Source: a virus
Virus record (IMG/VR): IMGVR_UViG_3300016471_001132
Span: 72,095 to 136,094 of that record
DNA length: 64,000 nucleotides
Reading direction: 5' to 3' (one strand)
The first letter of the stretch is position 1. Each line of letters begins with the position of its first letter. Below are positions 1 through 64,000 of this stretch, in pieces. Both the position numbers and the translations under genes were made by a program. The notes below the pieces were generated by a model. It had not been told where the DNA came from, did not search any database, and worked only from the letters and a program-made list of their open reading frames with translations.

Positions 1-1
1 T

Positions 2-475
2 AGCCAACAGATTTTTTTTAAACTGATCATGCTGTTTCTTACTATTTTGTGGATGAAAACTGACAGTGAATTCATCAACCAAAGGAATTATCTGTTCAAA
101 TTTTTTCGATGATACAATGGCGTTGGTAGTACAAGTCACAGTCAAGGGCCAACTTGTCTGGTAATCGGCATGGCGCTCTTTGATATATTGTAATATAGTG
201 ACTATATCTGGATGATGCAGACTTTCTCCACCATACACGTTTATCACCACATCTCTTATGCCTTTGGCTTTTTTGCTCATATACAGATCAGTATAGGCCA
301 ACATAAAATCCACCGACTTTTTGCAACGATCCAGAGGCGGGTGTTTCGTGGAATTATCGTGGCCTGCGCAATAATCGCAATCCAGATTACATTTGAATGT
401 CAATTCCCAATCTAATAGGAATGTCATCCTATTATTCGGATTTATTGCAGGTTCTAATACCAAAAAATCAGACAT
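2..475 (-). CDS. Radical SAM protein (partial, runs off window start; absent from ORF track)
   Basis: Manual translation MSDFLVLEPAINPNNRMTFLLDWELTFKCNLDCDYCAGH...VYGGESLHHP: CxxxCxxC motif plus GGE motif; ATG overlaps the stop of the clamp-loader gene. Confidence 0.85.
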   Translation of the reverse strand, partial: MSDFLVLEPAINPNNRMTFLLDWELTFKCNLDCDYCAGHDNSTKHPPLDRCKKSVDFMLAYTDLYMSKKAKGIRDVVINVYGGESLHHPDIVTILQYIKERHADYQTSWPLTVTCTTNAIVSSKKFEQIIPLVDEFTVSFHPQNSKKQHDQFKKNLLA

Positions 476-1394
476 CTCTCAGAGAGCCCAGTTCGATCAT
501 GGTCGCCGCGAGATTGATCTCTTGATCGGCCACCATGGGTATGTTTGCGATGCCGTTGCGTATGATCACGATGGCCTGGTCTTGCTTTTCAGGATCAGTG
601 CTCCATAATTCAAGATTGTCATACATCCAACGGAACACTTCTTCCATCTCCTCGGGTCGCACCGCTGAACACATCAATTTCCTTGCCTCTAATACACGAC
701 CTTGTTTGAAGAGATCTACCACATCCAGTTTCCATTCCCGTACACCACCTTCGTCGCCGTGTGGTTTGTCAAGACGGCCTGCAGTTGAGTTCATCTGGCA
801 AGTATTCAAGCATTTGCGCAGATCTGGGTAAGTGGCTTTGACATAAGTGTCTAGTGTGTCGAGATCAAACTCCACAGACTCAGTGACGAGAACAGTAGCG
901 ATACGAGCAGTAAACTCAGTGACATCGACTTTTTCAATATGGAATCCCTGGCATCTCGAATGTAGAGCAGGAATAACACGGTTAGGATAGTTACAGGTAA
1001 GGATAAATCTAGCACTGGCATGATAAGTCTCCATGACGCCGCGGAGGGCTGCTTGTCCATTGGGACTGATATAATCAGCCTCGTCGAGTAACACAACCTT
1101 GAATGATCCAAACGGCATTGTTTGTACGAATCCAGTGATCTTGTCTCTGATGGTATCTACAGAGTTTTCACGGCTGGCGTTTATCTCCAACACATCATAG
1201 TCGTCGATCTCTAACTCGTTGATCAGGATCTTGGCTAGTGTGGTCTTGCCCACGCCCGGCGCACCTGAAAACAACAGATGCGGAATCGCCTTGGCATCGA
1301 TCCAGGATTGTACCTGTTTGCGTTGGGCATCATCGCGGAACACATAGTCGGCTACTGTGCGTGGTCGATACTTTTCTGTCCAGAGTTCTTTCAC
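468..1394 (-). CDS. Sliding-clamp loader AAA+ subunit (RFC small subunit / T4 gp44-like)
   Basis: LWTEKYRP, Walker A GAPGVGKTT, EINAS, LLDEAD, FILTCNY, SRC motifs. Confidence 0.95.
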   Translation of the reverse strand: MKELWTEKYRPRTVADYVFRDDAQRKQVQSWIDAKAIPHLLFSGAPGVGKTTLAKILINELEIDDYDVLEINASRENSVDTIRDKITGFVQTMPFGSFKVVLLDEADYISPNGQAALRGVMETYHASARFILTCNYPNRVIPALHSRCQGFHIEKVDVTEFTARIATVLVTESVEFDLDTLDTYVKATYPDLRKCLNTCQMNSTAGRLDKPHGDEGGVREWKLDVVDLFKQGRVLEARKLMCSAVRPEEMEEVFRWMYDNLELWSTDPEKQDQAIVIIRNGIANIPMVADQEINLAATMIELGSLRDV

Positions 1395-1395
1395 A

Positions 1396-1620
1396 CTATT
1401 CCTTTTTCAAAATCTTGATCAAGCGTTGTTTTTCCCATTGGTCTTCTTCCGAAAATGTAGGGAGTTTTTTATATTCATCATCTAACCAACATTTTAACAG
1501 ATAAAGTTCATGCTTGCAAGAGCGACTTGTCCAACCGTCGTTGTAAGGGGATTTGATTTCACCCAAGCTGGCCGAGATAGCTCTAGCAGCCTCGGTGAGA
1601 TCAGGTTTTTGGAAACCCAT
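1396..1620 (-). CDS. Hypothetical protein (74 aa)
   Basis: ORF coupled to neighbours (stop/start overlap at 1620). Confidence 0.7.
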   Translation of the reverse strand: MGFQKPDLTEAARAISASLGEIKSPYNDGWTSRSCKHELYLLKCWLDDEYKKLPTFSEEDQWEKQRLIKILKKE

Positions 1621-1985
1621 CAGCCAGTGACGGCGTCAGATATGGTGTCGTCGGAGCCAGGATGCTCGTCCGACACGAGCAGGATATCTTTGGGATCGAT
1701 GCGGCGTATGGTCTTGGTGCCTGTGTCGTCTTGTATGTCAAGTCCGCGAGTCCACCGGCCGTGTGCTACACAGATCCATTGCCCAACCTGCACATCTTTC
1801 TGCTCTGGGCCCACTGCATAGACTTGTCCCCACCGTGGACGGATGCCATCGCTTTTGCCGTTGTCGCTGGGCAGTATGATGCCTGAACTCAGTTGTCGAC
1901 CTTTGAATTCCATGTCTTTGACTATGACTGAATCATTGAGGGGGCGGATTTCCCTTATCACTGTGGGGCTGAATGCTGGTTTCAT
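1620..1985 (-). CDS. groES: Co-chaperonin GroES/Cpn10 family
   Basis: IRPLNDSVIV, SSGIILP, GQVYAVGP, VQVGQWI motifs. Confidence 0.9.
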   Translation of the reverse strand: MKPAFSPTVIREIRPLNDSVIVKDMEFKGRQLSSGIILPSDNGKSDGIRPRWGQVYAVGPEQKDVQVGQWICVAHGRWTRGLDIQDDTGTKTIRRIDPKDILLVSDEHPGSDDTISDAVTG

Positions 1986-2440
1986 ATTTTCCTTACACCA
2001 GGAGTTTGTTGGGCCACTTCGCGTGGAGTTTTCAGTGGTTCTTGTTTTACCTGCCGGGCTCTAGCGATGGCAGCAGCCAGGCCTTGACCCGGTGCTTCGG
2101 GCGCAGTAGATCCCTGTGCGACAGGTTTAGACGCCGCAGTCACTGGTTTATCTTGAATAGGCCTTTGGAAATCGTCATCGAAATCCTCGGGTGGTGTTGG
2201 GATTTCAATATCAGCGGCGCTGGTTGGTACCCGGGAGTCGCTGGTATTGGTTGTCTGGCGACGATACTGACGCGCTACTTGTTGATTGCGGGTGGCCACT
2301 GGACGATTATTGCTGTCGATAAGATCACCACGAGCGTTGACTTTTTGGTTGCCCACAGCCCGGACATTTTCGTTCCGTAATTGCAGGGCACCGATGTCAA
2401 CGGTTTTGCCCTGGGCGGTGCGATATATTCTGCGTGTCAT
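1982..2440 (-). CDS. Hypothetical phage protein (152 aa), late-expressed
   Basis: ORF with upstream TAAATA and GAGGG SD. Confidence 0.75.
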   Translation of the reverse strand: MTRRIYRTAQGKTVDIGALQLRNENVRAVGNQKVNARGDLIDSNNRPVATRNQQVARQYRRQTTNTSDSRVPTSAADIEIPTPPEDFDDDFQRPIQDKPVTAASKPVAQGSTAPEAPGQGLAAAIARARQVKQEPLKTPREVAQQTPGVRKI

Positions 2441-2466
2441 TGGATTCCCTCTTGTTGTGATGATAT

Positions 2467-2979
2467 TTAACGCAAAAATTCTCTAGGGTCTAAATCATAG
2501 TACATGCTATCGATCTTGTGAACGCCCAAGAGATATAAGACATAACTGGCCACAGAACTCCCACGGCCCACTCCCCAGATGATGGAATTTTGTTGCATGA
2601 CATCCACGAGATACTTCATGTATCTCAAGAGATCAAACATTCCATGCTCTTGATAAAGCAGCAATTCCTGTCCTACACGCTGTAATTGTTCCTGAGAACT
2701 GCACAGAGACAGCACATGTTCGGCGATATCCATGTTTCTATAATCATCCGGCATGTACCAGTTTTCCTGTTGTTGCCGATGGAATTCTGGCACAGAACAC
2801 GCATGGAATCTCTGCTGTCTGAGATCTGGTACAGGGTCTATGTCATCTGGAAATCTAGACAGATCCACTGATTGATCCACGATCATGTTTTGGATGCTGC
2901 CTATGTCTCGACCTTGCATGATCAGGTCGATCACATCATCCTCTGAGAAAATCATTTCTCCGAATTTATTTGTTTGCAT
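2467..2979 (-). CDS. dnaE: DNA polymerase III alpha-like fragment (170 aa)
   Basis: WGVGRGSSVASYVLYLLGVHKID matches the DnaE GxGRGS motif; ends just before the catalytic PDxDxD motif; start moved to MQTNKF. Confidence 0.8.
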   Translation of the reverse strand: MQTNKFGEMIFSEDDVIDLIMQGRDIGSIQNMIVDQSVDLSRFPDDIDPVPDLRQQRFHACSVPEFHRQQQENWYMPDDYRNMDIAEHVLSLCSSQEQLQRVGQELLLYQEHGMFDLLRYMKYLVDVMQQNSIIWGVGRGSSVASYVLYLLGVHKIDSMYYDLDPREFLR

Positions 2980-3562
2980 CGTCATCAAATCTGCCAAAAA
3001 CCACTGTGTCAGTATTGGAAGATTTATCATCGTTCCAGTCGAGATCATGATCTTTCCATTCAGGAAGCCGTCCCAGATTGACTACCTTGTCTGTGACATT
3101 GTATCGAGTCATGCTCCAGACAGGTCGTGGATCTTGCCACCATCCAGATTGTGCCAAAGGTCCGATGGATTCTTTCCAGTTGTGTAGATAACTCATTGAA
3201 TCACCTGCACGGCTCCAGATTTCTACATCAGTGATCATGATGCGATCTTCCATCACAGCATTGAGTTTGGAGCATAACATGATTCCCACGATCTGGTCTA
3301 CGGGTTCCACAGGAAAGGCCATGATTCTGGCGCCAGTGTCCTTCCATTGTTTAATGTTTCCTTGTGCTTCATCGATGAAGATGGCACCGTCTAGTATTTC
3401 GTTGAACCAGAATTTCATCCGTTCGTAGGCTAGATTTTGCTCCACGGGATCTTCCGTTGCTGTGAGCATTTCTAATTGTGCTGTGTAATGGTTGATCAAG
3501 AACTGGCCGTTGTACACCACGCCCGAATACCAACTAAAAGTTTTCTTTAATCTAACATTCAT
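2966..3562 (-). CDS. Hypothetical protein (198 aa)
   Basis: Long ORF in operon with ATGA overlap. Confidence 0.75.
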   Translation of the reverse strand: MNVRLKKTFSWYSGVVYNGQFLINHYTAQLEMLTATEDPVEQNLAYERMKFWFNEILDGAIFIDEAQGNIKQWKDTGARIMAFPVEPVDQIVGIMLCSKLNAVMEDRIMITDVEIWSRAGDSMSYLHNWKESIGPLAQSGWWQDPRPVWSMTRYNVTDKVVNLGRLPEWKDHDLDWNDDKSSNTDTVVFGRFDDDANK

Positions 3563-3798
3563 GAAATATCGATCTTGTCACCAAAATCAGGATTGTTCTT
3601 TGAACTCTTTTCCCACTCTTCTTGCTGCAGTTGGCGTAATTTATTCTGATAGGTTTCCAGAGCCATGCGGACTTGTTGTGTGAGAAAATCATTGCCAGAA
3701 CGATGCGCCCAACCCAATTTCTTGGTGAGATCAGAGACCTTGGCCTGGAGTTGTTCCATGCTCAATGAGTCGGCATCGGTTATCAGTGGATGTTCCAT
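3559..3798 (-). CDS. Hypothetical protein (79 aa)
   Basis: ORF downstream of early promoter at 3820-3848. Confidence 0.7.
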   Translation of the reverse strand: MEHPLITDADSLSMEQLQAKVSDLTKKLGWAHRSGNDFLTQQVRMALETYQNKLRQLQQEEWEKSSKNNPDFGDKIDIS

Positions 3799-3803
3799 AA
3801 ATG

Positions 3804-3836
3804 AAAAGCCCTTGATACTATTTTAGCATCAAGGGC
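3804..3836 (-). terminator. Intrinsic terminator of the structural operon
   Basis: GCCCTTGATGC-TAAAATA-GTATCAAGGGC followed by TTTT on the minus strand. Confidence 0.75.
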
Positions 3837-3848
3837 CACGATTGTCAA
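3820..3848 (-). promoter_or_regulatory. Sigma70-type promoter overlapping the terminator hairpin
   Basis: TTGACA-17 nt-TAAAAT. Confidence 0.8.
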
Positions 3849-3858
3849 ACTATTTTGG

Positions 3859-4767
3859 TTAACCGAACACGCATCCGTTGTTGCCCACACAGCACCATTT
3901 GGCATTGGTGTACAGCAGTGTGCAGCCGTCCCCAACGTCACCAAAAGTGATGGTACCGGATCCGCCCCAAGCAGGGTTGGTCACTGTGATCACCATGTCG
4001 CCGCCACCGTCCGTGGTCATGGCAAACATCTTGACCTGTCCGTCGGTACCAGCTGCCAAGGTAGCAGTTTCTCCTGTGGCACCAGTGGCGATGTAGGTCA
4101 CTGGTAATGTGGTGCTTACTGCGGCAGCGTTGGCTAGATCTTCGCTGCCAGTCAAGAACAATGGGTTGGTAAACACGTTCAGCGGCCGGTTGAGATCAAA
4201 TATGGATATGTTGCTGCCGCCGTTGTTGGTCTCAAACTCAAACTCGTAAACTCCAGTGGCGCCGAAAGTGATCACATTGCCTGACAGTCCCTGGATGCCA
4301 GTGTTGTTGACATTGACTGCTGTGGGCAAGGTCAAGGTATGTAGCACATTGGCGACGTTGGCCTGAACACGAGCACGGCTAGTGGTGCCCGAGGCGCTGA
4401 AGTTTGTGAATGCCAAGGATATCGTACCAGCACTGCCTGAAGTTGAGAAAGTGTAATACGGTCCCGCGGAGTAGTCTATAGTGGCAGTATTACCAGTGGT
4501 CAGTGTGCCCAGGGCCACCCTTGTCTCGCTCATGTCCTGCAGTTGCGCATCAATCAGCAGAGATCCGCCCATGTTGTTGTTTAATGTGGTTCCGGTCAGA
4601 GCAGATTTCAGTACAGCTTTGGTCTGCAGATCCGTGATCTCAGATGCAGCGTAGGTAAAATTGGTCTTGGTAGCCGTGAAATTATCCCGGAAACCTTGGC
4701 TGTTGTTGTCCTGGCCCGCTACTGGATAGGTGCCATCTATGTTGTTTGGGTTGATCGACGAAGTCAT
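3859..4767 (-). CDS. Virion structural protein (baseplate/tail associated, 302 aa)
   Basis: T/N/G-rich beta protein, N-terminal NSQGFRDNF motif, late TAAATA upstream, structural context. Confidence 0.7.
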   Translation of the reverse strand: MTSSINPNNIDGTYPVAGQDNNSQGFRDNFTATKTNFTYAASEITDLQTKAVLKSALTGTTLNNNMGGSLLIDAQLQDMSETRVALGTLTTGNTATIDYSAGPYYTFSTSGSAGTISLAFTNFSASGTTSRARVQANVANVLHTLTLPTAVNVNNTGIQGLSGNVITFGATGVYEFEFETNNGGSNISIFDLNRPLNVFTNPLFLTGSEDLANAAAVSTTLPVTYIATGATGETATLAAGTDGQVKMFAMTTDGGGDMVITVTNPAWGGSGTITFGDVGDGCTLLYTNAKWCCVGNNGCVFG

Positions 4768-4797
4768 CTTTGCATCCTAAATTATGGTGTATTTAGC

Positions 4798-6018
4798 CTA
4801 GGATCGGAGCCAGTGCCCTTGAAAATAAGTAGAAGTGCCCGACCCAGATGTTGCAAAAACAGACAGTGCGGCAGTAGTAAATAAGTCACAGTAAATATAG
4901 TCAGTGGTTCCATTTAAGTAAATTAGACAATTCAGTGTTGAAATTGGTTGAAACCCGTTGATCCCAGGATATGATCCTAGTTTAGTTACAATGCCATTTT
5001 TTGCCAGCCTGATGAGTATTGCAATATTTGATAACGAATCTGTTGGAAAAACTTGAACAGATGCATTAATTTGATACCAGCCGGCTACAGTTGGAGTGAA
5101 TCTACCATTAGATGTATTGAAACAATTTGCAGAATCTAATTCTTTGTTTTGAAACAATAATGTTAAATTAGTCGGCGCGACAGGAATAACCTGCGGCGAA
5201 GTTTGTATAGCACTAAACGAAGGGCCGCTAATACCAGTCAACTGCGTGCCGCTACCTATAAATGCATTTGCCGTAACATCGCCAGTAACTGAAAGATTAG
5301 TTCCTATAGAAGCACTAGTGGCAATGGATAGATTGCCGCTTGATACTATATAAGCACCTCTCACAGGCCCAGTAGAATACAGATCGCTGCCTTGGACTGC
5401 GCCTGCAGTGAGAAATGCGCTGCCCTGCACACGCTGTGTGGCCACAACATTGCCTGTGGTGGTGATGTTTCCACCCACGATATTGCCAAAAGCTGTGACG
5501 CCGCCCACAGTGGCTTCTAATGTATAACCAGTGACTGCACCATTGGCTGTTAAGTTACCGCCTGTGATAGTACGACTGGAATTGATGACACCATTGGTGA
5601 CAATGTTCCCGCCCTGGATGTTTCCGGAGACAGTGACCGGTCCAGAAAAAATACCATTGGCTCCTATGATTGACGCAGTGGTGGTGACATTGCCGGTTAA
5701 GCTGGTCAATGCTCCTGTGTATGTCGGCAAGTAAGAGGCCACATTGGAATTACCGTAATTGTTGCTATCGATGCTGCTCAATATAGAAACACCGTTGGCC
5801 CAATAATAACCCGGCGCATACATGCCGCCTGATAATGTGCGTATATTTCCAGATACTATTAACGATGTCAGCTGACCCACGGAGGTGATCACAGGCTGTG
5901 CCGATGCAGTCACAGTGCCGGCAGTGTCGGCCGCTGCTTTGACATTGGCGAAGTTGGCATCCAGTTCGCTGAGGGCTATATTGCCAGTTTGATTGGCAAA
6001 GATGTAAGGTACTGTCAT
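4798..6018 (-). CDS. Tail fibre-like protein with putative C-terminal C1q-like domain
   Basis: GNI/TGNV beta-repeats; C-terminal FTPTVAGWYQINASV; late TAAATA upstream. Confidence 0.7.
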   Translation of the reverse strand: MTVPYIFANQTGNIALSELDANFANVKAAADTAGTVTASAQPVITSVGQLTSLIVSGNIRTLSGGMYAPGYYWANGVSILSSIDSNNYGNSNVASYLPTYTGALTSLTGNVTTTASIIGANGIFSGPVTVSGNIQGGNIVTNGVINSSRTITGGNLTANGAVTGYTLEATVGGVTAFGNIVGGNITTTGNVVATQRVQGSAFLTAGAVQGSDLYSTGPVRGAYIVSSGNLSIATSASIGTNLSVTGDVTANAFIGSGTQLTGISGPSFSAIQTSPQVIPVAPTNLTLLFQNKELDSANCFNTSNGRFTPTVAGWYQINASVQVFPTDSLSNIAILIRLAKNGIVTKLGSYPGINGFQPISTLNCLIYLNGTTDYIYCDLFTTAALSVFATSGSGTSTYFQGHWLRS

Positions 6019-6036
6019 TTTAATCTCTCAGCATAT

Positions 6037-9000
6037 TTATGCGTAATTGTTTAGCCAGACCACGGCGTTGCCTGAATCGTTGTTCCAGGTGACACTGCTC
6101 AATCTAACGTTGCGCCATATGATCACAGGATTGGGCGTGGGTGGCGGCGGCCCAGGTATGGTTGGGGTGGGATCGATGATATTGATCTTGGGGAACAACA
6201 GGTATCGATCAAAATCATCTGTGCCGGTGTATTGATCAGCAGGACTGACGAAGGCTGTGCTGCCACCATCAAACACCGTGGGTGTCCTTGCTGTGCTATT
6301 AGTGTCCAGTTGGTAAGTGCTGGAGATCTGATTGATAGCCACTGTGGCATTGGCAGGCAAAGCAGCACCTGCAAAAATAGCTGGATTGGCACCCGAAGCC
6401 GTGCGGATAATCACACTGTTTGGCGGGTCGATCTGCTGCCAATAATATCCGTCGGAGATAGCTGTTCCGGCCGGCACATCTCTCAAGCTGCGATAGTAAA
6501 GTCCCCCGGTGGTCACTGTGGCATAGGTGCCATAAGAATCCAAAGAGTTCCAATCTCTGATATTGGTTTCTGGAATACCTCGGCTGTAACTCAGTTGCCA
6601 ACTGTTGCCAGTTGTGCCGGACTTCCAGTAAGGGATCACAGTGCCATTGACAGTGACCACCAACTTGCCCGTGCCTGACTGGGCTTGGAATCCCCAGGCT
6701 TCGGTGATACCGTCGGCAGTGTAAGAATTGACCTGCACCACTTGCCCAGTGGTATTCAAAGAAAAAATATTGTCTCTGTACTGGAATTGAGTGTGTAAAT
6801 CAAAAGTAGTGGCAGCAGGCGCTGAGCCATCGGGCGATAGCCAAGTACCAATGGCAGGATCCCAAAGATAAGTCTGACTGCGATCCAGTTCATAACGATC
6901 GGCTTTGAAGTCAATCTTATTGAGTTGATCACCAAATCTCGTGCGGATGTTGTATGCAACCCTGTCACCTTGCCCGGGCTGCAGATAAGCTATGACCCAG
7001 GCCGGAGTGAATCCCAATGTGCGGCCGTCACTCTGCTGGCTGGTCATCCACAGAGGCAGCGCAGGTGTAAGGGGTGGAGATATCTGTCCCACGACCGAAA
7101 CCACTTGATCTCGCATGTTTATGAGACTGTTGGGATAGACAACACTTATCTCTGTGCTGTCTCCTTGGTTGATGGGATAAGGCAGCGTGACCTCTTTGCC
7201 CACGCTCTCGCCTTCGTTGTTGACGAGATCGTCGATGATAGATGAATACACCACATCATAGATGTAGTTGCCTGCACTGTCAATGGCTCGAGCTGTGCGT
7301 ATCTCTCCCAGGGTTAGATTCTTCCAGTAATGATTTAGCTCCAGGCTTTCAACATACTCTTCCAGTGCCACAGCATTCAGTCCATAGGCATGATCATAGA
7401 CCACGTCCGCTGCCACACCAAAATTGGGGTCATCAGATCGGTAAACCAAGGCATTGGGTATGATCTCTTGATTCTGTACCAACTGTTCGATCAGAGCACG
7501 ATCATCCTCAGGCGGCATTGCCTTGATGTAGAGTTTCTGATAGGGTTCATTGAAATACCGCACGACTTTTATGCTGAACCTGCGGAACACACTGATGGCG
7601 TTGTTCACCGACCTAGTGGTTATGGTTGCGGTAGCTGTGACTCCTGCGCCACCTCCCCCGCTGAAACTCACTGTGGGCGGTGTGGTGTATCCATTGCCAG
7701 GATTGCCCACAGTGATGGCAGTGACCACTCCGTTTTCTATCACTGGCGTACCGGCTACTGCACCCGATCCTCCCCCGCCGGTGATGGATATAAACGGAGA
7801 TCCGCTGTAACCAGATCCACCAGAGGATAAGTTTATTGCCGTTATAGCTCCTGAAACTATCGTGGCGCTGCTGACAGCTACACCTGTTCCACCACCGCCT
7901 ATGATGACCACTGAGGGTTGGCTGGTGTAACCAGAGCCGCCCGACGACACAGGTATGCTGGTAATGACCCCGTTGCTGATGGTAGCAGTGGCAGTGGCCT
8001 GCAAAGCACCATCCACTGCTGAAGGAGCAGACAGCGTGACTGTGGGCGCAGTGGTATAACCTGATCCACCAGAGACGATATTGATGCCACTGACTTCATA
8101 GTTGACCTGCTCGGTCTGGGCCGCAAATGCGTTCACTGTGAAATGATATTCGCTGTCAAAGGTAGTGTCTCCTGCATCTATGGTCGTTTCACCTTGATCC
8201 AGCGCGAAAGTTATAAAACTCACACGGCCGGTGATGTGCCCCGACGGTTGCAGAGTAAGTCCCTGCGGCAATCTGCTGTCGCTGCCGCTCTGCAGCTGAT
8301 AAGTCAGCGCTCGTCCACCTCGGTTGACTGCGGCCACTGCCAAGGTAGAGATGCTGCCATTGAGGATGCTGCCGAGGTCGGGGTCAGTCAACCAGGTTAC
8401 CTCGGTATTGATATTACCAGTGATGGTCAGTGTGTAATAGTAGAAGTCGGAGATCACAGTGGGATCACCGGCTTTGTAAACGCGAATGGCAAATTGATAA
8501 GTGAATTCTGTGGCGCCTTGGTCAGGGATGTAACCTGTGAGCCATCCTGTGGTTTGATTTAGCGTCAGCCCCGGGGGCAAGCTCTGGCTGCCACGGTCGA
8601 ATCCTTCTCCGTCTCTATCAAAACTGCCCGGACCTCCAGTCACTGTACCAGCATCAAAGCCAATGGCGGCACCAGTGGTGATAGTGTATTCTATGGTATC
8701 GCCATCAAAATCAATGGCTTCGAACTGGAAGGCGAAAAATCCACCCGATCTGACTGTGCCCAGACTGCCTGCTGGCGTGATGATCACTGGTGTGCGGGTG
8801 GGTATGGCATCAGCAGTGATGAATGTGTTGTCGGCGGTAAAGTCAGTGGTATCAGCTGTGAGACTATCTGAACTGTAGACAAAGATCTCATAGGTCCGTA
8901 TGGCACCAGGATCTTCTACCGTGGTCAGGCTGCCGCCTATCTTCAAAGTAAATTGATAGTTCTTGCTGGCAGATCGTGTGGAGAAATCCCAAGGGTACAC

Positions 9001-9579
9001 ATCCCAGTTGGTAGCATCCCAGCCCGCTGGAGCAGTCCCGGGCGGACCCACCAAGGGTTCAATCACGCCGGAAATCAAACCGGTGCGGCTTACAGTGAGT
9101 CCAGGCGGTAACTCACCATACAGCAATTCTATGTTAGGACTCTCGTTCTCGTCCAGTCCGGTGTACTCTATTTGGACTTCAGCGGCCCGCCCATCGAAAA
9201 AAGTACCTACATTTCCCGCAGGTGTGACGAATTCAGGATCATTGCGATCTATGACTGTGAGTTCAAAAGTGCGGTCATTGATGCGATCTACAAGGATCCG
9301 ACCGTTGACCGTTCGTGTGGTGTAGGCACGGATGGCGAATCTGCTGGTGACATCGCGTGCCACATCTGCTGGTACACCTTGTACGCGGGCCACAGTGCTG
9401 GGCACACCTTCGATCACACCATTGGTGTTGATTTGTACACCTGCGGGCAGTTCGCCGGCGATGAGTCGGAAATATACTATTTCACCCTCGGCTTCGGCGG
9501 TCACAGGAGTGCTGTAAAATTGCCCTTCGGGTATGCTACCCAGGCTGCCGGCAGGAGTGATCCATTGTGGCTGGGCCAT
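6037..9579 (-). CDS. Large baseplate wedge-like protein with Ig-like (LPxGLTL) and Gly-rich repeats (1180 aa)
   Basis: Repeated WITPAGSLG / LPPGLT modules; four GGSGYT(T/S)xPxV repeats; structural block. Confidence 0.75.
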   Translation of the reverse strand: MAQPQWITPAGSLGSIPEGQFYSTPVTAEAEGEIVYFRLIAGELPAGVQINTNGVIEGVPSTVARVQGVPADVARDVTSRFAIRAYTTRTVNGRILVDRINDRTFELTVIDRNDPEFVTPAGNVGTFFDGRAAEVQIEYTGLDENESPNIELLYGELPPGLTVSRTGLISGVIEPLVGPPGTAPAGWDATNWDVYPWDFSTRSASKNYQFTLKIGGSLTTVEDPGAIRTYEIFVYSSDSLTADTTDFTADNTFITADAIPTRTPVIITPAGSLGTVRSGGFFAFQFEAIDFDGDTIEYTITTGAAIGFDAGTVTGGPGSFDRDGEGFDRGSQSLPPGLTLNQTTGWLTGYIPDQGATEFTYQFAIRVYKAGDPTVISDFYYYTLTITGNINTEVTWLTDPDLGSILNGSISTLAVAAVNRGGRALTYQLQSGSDSRLPQGLTLQPSGHITGRVSFITFALDQGETTIDAGDTTFDSEYHFTVNAFAAQTEQVNYEVSGINIVSGGSGYTTAPTVTLSAPSAVDGALQATATATISNGVITSIPVSSGGSGYTSQPSVVIIGGGGTGVAVSSATIVSGAITAINLSSGGSGYSGSPFISITGGGGSGAVAGTPVIENGVVTAITVGNPGNGYTTPPTVSFSGGGGAGVTATATITTRSVNNAISVFRRFSIKVVRYFNEPYQKLYIKAMPPEDDRALIEQLVQNQEIIPNALVYRSDDPNFGVAADVVYDHAYGLNAVALEEYVESLELNHYWKNLTLGEIRTARAIDSAGNYIYDVVYSSIIDDLVNNEGESVGKEVTLPYPINQGDSTEISVVYPNSLINMRDQVVSVVGQISPPLTPALPLWMTSQQSDGRTLGFTPAWVIAYLQPGQGDRVAYNIRTRFGDQLNKIDFKADRYELDRSQTYLWDPAIGTWLSPDGSAPAATTFDLHTQFQYRDNIFSLNTTGQVVQVNSYTADGITEAWGFQAQSGTGKLVVTVNGTVIPYWKSGTTGNSWQLSYSRGIPETNIRDWNSLDSYGTYATVTTGGLYYRSLRDVPAGTAISDGYYWQQIDPPNSVIIRTASGANPAIFAGAALPANATVAINQISSTYQLDTNSTARTPTVFDGGSTAFVSPADQYTGTDDFDRYLLFPKINIIDPTPTIPGPPPPTPNPVIIWRNVRLSSVTWNNDSGNAVVWLNNYA
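7600..8095 (-). repeat. Four ~38-40 aa GxGYxxxPxVxxxGGGGxG repeats within the 1180-aa protein (boundaries approximate)
   Basis: GGSGYTTAPTVT, GGSGYTSQPSVV, GGSGYSGSPFIS, PGNGYTTPPTVS in translation. Confidence 0.8.
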
Positions 9580-9843
9580 TTACCATGCCGATCCTGCGAT
9601 GCGCTTCCAGATTATGGTGCTGTCGCCCACATAATCCTGGAAACAGTAGTAGAAATAATCTTCATCTACTGCGTACATGCCTTTGACATCAGTGGCCACA
9701 CCATCGGGATTGTCCGGTGGTGTGGTCTTGAATCTCAAGAAAAGTTCGTCAAAATTGCTGTTACATTTGCCAAATGCTGTGCGCAGAGGATCGCCCAGGC
9801 CATCGTTGGGTGCTGTTCCTATGTTTATGGTCTGCTGTGCCAT
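9580..9843 (-). CDS. Small baseplate/tail-fibre connector-like protein
   Basis: INIGTAPNDGLGDPLRTAFGKCNSNF, the NDGxGDxLRxAF motif of T4 gp9/gp10-type N-termini. Confidence 0.7.
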   Translation of the reverse strand: MAQQTINIGTAPNDGLGDPLRTAFGKCNSNFDELFLRFKTTPPDNPDGVATDVKGMYAVDEDYFYYCFQDYVGDSTIIWKRIAGSAW

Positions 9844-9885
9844 CTTTTACCTCGCTTTGAGTGTATTTAGCGGATTTCCACAGGG

Positions 9886-10614
9886 TTAAACGCCGTATCT
9901 TCCTCGCATGGCATTGAAGTTTTGTTTGACCTGTGTGGCAGTGAGTGCTGTGTTGTAGATCAAACTCTGCCCAATGTTGCCATTCACTGGATAACTACCC
10001 ACAGGATTTTCTCCAGTAAATGCACTGAGCCCGATCCAGACATTTTGATCATTGGTCACGGATCCTATGGTGGTTGCCGCTGTAGCCACTTGTGTTCCGT
10101 CGGCATACAGATAAAGATTTCCTCCAGTGGCATCTCTCACAAACACAGCATTGTGCCACGCTCCGTCGCAATATCCGGCGGTGCTCTGCAGGTTTTCCGA
10201 AGAGACAGCAGCATCCGCTGTATCTCCGCGTAATTTTCCAGTGGTAATCTCTAGCCAGAGTCTATAGTTCCAAGGTCTTCCAACTGTGGTTTCTTTGCTG
10301 AACAACATTTGATATGTGGTTGTGATACTACTTTTGAACCACGAACTTAGCGTAAATGTATTGTAACTCAGATATTGCCCAACATCGATGTATTTCCTAC
10401 CAGTGGCACCATCAAATGTAAAACTTGGAGCACGAGCGGAAGAATATCCTACACTTCTTTGTAGCGTGGTGGTATAGCGATTTGGACTCAAATCATAGCT
10501 GCTGGTGCCCGATCCTGGATAACTCGCATAGAGATCGGGCTCCAACCAAAGTTGCAGTCCATCTGTGATGATCTGCCCGGGCAAGGCAGACACTGCCGCG
10601 AGAGCACCGGCCAT
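9886..10614 (-). CDS. Concanavalin A-like / LamG domain virion protein
   Basis: GLQLWLE, WYDLS-like start, FTLSSWFK, WHNAVFV, LYADG, LIYNTALTATQVKQNFNA. Confidence 0.8.
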   Translation of the reverse strand: MAGALAAVSALPGQIITDGLQLWLEPDLYASYPGSGTSSYDLSPNRYTTTLQRSVGYSSARAPSFTFDGATGRKYIDVGQYLSYNTFTLSSWFKSSITTTYQMLFSKETTVGRPWNYRLWLEITTGKLRGDTADAAVSSENLQSTAGYCDGAWHNAVFVRDATGGNLYLYADGTQVATAATTIGSVTNDQNVWIGLSAFTGENPVGSYPVNGNIGQSLIYNTALTATQVKQNFNAMRGRYGV

Positions 10615-13600
10615 CAGTACACTCCTGTGCCGCTGATCACCCAGGTATCGGTCGCCACTTTCATCACTGACGCCAACCCATATGCACCTACCACGCGATT
10701 GCCTGTGGTTGAACTACCTGCCATGTATAATGACACACCTGTATCAGCGTTGACCAACACATTACCGGCGGCATTTACTACTACGGTCAGGGTAGCACCA
10801 GTGGGGAAGGCCACGTTGGTGTTGGTGGGTATCAGTAGACTGAGATTGCCCGCAGTGGTAGAGTAAAAGTGCTTGCCAGCATCTGAGATGGCAGCCGTGG
10901 CGTTGGCACTAAATGCGACCTGTGGAATATCTCTGTAGCCGATGGCAGCGCCCACTCCAGCAGGCGAATTGGCCAAGTCCATGTACAACCCGCGGGTGCT
11001 GCCGCCACCTTCAAAGAATCTCAGCCGATCACCATAGCTGTCGATCACTACGATGTTGCCGCTCAGTGTGGTGTTGGCAGCAGCCGGCAATGACAGGTTG
11101 ATCTCGCCACCTTCGATACCGCTTTGATTGGAACTGATCAGCACATCACCGGTGATGGTGCCGGAAATGTTGGCACCCACTGCATTCAAATATCCACCAA
11201 GGCCAGTTATCTGATTGATATCAATATTGCCAGCATTGGCAGTGATGCCGCTGACTGTGTCTACCAACAAACCGTCTACAGTAAGTTGATTTTCTATATT
11301 GACATTGCCTAAAATCTCCACTTCACCATCGGCATAGAGATTGCTGATGATGTTGCCAGTGACATTGATATCAACGATATTCAGGCTGTCAGCGTTGACA
11401 TTACCCGAGAGATTGGCGCCGACAGCGTTGAGCCAGCCACCCAATCCAGTGATTTGGTTGATATTCACATTGCCTGCGTTGGCAGTGATCCCTGTGACGG
11501 TATCTATCAAAAGGCCGCTGGCTTTGACATTGCCAGAAAACCAGCCATCTCTAAAATTATTTGTACTGTTACCCAGGTCCACAGCGGTGTAACCTGTGAC
11601 AGGATAGATCATTCCTTGCACAGAGATCGTACCATCGGCCAGGAATCTTGTTTCTCTGGTGGCACCCGCGTTGTTAGCGAAGATTGTTACCATGCTGGCA
11701 GCATAGATATCTACACCATCGTTGCCAGCACCATCTCCATAGAACAGGATACCGTTGAGCTCGGCCGCGTCGCTGTACATGGTTATGGTATTGGCTGCAG
11801 AACTGATATATCCTGTGCCGCCAGGAACCCATAGTTCACCGTTGACATCAAATGTCCAATTGTAAGCACCTGAACTAGTAGTTACAGTGACATTGTCTCT
11901 TGTGACAGTGACGTTACTACGCTTGATGTCACTGTTGTCTTGTGTCATCATTTCAACAAAACTTGAATCACTGACGCTTCTCGCTATGATACTGATATTG
12001 CTCGATGCGTCAGTCCACACAGCGGCATTGGCGGGTAATACTAAAGTTCCATTGTCGTTGAATTGATAATAAACCGATGACGCTGGAAATCCCAGTTCAA
12101 ACTGATCTCGTTGCTGTTGGTATTGTGACAATACTGTGCCGGAACCATCGTCGACGTTTAGGTAGACAGAAAAACCATCATCGTCGCCATCTTGAACTAG
12201 AATGGTAAAATCTTCATCAACGGTTTGAGCTATGCCACCGGCGACGAAGTTGAGATCACCTCCTGCAGGCAAGATGAGATTACCAGTGGTGTCAAATGTC
12301 CAGTTCTGTCCTGTGTTGTCACTGTCGGTGTATAAGGATATATTGCTGTTGGCATAAATCTCGGCATCACCGGTGTTGTTCAACAACACACCTGTTAGGT
12401 CTCCGGTACCAGCACTGACTCTTATGGTGTTGGCTGAAGCACTGATCGCACTGTTGCCGGGCAGGGTGACTGCACCTTCAGTGTCAAACACCCAACTCTG
12501 AGTGTTGGCAGTGACAGTAAGATTGCCGTTTCCTGTTCCTACTATATCATCGGTATAGACGTTGCCCGACACGTTGAGATTCACAGGAACGGATAGGTCT
12601 CCAAACTGACCAAAAGTAAAGGTATACGTTGCTCCATTGGCGTTGGCAGTGTCGATGGTAAAATCGTTGTCCATGCCACCAAATACGGAAGTCTGGCTGG
12701 CAGGAAATGTCAAGGTGCCACTATTAGTAAAATCCCATTCATAAGTGGGATTGCCGTTGGTGGTGTCTCCAGCACCGATCTCCACATTGCCGGCATCGTT
12801 GTGCAGGCGTGTGTTGGTGACGTTGGCTGTGTCGTTGGTGGGCACTTGCAAGAACGCATAACTTTCGCCCGACGGACTGATGTAGACATCTGTGTCCGGG
12901 GCACCGGGCTTGATAGTGATGGTGGCTGACAGGATCTCAAGGTTGGCGATGTTGGCCTCGTTATCAGAGGTCGTGACCACTTCAGCACCGTTGACTGTGA
13001 GTATGTTACCTGCAGCCATACCCAAAGGCACACCACCGATGTATATGGTGTTGTTGGCCACCCAGAGGTTTGACCAGTAGTTGGTAGCGTTGCCCAGGCT
13101 GTAGACTGCATTGGCAGCGGGTATGATGTTGCCGGCCCAGCCTGCCTGCCCATAGGCCACTGCATTGGCGTTGGCGTAACTAGTGATACCAGTAAGCAGG
13201 CTACCATTACCAAAGAAATAATTGGCCGTGATGTTGCCCGAAACATTAGCACCAATATTGGTAATCCAAGTATTGCTGGTGCTGTTGAAAAGGAAAGTGG
13301 CTATGGCATCGTTAGCGCCCACAGTTACACCAGCGCCATTGGCAGAGGAAGCATTGGCTGCTGTGTTAGCCAACTGCACAGTGAGCGTATCCGTGGTGAT
13401 GTTACCGATCTGTATAGTATCACCTTCCACAGTGAGATTGCCGCCTATGGTAGCATCTCCAGTCACTGTCAGCGTTTCGGGCAGCAATTCATCGATGTAG
13501 GCTCGGCGCCAGCTCTGAGCTGAACTGCCCAGATCTCTGGTACTGGTAGAATTGGGCAGGACGGAAGCATTGGCCTGGATAATCCCCGTACCGTTGGGCT

Positions 13601-13802
13601 TGAGTATGAGGTTGCCGTTGGTGTTGTTGGTCTGGATGGTGTTGTTGCTGATGGTTATGTTGCTGCCCACAGGGCCTGCTAACCAGACGTTGTCGAAGTT
13701 CTCATCGGTTTTGATAAACGCGGTGCGTAACGGGTCGCCGGTGCCATCGTTGGCAGTGGCGCCGTAGTTTATGATCTGTTGGGTGTTTCCGGTATTAGCC
13801 AT
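10614..13802 (-). CDS. Tail fibre protein (1062 aa)
   Basis: N-terminal NDGTGDPLRTAF motif, repeated WxFDxxGxLxLP motifs, C-terminal KVATDTWVISG; late TAAATA and SD. Confidence 0.8.
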   Translation of the reverse strand: MANTGNTQQIINYGATANDGTGDPLRTAFIKTDENFDNVWLAGPVGSNITISNNTIQTNNTNGNLILKPNGTGIIQANASVLPNSTSTRDLGSSAQSWRRAYIDELLPETLTVTGDATIGGNLTVEGDTIQIGNITTDTLTVQLANTAANASSANGAGVTVGANDAIATFLFNSTSNTWITNIGANVSGNITANYFFGNGSLLTGITSYANANAVAYGQAGWAGNIIPAANAVYSLGNATNYWSNLWVANNTIYIGGVPLGMAAGNILTVNGAEVVTTSDNEANIANLEILSATITIKPGAPDTDVYISPSGESYAFLQVPTNDTANVTNTRLHNDAGNVEIGAGDTTNGNPTYEWDFTNSGTLTFPASQTSVFGGMDNDFTIDTANANGATYTFTFGQFGDLSVPVNLNVSGNVYTDDIVGTGNGNLTVTANTQSWVFDTEGAVTLPGNSAISASANTIRVSAGTGDLTGVLLNNTGDAEIYANSNISLYTDSDNTGQNWTFDTTGNLILPAGGDLNFVAGGIAQTVDEDFTILVQDGDDDGFSVYLNVDDGSGTVLSQYQQQRDQFELGFPASSVYYQFNDNGTLVLPANAAVWTDASSNISIIARSVSDSSFVEMMTQDNSDIKRSNVTVTRDNVTVTTSSGAYNWTFDVNGELWVPGGTGYISSAANTITMYSDAAELNGILFYGDGAGNDGVDIYAASMVTIFANNAGATRETRFLADGTISVQGMIYPVTGYTAVDLGNSTNNFRDGWFSGNVKASGLLIDTVTGITANAGNVNINQITGLGGWLNAVGANLSGNVNADSLNIVDINVTGNIISNLYADGEVEILGNVNIENQLTVDGLLVDTVSGITANAGNIDINQITGLGGYLNAVGANISGTITGDVLISSNQSGIEGGEINLSLPAAANTTLSGNIVVIDSYGDRLRFFEGGGSTRGLYMDLANSPAGVGAAIGYRDIPQVAFSANATAAISDAGKHFYSTTAGNLSLLIPTNTNVAFPTGATLTVVVNAAGNVLVNADTGVSLYMAGSSTTGNRVVGAYGLASVMKVATDTWVISGTGVY
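11150..11520 (-). repeat. Internal duplication in tail fibre (two ~38-aa copies; boundaries approximate)
   Basis: GLLIDTVTGITANAGNVNINQITGLGGWLNAVGANLSG vs GLLVDTVSGITANAGNIDINQITGLGGYLNAVGANISG. Confidence 0.85.
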
Positions 13803-13846
13803 CTACTGTGTCCTTGGGGTCACAGTATTTACCGGATTGTGTGCTA

Positions 13847-14161
13847 TCAGTAGGGGCTGAAACTTGATCCGCAACCACAGGAAGTCTGTGCGTTGGGATT
13901 GTCTATGACGAAATTGGCACCCATGGCATCTTCTCGATAGTCTATTTTGGCACCGGTCATGTATTGCATGCTCATAGAGTCCACCAAGATTCCATCCACC
14001 TCGAAATCGTCTTCGTTAGTGATTTCATCCAGTGTAAACCCATACTGCATGCCCGAACATCCGCCACCTTGCACAAATGCTCGAATTCGTAATGTAGGGT
14101 TATTTTCTTCTGCCAATATGTCGGCGATTTTGAGTTTGGCCGATTCAGTGATGGTAATCAT
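13847..14161 (-). CDS. erpA: A-type Fe-S carrier (IscA/ErpA/HesB family)
   Basis: GGGCSG and CGCGSSF motifs; start moved to MITIT (ATGA overlap). Confidence 0.9.
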
Positions 14162-14700
14162 AGTCTTTCGTTGCACACATCCCAGTCGATGATGCGCCAG
14201 ATATTATCAAGATACTTTTCTTTGTCCCATTGGTAGTCAGTGGCCCAAACGTGCTCCCACCAATCAATAAGCACGCAGATATCTGTCCTGACTGCATGAT
14301 TTTTTATGGTCTTGATCTCGCCCCCTGTGGATAGATATACCCACCCTGATCCTTGTATCTTCATGGCTACCTCTTTGACAGCATCTTTGAAATCATCAAA
14401 GTTACCAAACTTGTCTTCGATCAAGGCAAGCACAGCGCCGCGGGGCAGATTACGGCCTTTGGGTGGTCTAAGTTGTGGGAAGAACTTGTTGTGCAGGAAA
14501 CTGCCGGCGCGGTTGAAGTCGGCATCTCCTTCGCCGGCATTGTAGCGTTTGGCATAACCTTTGGCCAAGTGCTCATAATGATAGTTGATGCTGTCTCGGC
14601 TGAGCACAGGATCTAACGCATCCTCGGCATAGGGCAAGGGGGTAGTTTCCAGTTTCTTTTCTCGAGTAGTAGCCTCGATGAGATCTATATGTTCGCGCAT
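14158..14700 (-). CDS. sod: Fe/Mn superoxide dismutase with short N-terminal extension
   Basis: [27 protein letters not shown] (DxWEHAY-like). Confidence 0.9.
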
Positions 14701-14708
14701 AAACATAT

Positions 14709-14927
14709 TTATTTCCGGCGGGTGATACGCCCACGAGTGACATCATAAGGAGAGAATTCTATCTCTACCCTATCGCCCAGCAATATCTTGATGTTGTGCT
14801 GTCGCATCTTGCCCGAGATCACTCCCAGCACCACATTTTCAGTATCGTCTATCCGTACACGGAATGTTGCGTTGGGCAGTATCTCTACTACCTCGCCTTC
14901 CATCTTAAAACCTTCTTCTTTAGCCAA
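14709..14927 (-). CDS. infA: Translation initiation factor IF-1
   Basis: MAKEE...[15 protein letters not shown]...ISGKMR...[17 protein letters not shown]. Confidence 0.97.
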
Positions 14928-15264
14928 GTTCGAAATGGACCTTTTTCAGTCGATCCCAGCGGAAGCTGCGCCAGGCGTTTTGATTCATGTCCCAGACCAC
15001 GCATACATCAGGGTTGGGTTTTTTGGCAGTTTTATCTTTGTTTTCGTTCACGGTGTACTTAGCACCCAACGACTCATTCAGTGTGCATTTCATGCTACGG
15101 AAATCACCGTCGGCTTTGACAAAATCTATTGTGACTTCACGCTCGCGCAACAGACCTTGCACCCACTCTTTGAACACCTGCCGTTCTGATTCAGAGGCCT
15201 GGCAGTAATAATTTCCAGGATCTCCACTGATAGATCTCCACACTTGATCTCGTTCAAAACTCAT
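14920..15264 (-). CDS. WYL_2/DUF2693-like SH3 beta-barrel protein
   Basis: [19 protein letters not shown]...[15 protein letters not shown] pattern. Confidence 0.7.
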
Positions 15265-15491
15265 ATATTTTCCCTTAAGCTCAATTCATTGGGTATGAAA
15301 GAGGGCCAGCCCGTGAGGAACAGCAGGCGGTCCTGTTCGTTGAAAAATTCAAAGTCCATCCAGTCAGCATCCACGTGTGTGCGATATCTGTCACCGGGCA
15401 AGCCAAACACTTCGACCACAGACGCCAGCTGGAGATTCCAGGTGGTAATGGTATCCCCATGCCGCCAATCGATCCTAGCGCGATAAGTCAT
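15261..15491 (-). CDS. Hypothetical protein
   Basis: ATGA-coupled at both ends. Confidence 0.7.
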   Translation of the reverse strand: MTYRARIDWRHGDTITTWNLQLASVVEVFGLPGDRYRTHVDADWMDFEFFNEQDRLLFLTGWPSFIPNELSLRENI

Positions 15492-16306
15492 AGTTCTATC
15501 AGTTTGGGTTGCCATGATTCTGCTCGCGCTTCATATCCGATATAGCCTCGGGGATTGCACACCACGCGAGTGCTTTCGATCTGATAGTCAAAGTCTTCAT
15601 GGGTGTGCCCGTGCGTCCAGAGTACGATCTCAGGTCTGTCCAGGATGAATTCTTCGAGATTGCTACGATAGCAACCGTTCATGATCACATCGTTGCGATA
15701 TTTTGGGTGTACGCTTTGATCGCTGGGACTATGGTGCCCCACCACGATCACTCGATCACTGCGATCGCCCTGTGCCCTGCGATTGTCGATCACAGTAGAT
15801 ATGTATTGCTTCATCTTGTAATGATCTTCCAAAGCATCCTGGGGGATGAACTTCCAGATCCCGCCACTTTTGCCTTTAGCTCGGTAGCCCACGCCTTTGA
15901 AGTCGTTCATCATCGAGCTGGCAGCATGTATAGTGATGGGATCACCACGATTGAAGTCGGTCCACAATGTGCCACCAATGAAAAGATAGTCCCCGATGGT
16001 GACAGATTCTTTGTCTAGGAGATGGAAATGAGAGTATTCTTTGACAGCGTCGCGGATGAGATTGGCGCTTTCACCGAAGTCACCGTGATAGTGTTCGTGA
16101 TTGCCCATGCACATCACTATGTGGGGAAATTCGTTGGCGATTCTCTTGAAGAAACCATGCACCCTGTCGCCACGCTCATCGGGCCGATCTAGATCTTTAG
16201 CTACAAGGATATCGCCCGACAGGATCAATACATCCACATCGTCTTGATTGCGTAAGTCAAGATCCCCAAACTCCAAGTGAAGATCGCTGGTTACATATAA
16301 CTTCAT
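15488..16306 (-). CDS. Calcineurin-like metallophosphoesterase
   Basis: SDLHLE, GDI, GNHEHY, HH, HGHTH motifs. Confidence 0.92.
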   Translation of the reverse strand: MKLYVTSDLHLEFGDLDLRNQDDVDVLILSGDILVAKDLDRPDERGDRVHGFFKRIANEFPHIVMCMGNHEHYHGDFGESANLIRDAVKEYSHFHLLDKESVTIGDYLFIGGTLWTDFNRGDPITIHAASSMMNDFKGVGYRAKGKSGGIWKFIPQDALEDHYKMKQYISTVIDNRRAQGDRSDRVIVVGHHSPSDQSVHPKYRNDVIMNGCYRSNLEEFILDRPEIVLWTHGHTHEDFDYQIESTRVVCNPRGYIGYEARAESWQPKLIEL

Positions 16307-16572
16307 AATTCCTTTTTTTGATGTTTCATGGCCCGATCCATACGATCCATGAAGTGCTCCATCATAGTCATAGCTTGGTCAAAATCCTGTCGTATATCAG
16401 CTTTGGATTGGGTATTCTCAGGAACACAGGCAGCACGACCGAATCCTTTATTGGCCGCATTGTATGTCTGCGCGAAACTTTCACACTGCTCCATGGTCTC
16501 AAAAACAGCAAAACGCTGGGCTGTTCCATTTTGAGCCAGTATCACCAGGACAAATACCATTTGCGCTAACAT
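16303..16572 (-). CDS. Hypothetical protein with N-terminal hydrophobic segment
   Basis: ORF in operon. Confidence 0.65.
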   Translation of the reverse strand: MLAQMVFVLVILAQNGTAQRFAVFETMEQCESFAQTYNAANKGFGRAACVPENTQSKADIRQDFDQAMTMMEHFMDRMDRAMKHQKKEL

Positions 16573-16573
16573 A

Positions 16574-16987
16574 TTACCTCCTCATGGTAGCGATGTCTCT
16601 GGCTTCGTCATCGCTGAAGATGGGCACGGCGTTGCTCTTGTGCATGGTGCCGATTCCTTTGATCTTGGTGCCGGTATAGACCTTGGGTGCAGGTGCTGCC
16701 GCCACGCCCACAGTATCGGGCTTGCTGGGTATGTTGGCTGGCTCACGACCCGGCGGATAGAAGGATGCTGTCTGTAAGGGCCGGAAAGCACCACGCGGCA
16801 TGGGCTGGCTCTCGACTTTCTTCGTGGAGAATCTAGGAGCCAATTTGTTCCACTGCTGTTGCAATTCTTCCCACTCACGAGCCTCACGCTCAGCCTTTTG
16901 CTTGGCCTCGCTTGACGCCCACTTCTTGTGCGCCTTCTTTGAATACTTGGTAGTGGTCATCCAAGGACCTTCTAGATGCATGGTCAT
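16574..16987 (-). CDS. Hypothetical phage protein (C-terminal HKSNAVP motif)
   Basis: GIGTMHKSNAVPIF motif recalled from T4-like phage hypotheticals; SD AAGGA. Confidence 0.7.
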   Translation of the reverse strand: MTMHLEGPWMTTTKYSKKAHKKWASSEAKQKAEREAREWEELQQQWNKLAPRFSTKKVESQPMPRGAFRPLQTASFYPPGREPANIPSKPDTVGVAAAPAPKVYTGTKIKGIGTMHKSNAVPIFSDDEARDIATMRR

Positions 16988-17064
16988 CGTGGATCCTTCA
17001 GTGCGTCAATTATGACCAGACCGGCGATGAACGTCAGTCCACCTACAATAATCAATTCGGTCAT
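16984..17064 (-). CDS. 26-aa single-TM micropeptide (not in ORF track)
   Basis: MTELIIVGGLTFIAGLVIIDALKDPR; ATGA overlaps with both neighbours. Confidence 0.65.
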   Translation of the reverse strand: MTELIIVGGLTFIAGLVIIDALKDPR

Positions 17065-17306
17065 CGCAGTTCCTTTTCGTAAGTCATCATCATGCGGGTC
17101 AAGGGTTCCATCTCTTTTATTATCACATCAGGTGATTTTTCGGCCAACTGGTCCAGAGTATAGTCACCGGGATAATGCCGCATCAGACTGTGGGCTCGCT
17201 GGCGGACTTCGCGTGGCACGCGGGGAGTCTTCTTGGGATCCAATAGATCCAGCAAGAATTGCCGAGTCTGTTGAATAGCGCGATAGCGTTCGTCGGGTAA
17301 TGTCAT
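17061..17306 (-). CDS. Hypothetical phage protein (MTLPDERYRA...HYP type)
   Basis: ORF directly behind an early promoter. Confidence 0.75.
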   Translation of the reverse strand: MTLPDERYRAIQQTRQFLLDLLDPKKTPRVPREVRQRAHSLMRHYPGDYTLDQLAEKSPDVIIKEMEPLTRMMMTYEKELR

Positions 17307-17315
17307 TATGCTACT

Positions 17316-17344
17316 ATTATAGCATCGGGCGATTTATTGGTCAA
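17316..17344 (-). promoter_or_regulatory. Early sigma70-type promoter
   Basis: TTGACC-17-TATAAT. Confidence 0.85.
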
Positions 17345-17781
17345 TCGGAGGGTTTGCCTTCGATCGCATAGGGCCCTTTGCGCGGTGGCGGAGGTTCTGG
17401 ACGCGGACCTTGGATCACTGGCTGATCCAATCTCTGTGCTTTGATCTCAGATTTGGATTTGCCCTTTTTGGGCAGAGGTTTAGGAGGATTTACAAGATTT
17501 TCTAACCGACCACTGTTCTCTATCACATTGGCGTTGATCTGCACAGTCAAGGTAGTGAGATCTCGTAGATCGCTGTTGATCTTGGTGAAATTTTCTCCCA
17601 AGCTGTCCAGGCGCTTGTCTTGCTGGTTGATGCGGTCTTCCAAGGATGCTATGCGACCCTTGAAATACTGGTTGTCGCTCTTGCGATTTTCTGCCACAGC
17701 ATACAACACCATGCTGGTGCAGAACAAGGCCACTACGCAAGTGACCAGGATAGGGATCCAGTCAGTTTTAGGCTTGTCCAT
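17341..17781 (-). CDS. Membrane-anchored coiled-coil protein
   Basis: N-terminal TM segment, heptad region, Pro/Lys tail. Confidence 0.65.
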   Translation of the reverse strand: MDKPKTDWIPILVTCVVALFCTSMVLYAVAENRKSDNQYFKGRIASLEDRINQQDKRLDSLGENFTKINSDLRDLTTLTVQINANVIENSGRLENLVNPPKPLPKKGKSKSEIKAQRLDQPVIQGPRPEPPPPRKGPYAIEGKPSD

Positions 17782-18553
17782 CTCGTGGCATTTGGCACAC
17801 CGGTATTGGCAGCATCTTGTGTAGGTTACGGGCTCTGAGTTGTTGATAGCGTTTCAATTTGGCTCGCTGTTGACGATCCATGCTCATGCGTTCGATATTG
17901 TCATCCATCAAGGTATCAAGATGCATCATGGTCTCCAGTTCGGGGTAAGTCATGCCCAATTGATCTTCATCGGTGCGGCCGTCGGCCCATAGTCCGTCAG
18001 TGGGTGCCGCATCAATGATTTCTGGGAGTATGCCCAGTTCGCGGCCCATGTCCCACACCTCAGTCTTCATGCAGTCGCCAATGGGCGAAATGTCCACGCC
18101 ACCGTCGCCATACTTGGTGAAGAATCCCACACCAAAGTCTTCCACACGGTTACCTGTACCTACCACGATGCCGCCTTCATCCTGTGCGATCTGGTACAGG
18201 CACATCATCCTCAATCGGCTGCGACTGTTGGCCAGACCCAGTTCCGATGCACCATCCCAGATGCGTTCAAACTGCCGGAATGTTGGCGTGAGATCTACCA
18301 TGCGGTGTCGCACATTTTCGAAATTTTCCACCAGCCACTGACCTTGTGCCACGCTGAGGCTGTGTGTCTTTTTGCTCTGGTGTATGGGCATGCTCACGGC
18401 GATGGTAGGCAATCCGGTGCGAGCACACAGGGCCGATACCACTGCGGAATCTATTCCACCGCTGATTCCCACCACAAGAGTCTTGATTTTATTTTTAGTG
18501 GCGTAACTCCGGATCCACTTTGTTATGTGATTGATTCGTTGCTTTGGTGTCAT
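17768..18553 (-). CDS. nadE: NH3-dependent NAD+ synthetase
   Basis: VVGISGGIDSAV, RSRLRM, GTGNRVE, FFTKYGDGGVD, PTDGLW; start moved to MTPKQR (ATGA). Confidence 0.95.
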   Translation of the reverse strand: MTPKQRINHITKWIRSYATKNKIKTLVVGISGGIDSAVVSALCARTGLPTIAVSMPIHQSKKTHSLSVAQGQWLVENFENVRHRMVDLTPTFRQFERIWDGASELGLANSRSRLRMMCLYQIAQDEGGIVVGTGNRVEDFGVGFFTKYGDGGVDISPIGDCMKTEVWDMGRELGILPEIIDAAPTDGLWADGRTDEDQLGMTYPELETMMHLDTLMDDNIERMSMDRQQRAKLKRYQQLRARNLHKMLPIPVCQMPRDGQA

Positions 18554-18993
18554 CGTTTCAGTGTGTCCCACATTTTGACTTTGTTTTCGATCTCGGCCAA
18601 CTTGGCTCGATACTGATCGCCGATGGCGCGTAGTTCTGCCCACTCGGCTTCCATGCTTTCGTGGGTCTTGAGCAAGCCCAGTCGTTGCTCGATACCGTCT
18701 AGGATCTGCATGAGACTGCGACCGTTGATCTCGATGTCAGCATCTTCGCCTTGGAGCGTGAGTTTACCCGACGGTCTTGTTTCGGTCAATGTGGTATCAT
18801 CAAGGATCCAAGATCCCGATGTACCTGTCGTGGTCCAAGTTGGCCCTGTACCCGACGTGGACCACACTGGCCCATTAATGAAGAGACCGGGATCGACAGT
18901 GATAAGGGGAGGAGTGGGGCCATAGAGAGGGTCATAGCCACCCCCAATCCCACTGACGTTGATGGATACAGAATCGAAATCGTCTTGGCTCAT
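18550..18993 (-). CDS. Hypothetical protein
   Basis: ATGA overlaps at both ends. Confidence 0.7.
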   Translation of the reverse strand: MSQDDFDSVSINVSGIGGGYDPLYGPTPPLITVDPGLFINGPVWSTSGTGPTWTTTGTSGSWILDDTTLTETRPSGKLTLQGEDADIEINGRSLMQILDGIEQRLGLLKTHESMEAEWAELRAIGDQYRAKLAEIENKVKMWDTLKR

Positions 18994-19424
18994 CTTGCGG
19001 TCACTGTGACAGACACCCATTGCCCCGGGTCTCGATCCATGTGCTGCCGGAACTCAGTCTCTCCGATGCGATAATGCACCATGAATCCGTCAGAACGCTG
19101 TTCAGTGACCGCTTCGGGTGTGCATCGTTGTACCTGTACTGGTTGACGACCTACTTGATCACCGATCACAGCACCGGCGATGGCCCCCACACCTGCACCC
19201 AGGGTCCGATCACCGCCTTTGGCCACTTGGCTACCGATCACTCCACCGATGATGGCTCCTGTGATAGGGTTGCCAGATTGTGGTGTCTGTGTCTCATTCA
19301 CGCATACTGACCGCGTGACAATGACTTCTCTATATTGAGGCACGACCTTGGTCACTGGAGCAGTTATCACACCGGCCCAGGTCACAGCAGGCAACAACAC
19401 AGCACCAATCAAAAACTGTTTCAT
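18990..19424 (-). CDS. Glycine-zipper 2TM (YcfJ-like) envelope protein
   Basis: GAIIGGVIGSQV...GAGVGAIAGAVIG, signal peptide. Confidence 0.85.
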   Translation of the reverse strand: MKQFLIGAVLLPAVTWAGVITAPVTKVVPQYREVIVTRSVCVNETQTPQSGNPITGAIIGGVIGSQVAKGGDRTLGAGVGAIAGAVIGDQVGRQPVQVQRCTPEAVTEQRSDGFMVHYRIGETEFRQHMDRDPGQWVSVTVTAR

Positions 19425-20092
19425 TTACGGTCTCCAAAGAGTTGTAGCAGGCTCACAAAGATATTGATAAAGTTGATGTACAGGCTGAGGGCGCCAAACC
19501 ACTGCCAACGACCGATGTCCGATTCACTGGCATTCCAGAACATGTCTCTGATGCGATTCATGTCATAGGCTGTCAGTCCCAAGAAGATCAGTATGGCTAT
19601 TACATTGATGGTCATCTGCAGGGCAGTGCTTTGCACAAACATGCCTACCACGCTGGCCACGATCAAACCGATCACACCCGCAAACAAGAATGGACCGAAT
19701 CCACTCAAGTCTCTTTTGGTGAAGTAGCCATAAAAGGCCAAAGCACCAAACGACACAGTGGTACCGACCAAGGCCAACACTATGCTGGCCGAAGTGTACA
19801 CGGCAAAAATAAGACTGAGGCTGATGCCCATGACGGAGGCAAAGGCCCAGAACCAGCCCTTGATCGCACTTTCCGACATCGACTCTCCGCGGAAGCCGAT
19901 ATAGAGACTCATCAGCAACGGAGCGAAGATCAAGATCCAACCCACCACGCCCGAAAACAGGACTGGAACCAATCCTAGAACATTTACTAGTGCGGCTGCC
20001 ACTAGGGTGGCTAGCACGCCACCAAACATACGACCCAGCACTCCGGCCACTGCTGTGTTAAGACTTTCGGCTGCTGAAACATTAAGATTCAT
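19421..20092 (-). CDS. Bax inhibitor-1/YccA family membrane protein
   Basis: About 7 TM segments, GYFTKRDLSG, GLTAYD, GALSLYINFINIF; start moved to MNLNV. Confidence 0.9.
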   Translation of the reverse strand: MNLNVSAAESLNTAVAGVLGRMFGGVLATLVAAALVNVLGLVPVLFSGVVGWILIFAPLLMSLYIGFRGESMSESAIKGWFWAFASVMGISLSLIFAVYTSASIVLALVGTTVSFGALAFYGYFTKRDLSGFGPFLFAGVIGLIVASVVGMFVQSTALQMTINVIAILIFLGLTAYDMNRIRDMFWNASESDIGRWQWFGALSLYINFINIFVSLLQLFGDRK

Positions 20093-20261
20093 CTTTTTTC
20101 TCCTCTTTGGGTTCTTCGCCGGGATAGACCAGCCCTTCCATGATCTTTTGATTGAATTCTTCTTCGCTGAGGGCATGCCATCCACAGCAAAATCCAGTGG
20201 GACTGCGGCCACAGCCGCATGGTACTCCACCGTCACGAAACTGATCAGCTCGTACTTGCAT
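20082..20261 (-). CDS. CDGSH-like iron-sulfur/zinc finger protein
   Basis: CGCGRSPTGFCCGWH resembles CxCxxSxxxPxCDGSH. Confidence 0.65.
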   Translation of the reverse strand: MQVRADQFRDGGVPCGCGRSPTGFCCGWHALSEEEFNQKIMEGLVYPGEEPKEEKKDES

Positions 20262-20452
20262 CACTTCTTCTCTGCCATGGCTTCTTTTTCGGCCGTGATC
20301 TCTTTGCGGCGCTCTTTGATGGCTTTGCTCATTTCTTGTAGAGCTTTGCGAGCACGGGCGGCTGCGGCTTTTACGCCTTTGGCTGTGAACTTCTCGTTTT
20401 CCGAGATGTAGGTTTCAAATGCTGCTTTGATTGCGTCATGGTTTGCGGACAT
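20261..20452 (-). CDS. Histone H1-like (Hc1-like) basic protein
   Basis: EKFTAKGVKAAAARARKALQEMSKAIKERRKE resembles the chlamydial Hc1 N-domain pattern. Confidence 0.65.
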   Translation of the reverse strand: MSANHDAIKAAFETYISENEKFTAKGVKAAAARARKALQEMSKAIKERRKEITAEKEAMAEKK

Positions 20453-20684
20453 AGTCGTTTCCTTTGATGATTAGTAATTCGATACCATCGGCTGCTGCCT
20501 TTGGTTGTTGGGTTTCATAATCTTTCGCATCGATGATGCGAAACTTCTGCTTTCCGAACCAGTTTGTGAACTTCATATCTCGTTCCATCTCTGTATCGGT
20601 TTCGTCGGTACCAGCGGCCAACAAGGCTTCGTGCCAACTCATTTCGACCATCTTGTGCCCAGAAGACACATCAGTGATTTTCAT
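20436..20684 (-). CDS. Hypothetical protein (apparently leaderless)
   Basis: ATG 6 nt after the -10 box. Confidence 0.65.
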   Translation of the reverse strand: MKITDVSSGHKMVEMSWHEALLAAGTDETDTEMERDMKFTNWFGKQKFRIIDAKDYETQQPKAAADGIELLIIKGNDYVRKP

Positions 20685-20690
20685 ATAGTT

Positions 20691-20719
20691 ATTTTATGCT
20701 ACTTATGCAGGTCAGTCAA
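20691..20719 (-). promoter_or_regulatory. Early sigma70-type promoter
   Basis: TTGACT-17-TAAAAT. Confidence 0.8.
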
Positions 20720-20724
20720 GGCTT

Positions 20725-21006
20725 TTACCACCACAACATGGCTCTACCAAAGCCAAAAATATTGATTATGGCAAAGTACACGGTGAGTAGCATGATCCAG
20801 GCACTGCCGCGACGGTAGCTGGCATACACTTGGCAAATGGCACCCACAAAAAATCCCGGGTACACCAATCGCATGTCTGGATCATCTGCATGCATAGCAA
20901 GGTAAAGGCTAGCGGCCACAGTAAACAAGAAGCTAACCATCTCAAACACAAAGGCTATGCGATCGGAATGGAAACTGGCACTCCAGAAATCTCTTATCTT
21001 TTGCAT
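20725..21006 (-). CDS. Small multi-pass membrane protein
   Basis: Three hydrophobic segments. Confidence 0.75.
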   Translation of the reverse strand: MQKIRDFWSASFHSDRIAFVFEMVSFLFTVAASLYLAMHADDPDMRLVYPGFFVGAICQVYASYRRGSAWIMLLTVYFAIINIFGFGRAMLWW

Positions 21007-21248
21007 CAGTCAGCGTGTATGTGTCGCTTGTTCCAGCAATCCCAGATGGTGACTTGCTGCCAATCTCCGGACCAATTCATCTGGAAATGGCTTAGTGTAC
21101 GATGTTCAAATATCTTCATGCGGTTGGTCTCGATGGTCACTTGCACATTGGCTGTCTTAGCCCAGGCACGCAAGTTTTGTTCCGCGTTGCGTTCTCGTAC
21201 GATCACGATGTAAAGGGGCTCGGCGGCCCGAAAATTGCTGATGGTCAT
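21006..21248 (-). CDS. Hypothetical protein
   Basis: Stop/start overlaps. Confidence 0.7.
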   Translation of the reverse strand: MTISNFRAAEPLYIVIVRERNAEQNLRAWAKTANVQVTIETNRMKIFEHRTLSHFQMNWSGDWQQVTIWDCWNKRHIHAD

Positions 21249-21529
21249 TAATGTAAGGTGACACCATCGGGCGTGTGCCGTGGTGATTTCTTTTCCTGTT
21301 TGGCAGTGTGCTGTTTAGTGGTTTTGTCTCTTTGTGCCAGCATGGCACGGAATTCCTCATCCAAGGCAAAGAATTCTTGATCGTGTGTACGAGCTCGCAC
21401 TTCGGTGACCCCGACCAGGCGCATGATATGGCCGATGCACACCTGCTGATAGCCTCGGCGATACATGATCTCGCAGATGTCTATGATTAGGTCCTGCACC
21501 GCGGCTTCAAGGTCTTTGTCGTCCAGCAT
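21248..21529 (-). CDS. Hypothetical protein (late, apparently leaderless)
   Basis: TAAATA at 21534-21539, ATG 4 nt downstream. Confidence 0.75.
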   Translation of the reverse strand: MLDDKDLEAAVQDLIIDICEIMYRRGYQQVCIGHIMRLVGVTEVRARTHDQEFFALDEEFRAMLAQRDKTTKQHTAKQEKKSPRHTPDGVTLH

Positions 21530-21560
21530 TTGGTATTTAAGCCAATTGGCACGGCCAACA

Positions 21561-21586
21561 AAAAAGGCTACCCGGAGGTAGCCTTT
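21561..21586 (-). terminator. Intrinsic terminator
   Basis: AAAGGCTACC-TCCG-GGTAGCCTTTTT. Confidence 0.85.
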
Positions 21587-21640
21587 GACTTGAGAGACTT
21601 ACAGTCTGGGCCTACACCCAGCGTCCTGCTCTCTGCGGGT

Positions 21641-21964
21641 TTACGCCTCGACCCGGGCCTTGGCAGCGACCTTGGCGGGCTTGACAGCCACCTTGATCTC
21701 GGCCTTTTTAGCGACCTTGGTCTTCTCGGCCAGTTTATTGGCCACCGCATATCCTGCGTCGCCCTCGGTGATGCCCAGAGTCTGCAGATGCTGCAAGGCC
21801 TCGAGTTTGGTCATCGGACGGGGTAGTTCTACCAAGTTAATGTTGGTGCAACCTGACTTGGTCAGGATCTTGACGCGAGCGACCATGTCGTTGGCGAAAC
21901 GAGCTTTGGTCACGCCGTTCTGGGTTGCGGTGCCTGCTACGGTAAAGAGTTTTTCAGTTGCCAT
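21641..21964 (-). CDS. Basic Ala/Lys-tailed hypothetical protein
   Basis: SD AAAGG; start moved to MATEK. Confidence 0.75.
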   Translation of the reverse strand: MATEKLFTVAGTATQNGVTKARFANDMVARVKILTKSGCTNINLVELPRPMTKLEALQHLQTLGITEGDAGYAVANKLAEKTKVAKKAEIKVAVKPAKVAAKARVEA

Positions 21965-22045
21965 GATGTAGTTGCCTTTCAAATTGCCTAAAGTTGAAGT
22001 TAAGAACTGCTATTTCGAAATATGCCAATTTCTTAGCATACTCAT

Positions 22046-22074
22046 ATTATAGCAAAAAGGGATTTAATGGTCAA
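22046..22074 (-). promoter_or_regulatory. Early sigma70-type promoter
   Basis: TTGACC-17-TATAAT. Confidence 0.85.
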
Positions 22075-22384
22075 CCTCTTTTTGCTGTTTGGATTTGCCC
22101 TTTTTACCCCCCATGCTTGCAGGGGCTTGGAACCTACCCAAATTCTGTTGGAGTTCCTGTACCTGCTTCCGCGCGGCCCAGGCTTCTTTGTTGTACTCTT
22201 CAAATCGTTCGAAACAGCGTTCAAACCGTCGCTGGTACACCTTTTGGTAAGCCCGCAGTGCCTCTACTGCCTCGTGGATTTCCATGCGACCATTTTCCAA
22301 GTCGTCTAAGATCTCATCGATGTCTTCTACAACATTCCAGCATCGCAGGATGTGCTGTTCAAGATCGAATGCCAGTTCACTCAT
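22064..22384 (-). CDS. Hypothetical coiled-coil protein
   Basis: ATGA-coupled ORF. Confidence 0.7.
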   Translation of the reverse strand: MSELAFDLEQHILRCWNVVEDIDEILDDLENGRMEIHEAVEALRAYQKVYQRRFERCFERFEEYNKEAWAARKQVQELQQNLGRFQAPASMGGKKGKSKQQKEVDH

Positions 22385-22509
22385 CGCGCTAACTCCTGAG
22401 ATTTCTCTTTAACCACAGTGACACCGCTGTCTAACAAGCGGGCTACCCCAGAGAATCCAATGGTGGCAACCACGATACCCAAAACAAAACCCAAGATAAA
22501 CTTACTCAT
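22381..22509 (-). CDS. 42-aa membrane protein (not in track)
   Basis: MSKFILGFVLGIVVATIGFSGVARLLDSG...; SD GGAG; ATGA overlap. Confidence 0.7.
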   Translation of the reverse strand: MSKFILGFVLGIVVATIGFSGVARLLDSGVTVVKEKSQELAR

Positions 22510-22618
22510 TGTTGCTCTCCTTCATCAGTCGTTTTAACAAGTCAGCGATCTCATGCCGTTCATAGATGTTGAGATGATCCTTTTTCAACACAGCCCAGAT
22601 CAGATATTCTATGGTCAT
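22502..22618 (-). CDS. 38-aa protein (not in track)
   Basis: MTIEYLIWAVLKK...; fills the gap with overlaps on both sides. Confidence 0.55.
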   Translation of the reverse strand: MTIEYLIWAVLKKDHLNIYERHEIADLLKRLMKESNNE

Positions 22619-22950
22619 ACTATGGCCCGGTCTTGATAAACGAATCTATCGCTGTAGAACCGGAGTCCCAATCTGCGTACGGTATCGGCCATCTGTTGTG
22701 GAGCAGATTCAAACGCCGATCTGAGATCATCCTTGGTGATGCCTTCCTCGGCCTGCAAGATGTAGATCTCGTAATGCCGTTGTGGATTGGCCTGGGCCCG
22801 CATCCTCCAATGCTGGAGATTGGTCAATTTGTAGGGAGGATTTTGGATGCCTTTGAGCATGGCCCAAGCTCGTTCCTGTTCACACTCAGTGACATCGATC
22901 ACGGCTTCGAGTCCATCGCAGTCCCACATCAAGGCAAAGGTATGGCTCAT
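22615..22950 (-). CDS. Hypothetical phage protein
   Basis: Start moved to MSHTF (ATGA). Confidence 0.7.
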   Translation of the reverse strand: MSHTFALMWDCDGLEAVIDVTECEQERAWAMLKGIQNPPYKLTNLQHWRMRAQANPQRHYEIYILQAEEGITKDDLRSAFESAPQQMADTVRRLGLRFYSDRFVYQDRAIV

Positions 22951-23675
22951 GCCACTCTCACTCGATTGAGTTGCGTGGAGTTTTCGCGATGTGCTTTCAC
23001 GGTGCCACGGATGCGGCACTGGTGGCCGTTTGACAATCTCTCGCGAAAACTGAAGAACACAGCCTGTTTGGAGGGAGTGACTGCGGTGATGAAGTACACA
23101 CCATAGTTCTGGCTGTACACAGATTTCACAACGGTGATCTCTAGGTCCACTTTGTCGCCGACGGGAGCCACGGGCTCGTTGCGGATGCCCTCCATGGCTG
23201 CCTCTAGTTGCACAGCCTCTTCGTAACTCTTGATCTGGCTGGGCACCAGGGCCAACTCATAACGGGTGTTCCACTCGTCAAAGTCTTCCAGGGTGACCAT
23301 GCGCTGGCAGGCAGTTTCGAATTCGCTCATGGGCGTGCCTTTGAGTGTGCTCATCAGGAGTTTTTTGCCCAGCCAGTCTCGGGCTCGAGCACCCAAGTCA
23401 CGATCTTGCTCGGTGATCATGCTGGCATCGTCCAAGGCCTGCTTCATGACATCGCGATTCCTGCGTCGCAGGACGGTTTCGGTCCAGAGACCTTGATCGT
23501 CTCGGGCATACTCATGATCTTTGAGATACTCTCCACCATTGACCCTATAGGCCGTGGCGGCCGCGGCCCAAACGGTATCCGCAGTCCAGGCCACTGGACG
23601 CTCGGGTGCCCGTGGTTTTCGAGAGTTATTCACCTGAGCCGAAATGCTGTATTTGGATCGGTATCTGCTGTACAT
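22947..23675 (-). CDS. Hypothetical protein with putative C-terminal OB-fold
   Basis: VGDKVDLEITV...CRIRGTVKAH...TQLNRV; early promoter 23706-23734 (TTGACC-17-TATAAT) and GGAG SD. Confidence 0.7.
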   Translation of the reverse strand: MYSRYRSKYSISAQVNNSRKPRAPERPVAWTADTVWAAAATAYRVNGGEYLKDHEYARDDQGLWTETVLRRRNRDVMKQALDDASMITEQDRDLGARARDWLGKKLLMSTLKGTPMSEFETACQRMVTLEDFDEWNTRYELALVPSQIKSYEEAVQLEAAMEGIRNEPVAPVGDKVDLEITVVKSVYSQNYGVYFITAVTPSKQAVFFSFRERLSNGHQCRIRGTVKAHRENSTQLNRVRVA

Positions 23676-23753
23676 ATCTGCTCCAATATTTCACTGTATG
23701 CCTAAATTATAGCAAATGGGCAAATATTGGTCAACCTGCTTGAATCGCTGTGG

Positions 23754-24311
23754 TTAGCGACCACTGACCAAATGTTGGAAATATGCATAATGATCTTGCA
23801 GGGTCCAAGCATCTGGATCCACTACACGACCGTCGTAAGTCTCAAACTGGGCATCAAACACCTGCATATATCTCCGGAATGGCCGCCACACATCAGGAGT
23901 ATGGCTGGCCCACCCTGCTTCTTTGAGAGCATGATGTTTGACACGGCTCAGTGTAACGGTAGGGCAATTCAATGCCTCGTCGATGGTGAGAACCCCCGCG
24001 ATCATCATGTCTCGGATCCTGGCTGCCGGGATCAAATGCTCAAAATCGGCACTGGCATCCACGCCCACTTCTCTATAATGTGCGCCTATATTCTCTTTGA
24101 TAGCATAGCCGTGATAGCGGCGTAAAAGATTGTCCATGTCATCACGCACCAGTCGCAGGGTCTGCTGGTCGTTGGTGCTGTTGCGATAGATCTTCAAGAT
24201 CTCGGCCAACCTACCCGAACAGTAGCGGTAAGTGGCACGATAACTTTCTGAGTTCCTGGGTGTGCGACCATACACCGGCGGCACGAAGTTTTCGATCAAT
24301 GTCCGATCCAT
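23754..24311 (-). CDS. Putative His-Me finger/HNH-like protein (EHxxP motif)
   Basis: DFEHLIP...PTVTLSR...PFRRY; coupled (TAATG) to the upstream ParB-like gene. Confidence 0.55.
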   Translation of the reverse strand: MDRTLIENFVPPVYGRTPRNSESYRATYRYCSGRLAEILKIYRNSTNDQQTLRLVRDDMDNLLRRYHGYAIKENIGAHYREVGVDASADFEHLIPAARIRDMMIAGVLTIDEALNCPTVTLSRVKHHALKEAGWASHTPDVWRPFRRYMQVFDAQFETYDGRVVDPDAWTLQDHYAYFQHLVSGR

Positions 24312-25348
24312 TAAAACAGTCCCAGGGCGATCACGCCCTCTTCGATGCCCATCTTGGATCCGTCGCCGTGATAAGGCAAGTTCAATTTACCACCTTTGAC
24401 TTTGTGTACTTCACGCAAGAAATTCGCCATGGCTGTGGGCGCGGTCCAAGTAGCACCGTCTCCTTTGTAGAACGCCCATTGTGCTCGGCCCTTGGCATGT
24501 ACTATGGCACTGTCTGACCATACACCGCTGATGCTTTTGAGCAGAGTGTCCATCCAATCTTCAGGAAGGATCAACCCAGCTGTTCCAGCTAGGCGTCGTA
24601 GCTCATACAGTCCGATGAACACACCTTGATCGATTTCTTCGTTCTTGGGAAAGTTGTTGCGGATGGCTTGCAGGATGCGATATAGCACCTTGCCCGATAC
24701 ATCAGCATCGATGGCTTTCTGCGCATACTTGAAATGACTGAAGAAATACGGGTTGTCGCCTCGCAGTGCCTCACTCTTGCGGGTGTTTTTGTCTTCGAGA
24801 TCTATGCCCAAGGCGTCAAATTGTTCCTGCATGTTCCATGCTTTGACATTTTTGATTTCTCGGCTACCATTGCGATAGCGCACCAGAGCGTTGCGATGCA
24901 AATCGCCAGGACCCAGGCGTTTGACGCCAGTGTCATTCAGCATCTCAAATGCGTAGGAAGGAAAATTGGGATCGTCGGTTTCTACCACAGCACAGGGTAT
25001 GTCGGTGTAGCCCAGAATGGTGGCGGCCAGGGTACGATGCTGTCCGTCGTAGGTGTCAATGGTATCACGGCCAGTGACTTGGCAGGCCGACACTGGCGAG
25101 CAGATGCGTGGGTCCCACTTTTTCATGATCCGCATGACATGTTTGTGGATGACATCTCGCTGTACTTCGTAATCGATCCACAATGCATCGATCCGAGCCA
25201 TGGTGCTTTCGGGAAAACTCTGTGGGAGGTTATGAGCTCGATGCCGCCATGAATCCAGTTCGCGATCTGTGACTTCGAATTCTCGTTTGATAGTGGCTTC
25301 TACTTCTTGTGCCACATCCGTGAGTTTGCGTGTTAGGCGTTTAGCCAT
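24311..25348 (-). CDS. ParB/Srx-like DGQHR-domain protein
   Basis: LWIDYEVQR...YDGQHR...AFEMLN; start moved to MAKRL (SD AAGGA). Confidence 0.8.
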   Translation of the reverse strand: MAKRLTRKLTDVAQEVEATIKREFEVTDRELDSWRHRAHNLPQSFPESTMARIDALWIDYEVQRDVIHKHVMRIMKKWDPRICSPVSACQVTGRDTIDTYDGQHRTLAATILGYTDIPCAVVETDDPNFPSYAFEMLNDTGVKRLGPGDLHRNALVRYRNGSREIKNVKAWNMQEQFDALGIDLEDKNTRKSEALRGDNPYFFSHFKYAQKAIDADVSGKVLYRILQAIRNNFPKNEEIDQGVFIGLYELRRLAGTAGLILPEDWMDTLLKSISGVWSDSAIVHAKGRAQWAFYKGDGATWTAPTAMANFLREVHKVKGGKLNLPYHGDGSKMGIEEGVIALGLF

Positions 25349-25399
25349 GATTTTCCTTTCGTTGCCCGACACAATGCGGGATCTAGTTACTAGGCTTTT

Positions 25400-25428
25400 A
25401 TTGTATTACAATTTGAGTTTCTGGTCAA
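25400..25428 (-). promoter_or_regulatory. Early sigma70-type promoter
   Basis: TTGACC-17-TACAAT. Confidence 0.75.
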
Positions 25429-25451
25429 CCTCGTGGTTAGTGCCCACTAAC

Positions 25452-26702
25452 TTAGGATTTTTGGAAAATCCATAGATCTTCAAAGTTGCCACCGCGGGTT
25501 TTTTTGGCTTGGCGACTGCCTCCCATGGCGCTCCATTGCACCCTGTAATGATCTGTTGGTGTGAGATATAGTGCGGCACGATCTCGCATGTCTTGACTGA
25601 TGGTGGTCATGACTTTGTGCTTGTTGACATAGTTGCTGATGACGAAGCCAAACTTGGCCCCAGGGCGCATGACTTCTCTGCACAATTTCACAGTCTCTTC
25701 CCAGTAGCCCGTGAGCCAGTGTTGATAATCAGGAAAGTTGGTAAAGCTCTGATCTTCACTGTCGTAGATCTCAAGATCATAGTAGGGAGGACTGAACAGC
25801 ACAGCGTCAACTTGATCTTTGTACCGATCAATGAATTGATGCCGTTGTTGCAGTTGCTCGCTGGGACATAGATAGAGATCTATCTGCTTGTCTTGGATCT
25901 CAAATAGATTACCGCTTCGCCACTGCTGAAATTCTTGGTGCAACAAGTGACCATTGTCTACCACAGACGGTATGACATCAGTGGCTATGAACCGCTGGAA
26001 ATCACTGCTGTAGAATGCAGTCTGATAACTGTTCCATCCCATGACCGGCGCGAACAAAGTCTCACCGGTGAATACTTCTCTCAGGATCTCCCGATAAGTG
26101 GCCGGATTGAAAGTGCTGGGGCGATTGGCTCCCATCATGAATGCACGCCAAAAATCTCCGCTGTCCCCATCATAACGACAGATCTGATCGAAGAACGCTG
26201 GCCCTACCAAGCTGTTGCGTATCTTGAATTCTTCCAACATCACGCGGAGCAAGCCAAACACATACTCGCTGTCAGTGCTCCAGAGCTTTTTTGTGTTGTA
26301 ATAGTTTTCAAAGTTGATGTTCTTACAGATGCGACCATATTTGGCGTTGGCACGGCCACCGAACACACCATCCTGCAGGATGTCTGTGTCAGGAATGTCG
26401 AAATAAAAAGGCACTGGATTGGGCAATGCGCCCTGCGAACTGAACCACTGCCGCAATGATTTGTCTCGATCGGTGACTAGGATCTCATAGAGTTTCTGTT
26501 TGAACAATGGCAGTTTTTGTCCGCGTTGGTCTTTCTTGGCCACTCGCGCGATAAAGCTGTCAAGATCCTGCCTGACCTTGAATGTGCCTGACCTATCTGT
26601 GACATCTAGGATCTGTATGCTGTCGCAGAACTCTTGGAAGGTGGGGTTGGGGAGATTAAACAATGACAAAAAGTCTTGTTCAGTGAACACCAGGGATTTC
26701 AT
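25452..26702 (-). CDS. Amino-type (N4C/N6A) DNA methyltransferase
   Basis: Motif IV FSPPYY, degenerate motif I LFAPVMGW, ATDV; TATAAATA at 26707-26714. Confidence 0.8.
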   Translation of the reverse strand: MKSLVFTEQDFLSLFNLPNPTFQEFCDSIQILDVTDRSGTFKVRQDLDSFIARVAKKDQRGQKLPLFKQKLYEILVTDRDKSLRQWFSSQGALPNPVPFYFDIPDTDILQDGVFGGRANAKYGRICKNINFENYYNTKKLWSTDSEYVFGLLRVMLEEFKIRNSLVGPAFFDQICRYDGDSGDFWRAFMMGANRPSTFNPATYREILREVFTGETLFAPVMGWNSYQTAFYSSDFQRFIATDVIPSVVDNGHLLHQEFQQWRSGNLFEIQDKQIDLYLCPSEQLQQRHQFIDRYKDQVDAVLFSPPYYDLEIYDSEDQSFTNFPDYQHWLTGYWEETVKLCREVMRPGAKFGFVISNYVNKHKVMTTISQDMRDRAALYLTPTDHYRVQWSAMGGSRQAKKTRGGNFEDLWIFQKS

Positions 26703-26709
26703 CACGTAT

Positions 26710-27264
26710 TTATACCCGGTATACTTGGCAACCGTTGATTATCAAGTGTTCGTGTGCCGGCAGTGTGGCCAGATCTTTTTCTTCGACCAGGATGGCATCA
26801 TGATTGGGCTTGCCTCGATCGATCCAACGCTGCCTACGGGCCATCAAACAGCCTTGTACCAGTTGGATGCCTGCATTAGAAGTCACATCCCACAATCTCA
26901 CTAGGTGCAAGTTGTCTTTTCGACGAACAGCGAAGATGTATCTGTCATACTGCAGTTTGCCCTGGGCATGGAATTGGAAACCAGCGCGGCCCACAGTGCC
27001 TTTTTTGGCTGGTTTGACCGTGGCGCATTTCTGCTCAATCGCCACGCCGCCGCTCATGGCATCCTCTCCATTGCGATGGAAGTTGGTATTGTAGTCAGGG
27101 TCGTATTGGCTGACTATTTCCCAGATGCTCAACGAACTCAGTGTGTCATTGGCCAGGATGTCAATTTCATGAGCAGTCCAAACCGAGTTGTGCTCGGCGA
27201 AGATACGGTCCCGGGTCTGGATGAGGTCTTGTATGGCTTGTTTAGATAGGTATTTTCCTGACAT
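26710..27264 (-). CDS. Putative PD-(D/E)xK restriction-endonuclease-fold protein
   Basis: GEDA...VAIEQKC (D...ExK); adjacent to the MTase. Confidence 0.6.
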   Translation of the reverse strand: MSGKYLSKQAIQDLIQTRDRIFAEHNSVWTAHEIDILANDTLSSLSIWEIVSQYDPDYNTNFHRNGEDAMSGGVAIEQKCATVKPAKKGTVGRAGFQFHAQGKLQYDRYIFAVRRKDNLHLVRLWDVTSNAGIQLVQGCLMARRQRWIDRGKPNHDAILVEEKDLATLPAHEHLIINGCQVYRV

Positions 27265-27270
27265 TCTACG

Positions 27271-27299
27271 ATTATATCACAATTGCATTATTGTGTCAA
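27271..27299 (-). promoter_or_regulatory. Consensus sigma70 promoter, apparently leaderless
   Basis: TTGACA-17-TATAAT, ATG 6 nt downstream. Confidence 0.9.
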
Positions 27300-27301
27300 G
27301 A

Positions 27302-27616
27302 TCACCTAAAGAATATCAGGGCCATAAGGCTGCTTTGCAAGATAAATCCGCCGGCTATGGTCACTATCTGGAGGAAGTTCCTCTGCACACAGGCCTGTGC
27401 GAATAAGGCAGTGAGGCCGGCCCAGACCAGCAGCACCAGATCCACTGTAGGCATGCGATCGCTGAGCCCTGTCAGCACAGCCAACAAAGTGGGTATGGTA
27501 GCCGAGTGTATCAACAGCACTGCCAACCATCCCAGTGTCTCGGAAGAGACCGGTGCCATGTGGGCCTGCAACCAATCTAGGATTTTCTTGACATCCATAT
27601 CTTTGATCTGCATCAT
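27302..27616 (-). CDS. Small multi-pass membrane protein
   Basis: Hydrophobic; ATGA-coupled to the hydrolase gene. Confidence 0.7.
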   Translation of the reverse strand: MMQIKDMDVKKILDWLQAHMAPVSSETLGWLAVLLIHSATIPTLLAVLTGLSDRMPTVDLVLLVWAGLTALFAQACVQRNFLQIVTIAGGFILQSSLMALIFFR

Positions 27617-28158
27617 GCGTCCTTGTAAAAAATGTGTCGACCGATTTTGGCCACTCGGACCTTTTTCCACTGAGGTGGATTGATGTAATCGGCATGGAAG
27701 TACATGGCCTCTTTGAGAGCGGGCAGTCGGAAGCCTTCTAACAACACCATCTTGGCTGCTTCGTAACTTTCATCCCAGAGTTTTTGATGTACAGGCCTGG
27801 TTTTATGGATGTCTTCACACAACCAGGAAAACTGGCATATGACCTTGTTGTAAACGATGTTTTTCTGATAGATGACCTTGCAAGGATCGTCAGCGAACTG
27901 CCCGCTTTCCACCCGATTCAACACTACCTGTGCCACAGCCAGTTTGCCTTCGGCAGGCTCACCACCGGCTTCATAGTAGATATTTTTGGTCATGCAGTAC
28001 AACTGCCGCTCACGATCTTTGACCGTGACAAATTGATACGGTACTGCGTCTTTTTTGATCCTGAGATCACGGAGCTTGTCATTGGTGACCAAGCTCACAG
28101 TGGCCAAGCCAGTCAAGGCAGCCAATGCGAAAATAATATGTCGCATATATTTTACCAT
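27613..28158 (-). CDS. Cell wall hydrolase (SleB/Hydrolase_2 family)
   Basis: NIYYEAGGEP, VAQVVLNRV, CQFSW, YFHADY, IGRHIFY; SD AAGGAGG. Confidence 0.92.
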   Translation of the reverse strand: MVKYMRHIIFALAALTGLATVSLVTNDKLRDLRIKKDAVPYQFVTVKDRERQLYCMTKNIYYEAGGEPAEGKLAVAQVVLNRVESGQFADDPCKVIYQKNIVYNKVICQFSWLCEDIHKTRPVHQKLWDESYEAAKMVLLEGFRLPALKEAMYFHADYINPPQWKKVRVAKIGRHIFYKDA

Positions 28159-28300
28159 GGTAAATCCTCCTTTGGTGTAATGCACGATACTCTGTGCACC
28201 AACGGCCCGAAAATATAGCAAAAGCCGCTGTGATCTCTTTCGAGATGTAGTTTTATATAGTCTGTCTTGGAAGTATAATAAACTGAGTTTATGTAGTCGA
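28159..28300 (-). promoter_or_regulatory. Promoter plus structured ~110-nt 5' leader of the hydrolase gene
   Basis: TCGACT-17-TATACT; hairpins AUCUC-GAAA-GAGAU, CAGCGGCU/GGCCGUUG, UUGGUG/CACCAA. Confidence 0.55.
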
Positions 28301-28313
28301 CCACTAAGGATAA

Positions 28314-28553
28314 CTAGCCCCACTTGAGAGAGAAGGCACAACAATCTTTCTCGCTGTCGAAGTAGAATATGTATCGCCCAGGACGCTGATCATTTGACAT
28401 TTCTATCATCTGCCAGCGCCAGTCTTGTTCCAGTTCAGATTTGCACCAGTCGAGGATTGGCTCTAAACCGCCCCAGGGCTTGGATATCTCTCGGGCACAG
28501 GCAAAACTGTCTTTGTTCCTGGCGTGCGTTGTTTGAACCCCATCAAACAGCAT
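28314..28553 (-). CDS. Hypothetical phage protein
   Basis: W...GRYIFYFDSEKD...FSLKW pattern typical of small phage ORFs. Confidence 0.7.
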   Translation of the reverse strand: MLFDGVQTTHARNKDSFACAREISKPWGGLEPILDWCKSELEQDWRWQMIEMSNDQRPGRYIFYFDSEKDCCAFSLKWG

Positions 28554-28565
28554 GATCGGATATGA

Positions 28566-30233
28566 TCAAAAGGGTATATCCCAAAAAGGATGCAATGTTC
28601 GGGTGTTGGTGTCAAAATGCCCCATTATCAAAAGATCGTATTGTTCCACCAGGGGCTGGATTTCTGCATACAGTTGCTGAGCCTTATCTTGTGCTCGTTG
28701 TTTGAGTTTATTCCAGTAGAGATCAAAATTTTTGATTTTGTCTTTACCAAACTTTTCTTCGCTGATGCGCATCCACTGATTCAAAATTCTACAGGCCAAC
28801 ATGTCCCCATAGTCCATCTGGTTAGTTCTCCAGATCGGAGTGATGCCATAGAAATGTTGCATGACCTTGGCATCTGACTGGCTATGCACAGATTCATACA
28901 ATTGTGCCCAATTGTCTATGTTTGGAAAAGATTTTGACATCCTAGATAACTCGTATCCGGACTTGAAAGACAAGCCATGTAACTTTTGATACAGTTTATC
29001 TGCACCCGGGCTATTGGGGAGGAGAACCCAGTGGCTAAAGGAAACGGTCGTGATCCCTGTCTCAGTCCAAATACGGTACATGGACTCGGCCACTGATTCA
29101 AAACTCTGGCCGGGCATACCCAACATGAATTGCATCTGCAGTTGAGACCGATAGCTGTAACCTATGTCGTCAAGTAATCTGAAGATCAATTTTTTCTGAT
29201 CATCCCAGGATAATGAAGGACGATCCATCTTTTGTAAAACATCGGTATTGATATCTTGCATCGTTATCATCAGTTTTTGCTTGCCTACTTTGGCATTGCG
29301 CTTCAACCAGCGATATACAGCATCTGCCTTGAGTTTGGGTGTATTCCATACATAAAATTTGAAATTACCACCAGGTTTCGTGATGGAATCGGCATATTCT
29401 ACTATTTCAAAATCTTCTTCCCATTGGCCAAAGTTTGCATCAGCTTCTCGGATAGACACATCAAGATCGCAAAAAAAATCCAATTCCTTGCGCCAGTCGG
29501 CCTTGCGACGTTTGACCTTGTGATGCAATCCACTGCTCCAATCGCAAAAGGTACATTTATACATGCAGCCCCGGGCGAATTCCACGGCGATCCTTAAGTC
29601 ATTGCGAGGTACGCCTTTGTCTACGATAGCTTGAACGTGCTGCCTGATCAAATCCTGTTGCGCTAGATAGGGACTGCTGGCCCAAAAATCTTCATCAGTG
29701 AATCTTTCCCATGGGTACAGTTTGTACACCCCTTTATTGTTGCGTACAATATTGACGAATTGCGAGTCGTCTGGTAAAAAGCCACCGTGATAATCCACGA
29801 TCTGTTGAAAGGCTTTCTCACCATCACCATAGACCACATAATCCACATAGGGATGCCGTTGGAAAAATTCAGGGTCTTTGTGAGTTGCCAACTGTGGTCC
29901 ACCCATGACGATCAGAGTTTCGGGATATTTTTCTTTCACCGCCTTGGCTATTTGGTGTTGTTCGTCTTCATTCCAGATGAACACACTAAGAGCCAGAATA
30001 TCTGGTTTGTCTCGAATGACACTTTCAATGATCTCTGGCAAAGGATCTACACTGATCAGATCCGCTGGTAACCAAGTTAGATTTTTATTATGTCCTTTGA
30101 GATCATAATAGTGTTTGATCAAAAAGAACGACATGTTGACATAAGTGGCTATCTCAATATCTTCTTCGTCATAGATCAGTTGTTCACTGTCCTGTTTATA
30201 GACTTTTTGATGTAGAACGAACTTTATACGCAT
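28566..30233 (-). CDS. B12-binding-domain radical SAM protein
   Basis: LSVFIW, VMGGPQ, GDGE, RGCMYKCTFCDW. Confidence 0.88.
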   Translation of the reverse strand: MRIKFVLHQKVYKQDSEQLIYDEEDIEIATYVNMSFFLIKHYYDLKGHNKNLTWLPADLISVDPLPEIIESVIRDKPDILALSVFIWNEDEQHQIAKAVKEKYPETLIVMGGPQLATHKDPEFFQRHPYVDYVVYGDGEKAFQQIVDYHGGFLPDDSQFVNIVRNNKGVYKLYPWERFTDEDFWASSPYLAQQDLIRQHVQAIVDKGVPRNDLRIAVEFARGCMYKCTFCDWSSGLHHKVKRRKADWRKELDFFCDLDVSIREADANFGQWEEDFEIVEYADSITKPGGNFKFYVWNTPKLKADAVYRWLKRNAKVGKQKLMITMQDINTDVLQKMDRPSLSWDDQKKLIFRLLDDIGYSYRSQLQMQFMLGMPGQSFESVAESMYRIWTETGITTVSFSHWVLLPNSPGADKLYQKLHGLSFKSGYELSRMSKSFPNIDNWAQLYESVHSQSDAKVMQHFYGITPIWRTNQMDYGDMLACRILNQWMRISEEKFGKDKIKNFDLYWNKLKQRAQDKAQQLYAEIQPLVEQYDLLIMGHFDTNTRTLHPFWDIPF

Positions 30234-30236
30234 GTA

Positions 30237-30431
30237 TTATATATCTTTGGGCTTGCTCAATTTTGGACCTGTTTCCAAATGATCATTCCATGCGTCCGGA
30301 ACTAGTGTCGGTACACCATAGATCGCGCAACCAGCATACATCATTGCCAGGTTCCAGCTATACACCGTGCGACACCAGTCCAGGTATCTGGTCAGTTCCG
30401 GAGTGAGGGCAGGCGCACCGTTACAGATCAT
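30237..30431 (-). CDS. Hypothetical protein
   Basis: Fills operon gap. Confidence 0.5.
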   Translation of the reverse strand: MICNGAPALTPELTRYLDWCRTVYSWNLAMMYAGCAIYGVPTLVPDAWNDHLETGPKLSKPKDI

Positions 30432-30828
30432 ATTGGGCCTTTAGGTTTAGGGTTCGATACAAGTTGTCCGGAGGTAGATTCCAATCTTCATAACCTTCAA
30501 ACAAGAGATCCACATAAGCAGGACTGGGATCACCACCAGATCCGTTCATCACATACACCATGAATCTTACACCGTCCTGTTCCAACTCTTGTTTCTGATA
30601 GTAGTAGGGATAACCTTCGAAAGTGTCTAGGTACTGTTCGCATTCTTCCGTGATTGACCAAAGTGCTCCTGGTACTGAGTGTCCTGATGCTGGTTCTATG
30701 GTGGCATGATTATGTAGCCGCAGCCGCCAGTCACGCAGGAAGAAACTCTGCACGGGTCGAGCATCTGGGCAACGATGCGCCATGCTGTCCAGGCTCATGT
30801 TGGCACCGTAGGCGAAGTAGAGTTTCAT
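30421..30828 (-). CDS. Gamma-glutamylcyclotransferase (AIG2-like)
   Basis: LYFAYGANM, VPGALW, LDTFEGYP. Confidence 0.9.
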   Translation of the reverse strand: MKLYFAYGANMSLDSMAHRCPDARPVQSFFLRDWRLRLHNHATIEPASGHSVPGALWSITEECEQYLDTFEGYPYYYQKQELEQDGVRFMVYVMNGSGGDPSPAYVDLLFEGYEDWNLPPDNLYRTLNLKAQYDL

Positions 30829-31073
30829 CGTATGTAGTGCTTTTTTATATATTCATCGGCTTGTGCTACGGTACTAGCGAAAAACAAAATATTGTCCTTG
30901 ATATCAAATCTATTACAAAAACTCTGACCGTAACGTTGATTCCGCAGACTTTCAAACACGAATCCCCGGGCCCACTGTTCATAATCTTGCTGGCTAACTG
31001 TATGACTTGGCAGTCGCTCAGCAGGTTTACTGTGCTGGATCAGATGTTCCACTATATGAGACATCACCGTCAT
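30825..31073 (-). CDS. Hypothetical protein (start uncertain)
   Basis: RYGQSFCNRF motif; ATGA overlap with GGCT gene. Confidence 0.65.
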   Translation of the reverse strand: MTVMSHIVEHLIQHSKPAERLPSHTVSQQDYEQWARGFVFESLRNQRYGQSFCNRFDIKDNILFFASTVAQADEYIKKHYIR

Positions 31074-31560
31074 TTATGGGTTCTCCTTTGTCGTTGACTT
31101 CGATCCAAGTGTAATCTCCTAGCCATTTTACCCTGGCTATGTATTGATACCAATCCGGTGCACCCGTGGTCCAGTCTGTGGGGCCCAGTGATACCAAAAC
31201 AGTTTCTTTTTTCCAGCTATTGTATGCAAGCCAATAGATTTGCCCGTGATATACCTGGAATTTATACTTGGCAGCATGTACCAGATCCGTGATTTCTAAT
31301 CTACGCCTGATGCTGTTGGCTTGTTTCTGCAACACCGCTACCAAAGACATTATCCTATCATACTCTTGTTGGGCATGCATGCGTGCCACGTTGAGCATGA
31401 TATCTTTTTGTTTTTCAACCGGAACCAGATCAAAAGCGGGTCCGCCCACTTCCACTGGATAGGGCGTAGAAGTGCGATTGATGAATTCAACCAAGCTATT
31501 GCCCATGGTAGCATCAAAAGATTCTCGACCTTTGGCACGATTGTTAGACTGATCACTCAA
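31027..31560 (-). CDS. DUF2452-like protein
   Basis: AQQEYDRI...LQKQA...AKYKFQ.YHGQIYWL pattern. Confidence 0.65.
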   Translation of the reverse strand: MSDQSNNRAKGRESFDATMGNSLVEFINRTSTPYPVEVGGPAFDLVPVEKQKDIMLNVARMHAQQEYDRIMSLVAVLQKQANSIRRRLEITDLVHAAKYKFQVYHGQIYWLAYNSWKKETVLVSLGPTDWTTGAPDWYQYIARVKWLGDYTWIEVNDKGEPINDGDVSYSGTSDPAQ

Positions 31561-31605
31561 ATCTTGACCTCGGTGATAAAACCTCCACGAAACATATAGC
31601 TCATA

Positions 31606-32277
31606 TCAGTCCCAGAGTGCCTCATAGTATCGACCAAACAGTCGGAAGCCATTGGTCATCCGGGCTTGATGTGCTGCCATGCCTTCTGTGTTGATCTCAA
31701 AGGTGTGGTTGGGACCTGGCACCATCTCGTATGTGGCTTCTTCCTCACCAGTGTCAAAGTTGGGATAGGTCCGGTCGCTCTTGCGCCAGGAGAGGTCATG
31801 CTCGCCCGAATAGTAATCTTCTTCCCAATGGTCTCGGCATTTCTGTTCGAACGCCCAGATCATCTCACCCAGCACCCAATCCCAGCGATCGTGATGGAAG
31901 GCATCTATGTCCCACTCATCTTCTTTTTTGGGTGCGGCTGTGCTACGCAGATGTTCGGGCACATCCTCGTCCGCCACATTGGGAGAACCGTGCTTGGTAG
32001 CCTTGAGTTGCCGGAGCATGGGCAACACGATGTCGGCCAGGGTGTGATCCATTGACCATGTGTCCCACGGGTCGATCTTGATGTACTGGATCCGGGGATG
32101 GATAAGGTCTAACACTGTCTGGATGAACTTGCACACAGGCTCAAGGCGATCGCTCCAGCGCTCGACCCAAGGTGTATCATAGTCGATTTTCTCCCAGTCC
32201 AGCCAGAACAAGGTTCGTTCCAGGATGGTATAGGGCGATATCCAGTGATCTCGATAACGACTGATGTAAACTTTCAT
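31606..32277 (-). CDS. Hypothetical phage protein (DTWSMDHTLA motif)
   Basis: DTWSMDHTLADIVLPML...RWDWVLGEMIWAF...GFRLFGRYYEALWD pattern recalled from T4-like phages. Confidence 0.8.
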   Translation of the reverse strand: MKVYISRYRDHWISPYTILERTLFWLDWEKIDYDTPWVERWSDRLEPVCKFIQTVLDLIHPRIQYIKIDPWDTWSMDHTLADIVLPMLRQLKATKHGSPNVADEDVPEHLRSTAAPKKEDEWDIDAFHHDRWDWVLGEMIWAFEQKCRDHWEEDYYSGEHDLSWRKSDRTYPNFDTGEEEATYEMVPGPNHTFEINTEGMAAHQARMTNGFRLFGRYYEALWD

Positions 32278-32468
32278 AAAGGACTACTCCATAATTCTGT
32301 GCCATGCGATTTTAACAGGATTACTATTTCTTGTCTATCATCCAGGAACTCTATGGCCCAGTTGTCGTTGCGCCAGGCCCAACGGAAATCTCTACCGATT
32401 TGGAGCCCTTGGCTCTCCAACCAAAGATACCATTCCCGGATGTTCCAATCCCCGCGCAGTTGGATCAT
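32274..32468 (-). CDS. Hypothetical protein
   Basis: Coupled ORF. Confidence 0.65.
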   Translation of the reverse strand: MIQLRGDWNIREWYLWLESQGLQIGRDFRWAWRNDNWAIEFLDDRQEIVILLKSHGTELWSSPL

Positions 32469-32684
32469 TTACCATGCCTCCACATCTGTGATGTCGATCT
32501 CGTGATAGCTCTGTGTGCCTTTGCGGTAAAACCGAGCGAACATGTCGGGGCCAATACCGCTTTCCCATTTCTGCAGGATGACCACGCTCTCTACATTTTC
32601 ATGCAATCGCATGTAGATCAAGATCTGCTCCATCTGCTTTCGAGATAACACAGCAGATTTTACTGCATTACCACGACCCATCAT
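32469..32684 (-). CDS. Hypothetical protein
   Basis: SGIG...EIDITDVEAW pattern. Confidence 0.65.
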   Translation of the reverse strand: MMGRGNAVKSAVLSRKQMEQILIYMRLHENVESVVILQKWESGIGPDMFARFYRKGTQSYHEIDITDVEAW

Positions 32685-32853
32685 CGATCCAGAGTCTCAC
32701 TGTCAAAAACAGCACAGAAACATTGATGGTATGCTCGTTGGGCCCGGCCCAATCACCGCGAGGTTCATAGCTGATCCTGGGAGTCCAGAACCAGTGATAG
32801 GGATTCAGTGTCACGCTGACGCTGGCACCCGAATATTTAACCCATTTAAGCAT
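32668..32853 (-). CDS. Hypothetical protein (start uncertain)
   Basis: C-terminal LFLTVRLWIDDGSW. Confidence 0.55.
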   Translation of the reverse strand: MLKWVKYSGASVSVTLNPYHWFWTPRISYEPRGDWAGPNEHTINVSVLFLTVRLWIDDGSW

Positions 32854-33184
32854 TCGATGCAACAGTGGCATTGAATCGTTGGATGACATCAGGATCTCCT
32901 GTTGTAACATGCACATGCATGGACTTTTTCATCTTGGCCGCCACTTCTGTGGCGGTATAACCCTGGGCCAAGAACACATCGGTATTGGCGTCAAACAAGT
33001 AGAACTGCCCGTGATGTTCCTCCACCTTGGCTTCAATAATGGCTGCCTCCAAGGCCTTTTTCAGTTCGCCGATGCGTGTTTCCAATCTACGGATCAACCA
33101 AGGCTTGATCGCCAGGTGGAATAAGGCCCAGGCAATGACATACCACATCAGCACGGTCAATGCCATTTCAACGAGTCCATTCAT
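32846..33184 (-). CDS. Membrane-anchored hypothetical protein
   Basis: Start moved to MNGLV (ATGA). Confidence 0.65.
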   Translation of the reverse strand: MNGLVEMALTVLMWYVIAWALFHLAIKPWLIRRLETRIGELKKALEAAIIEAKVEEHHGQFYLFDANTDVFLAQGYTATEVAAKMKKSMHVHVTTGDPDVIQRFNATVASNA

Positions 33185-33708
33185 TCCATCAGTCCTTTCT
33201 CTCGGGCACCTTGGGTGTACCATTCTGTGAGTGGCTCGGGATCTTCGTCGGGCTCCCATCCCCACTCGTCGGCGGCCAGCTCTTCAAATCTAGCCGGATC
33301 GTTTTCATACTGTACACAATCATCATCGTAGGTGTCGCCATCATAACTGGCTTCGCCCACGAATCCCATGCCGGGCTCATAATACTTGAGGCTGTAGCTC
33401 ACTCGGCCATCTTGCTGGGCCCAGTAGAGAAACGCTTCAGTGGGCGGTGCCCAGGCCGAGTTGAAACTGAACTCGATGCTGTCTTCTTCCTCATCGTTGA
33501 CCACATAAACATCGCAGATGTCCCATTTGGTACCCCAGTTTGTGACGCACCAGTCATACCAGTTTTCTTCCTGATCCGGGGGCAAGGGCCGCATCCATTT
33601 AAGCAAGCGGCTGTCCTGATCTCGATCTTCCAGTATGCTCCGGATCTCATCAATCACAGGCCGGGGGGCGTTGATCACTGCACGATTTTCACACCAATTG
33701 GGCATCAT
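33181..33708 (-). CDS. DUF1281/YubB ferredoxin-like domain protein
   Basis: MPNWCEN...WYDWCVTNWGTKWD...FNSAWAPP...YYEPGMGFVG. Confidence 0.85.
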   Translation of the reverse strand: MMPNWCENRAVINAPRPVIDEIRSILEDRDQDSRLLKWMRPLPPDQEENWYDWCVTNWGTKWDICDVYVVNDEEEDSIEFSFNSAWAPPTEAFLYWAQQDGRVSYSLKYYEPGMGFVGEASYDGDTYDDDCVQYENDPARFEELAADEWGWEPDEDPEPLTEWYTQGAREKGLME

Positions 33709-34143
33709 CTACTCCTGGTTGTGTTTCAAATACTTATAATGAGGACGCCAGCTCATGTCCGGATGATCCAGATCCAGCACGAATCCCCACTCACGAACCT
33801 TGCGTCCGGGTACAAACAGGGTCCATGCTGTCACCCCGGGTTCCAGTTCGATCCTGTGCAGGCTGGTGGGTTGACAAAAACGAAAATGGCCTGGACCACG
33901 CCAGAATCTTCCCTCGGGAGTGACCTCCCAGTATCCGCCCCGCAAGATCAAGGTGAAGTAGGGCCAGGGATGATCATGCAGATGATCTGGATCGCCCTTG
34001 AGGAACCGGTGGACGAAGACATTGAACGGGAACCGTTGTCTATCCCGCAAGAACACATAGTAGCGTTCCAGATAGGGTTCGTTGTCCTGGCGATCCATGA
34101 TGATGCGGTGTCGTCCCAGCCGCTGGAAGAGAGATTTTAGCAT
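33709..34143 (-). CDS. Cupin-fold protein (apparently leaderless)
   Basis: LHDHPW, GGYWE, HRIEL, WTLFVPG; promoter TTGACT-17-TAATAT at 34150-34178 with ATG 6 nt downstream. Confidence 0.8.
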   Translation of the reverse strand: MLKSLFQRLGRHRIIMDRQDNEPYLERYYVFLRDRQRFPFNVFVHRFLKGDPDHLHDHPWPYFTLILRGGYWEVTPEGRFWRGPGHFRFCQPTSLHRIELEPGVTAWTLFVPGRKVREWGFVLDLDHPDMSWRPHYKYLKHNQE

Positions 34144-34180
34144 ACTATTATATTAGCAGAAAATCTATTGTCAGTCAAAC

Positions 34181-34208
34181 AAAAAGGCCACCGAGCGATG
34201 ACCTTTTT
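34181..34208. terminator. Intrinsic terminator, A/T tracts on both sides
   Basis: AAAAAGGCCACC-GAGC-GATGACCTTTTT. Confidence 0.7.
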
Positions 34209-34250
34209 GTGATGTGGGCAGTCTGAATTGCCCAGCGAGTCAAAAAAAAC

Positions 34251-34520
34251 TTAGACCAAGCCCATAGCGATGGCTTTGTAGCCAGCAGCGATCAGCTTGC
34301 GGCTGGGTTTGCCCATCACGTACTCAGTGACTTGCACGCCGTTGCCAGCTTTGCGGCTGTTGGTGTAGACAGCATGACCGGCTTGACGCACACGGCTCAC
34401 TTCAGCGGCCAGGTTGCCGATGCCCATTTTCTTGGCTTTGGCTGCGGTCAGTGCTTCACCATTACGCAGAGCGGTAAAAACACGGAAGGTCTTGGTTTCG
34501 GGGTTGATAAACAGTTTCAC
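34251..34520 (-). CDS. Helix-turn-helix protein
   Basis: ALRNGEALTAAKAKKMGIGNLAAEVSRVRQAG; GTG start with AAAGG SD. Confidence 0.7.
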   Translation of the reverse strand: MKLFINPETKTFRVFTALRNGEALTAAKAKKMGIGNLAAEVSRVRQAGHAVYTNSRKAGNGVQVTEYVMGKPSRKLIAAGYKAIAMGLV

Positions 34521-34553
34521 AGTTTCGCTACCTTTCTTGAGTTGAGAAAAACA

Positions 34554-34587
34554 GATGTCACTTGACATCATGTGTGTAATATTACAC
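34554..34587. promoter_or_regulatory. Two adjacent palindromes upstream of the HTH gene (operator candidates)
   Basis: GATGTCA-CT-TGACATC (34554-34569) and GTGTAATATTACAC (34574-34587). Confidence 0.5.
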
Positions 34588-34640
34588 GGAGTATACATGG
34601 ATATCAACTGCTTTTGGTAAGACATCTTGCCTTTTTGCAA

Positions 34641-35018
34641 TTATTTGGTAGATTTAATGTTTCCGATATGCTTACAAGAGCCGCGGAAGGTGGCACCCGG
34701 ACAGGTACAACTCCAGCGACCATCCAAGAGACTCACGGTGTAGGTGTTGCCTTTTGATCCCTGCACCTCCCAGGTCTCACCTCGGGGCTTCTCGTCAGCG
34801 ATGACCTTGACCTTCATGTCAAAGCCCCACCGATTCTTCTTAACCTCTATGAACTTGCGGCCTCGCCGGTCAATGCGACTCTGGCTGGCAAAGTATTCGG
34901 GTGGTTCCTTGCCCCAACGGCTCATGGCCACCACACGGTCCCCGTTCATGAGATACACATGGTTGGGTTGGCGATAGGGCACTTTCCATTCGGTGACTTC
35001 TTCGAGGATTTTTAGCAT
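34641..35018 (-). CDS. SWIM zinc-finger protein (apparently leaderless)
   Basis: GSKGNTYTV...WSCTCPG...CKH; promoter TTGACC-17-TATAAT at 35025-35053. Confidence 0.85.
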   Translation of the reverse strand: MLKILEEVTEWKVPYRQPNHVYLMNGDRVVAMSRWGKEPPEYFASQSRIDRRGRKFIEVKKNRWGFDMKVKVIADEKPRGETWEVQGSKGNTYTVSLLDGRWSCTCPGATFRGSCKHIGNIKSTK

Positions 35019-35049
35019 ACCCATATTATAGCATTTTGGGCATTATTGG

Positions 35050-35295
35050 TCAACCGCCCCAACGCAACTGGAACAGCATGGCATCTCGCTCATCCCGGAA
35101 ACGATAGTACTCATACAAGGGCCTGTGACTCCAGACGCCCTGGGCTATGTCCGTACCATATCTATACCAGCGATCATCAAACTCGCCAAACTGTTCTTGG
35201 CACCAAGGCTCCACCTCCCAGTGTCGGGCCAGAGTCCGGCACTCCCAGGGGAATCGATTCTCGATGAGTTTGGACTCTAAGGAAACCCGTGTCAT
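35050..35295 (-). CDS. Hypothetical phage protein
   Basis: WCQEQFG...RFRDERDAMLFQLRW pattern. Confidence 0.7.
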   Translation of the reverse strand: MTRVSLESKLIENRFPWECRTLARHWEVEPWCQEQFGEFDDRWYRYGTDIAQGVWSHRPLYEYYRFRDERDAMLFQLRWGG

Positions 35296-35510
35296 CGCGA
35301 GAAGAACAAGCCCAGGATATAGATGGCCAACAATCCTGAGTTCACAGTGATCATGGCCCGATCACGGATCCGGATGGCCCACCACAAGAAAATGGCACTG
35401 CCCACATTGAGTAGATACACATTGAGTGGGTCGATACGCAGGCTGGTCATTAGGGCACCCAACAAAGTGAGCCCGGTGGCCGTCCAAGCAAGGGCCCGGG
35501 TGAAGGTCAT
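35292..35510 (-). CDS. Small membrane protein
   Basis: Three hydrophobic segments; start moved to MTFTR (ATGA). Confidence 0.7.
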   Translation of the reverse strand: MTFTRALAWTATGLTLLGALMTSLRIDPLNVYLLNVGSAIFLWWAIRIRDRAMITVNSGLLAIYILGLFFSR

Positions 35511-35665
35511 TCTCGGTGCCATACCCGCTCTTTCGTATCTAAGTTGATGCTCCAAGACATCAGCCTGCTGTAGATGGGATGGAGCCAAGCCCAGTCATAG
35601 TAGCACATGACCCTGCTGACCCAATCGCCCGTCCAATACAGGACATAGGCCAGTGTAATCTTCAC
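35507..35665 (-). CDS. 52-aa protein (not in track)
   Basis: GTG start overlapping the upstream stop: MKITLAYVLYWTGDWVSR...; ATGA at its end. Confidence 0.6.
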   Translation of the reverse strand: MKITLAYVLYWTGDWVSRVMCYYDWAWLHPIYSRLMSWSINLDTKERVWHRE

Positions 35666-35931
35666 GAAAACTCCAGCATGTTGATGGGCACATTGTAGCG
35701 ATAGGGACCGGTGTTGACGATGGCTTTCTTGATCTTCACCGACTCCACTGTGCCTGTGACCCTGCTGCCATAGCGATCTTTGAAGTAGACCCTGACGCCA
35801 GGGCGCAGGTCTCGCTTGACTTCGTGTGCCAGTTGGGCACGGGCGAACTGGATGGCTTGCCCCATGCGGTTGAGTTCTTCGTTGGTGAACTGTCCCACTT
35901 TGATCTCGCGGATGATATCTTCGGATGTCAT
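35662..35931 (-). CDS. Hypothetical SH3-like protein
   Basis: SD AAGGAG; promoter TTGACC-17-TATCAT at 35962-35990. Confidence 0.75.
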   Translation of the reverse strand: MTSEDIIREIKVGQFTNEELNRMGQAIQFARAQLAHEVKRDLRPGVRVYFKDRYGSRVTGTVESVKIKKAIVNTGPYRYNVPINMLEFS

Positions 35932-36044
35932 ATCTGCTCCTTTTTTAAACAATATACCTACATGATACAGAAATGGTAATTATTGGTCAATCTTGCTAGA
36001 TTAGTGCTTACTAACCAAAAATCAGTAGAAACCACGAGTGATGT

Positions 36045-36062
36045 TGCATTGCATGGTAAATA
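36045..36062 (+). promoter_or_regulatory. TGC-N3-GCA box plus late promoter TAAATA
   Basis: TGCATTGCA (36045-36053) then TAAATA (36057-36062). Confidence 0.55.
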
Positions 36063-36086
36063 CTGCTGATGACAAAGGAAAACAAT

Positions 36087-36227
36087 ATGAAACAAACCTG
36101 TAAAAAAATCTGGACATATCTCGTTTGCTTGGCTGAGAGTTTTGGTCACGCTCGTGCGGCCAGCGTTTTTGCCCGGCAAGGTCGCTACAAGATGGCCCAG
36201 CAAATCATGAATCAAAAATGTTCATGA
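36087..36227 (+). CDS. 46-aa protein (not in track)
   Basis: MKQTCKKIWTYLVCLAESFGHARAASVFARQGRYKMAQQIM; SD AAGGA. Confidence 0.7.
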   Translation: MKQTCKKIWTYLVCLAESFGHARAASVFARQGRYKMAQQIMNQKCS

Positions 36228-36355
36228 TGTTGAAATGGTTGGATGATTTACTGGGTCGTTGGACTCAGCATGAAATGGATCGTTGGTTTGATGGGATCAA
36301 TCCTGACTCTATCAAAGACATCGACAAATTTCTACGCTCAAAAGGATGGCAATGA
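36227..36355 (+). CDS. 42-aa protein, possibly DUF3563-like (not in track)
   Basis: MLKWLDDLLGRWTQHEMDRWFDGINPDSIKDIDKFLRSKGWQ; TGATG overlap. Confidence 0.6.
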   Translation: MLKWLDDLLGRWTQHEMDRWFDGINPDSIKDIDKFLRSKGWQ

Positions 36356-36423
36356 TGTATTGGTGGCCCGTAACAGACGAAGAGTGGGAACAGTTGAACT
36401 ATCCCAATCGCAAACCCAATTGA
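36355..36423 (+). CDS. 22-aa micropeptide (not in track)
   Basis: MYWWPVTDEEWEQLNYPNRKPN; TGATG overlap. Confidence 0.5.
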   Translation: MYWWPVTDEEWEQLNYPNRKPN

Positions 36424-36469
36424 TCTTCCGTTTGATTGACCACCCAGCCAGTGGCCAATAAATATCCAC

Positions 36470-37657
36470 ATGGATTGTAAGTTCAGCACCAATGGACTGG
36501 CTATTGATTATTTTGGCACAGTCAAGCCCTGTTGTCTATTCCAATACGATAAAAATTTCCAGGACCAAAACAACATCAAAGATCTGGATGTATCTGGCTG
36601 GCATAAATCTGAAAAAATCATCAGCATTACAAATTCTCTCGCCCAGAACCAGTGGCCAAAGGAATGCGGATTCTGCCAGCATACCGAGGCCAACGGCCGC
36701 GGCGACAGCATGCGATTAAACGGTCTCTCTTCGTATGGGCATTATTCATCTCAAGACATAACCTTGGAAATCCGGGGAGGATCCACATGCAACTTTGCAT
36801 GCCAGACATGTTGGCCGCAGGCAAGTTCGCGCGTGGCAAAATTTTATCAGCAAGCCAAAATCCAGTTTACTCCCCCAGATAACATGGATTGGGATTTCCA
36901 CCAACTGGATTCGGTCAAGCACAGGTTGAGGAATATAGTTTTACTCGGTGGAGAACCTTTCTATGACAAAAGATGTCTTGCGTTTCTAAAATGGTTGCTG
37001 ACAAATGATGTCCGTGCAGACATCACTGTCTTCACCAATGGATCAATGATCGATTGGCAATTTTTAGAAAGATTCAAAGGAAGAATCACATTGGTATTCA
37101 GCATTGATGCCATTGGCAAACCTGCAGAGTATATTAGATTTGGAAGTGATTGGAGCACAGTTAAAAAAAATTACGATTTGTGTCGCTCGCGGACCGAGGT
37201 CGCCACCAGGATAAACATAACTACCTCTCCTTACAATTACTTGTATCTCGAAGAGTTATTGAATTGGATCAGTCGAGATTGGCCGGAAGTGGTGTCATTT
37301 GGTCGTGCAGCAGAATCCAGAAACTCCATATACATGGACGAATCAATTTTCCGCGTCGAACAAAGAAGCGAAATCATCGAGAGTCTAATCCGGGCACAAT
37401 ATTTGTTGAAAGATAGCAAGATCGAAAGCATGCAAAAAATCAACGCTGCCAATGCGATTGGCAGTATCATCAAAAATCTGCGTCAGATGCCTTACAATGA
37501 CGCTAATCGTTTACAATTTGAAAAATTTATCGCTGACATGGACCTGATCAAAAAAATCAACATCAATGATTACTGTCCGGAGTTGGCCAGATATTTCGAC
37601 ATCAATCCAACCATATTGGACAAGGTCTCTTCTGAATTTTTTGAATCTGATATATAG
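36470..37657 (+). CDS. Radical SAM protein with N-terminal SPASM-like Cys cluster
   Basis: GTVKPCC, CGFC, CNFACQTC, GGEP, TNG; TAAATA 5 nt before ATG. Confidence 0.88.
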   Translation: MDCKFSTNGLAIDYFGTVKPCCLFQYDKNFQDQNNIKDLDVSGWHKSEKIISITNSLAQNQWPKECGFCQHTEANGRGDSMRLNGLSSYGHYSSQDITLEIRGGSTCNFACQTCWPQASSRVAKFYQQAKIQFTPPDNMDWDFHQLDSVKHRLRNIVLLGGEPFYDKRCLAFLKWLLTNDVRADITVFTNGSMIDWQFLERFKGRITLVFSIDAIGKPAEYIRFGSDWSTVKKNYDLCRSRTEVATRINITTSPYNYLYLEELLNWISRDWPEVVSFGRAAESRNSIYMDESIFRVEQRSEIIESLIRAQYLLKDSKIESMQKINAANAIGSIIKNLRQMPYNDANRLQFEKFIADMDLIKKININDYCPELARYFDINPTILDKVSSEFFESDI

Positions 37658-38754
37658 TTCAAAAGATTTGGGTCGTTCTTTGATATGAGTTTTTTGCTGA
37701 TGTCGCTGTCTAAGATTTGCTTGATCCCATCAGACTTGGACAATCTCAGAAATAACTTGAAAATTTCAATATCTCTCAAAGGCGTAAATGTCAACGTGTT
37801 GCCAAGATGCCAGTGTTGACAATCATTGGCGACAATATTGCACAAATAAGTCGCGAACTTCTCAAAACACATGCTATTCAATTCATCGTCTTTTTCTTGT
37901 TGCTCGAAAAGATTGATGTGTTTGTGCTGCAGGAAATAATCTCTGTGCAAGGTATTCGGATTTTTTTGTAGTTCATCTAGTATATTGGTGCCGTGATACT
38001 TTAACCATAGATTTGCTGTCACTGGACTTCTTAACATGAATTCATCTCCAGGAGCTCCGCTGGACAAGACACAGGGATCTGTCCAATGATGAATCTGACT
38101 GTATCCCCAAAAATTTTGTTTCAAGCGGCATTGGTTACGACACCAAAATTCATCCCACTCCACATGCTGTTGAAAAATCATTTGATATCGATCAGTGCTG
38201 GCCTTGATGTAACTGAAAACCAACATGCTATCAATGCCTCCAGAGCAAAAAACTTTTAGAGGTAATTGATTATGTTGCAGAAATGCTCGAGTGCGGCGCG
38301 TGAGAATATTATGTACTGTGTCAATGAGCTGATCGACTTGCAAAGTTTCTGTTTCGACCTTGCCAATGATGTCTATCTTACGCTCGGACATCTGTAAATC
38401 TTGATCTACACTTATGGTGCTGTCTGCCCATATTGTATATCCTTCTGGGAATAAATTAGACAATGACTTCTGGTCATGCCAAATTGTAAACCCTCTATAG
38501 AGATTGGTCTTGATCTCTATGTTTTTTGATACAATGTCATAATCAAAGATACAAAAATTTCCTGTATGTTCTTGATCCTTTATATAAGACAAACTGTCTT
38601 TGATGTACGAGTCATCTATGTAACCTTTATACACAAAGACATGCCCATCCTGTTCCAGTCTGTGCCAACCTGCATCGGTATTAAGGATGAGATTGCCCAA
38701 TGGATGATGATATGGGAATAACAGATTGGTCGACTTGGACAACGAAAAAAACAT
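37570..38754 (-). CDS. Asparagine synthetase-like ATP pyrophosphatase family protein
   Basis: FCSGGIDS, SGAPGDEFMLR. Confidence 0.7.
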   Translation of the reverse strand: MFFSLSKSTNLLFPYHHPLGNLILNTDAGWHRLEQDGHVFVYKGYIDDSYIKDSLSYIKDQEHTGNFCIFDYDIVSKNIEIKTNLYRGFTIWHDQKSLSNLFPEGYTIWADSTISVDQDLQMSERKIDIIGKVETETLQVDQLIDTVHNILTRRTRAFLQHNQLPLKVFCSGGIDSMLVFSYIKASTDRYQMIFQQHVEWDEFWCRNQCRLKQNFWGYSQIHHWTDPCVLSSGAPGDEFMLRSPVTANLWLKYHGTNILDELQKNPNTLHRDYFLQHKHINLFEQQEKDDELNSMCFEKFATYLCNIVANDCQHWHLGNTLTFTPLRDIEIFKLFLRLSKSDGIKQILDSDISKKLISKNDPNLLNYISDSKNSEETLSNMVGLMSKYLANSGQ

Positions 38755-39344
38755 TATTTGTCTCTTGACGATATTACCTGATCAGCCAGTCCATACTCCA
38801 CAGACTGTTGGGCAGTCATGAAGTTGTCTCGTTCCATGTCCGCTTTCAATTCTTCGTGTGTTTTGCCCGTGTGCCGCACATAGATATCAGTGAGCACTTG
38901 TTTCCACCGTAGCAATTCACGAGCTTGAATCTCAACATCAGTGGCCTGGCCTGACGCACCGCCTAGGGGTTGATGGATCATGTGCCTGGCATTGGGAAGT
39001 ATTTGACGATGCCCTTTTTCTCCTGCTGCCGCCAACAATGAGCCCATACTTGCTGCCTGGCCCATGACTATGGTATGCACTGGGCACTTGATGAATTGCA
39101 TGGTGTCGTAGATGCTCATACCAGCTGTGACGCTTCCACCTGGGCTGTTGATGTAAAAATGGATGGCTCGATCAGGATCTTCTGATTCTAAAAACAGCAT
39201 CTGCGCCACGACCAAACTGGCTGTGTGTTGATTGACTTCACCGTCCAGCATGATGATCCTGTCGCGTAGCAAACGACTGTAGATATCATAACTGCGTTCG
39301 CCCTTGGAAGTGTGTTCTAAAACGATTGGCACTAGATTTGGCAT
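38754..39344 (-). CDS. clpP: ATP-dependent Clp protease proteolytic subunit
   Basis: [37 protein letters not shown]. Confidence 0.97.
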
Positions 39345-40333
39345 TGTATTCCTTGTTGTACTTTGGTTTGTATTTGTTGCACATATCGATCAAACTGCTG
39401 TCTATTGTATTGTATCTTGGGTTGCAAGTCAACTAATTTCTTTTGGAAATAACTCACTGGTTGCCGGCATAAGATCTGCAAAAACGGAACCATGTTGTGA
39501 TAGGATGCGAGATCCAAATCTGTGATGTCTTGGAAGTCCAGCACATAAGTCTCGAATCCTCTCTGGGTCAACCAAGGTACAGCACCGTCTCGGGCATAGA
39601 CCAAGAATGGTCTCAAGCCCAAGATGGGCTTGTAGATCTTTTCGCTGACAAATCTAGTTTTGCGTAAATTGAACTGTGTTTCTGTGATCACGTCCAAGAA
39701 AATCCTGCGCCAGTTGTCAGGGTGGCCCAGACTCATGATGTCGTTGACGATACCAGTTTGCTCAATGCCGGGGTTGGGATTGAGATTGAGATCCGATACA
39801 CCTGTGTCCTGCGGTAACAATCTCTGCGCCGGTTCTCCGTCTTGTCTGGAACCCATGCTGACCAAACCTTGGTCCACGACTCCAGCTGCGACCATGGCAT
39901 CGTACAACTGTTGGCGATGGTGGTGAGGTTTTCTATTTAGGCACATAAACGGCGTATCTATGGCTGTGGCATCCGACAGATCGCCATGAGGTACCCTTAG
40001 CCATCGATCCACGGCCAAGGCCCAGAAATCTATTTCGTCCGGGCCAGCATAGTACCCCACGGATCTGATATCATCAGCAAATGGCTGGAATCGGTCGGCG
40101 TGGCAATTGGCTGCATCTATCATAGCCACGAGCACTATGCGATCAGGTCTGCTTGCTTCCAGGGCTTGCACAGTCTGTGCATGTGCCCAATCGCTGTACC
40201 AGGTGTTATTGACGATGACCGTAGAGGATGAATCCTCTGCGAAAGGGCGCAAATAAGCGGCCAGTATTTCGGCTTCGAACTTTTTTGTCTCTAATTCAGG
40301 ACCCCACCCATAATCATAAGTTTTTGTTATCAT
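39332..40333 (-). CDS. Putative glycosyltransferase-like protein (xEKxxKPI family)
   Basis: [31 protein letters not shown]. Confidence 0.55.
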
Positions 40334-41301
40334 CTGCGCCACTCTTTTATTTCTTCTAATATATTTCTATTGTATCGTGCGATTTCACTGGCTCTTTCCG
40401 ACATCGCTGGTTGTATGTCCTGCATGGTCTGCCACATGGCTCGCCAGCGATCTGGCCCTTCCAGGTTATCATAACTTTCGTCCCAATGATCACTGTAAGT
40501 TTTGAAACCATGGAGATCGCGCAATCTACTCAGGAAATTTTTTGGCCCATAGACCAATATGGGTTTTTCAGCCATGATGGGCCTGGCAGTTTTTTCGGTG
40601 GGGAAGAAAGAGTCCCCACGGGTGTAAGTTTCAGGAACTATCTCTATGCGGAACCGGGGATAGAAATCCAGTATGGTCTTGTTTGTCTCGGGCCGTTCAA
40701 CGAACCTACGATATTGGTCAGTGATCTTTTTGCCGTCCAAGCTGGCCAATCGTATATCGTGCCGCCACTGTAGGAAGCCCTGGATTTGATTTGGCGTGAC
40801 CCATTCACTGACTTCTTCTTGATCATATCGCTGGATACCCATGGAATTGTTCATCATACTGAATAAAAACCGGTGTGGTTGTTCCAAGCAATCCCGCAAT
40901 ATCATGTCTCGTGCCACTGTGCGACGACCGATAAACAGCCCAAATAGCCGAGCATCTGGGTGTAATGCTGGAGTATCGCGCCAGTAATCTCGCAGCAAAT
41001 CGCCCGACAAAAAATGGCTGCGAAATGGCTGATTGTGTTGTCTGGTGGCGTTGATGTTTTCAAATGGTGTGTGTTCTACCACATTGGGATTGTTGACCAG
41101 TTTTATGGAGCCTACTGACCTGCCTGTTTGATCACAGATGGCCAGTAATCTCTCAACGATGCCCGCAGCAGTGACACTGACACCCTCGGCTTGGAAATCA
41201 AGATAAATGTCTTCTGATATGTCTGCGCTCCGTACGAGATCTTCGACTTCCTGGGGGTTGGTCCAATAATCGCCAAATAGGGTTATGGGTATAGTCAACA
41301 T
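40330..41301 (-). CDS. Putative glycosyltransferase-like protein (xEKxxKPI family)
   Basis: IVPET, TEKTARPI, GFKTYSDHWDESYD; TAAGTA 6 nt before ATG. Confidence 0.55.
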   Translation of the reverse strand: MLTIPITLFGDYWTNPQEVEDLVRSADISEDIYLDFQAEGVSVTAAGIVERLLAICDQTGRSVGSIKLVNNPNVVEHTPFENINATRQHNQPFRSHFLSGDLLRDYWRDTPALHPDARLFGLFIGRRTVARDMILRDCLEQPHRFLFSMMNNSMGIQRYDQEEVSEWVTPNQIQGFLQWRHDIRLASLDGKKITDQYRRFVERPETNKTILDFYPRFRIEIVPETYTRGDSFFPTEKTARPIMAEKPILVYGPKNFLSRLRDLHGFKTYSDHWDESYDNLEGPDRWRAMWQTMQDIQPAMSERASEIARYNRNILEEIKEWRR

Positions 41302-41329
41302 ACCTTCTACTTACCGCGGTAAATACAGG

Positions 41330-42862
41330 ATGCGTGACATATTAGACAAACTCGACGGCATCACAGAAGCCACTCTGGAACCCAGCCAGATCATCAAATA
41401 CCCTGAACGATTTGATGCATTCATTTCACACATACAAGACCGACGCCCTTTTTACACTGACAAAGAAGGCACCGAAGTGATACTGGATCCCAGAGAAGCA
41501 GCACGATTCTTAGATCTCCGTGAAAAAGGTCTTTTCCGGGGCGGTCTCAAAGGTCGAGATCTCCAGGGGAACGAATGGCCACTTAGCAGTTTCCGCAAAA
41601 CAGCTGAATTCGGTGGTGCCAGCGCCAAGCCCGGTGAAGAAACTGATCCCACTAAAGTCAAAAAAGAAGGAGCTGCTCTCAAGCCGAGCCAGATAGCTAT
41701 CACTGATAAAAACATACCTATCAAAAGCCTGGGCAAACTCATAGTGCAAAATCCTGTATTAGAAAGCACCGATTACGGTCGTGCTGTGATTGAGATGGCA
41801 CAGCAGATCATGGCCGGGCAGGCTGCAGTGATCCCTGAAGAATTCCGCAAGAACGAGCAAATCAAAAAAGCCATCGTGGACTATGCAGGTGAATATCTAG
41901 GAGTGATGAGTCTGTACTATGACACTTCTGAGTGGTTAGGCAGTGGAGATAAAAAAGCTGGATTTACTCAGTGGTTGGGAGGCGACATTGGTAGTTTAAT
42001 AGTAAACTTTCCCAGCGAGTCTAATACTGCGCTGGCCGATAGCTTCGCTGAAATCAAAAATGCCAAAACTGGCCATACCGTGTCGATCTCAAGTAAAGGT
42101 ACCGGAGGAGGTGCACCACCAAGCATATCAAGCCTAAAAGTTCCAGAACATCTCAAAAGCAAACCCGAATACGAAACTGCCATCGACATCATAGAGCTTT
42201 GTAGCAACAAGTCGATCCCCAATCCTAAGACCATAAGCCAAGTATTTCTAATGATGAACCTGCTGCATGAACGCATCCCTAATAAGATACCCAAACAATT
42301 CAATAAATTCTTGCCATGGTCGCGCGATATCGTAGATCAGGTACAAAACAGTCTCAAGAACGGTACGGCCATGCCCAAATACCAAAGCCTCTTTGCTGAC
42401 CTTGACAGCAAAGGCAGCGACGGTGGCAAACTCACTTATGTGACCAAGACCGCAGTGATGAACATGGTCAACGGTGGTGAAGTTCCTGGATTCGAAGCAG
42501 TGGTCTTAGAGATACTAGATTATAACTTCATACAACAGTATGCCACTTATCAAGGCAACAAGACCGGAATAGTGGCTTTCAGCACACAGTGGCCAGCCAA
42601 GCTCGATGGTCGTGTGACCATGGAAAGCAAGAGCGGTGGCACCGATCCTACCAAAGGCGGGTTCAGTTTCAAGCTCAGCCCCAAGAATGCACCTATGCCC
42701 ACAGCGGACGAACTCATGGGCGACGATGAGAAACTAGACTTGCCCACTGCTAGTGCCGGGCCCGAAGGTGATCTGTCTGATTACGAGGCACCGAGACCAA
42801 CAATAAAAGCTCGTAGAGAGCCTCGGGGTGATGTTAGTGCCCTAGGACGCAAACGTCGTTAA
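41330..42862 (+). CDS. Late protein with putative PD-(D/E)xK nuclease-like core (510 aa)
   Basis: NTALADSF...VSISSKG; TAAATA 4 nt before ATG; N-terminus MRDILDKLDGITEA. Confidence 0.6.
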   Translation: MRDILDKLDGITEATLEPSQIIKYPERFDAFISHIQDRRPFYTDKEGTEVILDPREAARFLDLREKGLFRGGLKGRDLQGNEWPLSSFRKTAEFGGASAKPGEETDPTKVKKEGAALKPSQIAITDKNIPIKSLGKLIVQNPVLESTDYGRAVIEMAQQIMAGQAAVIPEEFRKNEQIKKAIVDYAGEYLGVMSLYYDTSEWLGSGDKKAGFTQWLGGDIGSLIVNFPSESNTALADSFAEIKNAKTGHTVSISSKGTGGGAPPSISSLKVPEHLKSKPEYETAIDIIELCSNKSIPNPKTISQVFLMMNLLHERIPNKIPKQFNKFLPWSRDIVDQVQNSLKNGTAMPKYQSLFADLDSKGSDGGKLTYVTKTAVMNMVNGGEVPGFEAVVLEILDYNFIQQYATYQGNKTGIVAFSTQWPAKLDGRVTMESKSGGTDPTKGGFSFKLSPKNAPMPTADELMGDDEKLDLPTASAGPEGDLSDYEAPRPTIKARREPRGDVSALGRKRR

Positions 42863-43434
42863 GCAAGGTCGGCCACTGCGTCGCAGATATTATACTGCAA
42901 CGCTTCATCTGCTGACAGATAAACATCCTGTGGTGGCAGCAATACCTTCTTGATAGTATCATCATCTAGCCCAGTAGTGATGCGATAGTGCTCGACCATG
43001 CGTTTTTCAATCAACTGGAACTCTTTAACAGTGGCAAATAATTCATGCGATTTGCCTTTGCTGCCCCACGAAAACTGGTGGCTTAGGATAGAAGTGTTGG
43101 GAGTGAGTATTCTACGACCCTGGGAACCTGTCAGGAAGATCAACAGTCCAGAACTGGCAATAGATCCCAATCCCACAGTCTTGATGGGTATCTTGCTGGA
43201 TCGCATGACATCAATCAGGGCAAACGCATCTTCAAGACTGCCGCCGTCACTGCAGATCATCAGCAGGAGTTCTTTGTATTTTTTCTTGCGTACATGATTT
43301 TCGTGCAGGATCCATTCGATCACGGGTTTCACAGAATCAGAATCAATGTCGTTCATGAGCACATAGATGCCATGGTCCAGCAGGGCCTCGCCTGGGGTAG
43401 CATATTCTATTGAGCTTTTGTCAGGTGTGTTCAT
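42859..43434 (-). CDS. Second ClpP-like protease
   Basis: ICSDGG, GSIASSG, ILSHQ, DVYLSADEAL; catalytic S/H/D positions retained. Confidence 0.85.
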   Translation of the reverse strand: MNTPDKSSIEYATPGEALLDHGIYVLMNDIDSDSVKPVIEWILHENHVRKKKYKELLLMICSDGGSLEDAFALIDVMRSSKIPIKTVGLGSIASSGLLIFLTGSQGRRILTPNTSILSHQFSWGSKGKSHELFATVKEFQLIEKRMVEHYRITTGLDDDTIKKVLLPPQDVYLSADEALQYNICDAVADLA

Positions 43435-43510
43435 AGGGCGATGAAGTGTTCGAGTAAAGTATGTAGATTATAAAGCACTTTTTGAAATGCTTCTACTACT
43501 TATCATGCCA

Positions 43511-44557
43511 TTATCTAGGGCATTGATTACCCGGAACCGCAGTGACTTCTGCCCGATCGATGTTTTGTATGGCCAGATTCTGTGTATTGACCAGCAAATT
43601 ATAGGTTTTCCTGTGACCAGGCAGCAATTTCACACGTCCACCGCCCACTTCTACATAGTACCAAGGAGCGTAGGAACTCTGGCTTATTTCTGGTAGATCA
43701 AAACAGTCGCGATACACAGCCCGACCCGCAGAATCCATCAAACTCATCATCAGCATGGGACGCACAGAGACCATGGCTTTGTCAAAAATCCAATAGGTAG
43801 TCTCGTCATCGAAATAGGCTTTTTCACTGCCTATCATGACTTCTAGCCTGGCACGGCAATTGGACAGCCAGCTGTTGCAATCCGGGCGTGGATTCACCGT
43901 CTTGACTGCTTCAGCCAAGCTGGCGGTAAACTTGGAATTCCATGCCACATGTACCGGGACCTGCAGGAAGACCACTCTGTTGTCGGCCAAGACCCGAGTC
44001 TGCCCCACCGAGATGTCAAACGCTCGAGCAGGAAAATCAGCCAACACCGCTGACAGCACACGATCTGCACCTTGTTTCTCTCTGTGGAAACTGTCGATCT
44101 GTGCGGATATCCTGCCACCTTCCACACGTCCAGCGTCACGACTCTCGCTTAACAGCCGATCTGCTATGCCAGATTTTCGCACCCACACATCGATGTCGAT
44201 TGAGACCCGCTGCCCATCATACTGGCGATCCACGATCTTGAAATCGTGTATGTGACCGGAACTGTAGTTGATGATCTCGTTACGGCGCACTTCACCATCT
44301 CTGACATTGGTATGGCTCAGTAGTAGGCTACCCACAGCCTGTTCCACTGCCAATCGGAAGGCTTGATCTCTGGCATCTTGCTCGTCTCGCCCCACTGCAC
44401 GGACCCGGACATGATAGACTTCTTCTCTGTCCATCATGACCCATTGGCCGATCTGCAAAACTATGGTCAACGGGCTGGGAGCCCAGAAGGACGGAGCAGC
44501 CTGCACAGGTGATGCCAGAAGACCAGCTATCACCAAGGCACACAAACCACGCTTCAT
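43511..44557 (-). CDS. Exported protein with LPP20-like N-terminal region
   Basis: Signal peptide; ARDQAFRLAVEQAVG. Confidence 0.65.
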   Translation of the reverse strand: MKRGLCALVIAGLLASPVQAAPSFWAPSPLTIVLQIGQWVMMDREEVYHVRVRAVGRDEQDARDQAFRLAVEQAVGSLLLSHTNVRDGEVRRNEIINYSSGHIHDFKIVDRQYDGQRVSIDIDVWVRKSGIADRLLSESRDAGRVEGGRISAQIDSFHREKQGADRVLSAVLADFPARAFDISVGQTRVLADNRVVFLQVPVHVAWNSKFTASLAEAVKTVNPRPDCNSWLSNCRARLEVMIGSEKAYFDDETTYWIFDKAMVSVRPMLMMSLMDSAGRAVYRDCFDLPEISQSSYAPWYYVEVGGGRVKLLPGHRKTYNLLVNTQNLAIQNIDRAEVTAVPGNQCPR

Positions 44558-45195
44558 CACTTCATCCGGTTGCGGATGAATTCAGCGGTGGCCTGGTCTT
44601 TCTCGCTCCATTGATACACTGCTACATACAACTTGCCGTCATCTCTGGTACCCTCACGGATTTTGCGTACACCAATGAGCCGACCCTGTGAAGTGATTGA
44701 CGTGATAGTGGTGATCACGGTATTGTCTACACGCTCTGCGATGCGCCTGCTGGTGTTGTCAGATGAGCCGCTGGCATCTTGGCTAAGTTCAGCTTCTGTG
44801 AAACTGATGGTACCATCGGCGGTCTTGAACTTGTTGAGAGTGTTGTCTTGGGCTTTTTCCAGGGCCTTGCCGATGATCTTGATCCGTCGTTCGGTCTTGG
44901 TATTGTCGCCATACAAGAACTGTGTGAGCTTGGCTTTGGCATCTAGTTCAGCCACCACAGCAAACTGCCCTTTCCAGGCCGGTGCCACGCCCGTGACTTC
45001 GATCCGATCCAGATTACCCATGAGGGTGTAATAGATTTTGACGCCGGCATCTTCAAATTCCGTGGCCACTCGCTGATCCTTGACGGGTGTGGTGGTGTCA
45101 CTAGGTGGTGTCATCCCAGTCTGGGTATTTTTATTGAACACACCACAACCCGTCAAGGCAGTGGTCAGAGCCAAACATACCAATGTCTTCTTCAT
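44557..45195 (-). CDS. Lipoprotein
   Basis: Lipobox LTGC. Confidence 0.8.
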   Translation of the reverse strand: MKKTLVCLALTTALTGCGVFNKNTQTGMTPPSDTTTPVKDQRVATEFEDAGVKIYYTLMGNLDRIEVTGVAPAWKGQFAVVAELDAKAKLTQFLYGDNTKTERRIKIIGKALEKAQDNTLNKFKTADGTISFTEAELSQDASGSSDNTSRRIAERVDNTVITTITSITSQGRLIGVRKIREGTRDDGKLYVAVYQWSEKDQATAEFIRNRMK

Positions 45196-45323
45196 TGTCT
45201 TCCCTTTCCGGCTATCATGCCGCCTACACTTTTGAGATCATCACCGGCACCCGATAGAGCACCGCCCAAGGTACCACAAGCCGTCAAGGCCATGGTGACC
45301 AGCAATACAGATAGATACTTCAT
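45192..45323 (-). CDS. 43-aa entericidin-like lipoprotein (not in track)
   Basis: MKYLSVLLVTMALTACGTLGGALSGAGDDLKSVG; lipobox LTAC; SD GGAGG; early promoter at 45353-45382. Confidence 0.7.
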   Translation of the reverse strand: MKYLSVLLVTMALTACGTLGGALSGAGDDLKSVGGMIAGKGRQ

Positions 45324-45386
45324 CGGGTCCTCCGACTTTTGAACATAGTGTAATATTAAAGGAAATGACTTTATTGGTCAACCAGC

Positions 45387-45797
45387 CTATCGCTGGGCAT
45401 TTTGGGCAGCATCGCCTATAGGATCAAATTGGACACCTTGTGCTACCAAATTCACAGCAGTGGAACCTATCACTTCGGCCGCTATTCGTCGGTCGCTTTT
45501 GGCTTCTCCACCACAGTTTTGGGCGATTCGTCTAGCGTCAAGATGATCTTTGGTTTCCATTCCGGCATTTCCAACCAAAACAGGAATTAGTAGTGTGCCG
45601 CCGCTGGCTATCACTGCCAATGGACTGGCGATCATACGCATCATTTTATAGTCGTCGTTGGGTTTGGCTTCCTTCACCGGAAGCTGACATTTCAGAGTGC
45701 GATAGTCATCATTGTGTTGCAGGCTTTGCGCGGTACGAGTGCTATGGCTAGCACAGCCGGTTAGAATCAAAAGAGGTAAAAGAAAAATCCCACGCAT
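45387..45797 (-). CDS. Lipoprotein (apparently leaderless)
   Basis: MRGIFLLPLLILTGC; promoter TTGACA-18-TATAAT at 45804-45833, ATG 6 nt downstream. Confidence 0.8.
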   Translation of the reverse strand: MRGIFLLPLLILTGCASHSTRTAQSLQHNDDYRTLKCQLPVKEAKPNDDYKMMRMIASPLAVIASGGTLLIPVLVGNAGMETKDHLDARRIAQNCGGEAKSDRRIAAEVIGSTAVNLVAQGVQFDPIGDAAQNAQR

Positions 45798-45840
45798 ACT
45801 GTAATTATAGTATGGGTGGGATTGGATTGTCAACCGCTAT

Positions 45841-46074
45841 TTAGATAGCGATGGCTTTGCGAACAGCTTCAGCGTAGGCCTTGACAGCGGCGTTTTGTGC
45901 CCGGGCGAACTCCATCGAAGCTTCAGCAACGGCTTCAGCAGCAGCTTTGGCTTTGGCATCGGTAATGTAACCGATGGCTGTTTTGGTGTTCTTTTCTACT
46001 TCGGCCAGCATTTTGTCGGCGTCGAAGAGTTTGGCAGCGTCAAATTTAGAAAAATCGATTTTGGTGAAGTCCAT
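45841..46074 (-). CDS. Phasin-like amphipathic helical protein (77 aa)
   Basis: Ala-rich amphipathic helices with no Trp/Cys; SD AAGGA; family call is inference. Confidence 0.5.
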   Translation of the reverse strand: MDFTKIDFSKFDAAKLFDADKMLAEVEKNTKTAIGYITDAKAKAAAEAVAEASMEFARAQNAAVKAYAEAVRKAIAI

Positions 46075-46080
46075 TTTAGT

Positions 46081-46132
46081 TTCCTTAGTTAAGCGAACTA
46101 CAGAATTGGATGCCCGCCCCATGCGGCACATC
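46081..46132 (-). promoter_or_regulatory. Bulged-G hairpin leader plus GCUUAAC-N-AAGGA motif
   Basis: GAUGU-G-CCGC-AUGGG-GCGG-GCAUC; same architecture as the hsp20 leader. Confidence 0.6.
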
Positions 46133-46149
46133 ATGTTCTGATTGTAACA

Positions 46150-46166
46150 TATATATTGCGTTGCAA
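46150..46166 (-). promoter_or_regulatory. TTGC-N3-GCAA box abutting a TATATA late-promoter variant
   Basis: Minus strand TTGTTGCAACGCAATATATA. Confidence 0.55.
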
Positions 46167-46243
46167 CAATAGTTATCTACGCATATTATTACCAAACCAT
46201 TGGATTTTGGCTAAGTAGTTTTACCAAAAACGGAGGAATCAAA

Positions 46244-46624
46244 ATGGCCTGGACCGCTACCCTAAACATCGTCAACGATACAGCATACAATCTCACAGTA
46301 AACCACAACACCGTGGGCGATCTCACTACCATCGCTCCCGGCGGCAACTGGAGCTACACCACATCTGATCCCAACAACACCAACGCTCTGCGTTTTTGGT
46401 CTGTGCCCAATCAGTGGTACATGCAGGGTTCAGTGGCCTATGGTCCATTGGCCGGTGTGTACATGGATCGTGGCTGGATGGCCCCAAACGATCAGACCAT
46501 CCGCTTGGATGCTGATGTCAACGGGACCACTTTCACTCAGACGGAGAACGGTGGTGCAACGGTGGTGCCTTGGAACGGATTCGAATCCGGTGGCACCATC
46601 GACATGAAGTTTTCCAAGATTTGA
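46244..46624 (+). CDS. All-beta 126-aa protein, possibly aegerolysin/lectin-like
   Basis: SD GGAGG; TAAGTA upstream; IVNDTAYNL...IAPGG pattern. Confidence 0.7.
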   Translation: MAWTATLNIVNDTAYNLTVNHNTVGDLTTIAPGGNWSYTTSDPNNTNALRFWSVPNQWYMQGSVAYGPLAGVYMDRGWMAPNDQTIRLDADVNGTTFTQTENGGATVVPWNGFESGGTIDMKFSKI

Positions 46625-46640
46625 CGGTAAATACTAGACT

Positions 46641-46988
46641 ATGAACATCCGCGAAGTCTTAGACAAGTTGGACGAAATTAGCCGTAGAGATTTCCTCAAA
46701 GGTGCTGGTGCGGCAGCAGCTGGTGCTGCTCTATCTTCGATGCCGAAAAGAGCTCAAGCCATGACTTCGGCAAATTGTCAACCTCCCAGTATCCAGGACC
46801 AGATACGCAATGCCGTGCGATCGGGTGCAGTACCTCAAGGTAATCGTTATTCGGCTCAGGTCAGAGCCGGATGGGTTTATGTTGTCTATGTCGACAATAA
46901 AACCTATGACATCAGTCACCAGATTCCTCAATGCGGCAAACAAACCATGAAGGCCGCGGAGGAAATAGGCAGACTGATGGGTAATTAA
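46641..46988 (+). CDS. Late protein with twin-arginine signal
   Basis: SRRDFLKG, hydrophobic stretch, AQA; TAAATA 7 nt before ATG. Confidence 0.8.
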   Translation: MNIREVLDKLDEISRRDFLKGAGAAAAGAALSSMPKRAQAMTSANCQPPSIQDQIRNAVRSGAVPQGNRYSAQVRAGWVYVVYVDNKTYDISHQIPQCGKQTMKAAEEIGRLMGN

Positions 46989-47692
46989 ACCGTCCGGACC
47001 TGGGCCAAGCCTAGTTCTTCCAGCCTGCGAATGTAGAAGTAGCCTAGATCAAACTCCCACCACTTTTGACTGAGTTTCGCACTGGCTGGATCGTCGTGAT
47101 GGTTGTTGTGTAATTCTTCACCACCGATGATGATGCCCCAAGGAAAAATGTTGCGGCTACAATCCTTGGTGTTGGTGTTGCGATAGCCCCACCAGTGTCC
47201 CACACCATTGACCACACCTGCGGCCCAGAATGGAATCCAAGCCATCTGCACCAACCACATGACCAGTCCCCAGCCATTGAACAGAGCCACTTGGATGATC
47301 AACAAAGACAAGTATCCCATGTTGGGATAACGGCTATAGACATTACGCTCTATCCAGTCATCGGGCGTGCCTTTGCCGTACTGCTCGATCATCTTCTTAT
47401 TGCGTGTAGCGTTGGCATATAACCAAGCACCAGCGAACAACACTTTGAGGATACCATGCACCTGTGGGCTGTGTGGATCTTGTCGTGTTTCGCAGGCCTG
47501 ATGATGCTTGCGATGTATGGCCACCCATTCTTTGGTGACCATTCCAGTAGTGAGCCATAACCAGAAACGCATAAAGTGACTGATTGCAGGATGAAGTTCC
47601 ACTGCTCGGTGTGCTTGGCTCCTGTGTAGGAAAATGGTTACACTTGCGATAGTGATGTGTGTCATCACTAATACGATTACTAATTCTAACAT
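46985..47692 (-). CDS. Membrane fatty-acid (delta-9-like) desaturase
   Basis: His boxes HRSQAH, HRKHH, ELHNNHH; GHWWG; WWEFDLG. Confidence 0.93.
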
Positions 47693-47832
47693 GTTTTACT
47701 CCTTTGGCAGCGTTGGCTGCAGTATTTCACTTGAGGCCAGTCTCTCGACCACTTACGCCTCCAAGTGAATGGTCTCCCGCACGTTTCACATGTTTTGGTA
47801 GGGAGACTCTTTTTATTCCCTGGCCAGGTCAT
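47686..47832 (-). CDS. DUF2256-like zinc-finger protein
   Basis: [16 protein letters not shown]...VKYCSQRC. Confidence 0.85.
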
Positions 47833-48461
47833 ACTCCTGCGGCCAACACTATTTTGCAGATATGTTCCAATCGCTCGATGTGTTCGAATGCACGCCAAGG
47901 CGACGTGTCTATGGCCACTACTCCGTGGCCTTTGATGCCGATGATGTCGGCAGCGGTGAATCCGTGTGAGTTTAACCCAAAACTCTCAAAGCTCCTGTCA
48001 GCTAACTCTTGGCTTATGGGAGGTACCTCTCCTACGTTGGGGCCTACTCGGGTATACCTACTGAGTTCAGGAAAATCGTGGGCCAGTTCGGCTAACTCAA
48101 TACCACGATGCATGGCAGCTACACAGTATGTGGGATGCAGGTGAACCACCACACGCACATCTTCAGCATGTTGTCCCATACGGCGTTGCAGTCCAAAGTG
48201 CAAAGGTATTTCGCCCGAGGGCCGAAGTTCTGCACTGATTGCGGTATAGCTCATCTCCTGCCATAAGGGTACAGGACCATCAATAATTTTTATCTTCTTG
48301 AACTGATCGGGTTGCAGAGTCTGTTTGCGTACCCCTGATGGTGTGATGTAGAAGTGATCGCGATCGTGATGACGGATCGAAACATTACCATCGCGGCTGG
48401 TGATCCAGTTTCGACGATAGCCTTCTATCAAGGTTTCACAAATGGTCTCAAGCACGGCCAA
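47829..48461 (-). CDS. Class II aldolase/adducin family protein
   Basis: [30 protein letters not shown]. Confidence 0.92.
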
Positions 48462-49665
48462 TCTCCTCTGCTATGATCTCTGCGGTACCAGCGCCCAAGG
48501 TCCAGCCCAAGTGTCCATGGCCAGTGTTGAGCCAAACACCATCTCTGCGGCCTGGCTTGATAAGGGGCATCATGCTGGGTGTCATGGGACGGAGTCCTGC
48601 CCAGGGACGGCAATCTTCAGTGCTGACACCAGGAAGATTCCGTTCCGTCCAACGCAAGAGTGGATCAATCCTGTCTCGGCGTATGTCCAAGTTCCAGTCA
48701 TCCAGTTCTGCTGTGCCTGCTACTCGCAGTCTGTTGCCCAGGGTCGATGTCACAATCTTAGCAGCATCGTCTAACAGGCTTGTCACAGGTAAGCAAGAGG
48801 GATCCTGTACCTGTAGTGTGATAGAGTAGCCCTTGACTGGGTATACAGGGATGCTCTCACCAAACATCTTTCCAGTTTCCGCAGCACGGCTGCCGGCACA
48901 TATCACCACATCTGTGTACTCATACCAGTCAGTGATGTAATCACTTTGGATATGCACGCTCCACTTGTTGGGCAAGCGCCGGGCTTCTTTCACACTGGCA
49001 CGGTAGCGGAATCGGACTCCGCGGTCTCCTAACCAGCGTGCCAGATTGGCTGTGAACTTGTGTATGTCACCCATGCCATCTGTGGCAGTATAGGTTCCGC
49101 CGATGATGGTGGAGTCTTGTTTCAGTGCTGGTTCGGCATCAAACACACCATCTCGATCCAGGATCTCTCGATGCACACCGGCCATCTCGTACAAATAGCA
49201 GGATCGTTTGGCTGATTCAAAATAGTTGGCATCACGATAGATGTGCAGGATGCCAGTTTGGCTGTGATCAAACTTGATGCCAGTGGCCTTCATGATGTCA
49301 GCATATGCTTCGCGACTCCCTAGTCCCAGTTCGATGGTTTTAAGTGTGTTGGTTTCATATCGACCCATCACGGTGTTGGCCATGAATCCGGCTATCCATT
49401 TCAACTTGGGCAGGCTGGGATAAGGACGGAACAACAGTGGGGCATCTTTCTGCCACATCCATCGGAAACCTTTTTTGACATTCGCCCAAGTGGTCCAAAC
49501 TTCGCTGTTTGAAACACTAAGTTGTCCACCATTGGCATAACTGGTCATCATGCCAGCATAGCGTTCGGCTTCTATCACTGTGACATCATAGCCTCGCTTG
49601 TAGAGACTGTAGGCTGTGGTTACGCCGGTGATGCCGGCTCCAATTACTAGTATCTTTTTAGTCAT
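48448..49665 (-). CDS. dadA: D-amino acid dehydrogenase
   Basis: GAGITGVTTAY, TSYANGGQLS, PVKGYSIT, RVAGTAE, WAGLRPMTP, NTGHGHLGWT. Confidence 0.92.
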   Translation of the reverse strand: MTKKILVIGAGITGVTTAYSLYKRGYDVTVIEAERYAGMMTSYANGGQLSVSNSEVWTTWANVKKGFRWMWQKDAPLLFRPYPSLPKLKWIAGFMANTVMGRYETNTLKTIELGLGSREAYADIMKATGIKFDHSQTGILHIYRDANYFESAKRSCYLYEMAGVHREILDRDGVFDAEPALKQDSTIIGGTYTATDGMGDIHKFTANLARWLGDRGVRFRYRASVKEARRLPNKWSVHIQSDYITDWYEYTDVVICAGSRAAETGKMFGESIPVYPVKGYSITLQVQDPSCLPVTSLLDDAAKIVTSTLGNRLRVAGTAELDDWNLDIRRDRIDPLLRWTERNLPGVSTEDCRPWAGLRPMTPSMMPLIKPGRRDGVWLNTGHGHLGWTLGAGTAEIIAEEIGRA

Positions 49666-49834
49666 AATCAGATGATAGCATGACTGCGATCAACCCGCAA
49701 CCTATGGCTATTGCTCCAAGATTAGTATATATGGGATTGTAGTTTAAACATCTCATAGCCGTTTCCACGCAGAGATATTCGCCTGCCAGCAGCAGGATTC
49801 CAAACAATATGGTCAGGAACCCTGCGTACCTCAA
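49658..49834 (-). CDS. 58-aa two-TM protein (not in track)
   Basis: TTG start overlapping the aceA stop: [20 protein letters not shown]...[14 protein letters not shown]. Confidence 0.55.
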
Positions 49835-51114
49835 TGGAACTGTTCTTCTTCGGTGCTACCTTTGAGAGCCTGTGTGGAGGCGTTGGCTTCGATGGTAGTT
49901 GTGACAGCATCAAAGTAGCCGGTACCAACTTCACGCTGGTGCTTGACTGCTTCAAAACCTCTGCTGGCGTCTGCGAATTCACGCTGTTGCAGATTCACGA
50001 ATGCTGTCATGCCTTCTCTGGCGTATCCGTGTGCGAGGTCGAACATGCCGTGATTGAGTTGATGGAAACCAGCTAGAGTGATGAACTGGAACCGGTAGCC
50101 CATGGCACCCAGTTCTCTTTGGAAGCGGGCGATTTCATCATCGTTGAGATTCTTCTTCCAGTTGAAGCTGGGGCTGCAATTGTAGGCCAGCATCTTGCCC
50201 GGGAACTGTTGATGGATGCCTTCGGCAAACTTGCGAGCAAACTCCATGTCAGGCACACCAGTCTCGCACCAGAGTAGGTCGGCATAGGGTGCGTAGGCCA
50301 AGCCACGTGCTAGGGCTTGGTCGAAGCCTTTGCGGGTGCGGTAGAATCCTTCAACAGTGCGTTCGCCTGTGAGGAAGGGTCGGTCGCGATCATCAATGTC
50401 TGATGTAACCAGGTCGGCTGCTTCTGCATCAGTTCTAGCAAGCAATACAGTAGGAACGCCAAGCACGTCAGCAGCAAGACGAGCAGCAGTGAGTTTGTTG
50501 ATGGCTTCTTGAGTTGGTACAAGTACTTTTCCTCCCATGTGTCCGCATTTTTTCACGGACGCTAATTGATCTTCGAAGTGTACGCCCGATGCGCCGGCTT
50601 CGATCATGGCCTTCATGAGTTCAAATGCATTGAGCACTCCACCAAATCCGGCTTCGGCATCGGCCACGATGGGCGCGAAGAAGTCGGTGTCACCGTGGCC
50701 TTCCATCCACTGGATCTGGTCCGCACGTGTGAAGGTGTTGTTGATTTTTTTCACCACTGCCGGCACCGAGTCCACGGGATACAGGCTTTGGTCGGGATAC
50801 ATCTCGCCGGCTGAATTGGCATCACCGGCCACTTGCCAACCGCTCATGTATATGGCCTTGAGTCCGGCCTTGACCTGTTGCAGAGCCTGCATGCCAGTCA
50901 TGGCACCCAATGTATTCACATAGTCTTCAGTCTGCAGCAGTTTCCACAGTTTCTCAGCCCCACGGCGAGCCAGGCTGTGTTCCACAGGATTGCTGCCTTG
51001 CAGTCTGACCACCTGGTCGGCTGTGTATTCTCGTTTGATGCCATTCCACCGGGGATTGGTGCTCCAGTCCTGCTGGATCTGATAGGCTTTCCAACTGCGG
51101 GTTTTTTCACTCAT
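49831..51114 (-). CDS. aceA: Isocitrate lyase
   Basis: [46 protein letters not shown]; start moved to MSEKT (SD GGAG). Confidence 0.98.
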
Positions 51115-51136
51115 CTTGCTCTCCATGTTTGTCAGG

Positions 51137-51156
51137 TATTTATTGCGATGCAATAA
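51137..51156 (-). promoter_or_regulatory. Inverted repeat TTATTGC-N3-GCAATAA overlapping late promoter TAAATA
   Basis: Plus strand 51140-51156 TTATTGC GAT GCAATAA; TAAATA at 51137-51142. Confidence 0.6.
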
Positions 51157-51217
51157 TCACAAAATCTATCATTATTTACAGCCAGATTAAATACACCTAC
51201 ATTTTAAGGAGATCCAG

Positions 51218-51487
51218 ATGGAACTGTATATCGCTATTGCTGTTGTCTTAGTCGTTGGTGGCTATTTTATCTATAAGCGTGCTGACAAAAATAAAGACGG
51301 CAAGGTCGACGCTGTAGAAGCCAAGGCTGCTGTAGAAGAAGTCAAAGTAGTGGTTCAGGAAGCCAAGACACAGGTCAAGAAAGCCGCTGTCAAAGCCAAG
51401 GCCAACATGGGCGCCAAGACTCGCGCCGCTGTCAACAAAGCCACTACCAAAAAGCCGACTGCTAAGAAACCTGCCGCTAAGAAGTAA
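51218..51487 (+). CDS. Membrane-anchored protein with EF-hand-like loop and Lys/Ala tail
   Basis: N-terminal TM segment, DKNKDGKVD, KKPAAKK; TAAATA and AAGGAG. Confidence 0.75.
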   Translation: MELYIAIAVVLVVGGYFIYKRADKNKDGKVDAVEAKAAVEEVKVVVQEAKTQVKKAAVKAKANMGAKTRAAVNKATTKKPTAKKPAAKK

Positions 51488-51773
51488 GCAATCTAGCGAA
51501 GCCAACTGTGTCAATGGCAGTCAATGCCATGTAGTTGGCCAGCATGCCAAAACTGCCTCGGGTCCAAGCGGCCCAGGCATAGATGGCACTACCTGTGATA
51601 GTCATGCTTAAGAACAGGAAAAAAGGTACATCGGGCACAGTCAATGCAAAAAGTACCGCTGCGCCGATACTGAGTGCCCAAGCCACTACCTCCAACCAAA
51701 ATCTCAACTGCCAGCTTTGATAGTCACGCTGGATGAACTGCCATGTGGCCTGTATGTTGTCTCGGGTGATCAT
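51477..51773 (-). CDS. Small multi-pass membrane protein
   Basis: Three hydrophobic segments. Confidence 0.75.
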   Translation of the reverse strand: MITRDNIQATWQFIQRDYQSWQLRFWLEVVAWALSIGAAVLFALTVPDVPFFLFLSMTITGSAIYAWAAWTRGSFGMLANYMALTAIDTVGFARLLTS

Positions 51774-52792
51774 AGCACATGCTGTGCTGCGAAAGCATGG
51801 CTGGCCAAGTTCTTGCCTTTGCTTTCACACTGGATGTCCCAGTCTGTACTGAATCCAGCTGCCCAGTCGTTTACTGCAGAATTCCAGTAGAAGTCCGAAT
51901 GAGCCCGTAGTTGCTGTTTACGATAGCCGCGTCTAAGTAGGTCTGCAAGATCTGGACGATCTCCGGTAGGATGATCCACAAGAATATCTTCGCGGCTAAC
52001 ACTAAAATGGCAAGTAGGACGCACACCACGCCAAGACTCAATAACCCGCTGCGCACGATGGTCCGTCGGGTCAATATATTCTCCGGTGTTGATCCAGTGG
52101 TGATGTATGTCCAACACAAGAGCCACGTGATCAGCCACAGCAAGAGTAACATCCAAACCATTTGATATCTCGTCGTTTTCTATAGAAATTAGGTTGCGTG
52201 CTTCAGGAGATAATCTTCCAAGGGTATTTATAAACTTGGAAGGCCCACCTTTGCCAGAAAGATGGACATTGATCTTGAATCCGTGATCATGCCAAGATGC
52301 ACCATATCCCATCCACCGTGCCATGTCAGCATGATACTCAAATTCCAATATCGACCGTTCGACAATTTCATCACTGGCGCTGGCCAGCACACAGAACTGC
52401 CCAGGGTGGAAGCTCAATCGCACATCTAATTCTCTAGCACGCTGACCGATGGGTGCGAAAATCGTCTCCAAGTGCCGTTGCACATCGGCTTGTTGCCACC
52501 AGTCGATCCAGTTGGGTTCGGTATAGCCTTGGAGCATTTCACTGCCCAGGCGCACCATGCGTAGTTCGGGACGCAGGCTGCCCACACGCTCGACCATGCG
52601 CAAGGCAGCGGCAGCATTGTGGTTCATGATGTCCCACTGACGCTGTTCGGCTTCTTCGGGATGTTCTCTCAGCCAGCGCATGGTGGTGCTACGGCCGTTG
52701 AGATCACGGCTTTCAGCAGTGGGCTTGCGCCCAGCGCACTCGTTAGGATGGTCAATCCATTTGCAGCAAAAACCAATGCGGGGTGTAGTCAT
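51770..52792 (-). CDS. uvsE: UV-damage endonuclease
   Basis: RLSFHPGQF, INVH, IEND, VLDIHHH, HSD, ESKGKNLA. Confidence 0.92.
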   Translation of the reverse strand: MTTPRIGFCCKWIDHPNECAGRKPTAESRDLNGRSTTMRWLREHPEEAEQRQWDIMNHNAAAALRMVERVGSLRPELRMVRLGSEMLQGYTEPNWIDWWQQADVQRHLETIFAPIGQRARELDVRLSFHPGQFCVLASASDEIVERSILEFEYHADMARWMGYGASWHDHGFKINVHLSGKGGPSKFINTLGRLSPEARNLISIENDEISNGLDVTLAVADHVALVLDIHHHWINTGEYIDPTDHRAQRVIESWRGVRPTCHFSVSREDILVDHPTGDRPDLADLLRRGYRKQQLRAHSDFYWNSAVNDWAAGFSTDWDIQCESKGKNLASHAFAAQHVL

Positions 52793-53343
52793 GACAACAA
52801 TTGTATGACATTACTGAATTGATCGCAAGTGAGATTGGGAAGATTTTGGAAACCTTTGTCGAGTTCCCCAGGGTGATCGACCAAGACCCATTGTACATCG
52901 GGATATTTTTGGGTCACGCTCCGGATCATACCAAGTCGATTTTGGATTTTATGCTGCTCAAATCGGTCATTGGTTGGCACGGGTTTGCGGAGATCGAATC
53001 CGGCCAGCAACACTATATCCGAAATACCAGCTACCAAATGCAGAGATATGATGTCTTCGATGTCGTCGACTTGTTCGGCAAATTGGCCATCGTATAGTTT
53101 GAGGCCCACAGGCCGGCCTAGGCCTTCATAGTAACGACGGGGAACATGGAAGTTGCAAACAGCCTGGAATGCTCTTTTGAGCAACTCCTTGGCTTTGGAA
53201 AGATCATCACAGACCACATTATCAGTTTCACAAGATCTCCAGGATCTCCAACTGCCCCAAGTGGCGCCTATGTTTTTGATCTGCGAAATATCAACTGCAG
53301 CATCCAGTCGATGACTGGCAGAGAATACCCAATTGATCCTCAT
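52789..53343 (-). CDS. Hypothetical protein
   Basis: Start moved to MRINW (ATGA). Confidence 0.7.
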   Translation of the reverse strand: MRINWVFSASHRLDAAVDISQIKNIGATWGSWRSWRSCETDNVVCDDLSKAKELLKRAFQAVCNFHVPRRYYEGLGRPVGLKLYDGQFAEQVDDIEDIISLHLVAGISDIVLLAGFDLRKPVPTNDRFEQHKIQNRLGMIRSVTQKYPDVQWVLVDHPGELDKGFQNLPNLTCDQFSNVIQLLS

Positions 53344-54584
53344 GACGCGCCCTTTATGGTCTGCCAATTGAATGCGCCAAGGCATTGCCATGCAAATGGA
53401 GCGCCGGGTGCAGGAGCACTGTTGAACACGATGTCTCCACGCTGGCCTCGATATCCTGGGACCTGCGCGGCAAACCCCACACGCAGATCTCCTATCTTCA
53501 ATTGATTGATAGCAGTGACTCCGTCGACATCCATGGTGATCTGCGGTTGTTCGGCTGTGCCCAGGACCAGAGGTTTAGTGCTGCTACCGATCCAAGCGAC
53601 TCCATCCTTTGGTCCAATGACCACTGGTGCAGCATCACCGCCGACTGAAATGGCAGTGGCCACTGATAATTCTTTTAATGTGCCCACGGTCTGCAAATTA
53701 CTGTGTTGTATCGCAGGGTTCAAGCCGCCATCTGTTACCAGCGGCTGATCATTGATCAAGACTTGATTTAGATTTATGCCGCGAGATTTGATCTGGTTCG
53801 CGATGTCATTGACTAGATTTTGCCGCCATTCCTCAGTGAGATTATCCAAGGCCATATCGGCAGCGCGAGCACTAATCTGATTCCAGGCCGGCTCGGTTAC
53901 CTTTATGCCACCTGTGATATCGAGATCTCCAACAGTGAGGTTGCCTTGTATCACAGCATCGTTGACGATAGATACACGGCTGGCAGCTAATTCACCTTCA
54001 ACGACCACTGTGCCATCCATGACTGTGAGTTCAGTTTGTTGTGCCTGATCGTCGATTCCATTGGTCCGGATGCCAGGATTGCGTTCCAACCAACGATCTA
54101 GCGCCCCATCAAAGGCGTCTGCGACGGTTTGTTCTATGCGAATCTCAGAGATATACTTGTTGACCTTGACATGCATCTGTTGATTGACCATGGTTTCTAC
54201 TCGGGTCAACCACACAGGATCTAGACTGAGATTGGCAATCACATCTGTGACTGCTATTTGGACTCCTGAATCCACTGATTGTTGGAATTTTTTTGAATCC
54301 ACGTATCGCGATATATCAGGCACGAATCCATGTTCAAACAGAGATCGTATACCACTGTGTACGGCTTGACTCAATTCTGGGTCTTCGTTGAGTCGCGCAA
54401 ATCGCGCCTCGATCTTGTTGGCCAACACATCAACTGCACGCTTTTCCATGCGATCGACCCAAGTAGGGTCAGCCAGCAACAAAGAAATCTGAGCTTTGAC
54501 TGCTTCTGTGATCTGCTGTTGCACCAAGGCTGCGATGGCATTTTGATCGATCAAGGTTCTCTCCAGGTATCTAGAGTCACGCAA
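53340..54584 (-). CDS. Hypothetical protein (414 aa), helical N-half and beta C-half
   Basis: C-terminal GDIVFNSAPAPGAPFAWQC. Confidence 0.75.
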   Translation of the reverse strand: MRDSRYLERTLIDQNAIAALVQQQITEAVKAQISLLLADPTWVDRMEKRAVDVLANKIEARFARLNEDPELSQAVHSGIRSLFEHGFVPDISRYVDSKKFQQSVDSGVQIAVTDVIANLSLDPVWLTRVETMVNQQMHVKVNKYISEIRIEQTVADAFDGALDRWLERNPGIRTNGIDDQAQQTELTVMDGTVVVEGELAASRVSIVNDAVIQGNLTVGDLDITGGIKVTEPAWNQISARAADMALDNLTEEWRQNLVNDIANQIKSRGINLNQVLINDQPLVTDGGLNPAIQHSNLQTVGTLKELSVATAISVGGDAAPVVIGPKDGVAWIGSSTKPLVLGTAEQPQITMDVDGVTAINQLKIGDLRVGFAAQVPGYRGQRGDIVFNSAPAPGAPFAWQCLGAFNWQTIKGAS

Positions 54585-55468
54585 TGGAAACCGCCCCCCA
54601 AAGTCCGACTGTGACGCAGTCTATGCGGGATCACAGTGAACCCGCGACTCTCTAGTGTAGTAATTAGCGCGATCTGATCAGCATCAACTATTACTGTGTT
54701 GGGATCGATGCTGAGCACATTCATGGCTATCCATTTGGAAGCATAGGGATATTGATAAAATGCCTGTGAGACCACATCGTTGACCCAGATCTTATCCCAG
54801 CCATCGAATACCCGAGGACAGTTGCCCGGAGTCACACGGCTGGCATTCAACATGACCACGCCTTCTCTCAAAGGTACCACTGTGCTGTCTATGTGTACCC
54901 CTGCATAGAAGTTACATAGTTCTATCTTCTGCTTTGGAAATTGCTCGCACAACCACTGATAAGCGGCATGATTGCCGGATGCGCTTTCTAGGAACAACCA
55001 AGTATCGCCTAATCTACACACATTGGCTGCATCCAGCGTCATGCCTTCGTTCCTGGGCATGTGCAGATACTCTCTGGCATTGTCTACCACCGGATGGAGG
55101 CAATCCAATTCCATGGTGCGACATGGATACATCATGGCAGGATCTACCACGATGTCGCCGGCTATCAACAATCTGTCTCGGGGGCAATAGTTGTACATAC
55201 CACCAAGATCCTGGAAATCCAAGTCCAGTGGTCTATGCACTTGAACTCCAGCAGATTCTAATATTTGCACCAGTCCTTGTAGATCTTCGTTGCTTTGGTC
55301 GATTATCCATTGTGGAACTGGACCCGACGGTACTGGAGTTTCTTTCCAGGTGGTCTTGAGGCTTTCTTGAGCGAATACCAGATCGTTGGTTGGCCAATTG
55401 GCATGACTGGCAGAGCCCACTACGATTTCTTTCAGAGTATCCCATTCATTATACGAGTGGATTTTCAT
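54551..55468 (-). CDS. Amidinotransferase (glycine / inosamine-phosphate amidinotransferase family)
   Basis: SYNEWDTLKEIVVG, YCPRD, DAANV, HIDST, LGGGFHCVTLD. Confidence 0.92.
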   Translation of the reverse strand: MKIHSYNEWDTLKEIVVGSASHANWPTNDLVFAQESLKTTWKETPVPSGPVPQWIIDQSNEDLQGLVQILESAGVQVHRPLDLDFQDLGGMYNYCPRDRLLIAGDIVVDPAMMYPCRTMELDCLHPVVDNAREYLHMPRNEGMTLDAANVCRLGDTWLFLESASGNHAAYQWLCEQFPKQKIELCNFYAGVHIDSTVVPLREGVVMLNASRVTPGNCPRVFDGWDKIWVNDVVSQAFYQYPYASKWIAMNVLSIDPNTVIVDADQIALITTLESRGFTVIPHRLRHSRTLGGGFHCVTLDTWREP

Positions 55469-56006
55469 CGGGGATGCCTGTTATTTGTAGAGTATATCGA
55501 TCAGTCTTTCCAACATTGGCCGCCAGATGAGGAGTGGAGCCTTGCCAGATCACGCAATCTCCGGCTTGCCACTTGATAACGGGCGATCTATCGATCTCAA
55601 AATAGTGCCCGCTTTGCCAATCCTCGAGGAATACCACTGCACGATAGATGGACTCTATGTCAGTGACCTGATGGAGTTCTGCGAATTTAGAATAGGTGTC
55701 ACGATGTTCTGGCAAGACTCTGCCCGGAGCCATGCGATAAACAGACCAGGAAAAATGCCGCCAAGGAAAATGATCACGGAACGGTTCGATCCATGGCGGT
55801 CGAGTGTTTCTCATATCGTACATGTCGCCGGTGAACTTGGTTTGTGTGTAACCCAAATCTCGCCATTCTTTCAGCGCCAGTTCATCATTGAACGGTTCAT
55901 TGACATAGGGAAGATCTCGGTGGGTGGACCACCACGGCTCGACCCGGGCGTGTTTCCAAGATTTATCCTTTGCGTGTGTTGCCATAATGTATGACAATGA
56001 TGCCAT
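55449..56006 (-). CDS. 2OG-Fe(II) oxygenase / cupin-like hydroxylase (start uncertain)
   Basis: LPEHRD (HxD), WQSGHYF, PHLAAN, RYTLQITG. Confidence 0.75.
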   Translation of the reverse strand: MASLSYIMATHAKDKSWKHARVEPWWSTHRDLPYVNEPFNDELALKEWRDLGYTQTKFTGDMYDMRNTRPPWIEPFRDHFPWRHFSWSVYRMAPGRVLPEHRDTYSKFAELHQVTDIESIYRAVVFLEDWQSGHYFEIDRSPVIKWQAGDCVIWQGSTPHLAANVGKTDRYTLQITGIPDENPLV

Positions 56007-57204
56007 CTCTTTCTTGTTCTTTTCTCCAGGGATCTACTATTACGGATCCAGATGCAAACTGGAAATAATCTTTGTCCTGGGTCACTGTGCCGGTATAACT
56101 GTAGGTGATGGCTCGGTTGTGCGCCATCAAAATCACAGCAGGGTAATCCACAGACTCTACTACATCTTGGGTATCATCGGCCATGGGATCAACATAGGTC
56201 AGACTGTGGCCCAGTTGTTTTATGTAATGACCGATCAAAGTCGAGTAGGATCCGATACAGTAGGGCACATCGGGTTTATAGGCTTTGCCATGTATAACTA
56301 TGGGCAGGTCACCATGATCTGCACTGACATCTACCAGGAACTGGGCCAGATTTCGAGCCTGTGCTTCACGAGCAAGCATGATAGTATCAAACAAGTCATA
56401 ACCAATGTCGTATTCTTGAGCCAACCAACGGAGTGCGATGTTGTCTCGCGGATGGCAAGCACCGGCGTCGCCCATGCCTGCGGTCATGTACTTGGGACCC
56501 ATGATACGCATGGTGCTCTGAGCTAGGGCATCAGTGACTATGTCTACATCAATGTTGCCAATTTTCATGGCAAAGTCCTGGATCATATTGACCATGCCCA
56601 CCTTGGCCGAAATGAATGTGTTGTAGAAAATCTTGATGGCTTCACATTCTTCCCAGGTGCCCACGATGTATCTGGGATCGTTTTGCATCACAGGACGATA
56701 AAGATTGATGAGGTCAGCGGCCAGCGCGGTGCGGTCACCGTCTCGAGTACCAATCATGACCATTTCAGGATTGACCATGTCCCATTTCACTGATCCCATG
56801 GCGATGAGATAAGGGTTGTATAAGAATTGATGACGGGCATCAAGTCGATCAATTAAATATCGTCTGGTAGTTCCTGGTAACACCGTGGAAATCAGCACTA
56901 CCTTTTTACCACTATCAGCGTATTGATTGATTTTATCCAGGGCATCAATCACAGCATCATGTCCAAAGTCTCGTGGCTGCATATGACTGGATGGGACTGA
57001 TCCATCGTAACCTTCGGCGTGTGGGGTAGGCACAGCGATGAAAATCCATTCGCTGTTTTTGATAGTGGTTTCTGCTGAACAAACTTGTACGCTGTCGCTG
57101 ACACGAGGGTAAATATCATATCCAAATACTTGGTAATGCTGAGCAAATACCTCAGCGCAGTCCAGACCCAGCTTTCCCAACCCTATAAATCCTATAGACG
57201 ACAC
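55963..57204 (-). CDS. ugd: UDP-glucose/GDP-mannose dehydrogenase family protein
   Basis: GFIGLGKLG, FIAVPTP, YNP, KIFYN, GACHPRD, AYKP. Confidence 0.9.
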   Translation of the reverse strand: MSSIGFIGLGKLGLDCAEVFAQHYQVFGYDIYPRVSDSVQVCSAETTIKNSEWIFIAVPTPHAEGYDGSVPSSHMQPRDFGHDAVIDALDKINQYADSGKKVVLISTVLPGTTRRYLIDRLDARHQFLYNPYLIAMGSVKWDMVNPEMVMIGTRDGDRTALAADLINLYRPVMQNDPRYIVGTWEECEAIKIFYNTFISAKVGMVNMIQDFAMKIGNIDVDIVTDALAQSTMRIMGPKYMTAGMGDAGACHPRDNIALRWLAQEYDIGYDLFDTIMLAREAQARNLAQFLVDVSADHGDLPIVIHGKAYKPDVPYCIGSYSTLIGHYIKQLGHSLTYVDPMADDTQDVVESVDYPAVILMAHNRAITYSYTGTVTQDKDYFQFASGSVIVDPWRKEQERDGIIVIHYGNTRKG

Positions 57205-57206
57205 AG

Positions 57207-58445
57207 ATGTTCTCCGTTGATAATTTTTATACTTTCATGAATTCTCGTTATGGCATCGAGAATGATGGTAGAAACATATTGTACATTTTCCGTCCGCATA
57301 GTAGTAAAGATTGGAATGATTTGTATGGAGGGTTTATAGATCAAAAACATCAACAGCAAAACAGAGGTATGTACAATACCAAAGGCAAGATTATTTTGCA
57401 TGATCAAGAACCATTTGATCAATACAGTTTAGATATTTATAAAAAGCAAGATAGCACAGATAAAAAGGAAATTTGGAGAGAGTTACAACCCAATGAGGAA
57501 GTTTTTTTACTCAACAATTATCCTTCACTGGGATGGCCAATTTTTTGCCACAGCGAGATGAACAGCACGGATATAGATTTTGTGAGGCACGCAGGCGGCA
57601 TGGACTGTCATTACTTCTGGCATGGGCTCATCTCCAGAGATTGGTTTAGACACTGGAAACACCACGCCGGTATATCGCCGTCTAAATCGTGGAGGTTTAG
57701 ATTCCTTTTATATGCCCGAGACTGTAGTGCACCAAGGCAATATCGGGCTCAATTGATCAATGACTTGTTTCCTATTAGGCATACCGTAAATCACAACTGG
57801 AATAAAGAACCTCCGGTATCATCTGATTACAGTGCAATGATATCAGTGCCCGACTCACAAACCTCTGCCATACATCTGGTAGCAGAGACTTTGTTCGACA
57901 AAAACAAAATCCATCTGACTGAGAAGATATTTAAACCCATGGTCATGATGCAACCATTTATCGTATTTGCTGCAGCAGGTGCATTACAATATCTCAGAGA
58001 CTACGGGTTCCAAACATTCTCTGACGTCTGGGATGAAAGCTACGATGAGATCACGGATCATGCCCACAGATATCACAAGATATTAGAACTGATCCGTGGT
58101 CTCAATGACCTCGACGAGCGCACATTCAATCAAAAGATGAGGCTCGCAGAATCTATCGTTGCGCACAATCATCAACGATTTTTCAGCACGGAATTCGAGA
58201 AGCAGATGATCAAAGAAATCACTACAAACATGGATCACTGTTTGACCTGGCAAGATGAAAAGACCAAAGAGTTCCCAGGTGGATCAGCGTTCTATGTGTT
58301 ACAACAACGCCTGGCCCGTAACCTTGATCCAGTGGGTCTTAAACATCGAATATCTCAGAGTCTGGACTATCTAAAGCATCACAATGAAGCAAGATATCGC
58401 GCTATCTTGCAGCAATACGGCGATCTATGCCACAATCTTGTTTAG
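57207..58445 (+). CDS. Putative glycosyltransferase-like protein (xEKxxKPI family)
   Basis: LVAET, TEKIFKPM, LRDYGFQTF, WDESYD. Confidence 0.55.
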   Translation: MFSVDNFYTFMNSRYGIENDGRNILYIFRPHSSKDWNDLYGGFIDQKHQQQNRGMYNTKGKIILHDQEPFDQYSLDIYKKQDSTDKKEIWRELQPNEEVFLLNNYPSLGWPIFCHSEMNSTDIDFVRHAGGMDCHYFWHGLISRDWFRHWKHHAGISPSKSWRFRFLLYARDCSAPRQYRAQLINDLFPIRHTVNHNWNKEPPVSSDYSAMISVPDSQTSAIHLVAETLFDKNKIHLTEKIFKPMVMMQPFIVFAAAGALQYLRDYGFQTFSDVWDESYDEITDHAHRYHKILELIRGLNDLDERTFNQKMRLAESIVAHNHQRFFSTEFEKQMIKEITTNMDHCLTWQDEKTKEFPGGSAFYVLQQRLARNLDPVGLKHRISQSLDYLKHHNEARYRAILQQYGDLCHNLV

Positions 58446-58787
58446 TATAGGATCCCAGTTGGGCCCCGGATCTGATTCTGTGTACACTCGCACACGATTA
58501 CCTATCTCTTCGTAAAAACTGTCAACCTGGCCGCCCCAAGATCCCATGAGACTTTCGATGTCTTGAAGGCATTGATGCCATCGGCGTGTCTTGTAATTTT
58601 CCATCAATCGTGCATGATGCTCTTTGAGTGTGTCAGTGATTACTAGATCGTTGATGTTGACTGTTTCTATCAAGCAATATGCGGTCACAGGGTCTTGTTG
58701 TGGGTCAAGACGTAGTGTATCCAACTCCAAGACTATGTACTTCTCGCCGATCACAGCGGCGTTCTCTCGCCCCATTATGATGTTCAT
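58425..58787 (-). CDS. Hypothetical protein (faint resemblance to adenylate-cyclase C-terminal extension)
   Basis: YIVLELDT; coupled to clpS. Confidence 0.6.
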   Translation of the reverse strand: MNIIMGRENAAVIGEKYIVLELDTLRLDPQQDPVTAYCLIETVNINDLVITDTLKEHHARLMENYKTRRWHQCLQDIESLMGSWGGQVDSFYEEIGNRVRVYTESDPGPNWDPILNKIVA

Positions 58788-59095
58788 GTCTGAGGCTCCA
58801 GTTTGATCTGCAAGGGGTAACCTTTTGAACGGGCAGCCACGGTGATCTCTACGCCTTTTTGTTCAGCTAACTCATACGGTAGCACTGCTACCACAGCAGA
58901 CCCAGTTTCATGGATAGCAGCAGTGACTTCTTGGGCACTGTCTATGGTATAATCAAAATGCTCGATCAAAGTGCCAACGACAAAGTCCATGGGAGTCTGA
59001 TCATCATTGATGTAGATAATCCGAAACATGGGAGGTTCTTTGATATCCAAGTTGGTTTTTGTGCGTGTTTTTGTTTTCGTCTCGGCCTGCGCCAT
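58784..59095 (-). CDS. clpS: N-end-rule adaptor ClpS
   Basis: PPMFRIIYINDDQTPMDFV, IHETG, ELAEQK, YPLQIKLE. Confidence 0.93.
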   Translation of the reverse strand: MAQAETKTKTRTKTNLDIKEPPMFRIIYINDDQTPMDFVVGTLIEHFDYTIDSAQEVTAAIHETGSAVVAVLPYELAEQKGVEITVAARSKGYPLQIKLEPQT

Positions 59096-59117
59096 GTTTG
59101 TTCCTTGTGACAATTTA

Positions 59118-59139
59118 GGTGGGAGAGGATTCTCCCACC
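59118..59139. terminator. Perfect 9-bp hairpin between hsp20 and clpS (terminator or stabiliser)
   Basis: GGTGGGAGA-GGAT-TCTCCCACC; no clear U tract. Confidence 0.5.
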
Positions 59140-59152
59140 CACGGTTACATCA

Positions 59153-59593
59153 TCATGCTTGATACGAAATTGCGATCTTCTTTGGTTTAGCAGCCTCAGG
59201 AATTTCGCGCTCTAACCTCACAGTCAAGATACCATCTTTCATCTGGGCTTCCTTGACCTCAACATAATCGCTGAGTTGGAAGGTGCGGATGAAACTACGA
59301 TTTGATATGCCATGATGTAGATACTCTACCTCGGGGCGAGCCTGATTGCCTTGTCCACCTTGTATCACGAGTTGGTCGTCCTTGACTTCTACCTCGATCT
59401 CATCTTGGCGGAAACCTGCCGCCGCGATCTGGATCTCATAGGTTTCATCACCAGTCTTGATGATGTTGTAGGGAGGATAGTTACCCGCGTTGGCAGCCAG
59501 GTCGATGTTGCGTGTGATGCGATCGAACAAGCTGTCAATACCTACCGTCGAACGATAGAAAGGGGTGAGGTCAAACGAAGTGATTTTAGTCAT
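59153..59593 (-). CDS. ibpA: Small heat-shock protein (Hsp20/IbpA-like)
   Basis: TVGIDSLF, YPPYNI, AGF, YLHHGIS.RSF, DGIL, PKKIAI. Confidence 0.95.
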   Translation of the reverse strand: MTKITSFDLTPFYRSTVGIDSLFDRITRNIDLAANAGNYPPYNIIKTGDETYEIQIAAAGFRQDEIEVEVKDDQLVIQGGQGNQARPEVEYLHHGISNRSFIRTFQLSDYVEVKEAQMKDGILTVRLEREIPEAAKPKKIAISYQA

Positions 59594-59600
59594 GATGTCT

Positions 59601-59687
59601 TCTCCTTTGTTAAGCAAGTTGACTATAGTGTAGCCCGACCATCGGCGCTACAAATATATTTATACAGGTAATTTTGGATTTTGTCAA
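59601..59687 (-). promoter_or_regulatory. Overlapping sigma70 and late promoters plus bulged-G hairpin leader of hsp20
   Basis: TTGACA-17-TATAAA overlapping TATAAATA; GUAGC-G-CCGA-UGG-UCGG-GCUAC; GCUUAACAAAGGAG. Confidence 0.7.
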
Positions 59688-59905
59688 TACTGACGGGGAG
59701 GCAATTGCTGACTACGGAGATGTTTTTTCCAGCGGCTTTTGGCTGCACCTTTTTTGAGCTTGCGACGGGTGGTTGGCTTAACATAAGTTTCGCGATCGCG
59801 GAGTTCCAGAAGTAATCCAGAATTCTGTATTTTTTTCTTAAACTTGCGCATGGCTTTTTCTACATTGCCATCCTGCACTGTAACGGTTCTACCGGTTAGT
59901 TTCAA
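59684..59905 (-). CDS. rpsU: 30S ribosomal protein bS21
   Basis: NVEKAMRKFKKK...ELRDRETYVKPTTRRK; TTG start with AAGGAG SD. Confidence 0.93.
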   Translation of the reverse strand: MKLTGRTVTVQDGNVEKAMRKFKKKIQNSGLLLELRDRETYVKPTTRRKLKKGAAKSRWKKHLRSQQLPPRQY

Positions 59906-61101
59906 ACTGCTATCTCCTTCATGGGCTTGGGATTATTTACCAAGTCTGCATCAATATCTACGCGGTTTATTCCTGCTTTATGATAGGCACGCAAATGGAA
60001 CATGTGCGGCATCAAGGTATGTTCAATCTCGCTGTGTAAAGCGCGGGCACCAGTTCCACTGCTGTGAGCCCGATCCACTATGGTATCCAGCGCGGATTGT
60101 TGGAAATTCAATTCAACTTGATCTTGCCGGAACAGCCACTGATATTGATCGATATAGTTGTTTTTGACTTCGGTGAGGATCCGTGCCAAGTCCGCTCGTT
60201 CCAGGGGCTGGAGATTTACCACACCCGGAAAACGCCCTACGAATTCTGGTATCATGCCGAATCTGACTAGATCATCAGGATTGACTTGATCTAAGCTGAT
60301 GGCTTGATGTTCTTTGACCGATGAATTGAAACCTATACTGGATCCATTCACACGATTGCCTACGATTTTGTCGAGCCCAACAAAGGCACCCCCGGCAATA
60401 AACAGTATATCGGTAGTGTCTATCTCTATCATTTCCCCAGCAGGATGTTTGCGACCTCCTCCGGCTGGTATACGGCAACGAGTACCTTCGACTATTTTTA
60501 GCAAAGCTTGTTGTACTCCCTCCCCAGACACATCTCTGGTTATGGATGCTGATTCACTTTTGCGAGCAATTTTGTCGATCTCGTCTATAAAGATTATGCC
60601 CTGCTGGGTCCGCTGTATATCGTGTCCAGAATTAGCATAAAGCCTAGAAATCAGACTTTCCACATCATCACCCACATAGCCTGCTTCGGTGATGCTCGTG
60701 GCATCTGCTATGGCAAACGGGACATCCAGATATCGTGCCACTGTCCTGGCCAACAGCGTTTTTCCGGATCCAGTGGGCCCGATCATGAGTATGTTTGCCT
60801 TGGCGATTTCTTGGTCAGGATCCTGATTCTTGATCCGTTTGTAGTGATTGATAATGGCCACGCTCAGCATGATCTTGGCCTGTTCTTGACCTATGCAATA
60901 TTGATCCAGATACTGTTTGAGTTTCCTTGGATCATTGATATCTGTGGCAACAGTTTTCGCTGGACTATCTACTAGCAGATCCTGGCACAAGGCTACGCAT
61001 TCGTTGCAGATGGCCACAGCATCACTGACGATGAGTTTGGCCACTGAATCTTTGTGTTTACCGCAGAAACTACAGGTCTGCAACCCTGCGCTGTCGGTCA
61101 T
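59902..61101 (-). CDS. clpX: ATP-dependent Clp protease ATP-binding subunit
   Basis: Zn finger CSFC...CNEC, GPTGSGKT, DEIDK, RDVSGEGVQQALLK, GARAL. Confidence 0.97.
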   Translation of the reverse strand: MTDSAGLQTCSFCGKHKDSVAKLIVSDAVAICNECVALCQDLLVDSPAKTVATDINDPRKLKQYLDQYCIGQEQAKIMLSVAIINHYKRIKNQDPDQEIAKANILMIGPTGSGKTLLARTVARYLDVPFAIADATSITEAGYVGDDVESLISRLYANSGHDIQRTQQGIIFIDEIDKIARKSESASITRDVSGEGVQQALLKIVEGTRCRIPAGGGRKHPAGEMIEIDTTDILFIAGGAFVGLDKIVGNRVNGSSIGFNSSVKEHQAISLDQVNPDDLVRFGMIPEFVGRFPGVVNLQPLERADLARILTEVKNNYIDQYQWLFRQDQVELNFQQSALDTIVDRAHSSGTGARALHSEIEHTLMPHMFHLRAYHKAGINRVDIDADLVNNPKPMKEIAV

Positions 61102-62588
61102 ATCAAGTCCGTGCGCAGACGAGATTCAATCTGCAATCGTTCAGCATCGGTCAGCAGTTCTGGATCGTATTCACCCGACCCGATCTTGGCTATGAGATGA
61201 TTGATGTATTCATCGTTGAAAGCATAAGAATCAGATTGATCCTTGACTACTTCGATCCATTTTTCTCCGTTGAATTTGTGTAGTGTAGTAGGAAGATGAT
61301 CAGTCCTGATCCAAATCTGACCTTTGGTGGGAGTGGTAGGAAATTCAGAACCGAAACCCGACTCGCTGGCTCTGAGATAATCTTCCCAGGGAAGCCGATC
61401 TATCTGTCCTGTTTCCAAGAGATGGCGCTGTTCCTTTAGAGTTTTGTCAGGGTTATCAGATTTCCAGCGCCTTTGTGCTGTTTTGATATCGTTGTCTTGA
61501 GATTCATCAGTATCTATTTCTGCCGAGTTCTGGGTCAGGATTGTAGGTTGCTGGCTTTTGATTCTCTGTGTTATATCTTGTCCGCCCCATTGGTCTGCCG
61601 GGATGCTGGTAGGTTGTCCCACCACCTCAGCCAAGGGTTGGTCGCCCAGATCAGTTCTTGCAGGGTGTCCATCCAAATCCTTGGGAATACTTGCATCATC
61701 AGGTAAAATTCCATTTTGCGGTCTCCTAAACTTTTTCCAGAGGTCCTCGACCCAGACCTTGGTCTTTGTGACAGCATCGTTGACTGGCTGATCAGGAGGA
61801 TCAACCTGTTCTTCTCGATCTCTTCTGCGTCCATGCTTTTCCCACTTGTAACTCTCTGTGGCCGCCAGCAACATGAATATGGCCAAAGGATCAAACACAG
61901 TGACCAAGATTATGATGACCCAGCGCACAGCTTTTTCAAGCAGGTTGGCGTCGGGATTGTCGCCGTAGATCAAGGCCGCTATGTATTTGATCGGGCCTAC
62001 CTCGGCTTCGACCTTTCGGGCCTGGGCAGCGATGGGTGCTCTTTGCTCGTTTAATTTGACTATTTCTGCCTGTGATCGACTGATGTCCTGCTGTAATCGA
62101 TTTCTTTCCGCGGCCTGTTGTCGTCGTATCTGTACTGCTCGTTCAGCACCACGGTCATCGGTGGTACGGCCCAACACCTGATCGACCTGTGCATCCATCT
62201 GTTTCAATGCAGTCCTAGCCGCTTCGATGTTGTCTCTTTGTGTTTTGATCTTTTCATCAAATATAGCTACCTGGGCAGAAATATCACCAGCTGGAACGGC
62301 CTGGTCCAGGTGTGCTTTTGACAGGAAACCAAATATGCCCATGCTGGTTATCAGCATGAGCACGCCCACTGCTGGAACGAGATAGGCTTTCATGGCAAGA
62401 CGGCATTGGCGCCAATATTCGTGCAGCCATACCGTGACCACTAATTTAGCGATCTCCAGGATCGATCCCATGACAGCCACAGGCACTACCGCTGCCGCGA
62501 AAATAGCTATGAGGCCGATGATGCTATAGAAAGCAGCAATGGTGCTAAGACATAGAGCCACTGCCAACATGAGATAAGTCAAAAACAT
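61098..62588 (-). CDS. Multi-pass membrane/coiled-coil protein (496 aa)
   Basis: N-terminal TM segments, GIFGFLSKAH, EVGPIKYIA, FDPLAI; TAAATA 7 nt before ATG. Confidence 0.75.
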   Translation of the reverse strand: MFLTYLMLAVALCLSTIAAFYSIIGLIAIFAAAVVPVAVMGSILEIAKLVVTVWLHEYWRQCRLAMKAYLVPAVGVLMLITSMGIFGFLSKAHLDQAVPAGDISAQVAIFDEKIKTQRDNIEAARTALKQMDAQVDQVLGRTTDDRGAERAVQIRRQQAAERNRLQQDISRSQAEIVKLNEQRAPIAAQARKVEAEVGPIKYIAALIYGDNPDANLLEKAVRWVIIILVTVFDPLAIFMLLAATESYKWEKHGRRRDREEQVDPPDQPVNDAVTKTKVWVEDLWKKFRRPQNGILPDDASIPKDLDGHPARTDLGDQPLAEVVGQPTSIPADQWGGQDITQRIKSQQPTILTQNSAEIDTDESQDNDIKTAQRRWKSDNPDKTLKEQRHLLETGQIDRLPWEDYLRASESGFGSEFPTTPTKGQIWIRTDHLPTTLHKFNGEKWIEVVKDQSDSYAFNDEYINHLIAKIGSGEYDPELLTDAERLQIESRLRTDLI

Positions 62589-62594
62589 AATTGT

Positions 62595-62906
62595 TTATTT
62601 AGTGGCCTGGTATTTGCTATCACTGTGTACTTGTAGGCTGAATTTCACGCTTATCCAGGTGGCAAAGCGCGGATCAGGCACTTCAAACCATACTGGCATG
62701 GGTGCAGATCTCGTGAAAGTTATCCTGCCCACATTGGCCTGGCTTTCTAGTTTGCGTTTGACCTTGCTCTGTGCCCGCCAGTTCTTGCCGAACCATGATC
62801 GGCACTCTCGGATAATGCCATACCATTGTTCGGTGGTGCGCACATAGAACCAAAACCGGTGCAGTTCCGGGGTCGTTATTTTAAGTGGATCGAGTTGCTT
62901 CGACAT
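62595..62906 (-). CDS. Hypothetical protein (103 aa)
   Basis: ORF directly downstream of the structured RNA. Confidence 0.7.
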   Translation of the reverse strand: MSKQLDPLKITTPELHRFWFYVRTTEQWYGIIRECRSWFGKNWRAQSKVKRKLESQANVGRITFTRSAPMPVWFEVPDPRFATWISVKFSLQVHSDSKYQATK

Positions 62907-62923
62907 AAAGTTTAGAGATCTCC

Positions 62924-63151
62924 GAACTGATACAGCACAACAGCCTGCTTTACACCATGACCGTCCTCTTCAGGCCAACTCCCCACATCAGAGGCCTTCT
63001 CAGGGCTTGATGTGGGTTTTGGACAGGACCCCAGCGGTCTGCTCCTGCCCAGGATGGTGCCACACCTCGAGGACTCATGTGGGCATCTGCCATGGACCCG
63101 CTTCCCGGGTCAGGTCCCGCCCAAGGCCTCAATCGTGCCCCTTCACTGCTC
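62924..63151 (-). ncRNA. Putative structured non-coding RNA (~228 nt), family unrecognised
   Basis: Own promoter; 5'/3' ends pair; at least six further helices; about 60% GC by hand count. Confidence 0.7.
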
Positions 63152-63155
63152 TAGT

Positions 63156-63184
63156 ATTTTAGCAGGAACTCACTGGATTGTCAA
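63156..63184 (-). promoter_or_regulatory. Sigma70-type promoter of the structured RNA
   Basis: TTGACA-17-TAAAAT. Confidence 0.85.
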
Positions 63185-63390
63185 ACTTTATCGCGACTTT
63201 CGAACAGGCTCCATTCGCGTTCGTCGGTCACGATCCTGTTGTAGAGAGAGTCGTATTTCCGTTCTAGAAGCCGGATGCGAAGCCAAAGGAAAACCACGGC
63301 CGTGACAAGCACCGTGGTCGTGAGTCCCCAACCTGCTATGAGACTAAAGAACCAATTCCAAACACTGGCGAACTCAGACAGTATATCCAC
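63181..63390 (-). CDS. Single-TM hypothetical protein
   Basis: Hydrophobic central segment. Confidence 0.65.
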   Translation of the reverse strand: MDILSEFASVWNWFFSLIAGWGLTTTVLVTAVVFLWLRIRLLERKYDSLYNRIVTDEREWSLFESRDKV

Positions 63391-63463
63391 TGCGGCCTTT
63401 CCACCATTTCATGATGCGCCATTTCACATAGGCCAACCATTCACTACGAGGAATCTTAGTCAT
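63374..63463 (-). CDS. 29-aa Trp-rich micropeptide (not in track)
   Basis: MTKIPRSEWLAYVKWRIMKWWKGRSGYTV; overlaps both neighbours. Confidence 0.4.
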   Translation of the reverse strand: MTKIPRSEWLAYVKWRIMKWWKGRSGYTV

Positions 63464-63626
63464 TTTCCACGCCTTTCTTTTCGATGATACTGCCTACAAC
63501 ACCACAGGCCAGGCCTACCGCCAGGAGCACCCAATCGCCCATGACCAGACTCACTACCGCGCACACAAAGGCCGTGAGGAACAACACAAACGGAACATCT
63601 CCTACTACATCATTCAACCAGCTCAT
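63456..63626 (-). CDS. 56-aa two-TM protein (not in track)
   Basis: MSWLNDVVGDVPFVLFLTAFVCAVVSLVMG...; ATGA overlap with the ligase stop. Confidence 0.65.
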   Translation of the reverse strand: MSWLNDVVGDVPFVLFLTAFVCAVVSLVMGDWVLLAVGLACGVVGSIIEKKGVEND

Positions 63627-64000
63627 AGTTTTTCATCTTTCTCAAATCCACGGAAACGAACAAAGCGCGGGAATCTCAGACTGTACGATCCGTCTTGATT
63701 TTGCGTGACTGCGTCAGCTTCGACTTCGACCACTCGATCAAGTAAGTGATCCCGACCACGCCAATACTCATCACGATCGCTATCGCTAAGGCCGCTACCA
63801 ACATTAACACGAATAGATCTTCCATTGTCCACTCCTTCGCAGATCAAGGCACCCAATCTACCCAGATTGCGTCCGGTGCCTTCTTCGACGCCAACTATAT
63901 TTAAGTCCACTGTGATAGTGGGCTTCCATTTCATCCAGAAACTCGACCGCTTGCATTCATAGGGAGCATCCAGATCCTTGATCATGATGCCTTCATAGCC
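63623..64000 (-). CDS. lig: ATP-dependent DNA ligase, C-terminal part (partial)
   Basis: GYEGIMIKD, WMKWK, GRLGAL, VGSG, LRFPRFVRFR. Confidence 0.95.
   Translation of the reverse strand, partial: GYEGIMIKDLDAPYECKRSSFWMKWKPTITVDLNIVGVEEGTGRNLGRLGALICEGVDNGRSIRVNVGSGLSDSDRDEYWRGRDHLLDRVVEVEADAVTQNQDGSYSLRFPRFVRFRGFEKDEKL

Follow-up and report, generated by a model that had tools for sequence, protein, structure and literature searches.

Putative PhaR-type operators before isocitrate lyase, small-protein and micro-protein genes of an uncultured phage

The phage operators considered here most closely resemble those of the circuit connecting phasins with the repressor PhaR (PhbF/AniA) in R. eutropha, H. 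seropedicae, B. diazoefficiens and S. meliloti. In both cases the same box, TG-N-TGC-RNY-GCAA, overlaps core promoter elements, and among the targets are small proteins with amphipathic helices and an enzyme of the glyoxylate shunt. PhbF is the PhaR of Herbaspirillum, and its 24 bp footprint in H. seropedicae protects TG[N]TGC[N]3GCAA (PMC3206438). The PhaR motif is YTKNTGCRNYGCANMAR in Ralstonia eutropha (PMC12849132) and TGCRNYGCASMA in B. diazoefficiens (PMC6201568), and S. meliloti PhaR represses a protein of the isocitrate lyase (ICL) family (PMC12542648).

A host regulator can also be used by lytic phages. In 2012 Zeng and Chisholm reportedly found the cyanophage genes pstS and phoA to be under the host PhoBR system. 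This control is exerted via pho boxes (PMC10976474), and here too, as predicted for our phage, the site of a host nutrient-status regulator is placed before an auxiliary metabolic gene and ties it to host physiology. However, PhoBR is a two-component phosphate response, whereas the signal predicted for our phage is a carbon-storage polymer acting via repressor titration; the cyanophage case also concerns another host group and other target genes, while the one described below is known from sequence alone. Huge phages with isocitrate lyase and malate synthase genes, freshwater ones included, have been reported (bioRxiv 10.1101/2025.02.27.640493); the relevant passages of that work deal with gene presence only and not with regulation.

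We analyzed a window of 64,000 nucleotides (positions 72,095 to 136,094 of the IMG/VR record IMGVR_UViG_3300016471_001132), for which a preliminary description had claimed three copies of one box standing against promoters. All three were found where they had been placed. In site 1, TGTTGCATTGCA-tgg-TAAATA (36042–36062, plus strand), the PhaR-type box 1 (TGTTGCATTGCAT, 36042–36054) is followed after 2 nt by the TAAATA promoter hexamer of a micro-ORF operon (36057–36062). Site 2, TGTTGCAACGCA-A-TATATA (46168–46150, minus strand), contains box 2 (TGTTGCAACGCAA, 46156–46168) and precedes the gene of a 77-aa protein (p77). In site 3, TATTGCATCGCA-A-TAAATA (51155–51137, minus strand), box 3 (TATTGCATCGCAA, 51143–51155) stands directly against the TAAATA hexamer of the aceA operon (51137–51142). 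All sites have the layout of a TG-N-TGC-N3-GCAA palindrome adjoining a TAAATA or TATATA hexamer. The TGC-N3-GCA core is present in three of three, and the box centres (ATT, AAC and ATC) all have the form R-N-Y (TGCRNYGCA). With regard to the PhbF-type flank (TG-N before TGC, A after GCA), box 2 matches TG-N-TGC-N3-GCAA perfectly while boxes 1 and 3 each deviate at one position, the left half-site of box 1 being good and its right flank poor. We consider it fairly probable that these boxes are operators for the host PHB-responsive repressor PhaR, recruited by an uncultured freshwater phage clade with likely Burkholderiales hosts.

The loose pattern put forward in the preliminary description, TTGC-N3-GCAW, is not enriched by itself (13 matches versus 8.0 ± 3.3 expected). 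For a finer comparison we used a matrix trained on the 62 boxes that precede true phasin genes in 35 Burkholderiales promoters. When only the non-core positions of this matrix were applied, the three sites together took the first three ranks among the 53 TGC-N3-GCA cores of the 136-kb phage. The full matrix gave 20.6 bits for site 2 and 19.5 bits for site 3 (0.05 sites at 19 bits or more were expected from simulated genomes), and site 1, at 11.3 bits, fell in the noise range by sequence alone. The suggested association of the box with the hexamer was borne out: sites that match TG-N-TGC-N3-GCAA with at most one mismatch number 56, and three of them, exactly these, have TA[AT]ATA within the following 12 nt, against about 0.2 expected by chance according to our estimate. 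The three boxes are real and not a product of chance. Genome G036 was left out of every analysis.

A scan of the whole IMG/VR collection revealed the composite box before micro-proteins of ~55 aa (family A), before relatives of p77 and before aceA. The regulon is thus wider than the preliminary description saw and is clade-wide across IMG/VR. The search pattern did not impose the R-N-Y centre, and this centre was nevertheless present in all 35 non-redundant sites before the three recurrent targets, against 25% by chance. The box also persists in orthologous promoters: at least 11 distinct aceA promoters of diverged IMG/VR phages keep it with a varying centre, and six phages keep it before the 77-aa gene or before a gene that takes its position. 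The same box occurs in some bacterial aceA promoters and therefore could have arrived with the captured gene, in which case it would be a non-functional relic of a host promoter. Such an origin, like mere chance similarity, is very improbable: many lineages also have the box before genes restricted to phages (p77, family A), its sequence is preserved where the central triplet and the DNA on either side diverge, and the sites far exceed chance expectation. Its conservation nearly eliminates both possibilities and leaves them close to refuted. It should be mentioned that about eight relatives carry at the same position of their aceA promoters a diverged element, TGCTG-N4-GCCA (3–7 bits), which does not fit the PhaR matrix and counts against the PhaR reading. 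The strict R. eutropha pattern detected in two large relatives only one aceA box and one site inside aceA.

The PhaR-operator specificity that had been proposed for the box agrees with the published motifs as well as with boxes extracted from Burkholderiales phasin promoters. The phage box fits both the H. seropedicae PhbF motif and the R. eutropha motif. TGC-N3-GCA ranks first among the dyads of Burkholderiales phasin promoters (62 seen versus 7.9 expected; 34 of 35 promoters), and the R-N-Y centre frequencies in the bacterial training boxes are 0.97 and 0.97. Bacterial aceA promoters are enriched in the box as well (18% at 15 bits or more versus 0.9% of controls), and the data suggest that aceA is part of the PhaR regulon in many Burkholderiales. 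Among the differences from the bacterial circuit, the phage has one box per promoter, whereas the boxes of bacterial phasin promoters are usually paired around the promoter, and its targets are phage-only proteins together with a captured aceA.

Intergenic DNA is enriched in TAAATA(C), which is found 10–30 nt ahead of many start codons, a pattern that fits a late-type promoter class. T4-type late promoters (TATAAATA; gp55/gp33) similarly have a lone AT-rich −10-like element shortly before the genes and no −35, but, unlike the boxed phage promoters, they are not known to carry an operator. The late-type promoters proposed for all three boxes in the preliminary description are in agreement with the TAAATA class but not with the 77-aa gene, where the hexamer probably belongs to the spacer of a sigma-70-like promoter. 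In this promoter a sigma-70-like −10, TACAAT (46141–46146, minus strand), which is kept as TACAAT/TATAAT in relatives and is TAAACT in L185, stands 17 bp after the TTGCAN of the box, and box 2 covers the −35 and spacer; this suggests a sigma-70-type promoter instead of a late one. Thus, the boxes overlap core promoter elements either 0–3 nt before TAAATA or across the −35 and spacer, and two of the three are fused to a TAAATA element and not to a sigma-70 promoter, unlike in the bacterial circuit. Since the PhbF footprint extends over 24 bp, the phage hexamer would be covered too. To our knowledge, there is no tested precedent for PhaR acting at a site centred near −20 of a promoter that needs no −35, which counts against the PhaR reading.

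The permanent fusion of the box to a −10-like hexamer at a fixed short distance, and the −35-like spacing of TTGCAN at the 77-aa gene, are also what would be expected if the box defined promoters of a distinct temporal class, for example as a MotA-box-like activator site or as a substitute for the −35, with no host sensing. We regard this as quite improbable, because both half-sites are conserved, whereas a −35 needs just one, and because the same box upstream of bacterial phasin genes is a repressor site. Moreover, a temporal class would need more promoters than the two or three per ~100–130 kb that bear the box.

The closest counterparts of the phage aceA are those of Burkholderiales (76–79% identity), and from this donor lineage the likely host belongs to the Burkholderiales. 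PhaR and phasins were present in all five genomes checked from candidate Burkholderiales lineages; the phage has no cultured relative. No PhaR gene was found in the phage, whose contig is estimated to be 39% complete, and neither a PhaR gene nor a PhaR-like DNA-binding domain was found in a 91%-complete relative keeping the box; unlike in the bacterial circuit, the operators stand on a genome without its own phaR. Alternatively, the palindrome could be the operator of a dimeric regulator encoded by the phage clade, with a likeness to PhaR sites that is convergent or a deliberate competing copy. The box is widespread in phage contigs and goes with gene families restricted to phages, a dedicated phage regulator typically has such a small set of two or three promoters per genome, and the low completeness of the contig leaves room for one. 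The box occurs in very many IMG/VR contigs and PhaR is not universal among bacteria, which counts against the PhaR reading. We nevertheless judge a phage regulator unlikely, given the 91%-complete relative and a PhaR-site match that extends to the R-N-Y centre and the T at −3, neither of them needed for a generic palindrome. In addition, counting residues in the translations shows the micro-proteins of family A to be acidic, and therefore unlikely DNA binders, and p77 to be neutral. The divergent neighbour orf126 was considered as a regulator and rejected: its composition, with much Asn, Thr and Gly and few basic residues, is not regulator-like, and a search for a solved homologue of orf126 gave none.

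Of the putative PhaR targets, aceA (49831–51114, minus strand) encodes an isocitrate lyase of 427 aa (PF00463, 2e-108) with the KKCGH catalytic motif at residues 188–192. Downstream in the operon, on the same strand, lie the genes of an FAD-dependent oxidoreductase of the DAO family (48448–49665) and of a class II aldolase (47829–48461), which overlaps the end of the DAO gene and is syntenic with aceA in many relatives. A fatty-acid-desaturase-like gene (46985–47692, minus strand) is syntenic with aceA and the aldolase gene in relatives; whether it is co-transcribed is uncertain, given the 136-nt gap before it. In the DNA examined aceA is thus linked to the aldolase and desaturase-like genes and not to malate synthase, unlike the ICL and malate synthase set reported for huge phages.

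The micro-ORF operon (plus strand) begins with micro-ORF1 (36087–36227; 46 aa, 'ARAAS' type), of which one homologue immediately follows a composite box in L294 (E 4e-4) and another lies upstream of the radical SAM gene in L190. Micro-ORF2 (36218–36355; 45 aa) belongs, as a distant member, to family A, which in IMG/VR phages is the gene family most often found under the box: with a family A HMM built without the window it ranked first of 719 window ORFs (E 0.004). These are followed by micro-ORF3 (36352–36423; 23 aa) and a radical SAM/SPASM protein gene (36470–37657; phrog_14086, 1e-22), which has its own TAAATA at 36459 and a homologue directly behind a composite box in L291 (E 2e-11). No radical SAM orthologue at 50% identity or less had the box within 700 nt upstream. 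The operator claimed for this operon, though a weak match by its sequence alone, is thus rescued by the conserved association with box-controlled homologues. A link of the micro-proteins to DUF3563 was also considered and remains a lead only, with weak matches in 2 of 22 members and a PhaR-like box at one of three bacterial DUF3563 genes.

The third target, p77 (45841–46074, minus strand), is an amphipathic helical-hairpin protein of a phage-only family; no cultured phage was found to have p77. The phasin likeness ascribed to it in the preliminary description is unproven: HMM and structure checks detected no phasin and gave sub-threshold hints only. None of 31 family members had a Pfam match above the gathering score; the best Phasin_2 match among relatives (L261) reached 23.0 bits versus a cut-off of 24.9, and the others had E values of 0.014–0.11. 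In hhalign comparisons the family alignment (A1) matched Phasin_2-type phasins (A2) with 0.3% probability and alignment A5 matched A2 with 0.35%. The AlphaFold2 model is a helical hairpin (pLDDT 84). For its long helix the hydrophobic moment is 0.36 (p 0.009 versus shuffles), and amphipathic alpha-helical character is not specific to phasins. Foldseek of the model against the PDB returned nothing at E ≤ 0.001, and, apart from a few repeat proteins, an exhaustive profile search with the family yielded nothing but small proteins that lack annotation. A language-model lead also hints at a phasin. The idea, from an atlas lead, that p77 mimics the PhaR C-domain is not supported, since hhalign against PhaR gave 0.2% probability.

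Thus, a PhaR-linked phage regulon, as outlined in the preliminary description, is supported in part, by the PhaR-type box, its conservation, the Burkholderiales lineage of aceA and the lack of a phage PhaR, but not by the phasin identity of p77. From the PhaR-type boxes before the aceA operon, p77 and the micro-protein operon we infer that the phage probably adjusts the timing of these genes to the host carbon reserve. A PhaR oligomer bound to TG-N-TGC-RNY-GCAA 0–3 nt upstream of TAAATA (aceA and micro-ORF operons), or covering the −35 and the spacer in the sigma-70-like promoter of the 77-aa gene, would block RNA polymerase. As PHB granules grow in the infected cell, PhaR would be sequestered on the polymer and three modules would be switched on. 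One consists of isocitrate lyase with the oxidoreductase and aldolase, another of the small helical and amphipathic p77, with a possible role at the granule surface, and the third of the micro-proteins associated with the radical SAM enzyme. That PhaR binds, the sign of regulation, PHB dependence and the role of p77 are here predictions, and turning storage polymer into virions would be the presumed purpose. The broader proposal, that widespread uncultured freshwater phages, many of them huge, sense PHB granule status via host PhaR to gate a fixed programme of an ICL operon, phasin-like granule proteins and radical-SAM-linked micro-proteins, seems to us evenly balanced.

If true, a virus would here for the first time be seen to read the state of a carbon-storage organelle of bacteria via a repressor that can be titrated. 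Auxiliary metabolic genes of phages are usually catalogued without expression timing, and the conserved operator supplies a concrete rule: the genes would be on only in PHB-carrying hosts, tying viral reprogramming of the glyoxylate shunt to the storage polymer of abundant freshwater Betaproteobacteria. Two phage-only families of small proteins become candidates for granule-associated or PhaR-circuit functions, and the box may serve as a marker for predicting PhaR-bearing hosts of uncultured phages.

The leader of the 77-aa gene contains a conserved 5′-UTR hairpin, GCCGC-loop-GCGGG (46110–46129, minus strand), with a compensatory change in L185. Rfam gave no match to this leader. A conserved TCGCTTA is located between the hairpin and the ribosome-binding site.

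The preliminary description had placed the same box directly against a promoter in three intergenic regions of the window, which forms the right-hand part (64 kb) of one 136,094-bp IMG/VR virus record (48.8% GC, even along its length; CheckV completeness 39%). All three boxes were found in place: TGTTGCATTGCA-tgg-TAAATA before a micro-ORF operon (site 1, 36042-62, + strand), TGTTGCAACGCA-A-TATATA before a gene for a 77-aa protein (site 2, 46168-50, - strand) and TATTGCATCGCA-A-TAAATA before the isocitrate lyase gene aceA (site 3, 51155-37, - strand). Since TAAATA(C) is enriched in intergenic regions and lies 10-30 nt ahead of many start codons, TAAATA can fairly be read as a putative phage-specific promoter of late type. 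A genome count of the loose pattern TTGC-N3-GCAW gave no enrichment. The 136-kb genome contains 56 sites with at most one mismatch from TG-N-TGC-N3-GCAA, and only the three described sites have TA[AT]ATA within 12 nt downstream.

The orthologous promoters were more informative. Upstream of aceA, TTGC-N3-GCAA is kept 1-7 nt before TAAATA in 11 distinct phage promoters, with a variable central triplet and flanks, and TGTTGC-N3-GCAA is retained upstream of the 77-aa gene in six phages. In five relatives of ~90-130 kb, perfect intergenic boxes were found only before aceA and the 77-aa-type gene. It is this conservation, and not the loose pattern, that settles the question: the box is more than a chance occurrence. 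It should be mentioned that a second group of aceA phages (loci L013-L016, L023, L034 and L058) has TGCTG-N4-GCCA exactly at the position of the box, 1 nt ahead of TAAATA. The PhaR matrix described below gives this element only 3-7 bits, and it may represent a degenerated box or the target of another host regulator. In a 223-kb relative a second site of strict PhaR pattern (TGATGCGGCGCACCA; L248, G052:C1:14920-14934) is located ~360 nt inside the aceA coding region, reminiscent of the intragenic PhaR sites reported for R. eutropha phaP genes.

The putative PhaR-type box fits three published motifs of this repressor: the footprinted TG[N]TGC[N]3GCAA of H. seropedicae PhbF (PMC3206438), YTKNTGCRNYGCANMAR of R. 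eutropha (PMC12849132) and TGCRNYGCASMA of B. diazoefficiens (PMC6201568). The phage aceA product is 76-79% identical to Burkholderiales enzymes (e.g., Rubrivivax, Inhella, Caldimonas, Polaromonas), and control promoters were therefore taken from this order. In 35 promoters of true Phasin_2 genes an unbiased dyad count ranked TGC-N3-GCA first (62 observed against 7.9 expected, in 34 of the 35 promoters); the boxes were mostly paired, one on each side of the promoter. In the matrix built from these 62 sites, T predominates at -3 (0.91) and the centre is R..Y (0.97). Sites 2 and 3 scored 20.6 and 19.5 bits, with 0.05 such sites expected, while the 11.3 bits of site 1 fall in the noise range. When only non-core positions were scored across the 53 cores of the phage genome, the three sites took ranks 1-3 (8.6, 7.6 and -0.7; next -1.9).

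The distribution of the composite element was studied by scanning IMG/VR with TGTTGC-N3-GCAA-N0-3-TAAATA, which matched at least 117 stretches. Among the matches listed, the first downstream ORF sorts into few families. Of 63 ORFs, 32 encode micro-proteins of ~50-57 aa (family A) and stand in seven or more diverged sequence contexts; 7 encode helical proteins of 72-104 aa (family B), to which two related ORFs with double boxes can be added; and 2 are aceA. An R-N-Y centre, not set by the search pattern, was present in 35/35 non-redundant listed sites before these three groups and in only 15/35 of the other listed hits. The predicted regulon is clade-wide. Site 1, upstream of three micro-ORFs and a radical SAM/SPASM gene, is assigned to the same putative box-controlled set, since ORF2 (36218-36355) was the best of 719 window ORFs with a family A HMM built without the window (E 0.004), ORF1 matches a box-controlled ORF of another phage locus (L294; E 4e-4), and the radical SAM protein resembles the product of a box-controlled radical SAM gene (L291; E 2e-11).

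The micro-ORFs (46, 45 and 23 aa) are located directly 5' of the enzyme gene, and the whole segment (36087-37657, +) is arranged like a RiPP-like precursor-plus-maturase cluster. In a 349-kb contig (L190) a radical SAM gene is likewise preceded by homologues of ORF1 and ORF2, and aromatic residues are frequent in the C-termini of family A (e.g., ..YTYQNHKNW..). Two ORFs of ~395 aa, 36470-37657 (+) and 37570-38754 (-), are convergent with an overlap of ~90 nt; the minus-strand one had no family match.

We consider the PhaR-type box well supported as a cis-element, and the mechanism as a proposal from sequence comparison. Most simply, the phage would use the PhaR of its host: each of the five genomes from the candidate lineage carries exactly one PhaR and has phasins as well. 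The box may instead be bound by a phage-encoded protein; a PHB_acc_N domain was found neither in the phage record, at its 39% completeness, nor in a 316-kb relative, 91% complete, in which the aceA box is preserved. If host PhaR is the ligand, a 24-bp footprint with the box at its centre would extend over the first bases of TAAATA, and at the 77-aa gene over the -35 and spacer of the conserved TTGCAN-17-TACAAT promoter; free PhaR would therefore repress. PhaR is titrated by PHB granules (PMC12849132, PMC12542648), so that aceA, the 77-aa gene and the micro-ORF operon would be derepressed, and it is plausible that PHB-derived acetyl-CoA would then enter the glyoxylate shunt. An ICL-family protein is among the targets repressed by PhaR in S. 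meliloti (PMC12542648). Among bacterial aceA promoters 18% score at least 15 bits against 0.9% of in-gene controls, and the box overlaps the -35 element in Undibacterium and its relatives. In many Burkholderiales aceA promoters (L084-L134) a strongly conserved palindrome, GTCTTATATAAGAC, lies at about -150 to -60 from the start, often directly adjoining the PhaR-like box; it is absent from the phage promoters and is probably the site of a second aceA regulator. Phage ICL genes have already been reported (bioRxiv 10.1101/2025.02.27.640493), and control of phage auxiliary genes by a host regulator is known for PhoB in cyanophages (PMC10976474). No phage regulon linked to PhaR or PHB was found in the literature searched.

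The 77-aa protein (45841-46074, -) had been called phasin-like. Its family comprises at least 48 small unannotated proteins, viral only in the protein atlas. No Pfam family was found in 31 members, profile-profile comparison gave no signal with Burkholderiales phasins (0.3%) or PhaR (0.2%), and a fold search with the model, a confident helical hairpin with a moderately amphipathic long helix, found no match. On the other side, Phasin_2 is a sub-threshold Pfam hit in four relatives and the top hit in three (best 23.0 bits, cut-off 24.9), and the nearest named atlas clusters are Phasin_2, PHB_acc and PHA_synth_III_E (0.79-0.85, scores of leads-only grade). In the relative G006 the gene is replaced in position by a family B gene with the same promoter and 5'-UTR hairpin; the two families align at E 0.002 (13% probability). 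A phasin-like function is possible, with the chances somewhat against it. In the leader (46075-46140, -) a hairpin, GCCGC-loop-GCGGG, is conserved, one relative (L185) showing a compensatory change, and an invariant TCGCTTA stands ahead of the ribosome-binding site. Six phages preserve both elements, including those with a different coding gene at this place, and the leader has no Rfam match.

The aceA gene (49831-51114, -) was identified by PF00463 (2e-108) and has the KKCGH motif. Downstream of it in the putative aceA operon, and in the same orientation, are genes for an FAD-dependent oxidoreductase, a class II aldolase (overlapping the former) and a desaturase-like protein. The order aceA - aldolase - desaturase - orf126 - 77-aa gene is repeated in many IMG/VR contigs. 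Accessory genes around the regulon encode a Tat (twin-arginine) signal protein (46641-46988, +), a UvdE UV endonuclease (51770-52792, -) and a UDP-glucose dehydrogenase (55963-57204, -). For orf126 (46244-46624, +), which is transcribed away from the 77-aa gene, neither a family nor a solved homologue was found. Its product contains much Asn, Thr, Gly and Trp, and its identity across relatives is 88-91%, against only 50-80% for neighbouring genes. The 136-nt gap between the aldolase and desaturase-like genes contains a short Cys-rich, zinc-ribbon-like ORF (CETCG...YCSQRC; 47700-47810, -). A small protein with a membrane anchor and an EF-hand-like loop, DKNKDGKVD (51218-51487, +; also L183 and L187), is encoded divergently from a box-bearing promoter, opposite aceA in the window and the relative G007 and opposite the family B gene in G006, and its gene has its own TAAATA at 51188.

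What the first reader, a model, noticed from the sequence alone, without database searches (positions are those of the whole stretch)
62924..63184. Unrecognised ~228-nt closed, multi-branched RNA with its own near-consensus promoter
Seen: TTGACA-17-TAAAAT (63184-63156) fires into ~245 nt with no credible gene, about 60% GC by hand count. On the minus strand the ends zip into a bulged rod (GAGC/GUUC, UGA/UCA, GGCACGAU/GUUGUGCU at 63139-63132 with 62941-62934, GGCCU/AGGCU). The rod encloses nested junctions: GACCCG-GGAAG-CGGGUC (63111-63095), CCAUGGC/GUCAUGG, CCACAU/GUGUGG, ACCAUCCU/AGGACGGU, GGGCAGGA/UCCUGUCC and a perfect 9-bp CCCACAUCA/UGAUGUGGG capped by GCC-CUGAGAA-GGC, a T-loop-like loop. 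A second UGAAGA and an alternative 8-bp GAGGCCUU/AAGGCCUC pairing hint at tertiary contacts or a switch. The hallmark sequences of tmRNA, RNase P, SRP, Y RNA and group I introns are absent. Inference: a new phage ncRNA class (protein or RNAP decoy, tRNA-elbow binder), or a large cis-leader for the 103-aa gene.
Basis: partly seen in the sequence, partly recalled or inferred. Interest (0 to 1): 0.82.

Follow-up and report, generated by a model that had tools for sequence, protein, structure and literature searches.

The report
New structured leader RNA, huge phages
A roughly 240-base folded RNA that matches no catalogued family sits between a strong promoter and a conserved small gene in about 150 uncultivated giant-phage genomes, and most likely controls that gene's operon, which ends in the chaperone ClpX.

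Summary

- **Promoter and composition:** The promoter TTGACA-17-TGcTAAAAT is present. The following 243 nt are 59% G+C against 49% for the window.
- **Not coding, not catalogued:** No reading frame is conserved. No Rfam 15 family matches the window or 20 diverged homologues.
- **Distribution:** The same element lies directly upstream of the 103-aa gene (gp103) in 57 of 65 distinct IMG/VR upstream regions. An RNA-first pattern scan found 99 more copies: 95 are followed at once by gp103, 4 sit at contig ends, and none lacks the gene.
- **Structure:** A covariance model of the core gives 88% paired cells against 67% in shuffles. 22 of 24 pairs show changes on both sides. Three helices form a three-way junction, and two further hairpins and one candidate pseudoknot also have support.
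The closing "rod", CCAUGGC/GUCAUGG and the T-loop cap are not conserved.
- **Operon:** gp103, a 496-aa membrane protein and ClpX are syntenic in 81 of 81 loci.
- **Losses:** The RNA was lost at least twice while the gene was kept, which then sits directly behind the promoter.

Best reading: a cis-acting regulatory leader, possibly bound by the very basic gp103. Function is untested. The scan had flagged the same RNA on another genome (e1-5782501).

The parts
63156..63184 (-). Sigma-70-type promoter: -35 TTGACA (63184-63179), 17-nt spacer, extended -10 TGcTAAAAT (63164-63156)
   Evidence: The consensus scan scores it 11/12 with TG. A TTGACA-17/18-TATAAT or extended -10 box stands at the same place in almost every homologue (one of 57 had no box found), often right after an upstream terminator.
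62907..63149 (-). The structured leader RNA, about 243 nt, from the conserved 5' GCAGUGAAGGGG to the base before the start codon. The transcription start is inferred at about 63150, not mapped.
   Evidence: nhmmer finds the family in 57 of 65 upstream regions. The covariance model hits once per locus. There is no Rfam match and no conserved ORF.
63095..63111 (-). Hairpin P2 (GACCCG / CGGGUC). Its loop region carries the conserved CCCGGGAAG (63109-63101).
   Evidence: The stem sequence differs between copies while pairing is kept (GGCAC.CACC/GGUGUGCC in L002, GAUCC/GGAUC in L151). In the swap test cognate halves pair 2.7 kcal/mol better than non-cognate halves.
63076..63095 (-). Conserved block A1, CCAUGGC (consensus CCGUGGC, 63095-63089), with a local partner GCC-CA-CAUG (63084-63076)
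   Evidence: A1 is nearly invariant. The local hairpin is clear in one subgroup (CGUGGCAU/AUGC-C-CACG) but is not supported family-wide. Its GGCA also fits UGCC of block A5.
63058..63076 (-). Conserved blocks A2 (GAGUCCUC; consensus UAA-R-UCC) and A3 (GAGGUGUGGCA; consensus AGG-U-UG-N-G-R-CA)
   Evidence: These are conserved columns in the alignments. No pairing partner was established.
62953..63059 (-). Helix c (CACCAU 63059-63054 with AUGGUG 62958-62953), which closes a three-way junction
   Evidence: 95% of cells are paired. Pair types at one position are UA 19, CG 15 and GC 1. The anchored covariation count gives five pair types. The swap test gives -2.3 kcal/mol.
63021..63050 (-). Hairpin H1 (GGGCAGGA 63050-63043 with UCCUGUCC 63028-63021)
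   Evidence: All 7 modelled pairs show changes on both sides, and 90.5% of cells are paired.
63016..63021 (-). Junction block CAAAAC. Its first C ends H1 and its last C starts H2, leaving AAAA unpaired.
   Evidence: The A run is invariant or nearly so in 38-50 copies.
62982..63016 (-). Hairpin H2 (CCCACAUCA 63016-63008 with UGAUGUGGG 62990-62982), with a variable apical hairpin at 63006-62994
   Evidence: 8 of 9 pairs show changes on both sides, and 84% of cells are paired. The apical part is not conserved.
62973..62981 (-). Conserved block A5, GAGUUGGCC (consensus G-AGUAUGCC). Its UGCC is the candidate pseudoknot partner of GGCA in A1.
   Evidence: For the 4 pairs, 94% of cells are paired, 8 cells are compensatory, and slid controls give 19-40%. 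Support is moderate because most columns barely vary.
62932..62951 (-). AAA junction and hairpin H3 (GCAG 62948-62945 with CUGU 62935-62932)
   Evidence: The first pair after AAAG occurs as C-G, G-C or U-A across copies (GC 36, CG 14, TA 2). The alignment shows the same. The swap test gives -0.9 kcal/mol.
62914..62923 (-). GGAGAUCUCU: the ribosome-binding site (GGAG) followed by the almost invariant CUCU
   Evidence: The C and U of CUCU are invariant in 33 copies. GAG/GGAG is conserved. No covarying partner was found.
62595..62906 (-). gp103: a 103-aa, very basic protein of unknown family, and the gene always found behind the RNA
   Evidence: There are 164 or more relatives, all unnamed, and no Pfam, PHROG or NCBIfam family. 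pI is 10.3. The AF2 model has pLDDT 81 and a generic ferredoxin-like fold.
59902..62588 (-). Rest of the operon: a 496-aa membrane/coiled-coil protein (61098-62588) and ClpX (59902-61101), with overlapping or near-abutting coding regions
   Evidence: The ORF list is. ClpX scores 527 bits against a cut-off of 359. The membrane protein follows gp103 in 81 of 81 loci.

Best explanation
The element is the structured 5' leader of an early operon (gp103, a membrane/coiled-coil protein, ClpX) of a clade of uncultivated huge phages. Related genomes reach 315-364 kb.

Host sigma-70 RNA polymerase starts at the strong promoter. The first ~240 nt fold into:
- a 5' hairpin domain;
- a three-way junction of helix c, H1 and H2, joined by AAAA and AGUAUGCC;
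- possibly a pseudoknot, GGCA:UGCC;
- a short hairpin H3.

The ribosome-binding site and start codon of gp103 follow within ~40 nt, with no terminator in between.

I propose that the fold acts in cis. A factor binds the conserved junction core and sets how much gp103 is translated, and through translational coupling how much of the downstream proteins. My favoured factor is gp103 itself, giving autogenous control as in the T4 gene 32 leader and ribosomal-protein leaders.

Shown: the promoter, the conserved covarying fold, the strict position, the single copy per genome, and the repeated loss of the RNA with retention of the gene.

Inferred: action in cis, the identity of the factor, and control at the level of translation.
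For: - **Strict linkage.** Starting from the gene, 57 of 65 distinct upstream regions hold the RNA. Starting from the RNA, 95 of 95 copies with room are followed directly by gp103, on the same strand.
- **Copy number.** There is one copy per record, including a complete 364-kb genome.
- **Transcription unit.** A conserved promoter stands at its 5' edge, often just after a terminator. No terminator-like site lies between the RNA and the ATG.
- **Fold.** 88% of cells are paired against 67% in shuffles, and 22 of 24 pairs change on both sides.
- **Association pattern.** Exclusive association with one gene family is the pattern of protein-binding autoregulatory leaders (established knowledge).
- **gp103 properties.** gp103 is very basic: pI 10.3, family median 10.1. 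It is rich in invariant aromatic residues, R17-F18-W19-F20 and W73-F74. These residues lie on predicted strands of a split beta-alpha-beta fold.
- **Losses.** RNA-less lineages keep the same promoter placed directly at the start codon. They are nested among RNA-bearing ones, requiring at least 2-3 losses. This suits a dispensable regulatory layer.
Against: - There are no expression data. Transcript ends, processing and translation effects are all unknown.
- No covarying pairing that hides the ribosome-binding site or start codon was found. Predicted accessibility of the site is unremarkable.
- 240 nt with about 30 invariant or near-invariant core positions is far more elaborate than most protein operators. 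It looks more like a riboswitch aptamer or a ribozyme.
- gp103's fold match is generic (Z about 6), so RNA binding is a guess.
- gp103 stays conserved where the RNA is lost, so binding the leader cannot be its main job.
Confidence: 0.55

Rival explanations
1. A new riboswitch class. The three-way junction and pseudoknot core would bind a small molecule or ion in the infected cell and tune translation of the operon.
For: - Size, several covarying helices and many invariant junction nucleotides (CAAAAC, AGUAUGCC, GUG-AAA-G, CCGUGGC) are typical of aptamers.
- It sits in a 5' UTR next to the ribosome-binding site.
- In one subgroup A1 has two mutually exclusive partners, the local AUGCCCACG and the distal UGCU. 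This could be a switch.
Against: - It is tied to a single gene family of unknown function, not to a set of metabolically related genes.
- No expression platform was detected.
- There is no ligand clue from the operon.
- No bacterial counterpart is known. The only genome hit is a contig binned into one metagenome-assembled genome (MAG), and it looks like the same phage.
Confidence: 0.2
2. A stand-alone or processed stable RNA. The ~230-nt fold would be cut from the 5' end of the early transcript and work in trans, alone or as a particle with gp103, for example as a decoy for a host factor or defence sensor.
For: - A very strong promoter and an elaborate, G+C-rich fold suit an abundant stable RNA.
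- The neighbouring gene encodes a small, basic, aromatic-rich protein that could be its partner.
Against: - It is never found apart from gp103, never duplicated, and has no terminator of its own.
- Several lineages dropped the RNA but kept gp103 and the operon. This argues against an obligate RNA-protein particle.
- The closed-rod shape invoked for an RNA polymerase decoy is not conserved.
Confidence: 0.2
3. A passive 5' element that senses nothing: a stabiliser against 5'-end-dependent RNases, or a translation enhancer.
For: - Its position is at the extreme 5' end of an early mRNA.
- In distant copies a small hairpin between the GAGG box and the start codon would shorten an otherwise too long spacing, as known for T4 gene 38 (sequence; the comparison is from established knowledge).
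Against: Simple stabilisers need only a 5' hairpin. About 30 invariant or near-invariant unpaired or junction positions across copies whose proteins are only 43-47% identical imply a specific recognised shape.
Confidence: 0.05

Closest known systems
Autoregulatory mRNA leaders bound by their own gene product (T4 gene 32 leader pseudoknot; bacterial ribosomal-protein leaders such as those of L1, S15 and L20)
   Same: It is a structured 5' UTR found only in front of one gene family, next to the ribosome-binding site, at the head of a translationally coupled operon. It includes a possible pseudoknot.
   Different: It is much larger and more intricate (about 240 nt, at least 5 helices). It has no sequence or Rfam relationship to these leaders. 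Binding by gp103 is untested, and gp103 belongs to no known RNA-binding family.
Large riboswitch aptamers (for example cobalamin, lysine, T-box leaders)
   Same: Size range, multi-helix junction architecture, highly conserved junction nucleotides and 5' UTR position are alike.
   Different: No Rfam model matches (E<=10 in the window, E<=5 in 20 homologues). No expression platform was found. It is associated with a single gene and seen only in phages.
Large phage-associated ncRNAs of unknown function (GOLLD, ROOL)
   Same: These are also elaborate structured RNAs carried by phages or prophages and discovered by comparative genomics, with unknown function.
   Different: GOLLD and ROOL are 500-800 nt, lie near tRNA genes and are not leaders of a fixed downstream ORF (my knowledge of the literature). 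Neither Rfam model matches here.
   Same: It is a promoter-driven RNA of about 200 nt.
   Different: 6S RNA is a long closed rod with a central bubble. Here the end-to-end rod is not conserved, the core is a three-way junction, and there is no 6S Rfam hit.

Membership tests
Any Rfam 15 family (4227 models) | Covariance-model score at or near the family's gathering threshold | tested here: not met
   Window 60000-64000, both strands, E<=10: no hit inside 62907-63190. Twenty diverged homologues, E<=5: no hit in the RNA region.
tRNA / tmRNA | Cloverleaf or tRNA-like domain detected by ARAGORN | tested here: not met
   ARAGORN finds 0 genes in the whole window.
6S RNA | Conserved terminal closing helix that gives a rod with a central bubble | tested here: not met
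   Pairing between the 5' 40 nt and the 3' region shows no cognate advantage (diff -0.36 kcal/mol, rank 0.50). The core is a three-way junction.
Riboswitch (as a kind) | Conserved aptamer fold supported by covariation, located in the 5' UTR | tested here: met
   88% of cells are paired against 67% in shuffles, and 22 of 24 pairs show double changes. It is always between the promoter and the start codon.
Riboswitch (as a kind) | Expression platform: a terminator, or alternative pairing that hides the ribosome-binding site | tested here: inconclusive
   There is no terminator-like site in the leader. No covarying partner of the SD box or start region was found. The ensemble accessibility of the SD is about 0.4. 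Pairing between conserved segments cannot be tested by covariation.
Riboswitch (as a kind) | Direct binding of a small ligand | not testable with these tools
   This needs in-line probing, ITC or similar.
Autogenous protein-binding leader | Element found only upstream of the gene for the presumed binding protein | tested here: met
   95 of 95 RNA copies with downstream sequence are followed by gp103. There is one copy per genome.
Autogenous protein-binding leader | The encoded protein binds the leader RNA | not testable with these tools
   Only indirect hints exist: pI 10.3, invariant aromatic residues and a ferredoxin-like fold with generic matches at Z about 6.
Protein-coding gene (the 60-aa ORF at 62950-63132) | Reading frame kept across homologues | tested here: not met
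   Distances between conserved blocks fall in all three classes modulo 3. The longest open stretch on the sense strand has a median of 49 codons and a minimum of 29. There is no Pfam hit.

The most novel reading that the evidence does not exclude
This is a previously undescribed class of large structured RNA specific to huge phages. It would be either a new riboswitch that lets the phage read a host-cell signal early in infection to set the level of a ClpX-containing module, or the RNA half of a new RNA-protein particle with gp103.
Probability: 0.35. Interest if true: 0.85.

Novelty: new variant of a known kind. Interest (0 to 1): 0.7.

Why it matters
Structured RNAs of more than 200 nt with several covarying helices and a conserved junction core are rare finds. 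They have often turned out to be riboswitches, ribozymes or parts of RNA-protein machines.

This one is widespread: about 150 copies in freshwater, river, lake and wastewater viral contigs. It is confined to a clade of huge phages and heads a conserved early operon that ends in a genuine ClpX. It therefore offers a handle on how uncultivated giant phages regulate a proteostasis or membrane module at the start of infection.

It also gives a testable function for a viral 'dark matter' protein family, gp103. The RNA and protein can be made and tested in vitro or in E. coli without the unknown host.

Tried and rejected
- **Metagenome pattern scan** with GTGAAGGGG..CCCGGGAAG. It returned 119 stretches, and all new ones were chance matches.
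- **Cultured phages.** The GenBank phage collection gave no DNA or protein match.
- **My pseudoknot idea.** UAA-R-UCC (block A2) pairing with the stretch after A5 looked good in a few sequences, but the swap test gave no support (diff -0.11).
CCAUGGC/GUCAUGG and the terminal rod have no support.
- **Other pairings.** I tested the SD box or the first 40 nt of the gene against the 5' end, A1, A2/A3, A5 and the H3 3' strand. None showed a cognate advantage.
- **RNAalifold on a plain MAFFT alignment** of 38 copies. It found only the GGCA:UGCC pairs, because the hairpins were misaligned. This was solved with a covariance model.
- **Structure-aware MAFFT** (Q-INS-i / X-INS-i) is not installed.
- **L006.** This is an HNH-adjacent stretch sharing AAAACCCACA..UGUGGGGAG. 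The covariance model does not recognise it, so I treat it as unrelated.
- **Sequencing runs.** No RNA holder is listed. One run guessed to be RNA holds a 241-nt contig, under 90% alike, spanning 63071-63302 across the promoter. It is uninformative, because contigs show no ends and may be DNA.
- **gp103 fold and family searches.** Foldseek on PDB gave no match at E<=0.001. VIA-align gave Z<=6.3, generic ferredoxin-like, ACT, HMA or pro-peptide domains. The PDB profile search and the ESM Atlas gave nothing.
- **Literature.** Three full-text searches found no description of this RNA. The library is incomplete.

Full report
**What is in the window**

On the minus strand a near-consensus promoter, TTGACA-17 nt-TAAAAT with an upstream TG, lies at 63184-63156. 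It is followed by 243 nt (63149-62907), then GGAGAUCUCU and the ATG of a 103-aa ORF at 62906-62595.

- The stretch is 58.8% G+C in a 48.8% window.
- Rfam 15 gives no match at E<=10 on either strand.
- ARAGORN finds no tRNA or tmRNA.
- Folded alone, the sense strand is only slightly more stable than shuffles (z = -1.74; antisense -0.34). The window by itself would not prove a structure.
- The window is the last 64 kb of a 136-kb IMG/VR record judged 39% complete.

**Homologues**

- The 103-aa protein (gp103) has 164 or more unnamed relatives in metagenomes. It has no Pfam, PHROG or NCBIfam family.
- A profile scan of IMG/VR found 201 loci, of which 80 were fetched.
- Iterated nhmmer finds an element homologous to the window's leader just upstream of gp103 in 57 of 65 distinct upstream regions.
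- In almost every copy a TTGACA-17/18-TATAAT promoter, or a terminator followed by an extended -10 box, stands at its 5' edge. No promoter was found for one of the 57, L165.
- In the reverse direction I used a DNA pattern built only from conserved RNA blocks. It gave 105 new loci. 99 are true copies by nhmmer, 95 of those are followed directly by gp103, 4 end at the contig edge, and none lacks the gene.
- Each record holds one copy, including a complete 364-kb genome with terminal repeats.
- No cultured phage has the gene.
- Among 185,579 species genomes only one metagenome-assembled genome (MAG) contig, labelled Haliscomenobacter, has the gene, and it carries the RNA too.
- Twenty diverged copies also give no Rfam hit in the RNA region.

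**Not a gene**

The lengths between conserved blocks fall in all three classes modulo 3. Open stretches are short. The window's 60-aa ORF has no family.

**Structure**

Conserved blocks run 5' to 3' as follows:

1. GCAGUGA-GGG
2. a hairpin carrying CCCGGG
3. CCGUGGC (A1)
4. UAA-R-UCC (A2)
5. AGG-U-UG-N-G-R-CA (A3)
6. CAAAAC (A4)
7. G-AGUAUGCC (A5)
8. GUG-AAA-G
9. CUGU-A-C/U
10. GAG-NN-CUCU

I built a covariance model of the core from nine close copies and a hand-set structure. It hit 50 of 65 sources, once each and only at the expected place.

On the resulting alignment:

- 88.0% of cells form standard pairs, against 67.1% in shuffles (0 of 500 shuffles reach the observed value).
- Partners slid by 1-3 columns give 27-48%.
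- 22 of 24 pairs show changes on both sides, in 176 cells.

This alignment was fitted to the model's structure, so its pair counts lean towards that structure. An independent, alignment-free check supports it. Cognate helix halves pair better than halves swapped between genomes for helix c (-2.3 kcal/mol), its inner extension (-1.4), H2 (-2.6) and the 5' hairpin P2 (-2.7).

Helix c (CACCAU/AUGGUG) closes a three-way junction with H1 (GGGCAGGA/UCCUGUCC) and H2 (CCCACAUCA/UGAUGUGGG). The two hairpins are joined by AAAA.

After helix c come AAA and a short hairpin H3. Its first pairs switch among C-G, G-C and U-A.

A long-range GGCA(A1):UGCC(A5) pairing that crosses helix c is 94% paired, with 8 compensatory cells, against 19-40% when slid. 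It is a candidate pseudoknot, moderately supported.

- Three stems are right: GACCCG/CGGGUC, GGGCAGGA/UCCUGUCC and CCCACAUCA/UGAUGUGGG.
- ACCAUCCU/AGGACGGU is in the wrong register.
- CCAUGGC/GUCAUGG and the terminal rod have no comparative support.
- The CUGAGAA cap is specific to the window.

**Context**

- gp103 is followed by a homologue of the 496-aa membrane/coiled-coil protein in 81 of 81 loci.
- ClpX comes next wherever the fetched DNA reaches. An ATP-dependent DNA ligase lies upstream in 30 loci.
- The window's ClpX is a true ClpX, at 527 bits against a cut-off of 359.
- The coding regions abut or overlap, which suggests translational coupling.

**Losses**

Seven distinct loci in the tree lack the RNA (eight of the 65 distinct upstream regions).

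- In those inspected (L136, L153), TTGACA-17-TAnnAT sits about 6 nt before the start codon, so the mRNA would be leaderless, and gp103 starts about 9 residues later.
- A 91%-complete 315-kb genome of this kind has no significant model hit anywhere.
- On a quick maximum-likelihood tree of gp103 plus the membrane protein, these rows are nested among RNA-bearing rows and need 2-3 changes. The root is midpoint only, and the careful tree search did not finish.

**gp103**

- The protein has a pI of 10.3, with a family median of 10.1.
- Invariant residues include R17, F18, W19, W73 and F74 (F20 is nearly invariant).
- These lie on predicted beta strands of a split beta-alpha-beta fold (AF2, pLDDT 81).
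- Fold matches are generic, at Z<=6.3, so nothing can be concluded from them.
- An RRM-like mode of RNA binding is my inference only.

**Interpretation**

The strict position, the single copy, the lack of its own terminator and the repeated dispensability favour a cis-acting leader. I put this at about 0.55-0.6 in total.

Within that reading:

- The one-gene association points to control by a protein, most simply gp103 itself (about 0.3).
- The size and the conserved junction core keep a new riboswitch in play (about 0.2).
- A processed trans-acting RNA or RNA-protein particle remains possible (about 0.2).

I found no expression platform and no usable expression data.

**Novelty**

The RNA is absent from Rfam 15, and I found no paper on it in three searches. 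It is a new RNA family of a familiar kind, the structured 5' leader, and possibly a new class of riboswitch or RNA-protein particle.

The scan had already flagged the same RNA on another genome (note e1-5782501). That flag is not independent evidence.

Noticed in passing
L136:1440-1503, L153:1440-1503 (also L139, L142, L152, L154, L155, L193): Relatives that lack the RNA. In L136 and L153, the two inspected, a TTGACA-17-TAnnAT promoter sits about 6 nt before the gp103 start codon. This implies a leaderless mRNA and a protein about 9 residues shorter at its N-terminus.
   Followed up: partly
L195:1243-1330, L198, L202, L205, L206, L188, L208:2240-2300: In one subgroup the promoter spacer carries GCCACC, which is complementary to GGUGGC about 45 nt downstream inside the RNA. 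This inverted repeat spans the transcription start. It could be a DNA-level operator, or a sign of read-through transcripts from upstream.
   Followed up: no
L185:1480-1503, L192:1480-1503, L196:1480-1503 and relatives: In distant copies the GAGG box lies about 17-19 nt from the start codon. A small hairpin (for example CUCUGCGCAGAG) fills the gap. This resembles the hairpin-shortened spacing known for T4 gene 38.
   Followed up: no
L006:1150-1330 (-): An HNH-endonuclease-adjacent, G+C-richer stretch in an A+T-rich viral contig has a hairpin AAAACCCACA..UGUGGGGAG like H2. The covariance model does not recognise it. It may be a different structured RNA or an intron.
   Followed up: partly
L208 (NZ_JBBAKG010000057.1, MAG labelled Haliscomenobacter sp.): This is the only hit among 185,579 species genomes. 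It is a 39-kb contig carrying the RNA, gp103, the membrane protein and ClpX, so it is probably a phage contig binned into the MAG. The canonical TTGACA/TATAAT promoters do not look like Bacteroidota promoters, so the label is a doubtful host clue.
   Followed up: partly
window 63623-64000 (-): The C-terminal part of an ATP-dependent DNA ligase (OB domain) is cut by the end of the contig. The ligase lies upstream of the RNA in 30 of 81 related loci, so the whole block is a conserved core region of the clade.
   Followed up: partly
window 62914-62923 (-) and 63101-63109 (-): Two conserved self-complementary words occur in the RNA: AGAGAUCUCU at the ribosome-binding site and CCCGGG in the P2 hairpin (CCUAGG or CCGG in other copies). 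They could allow RNA dimerisation, or they could be DNA-level sites.
   Followed up: no
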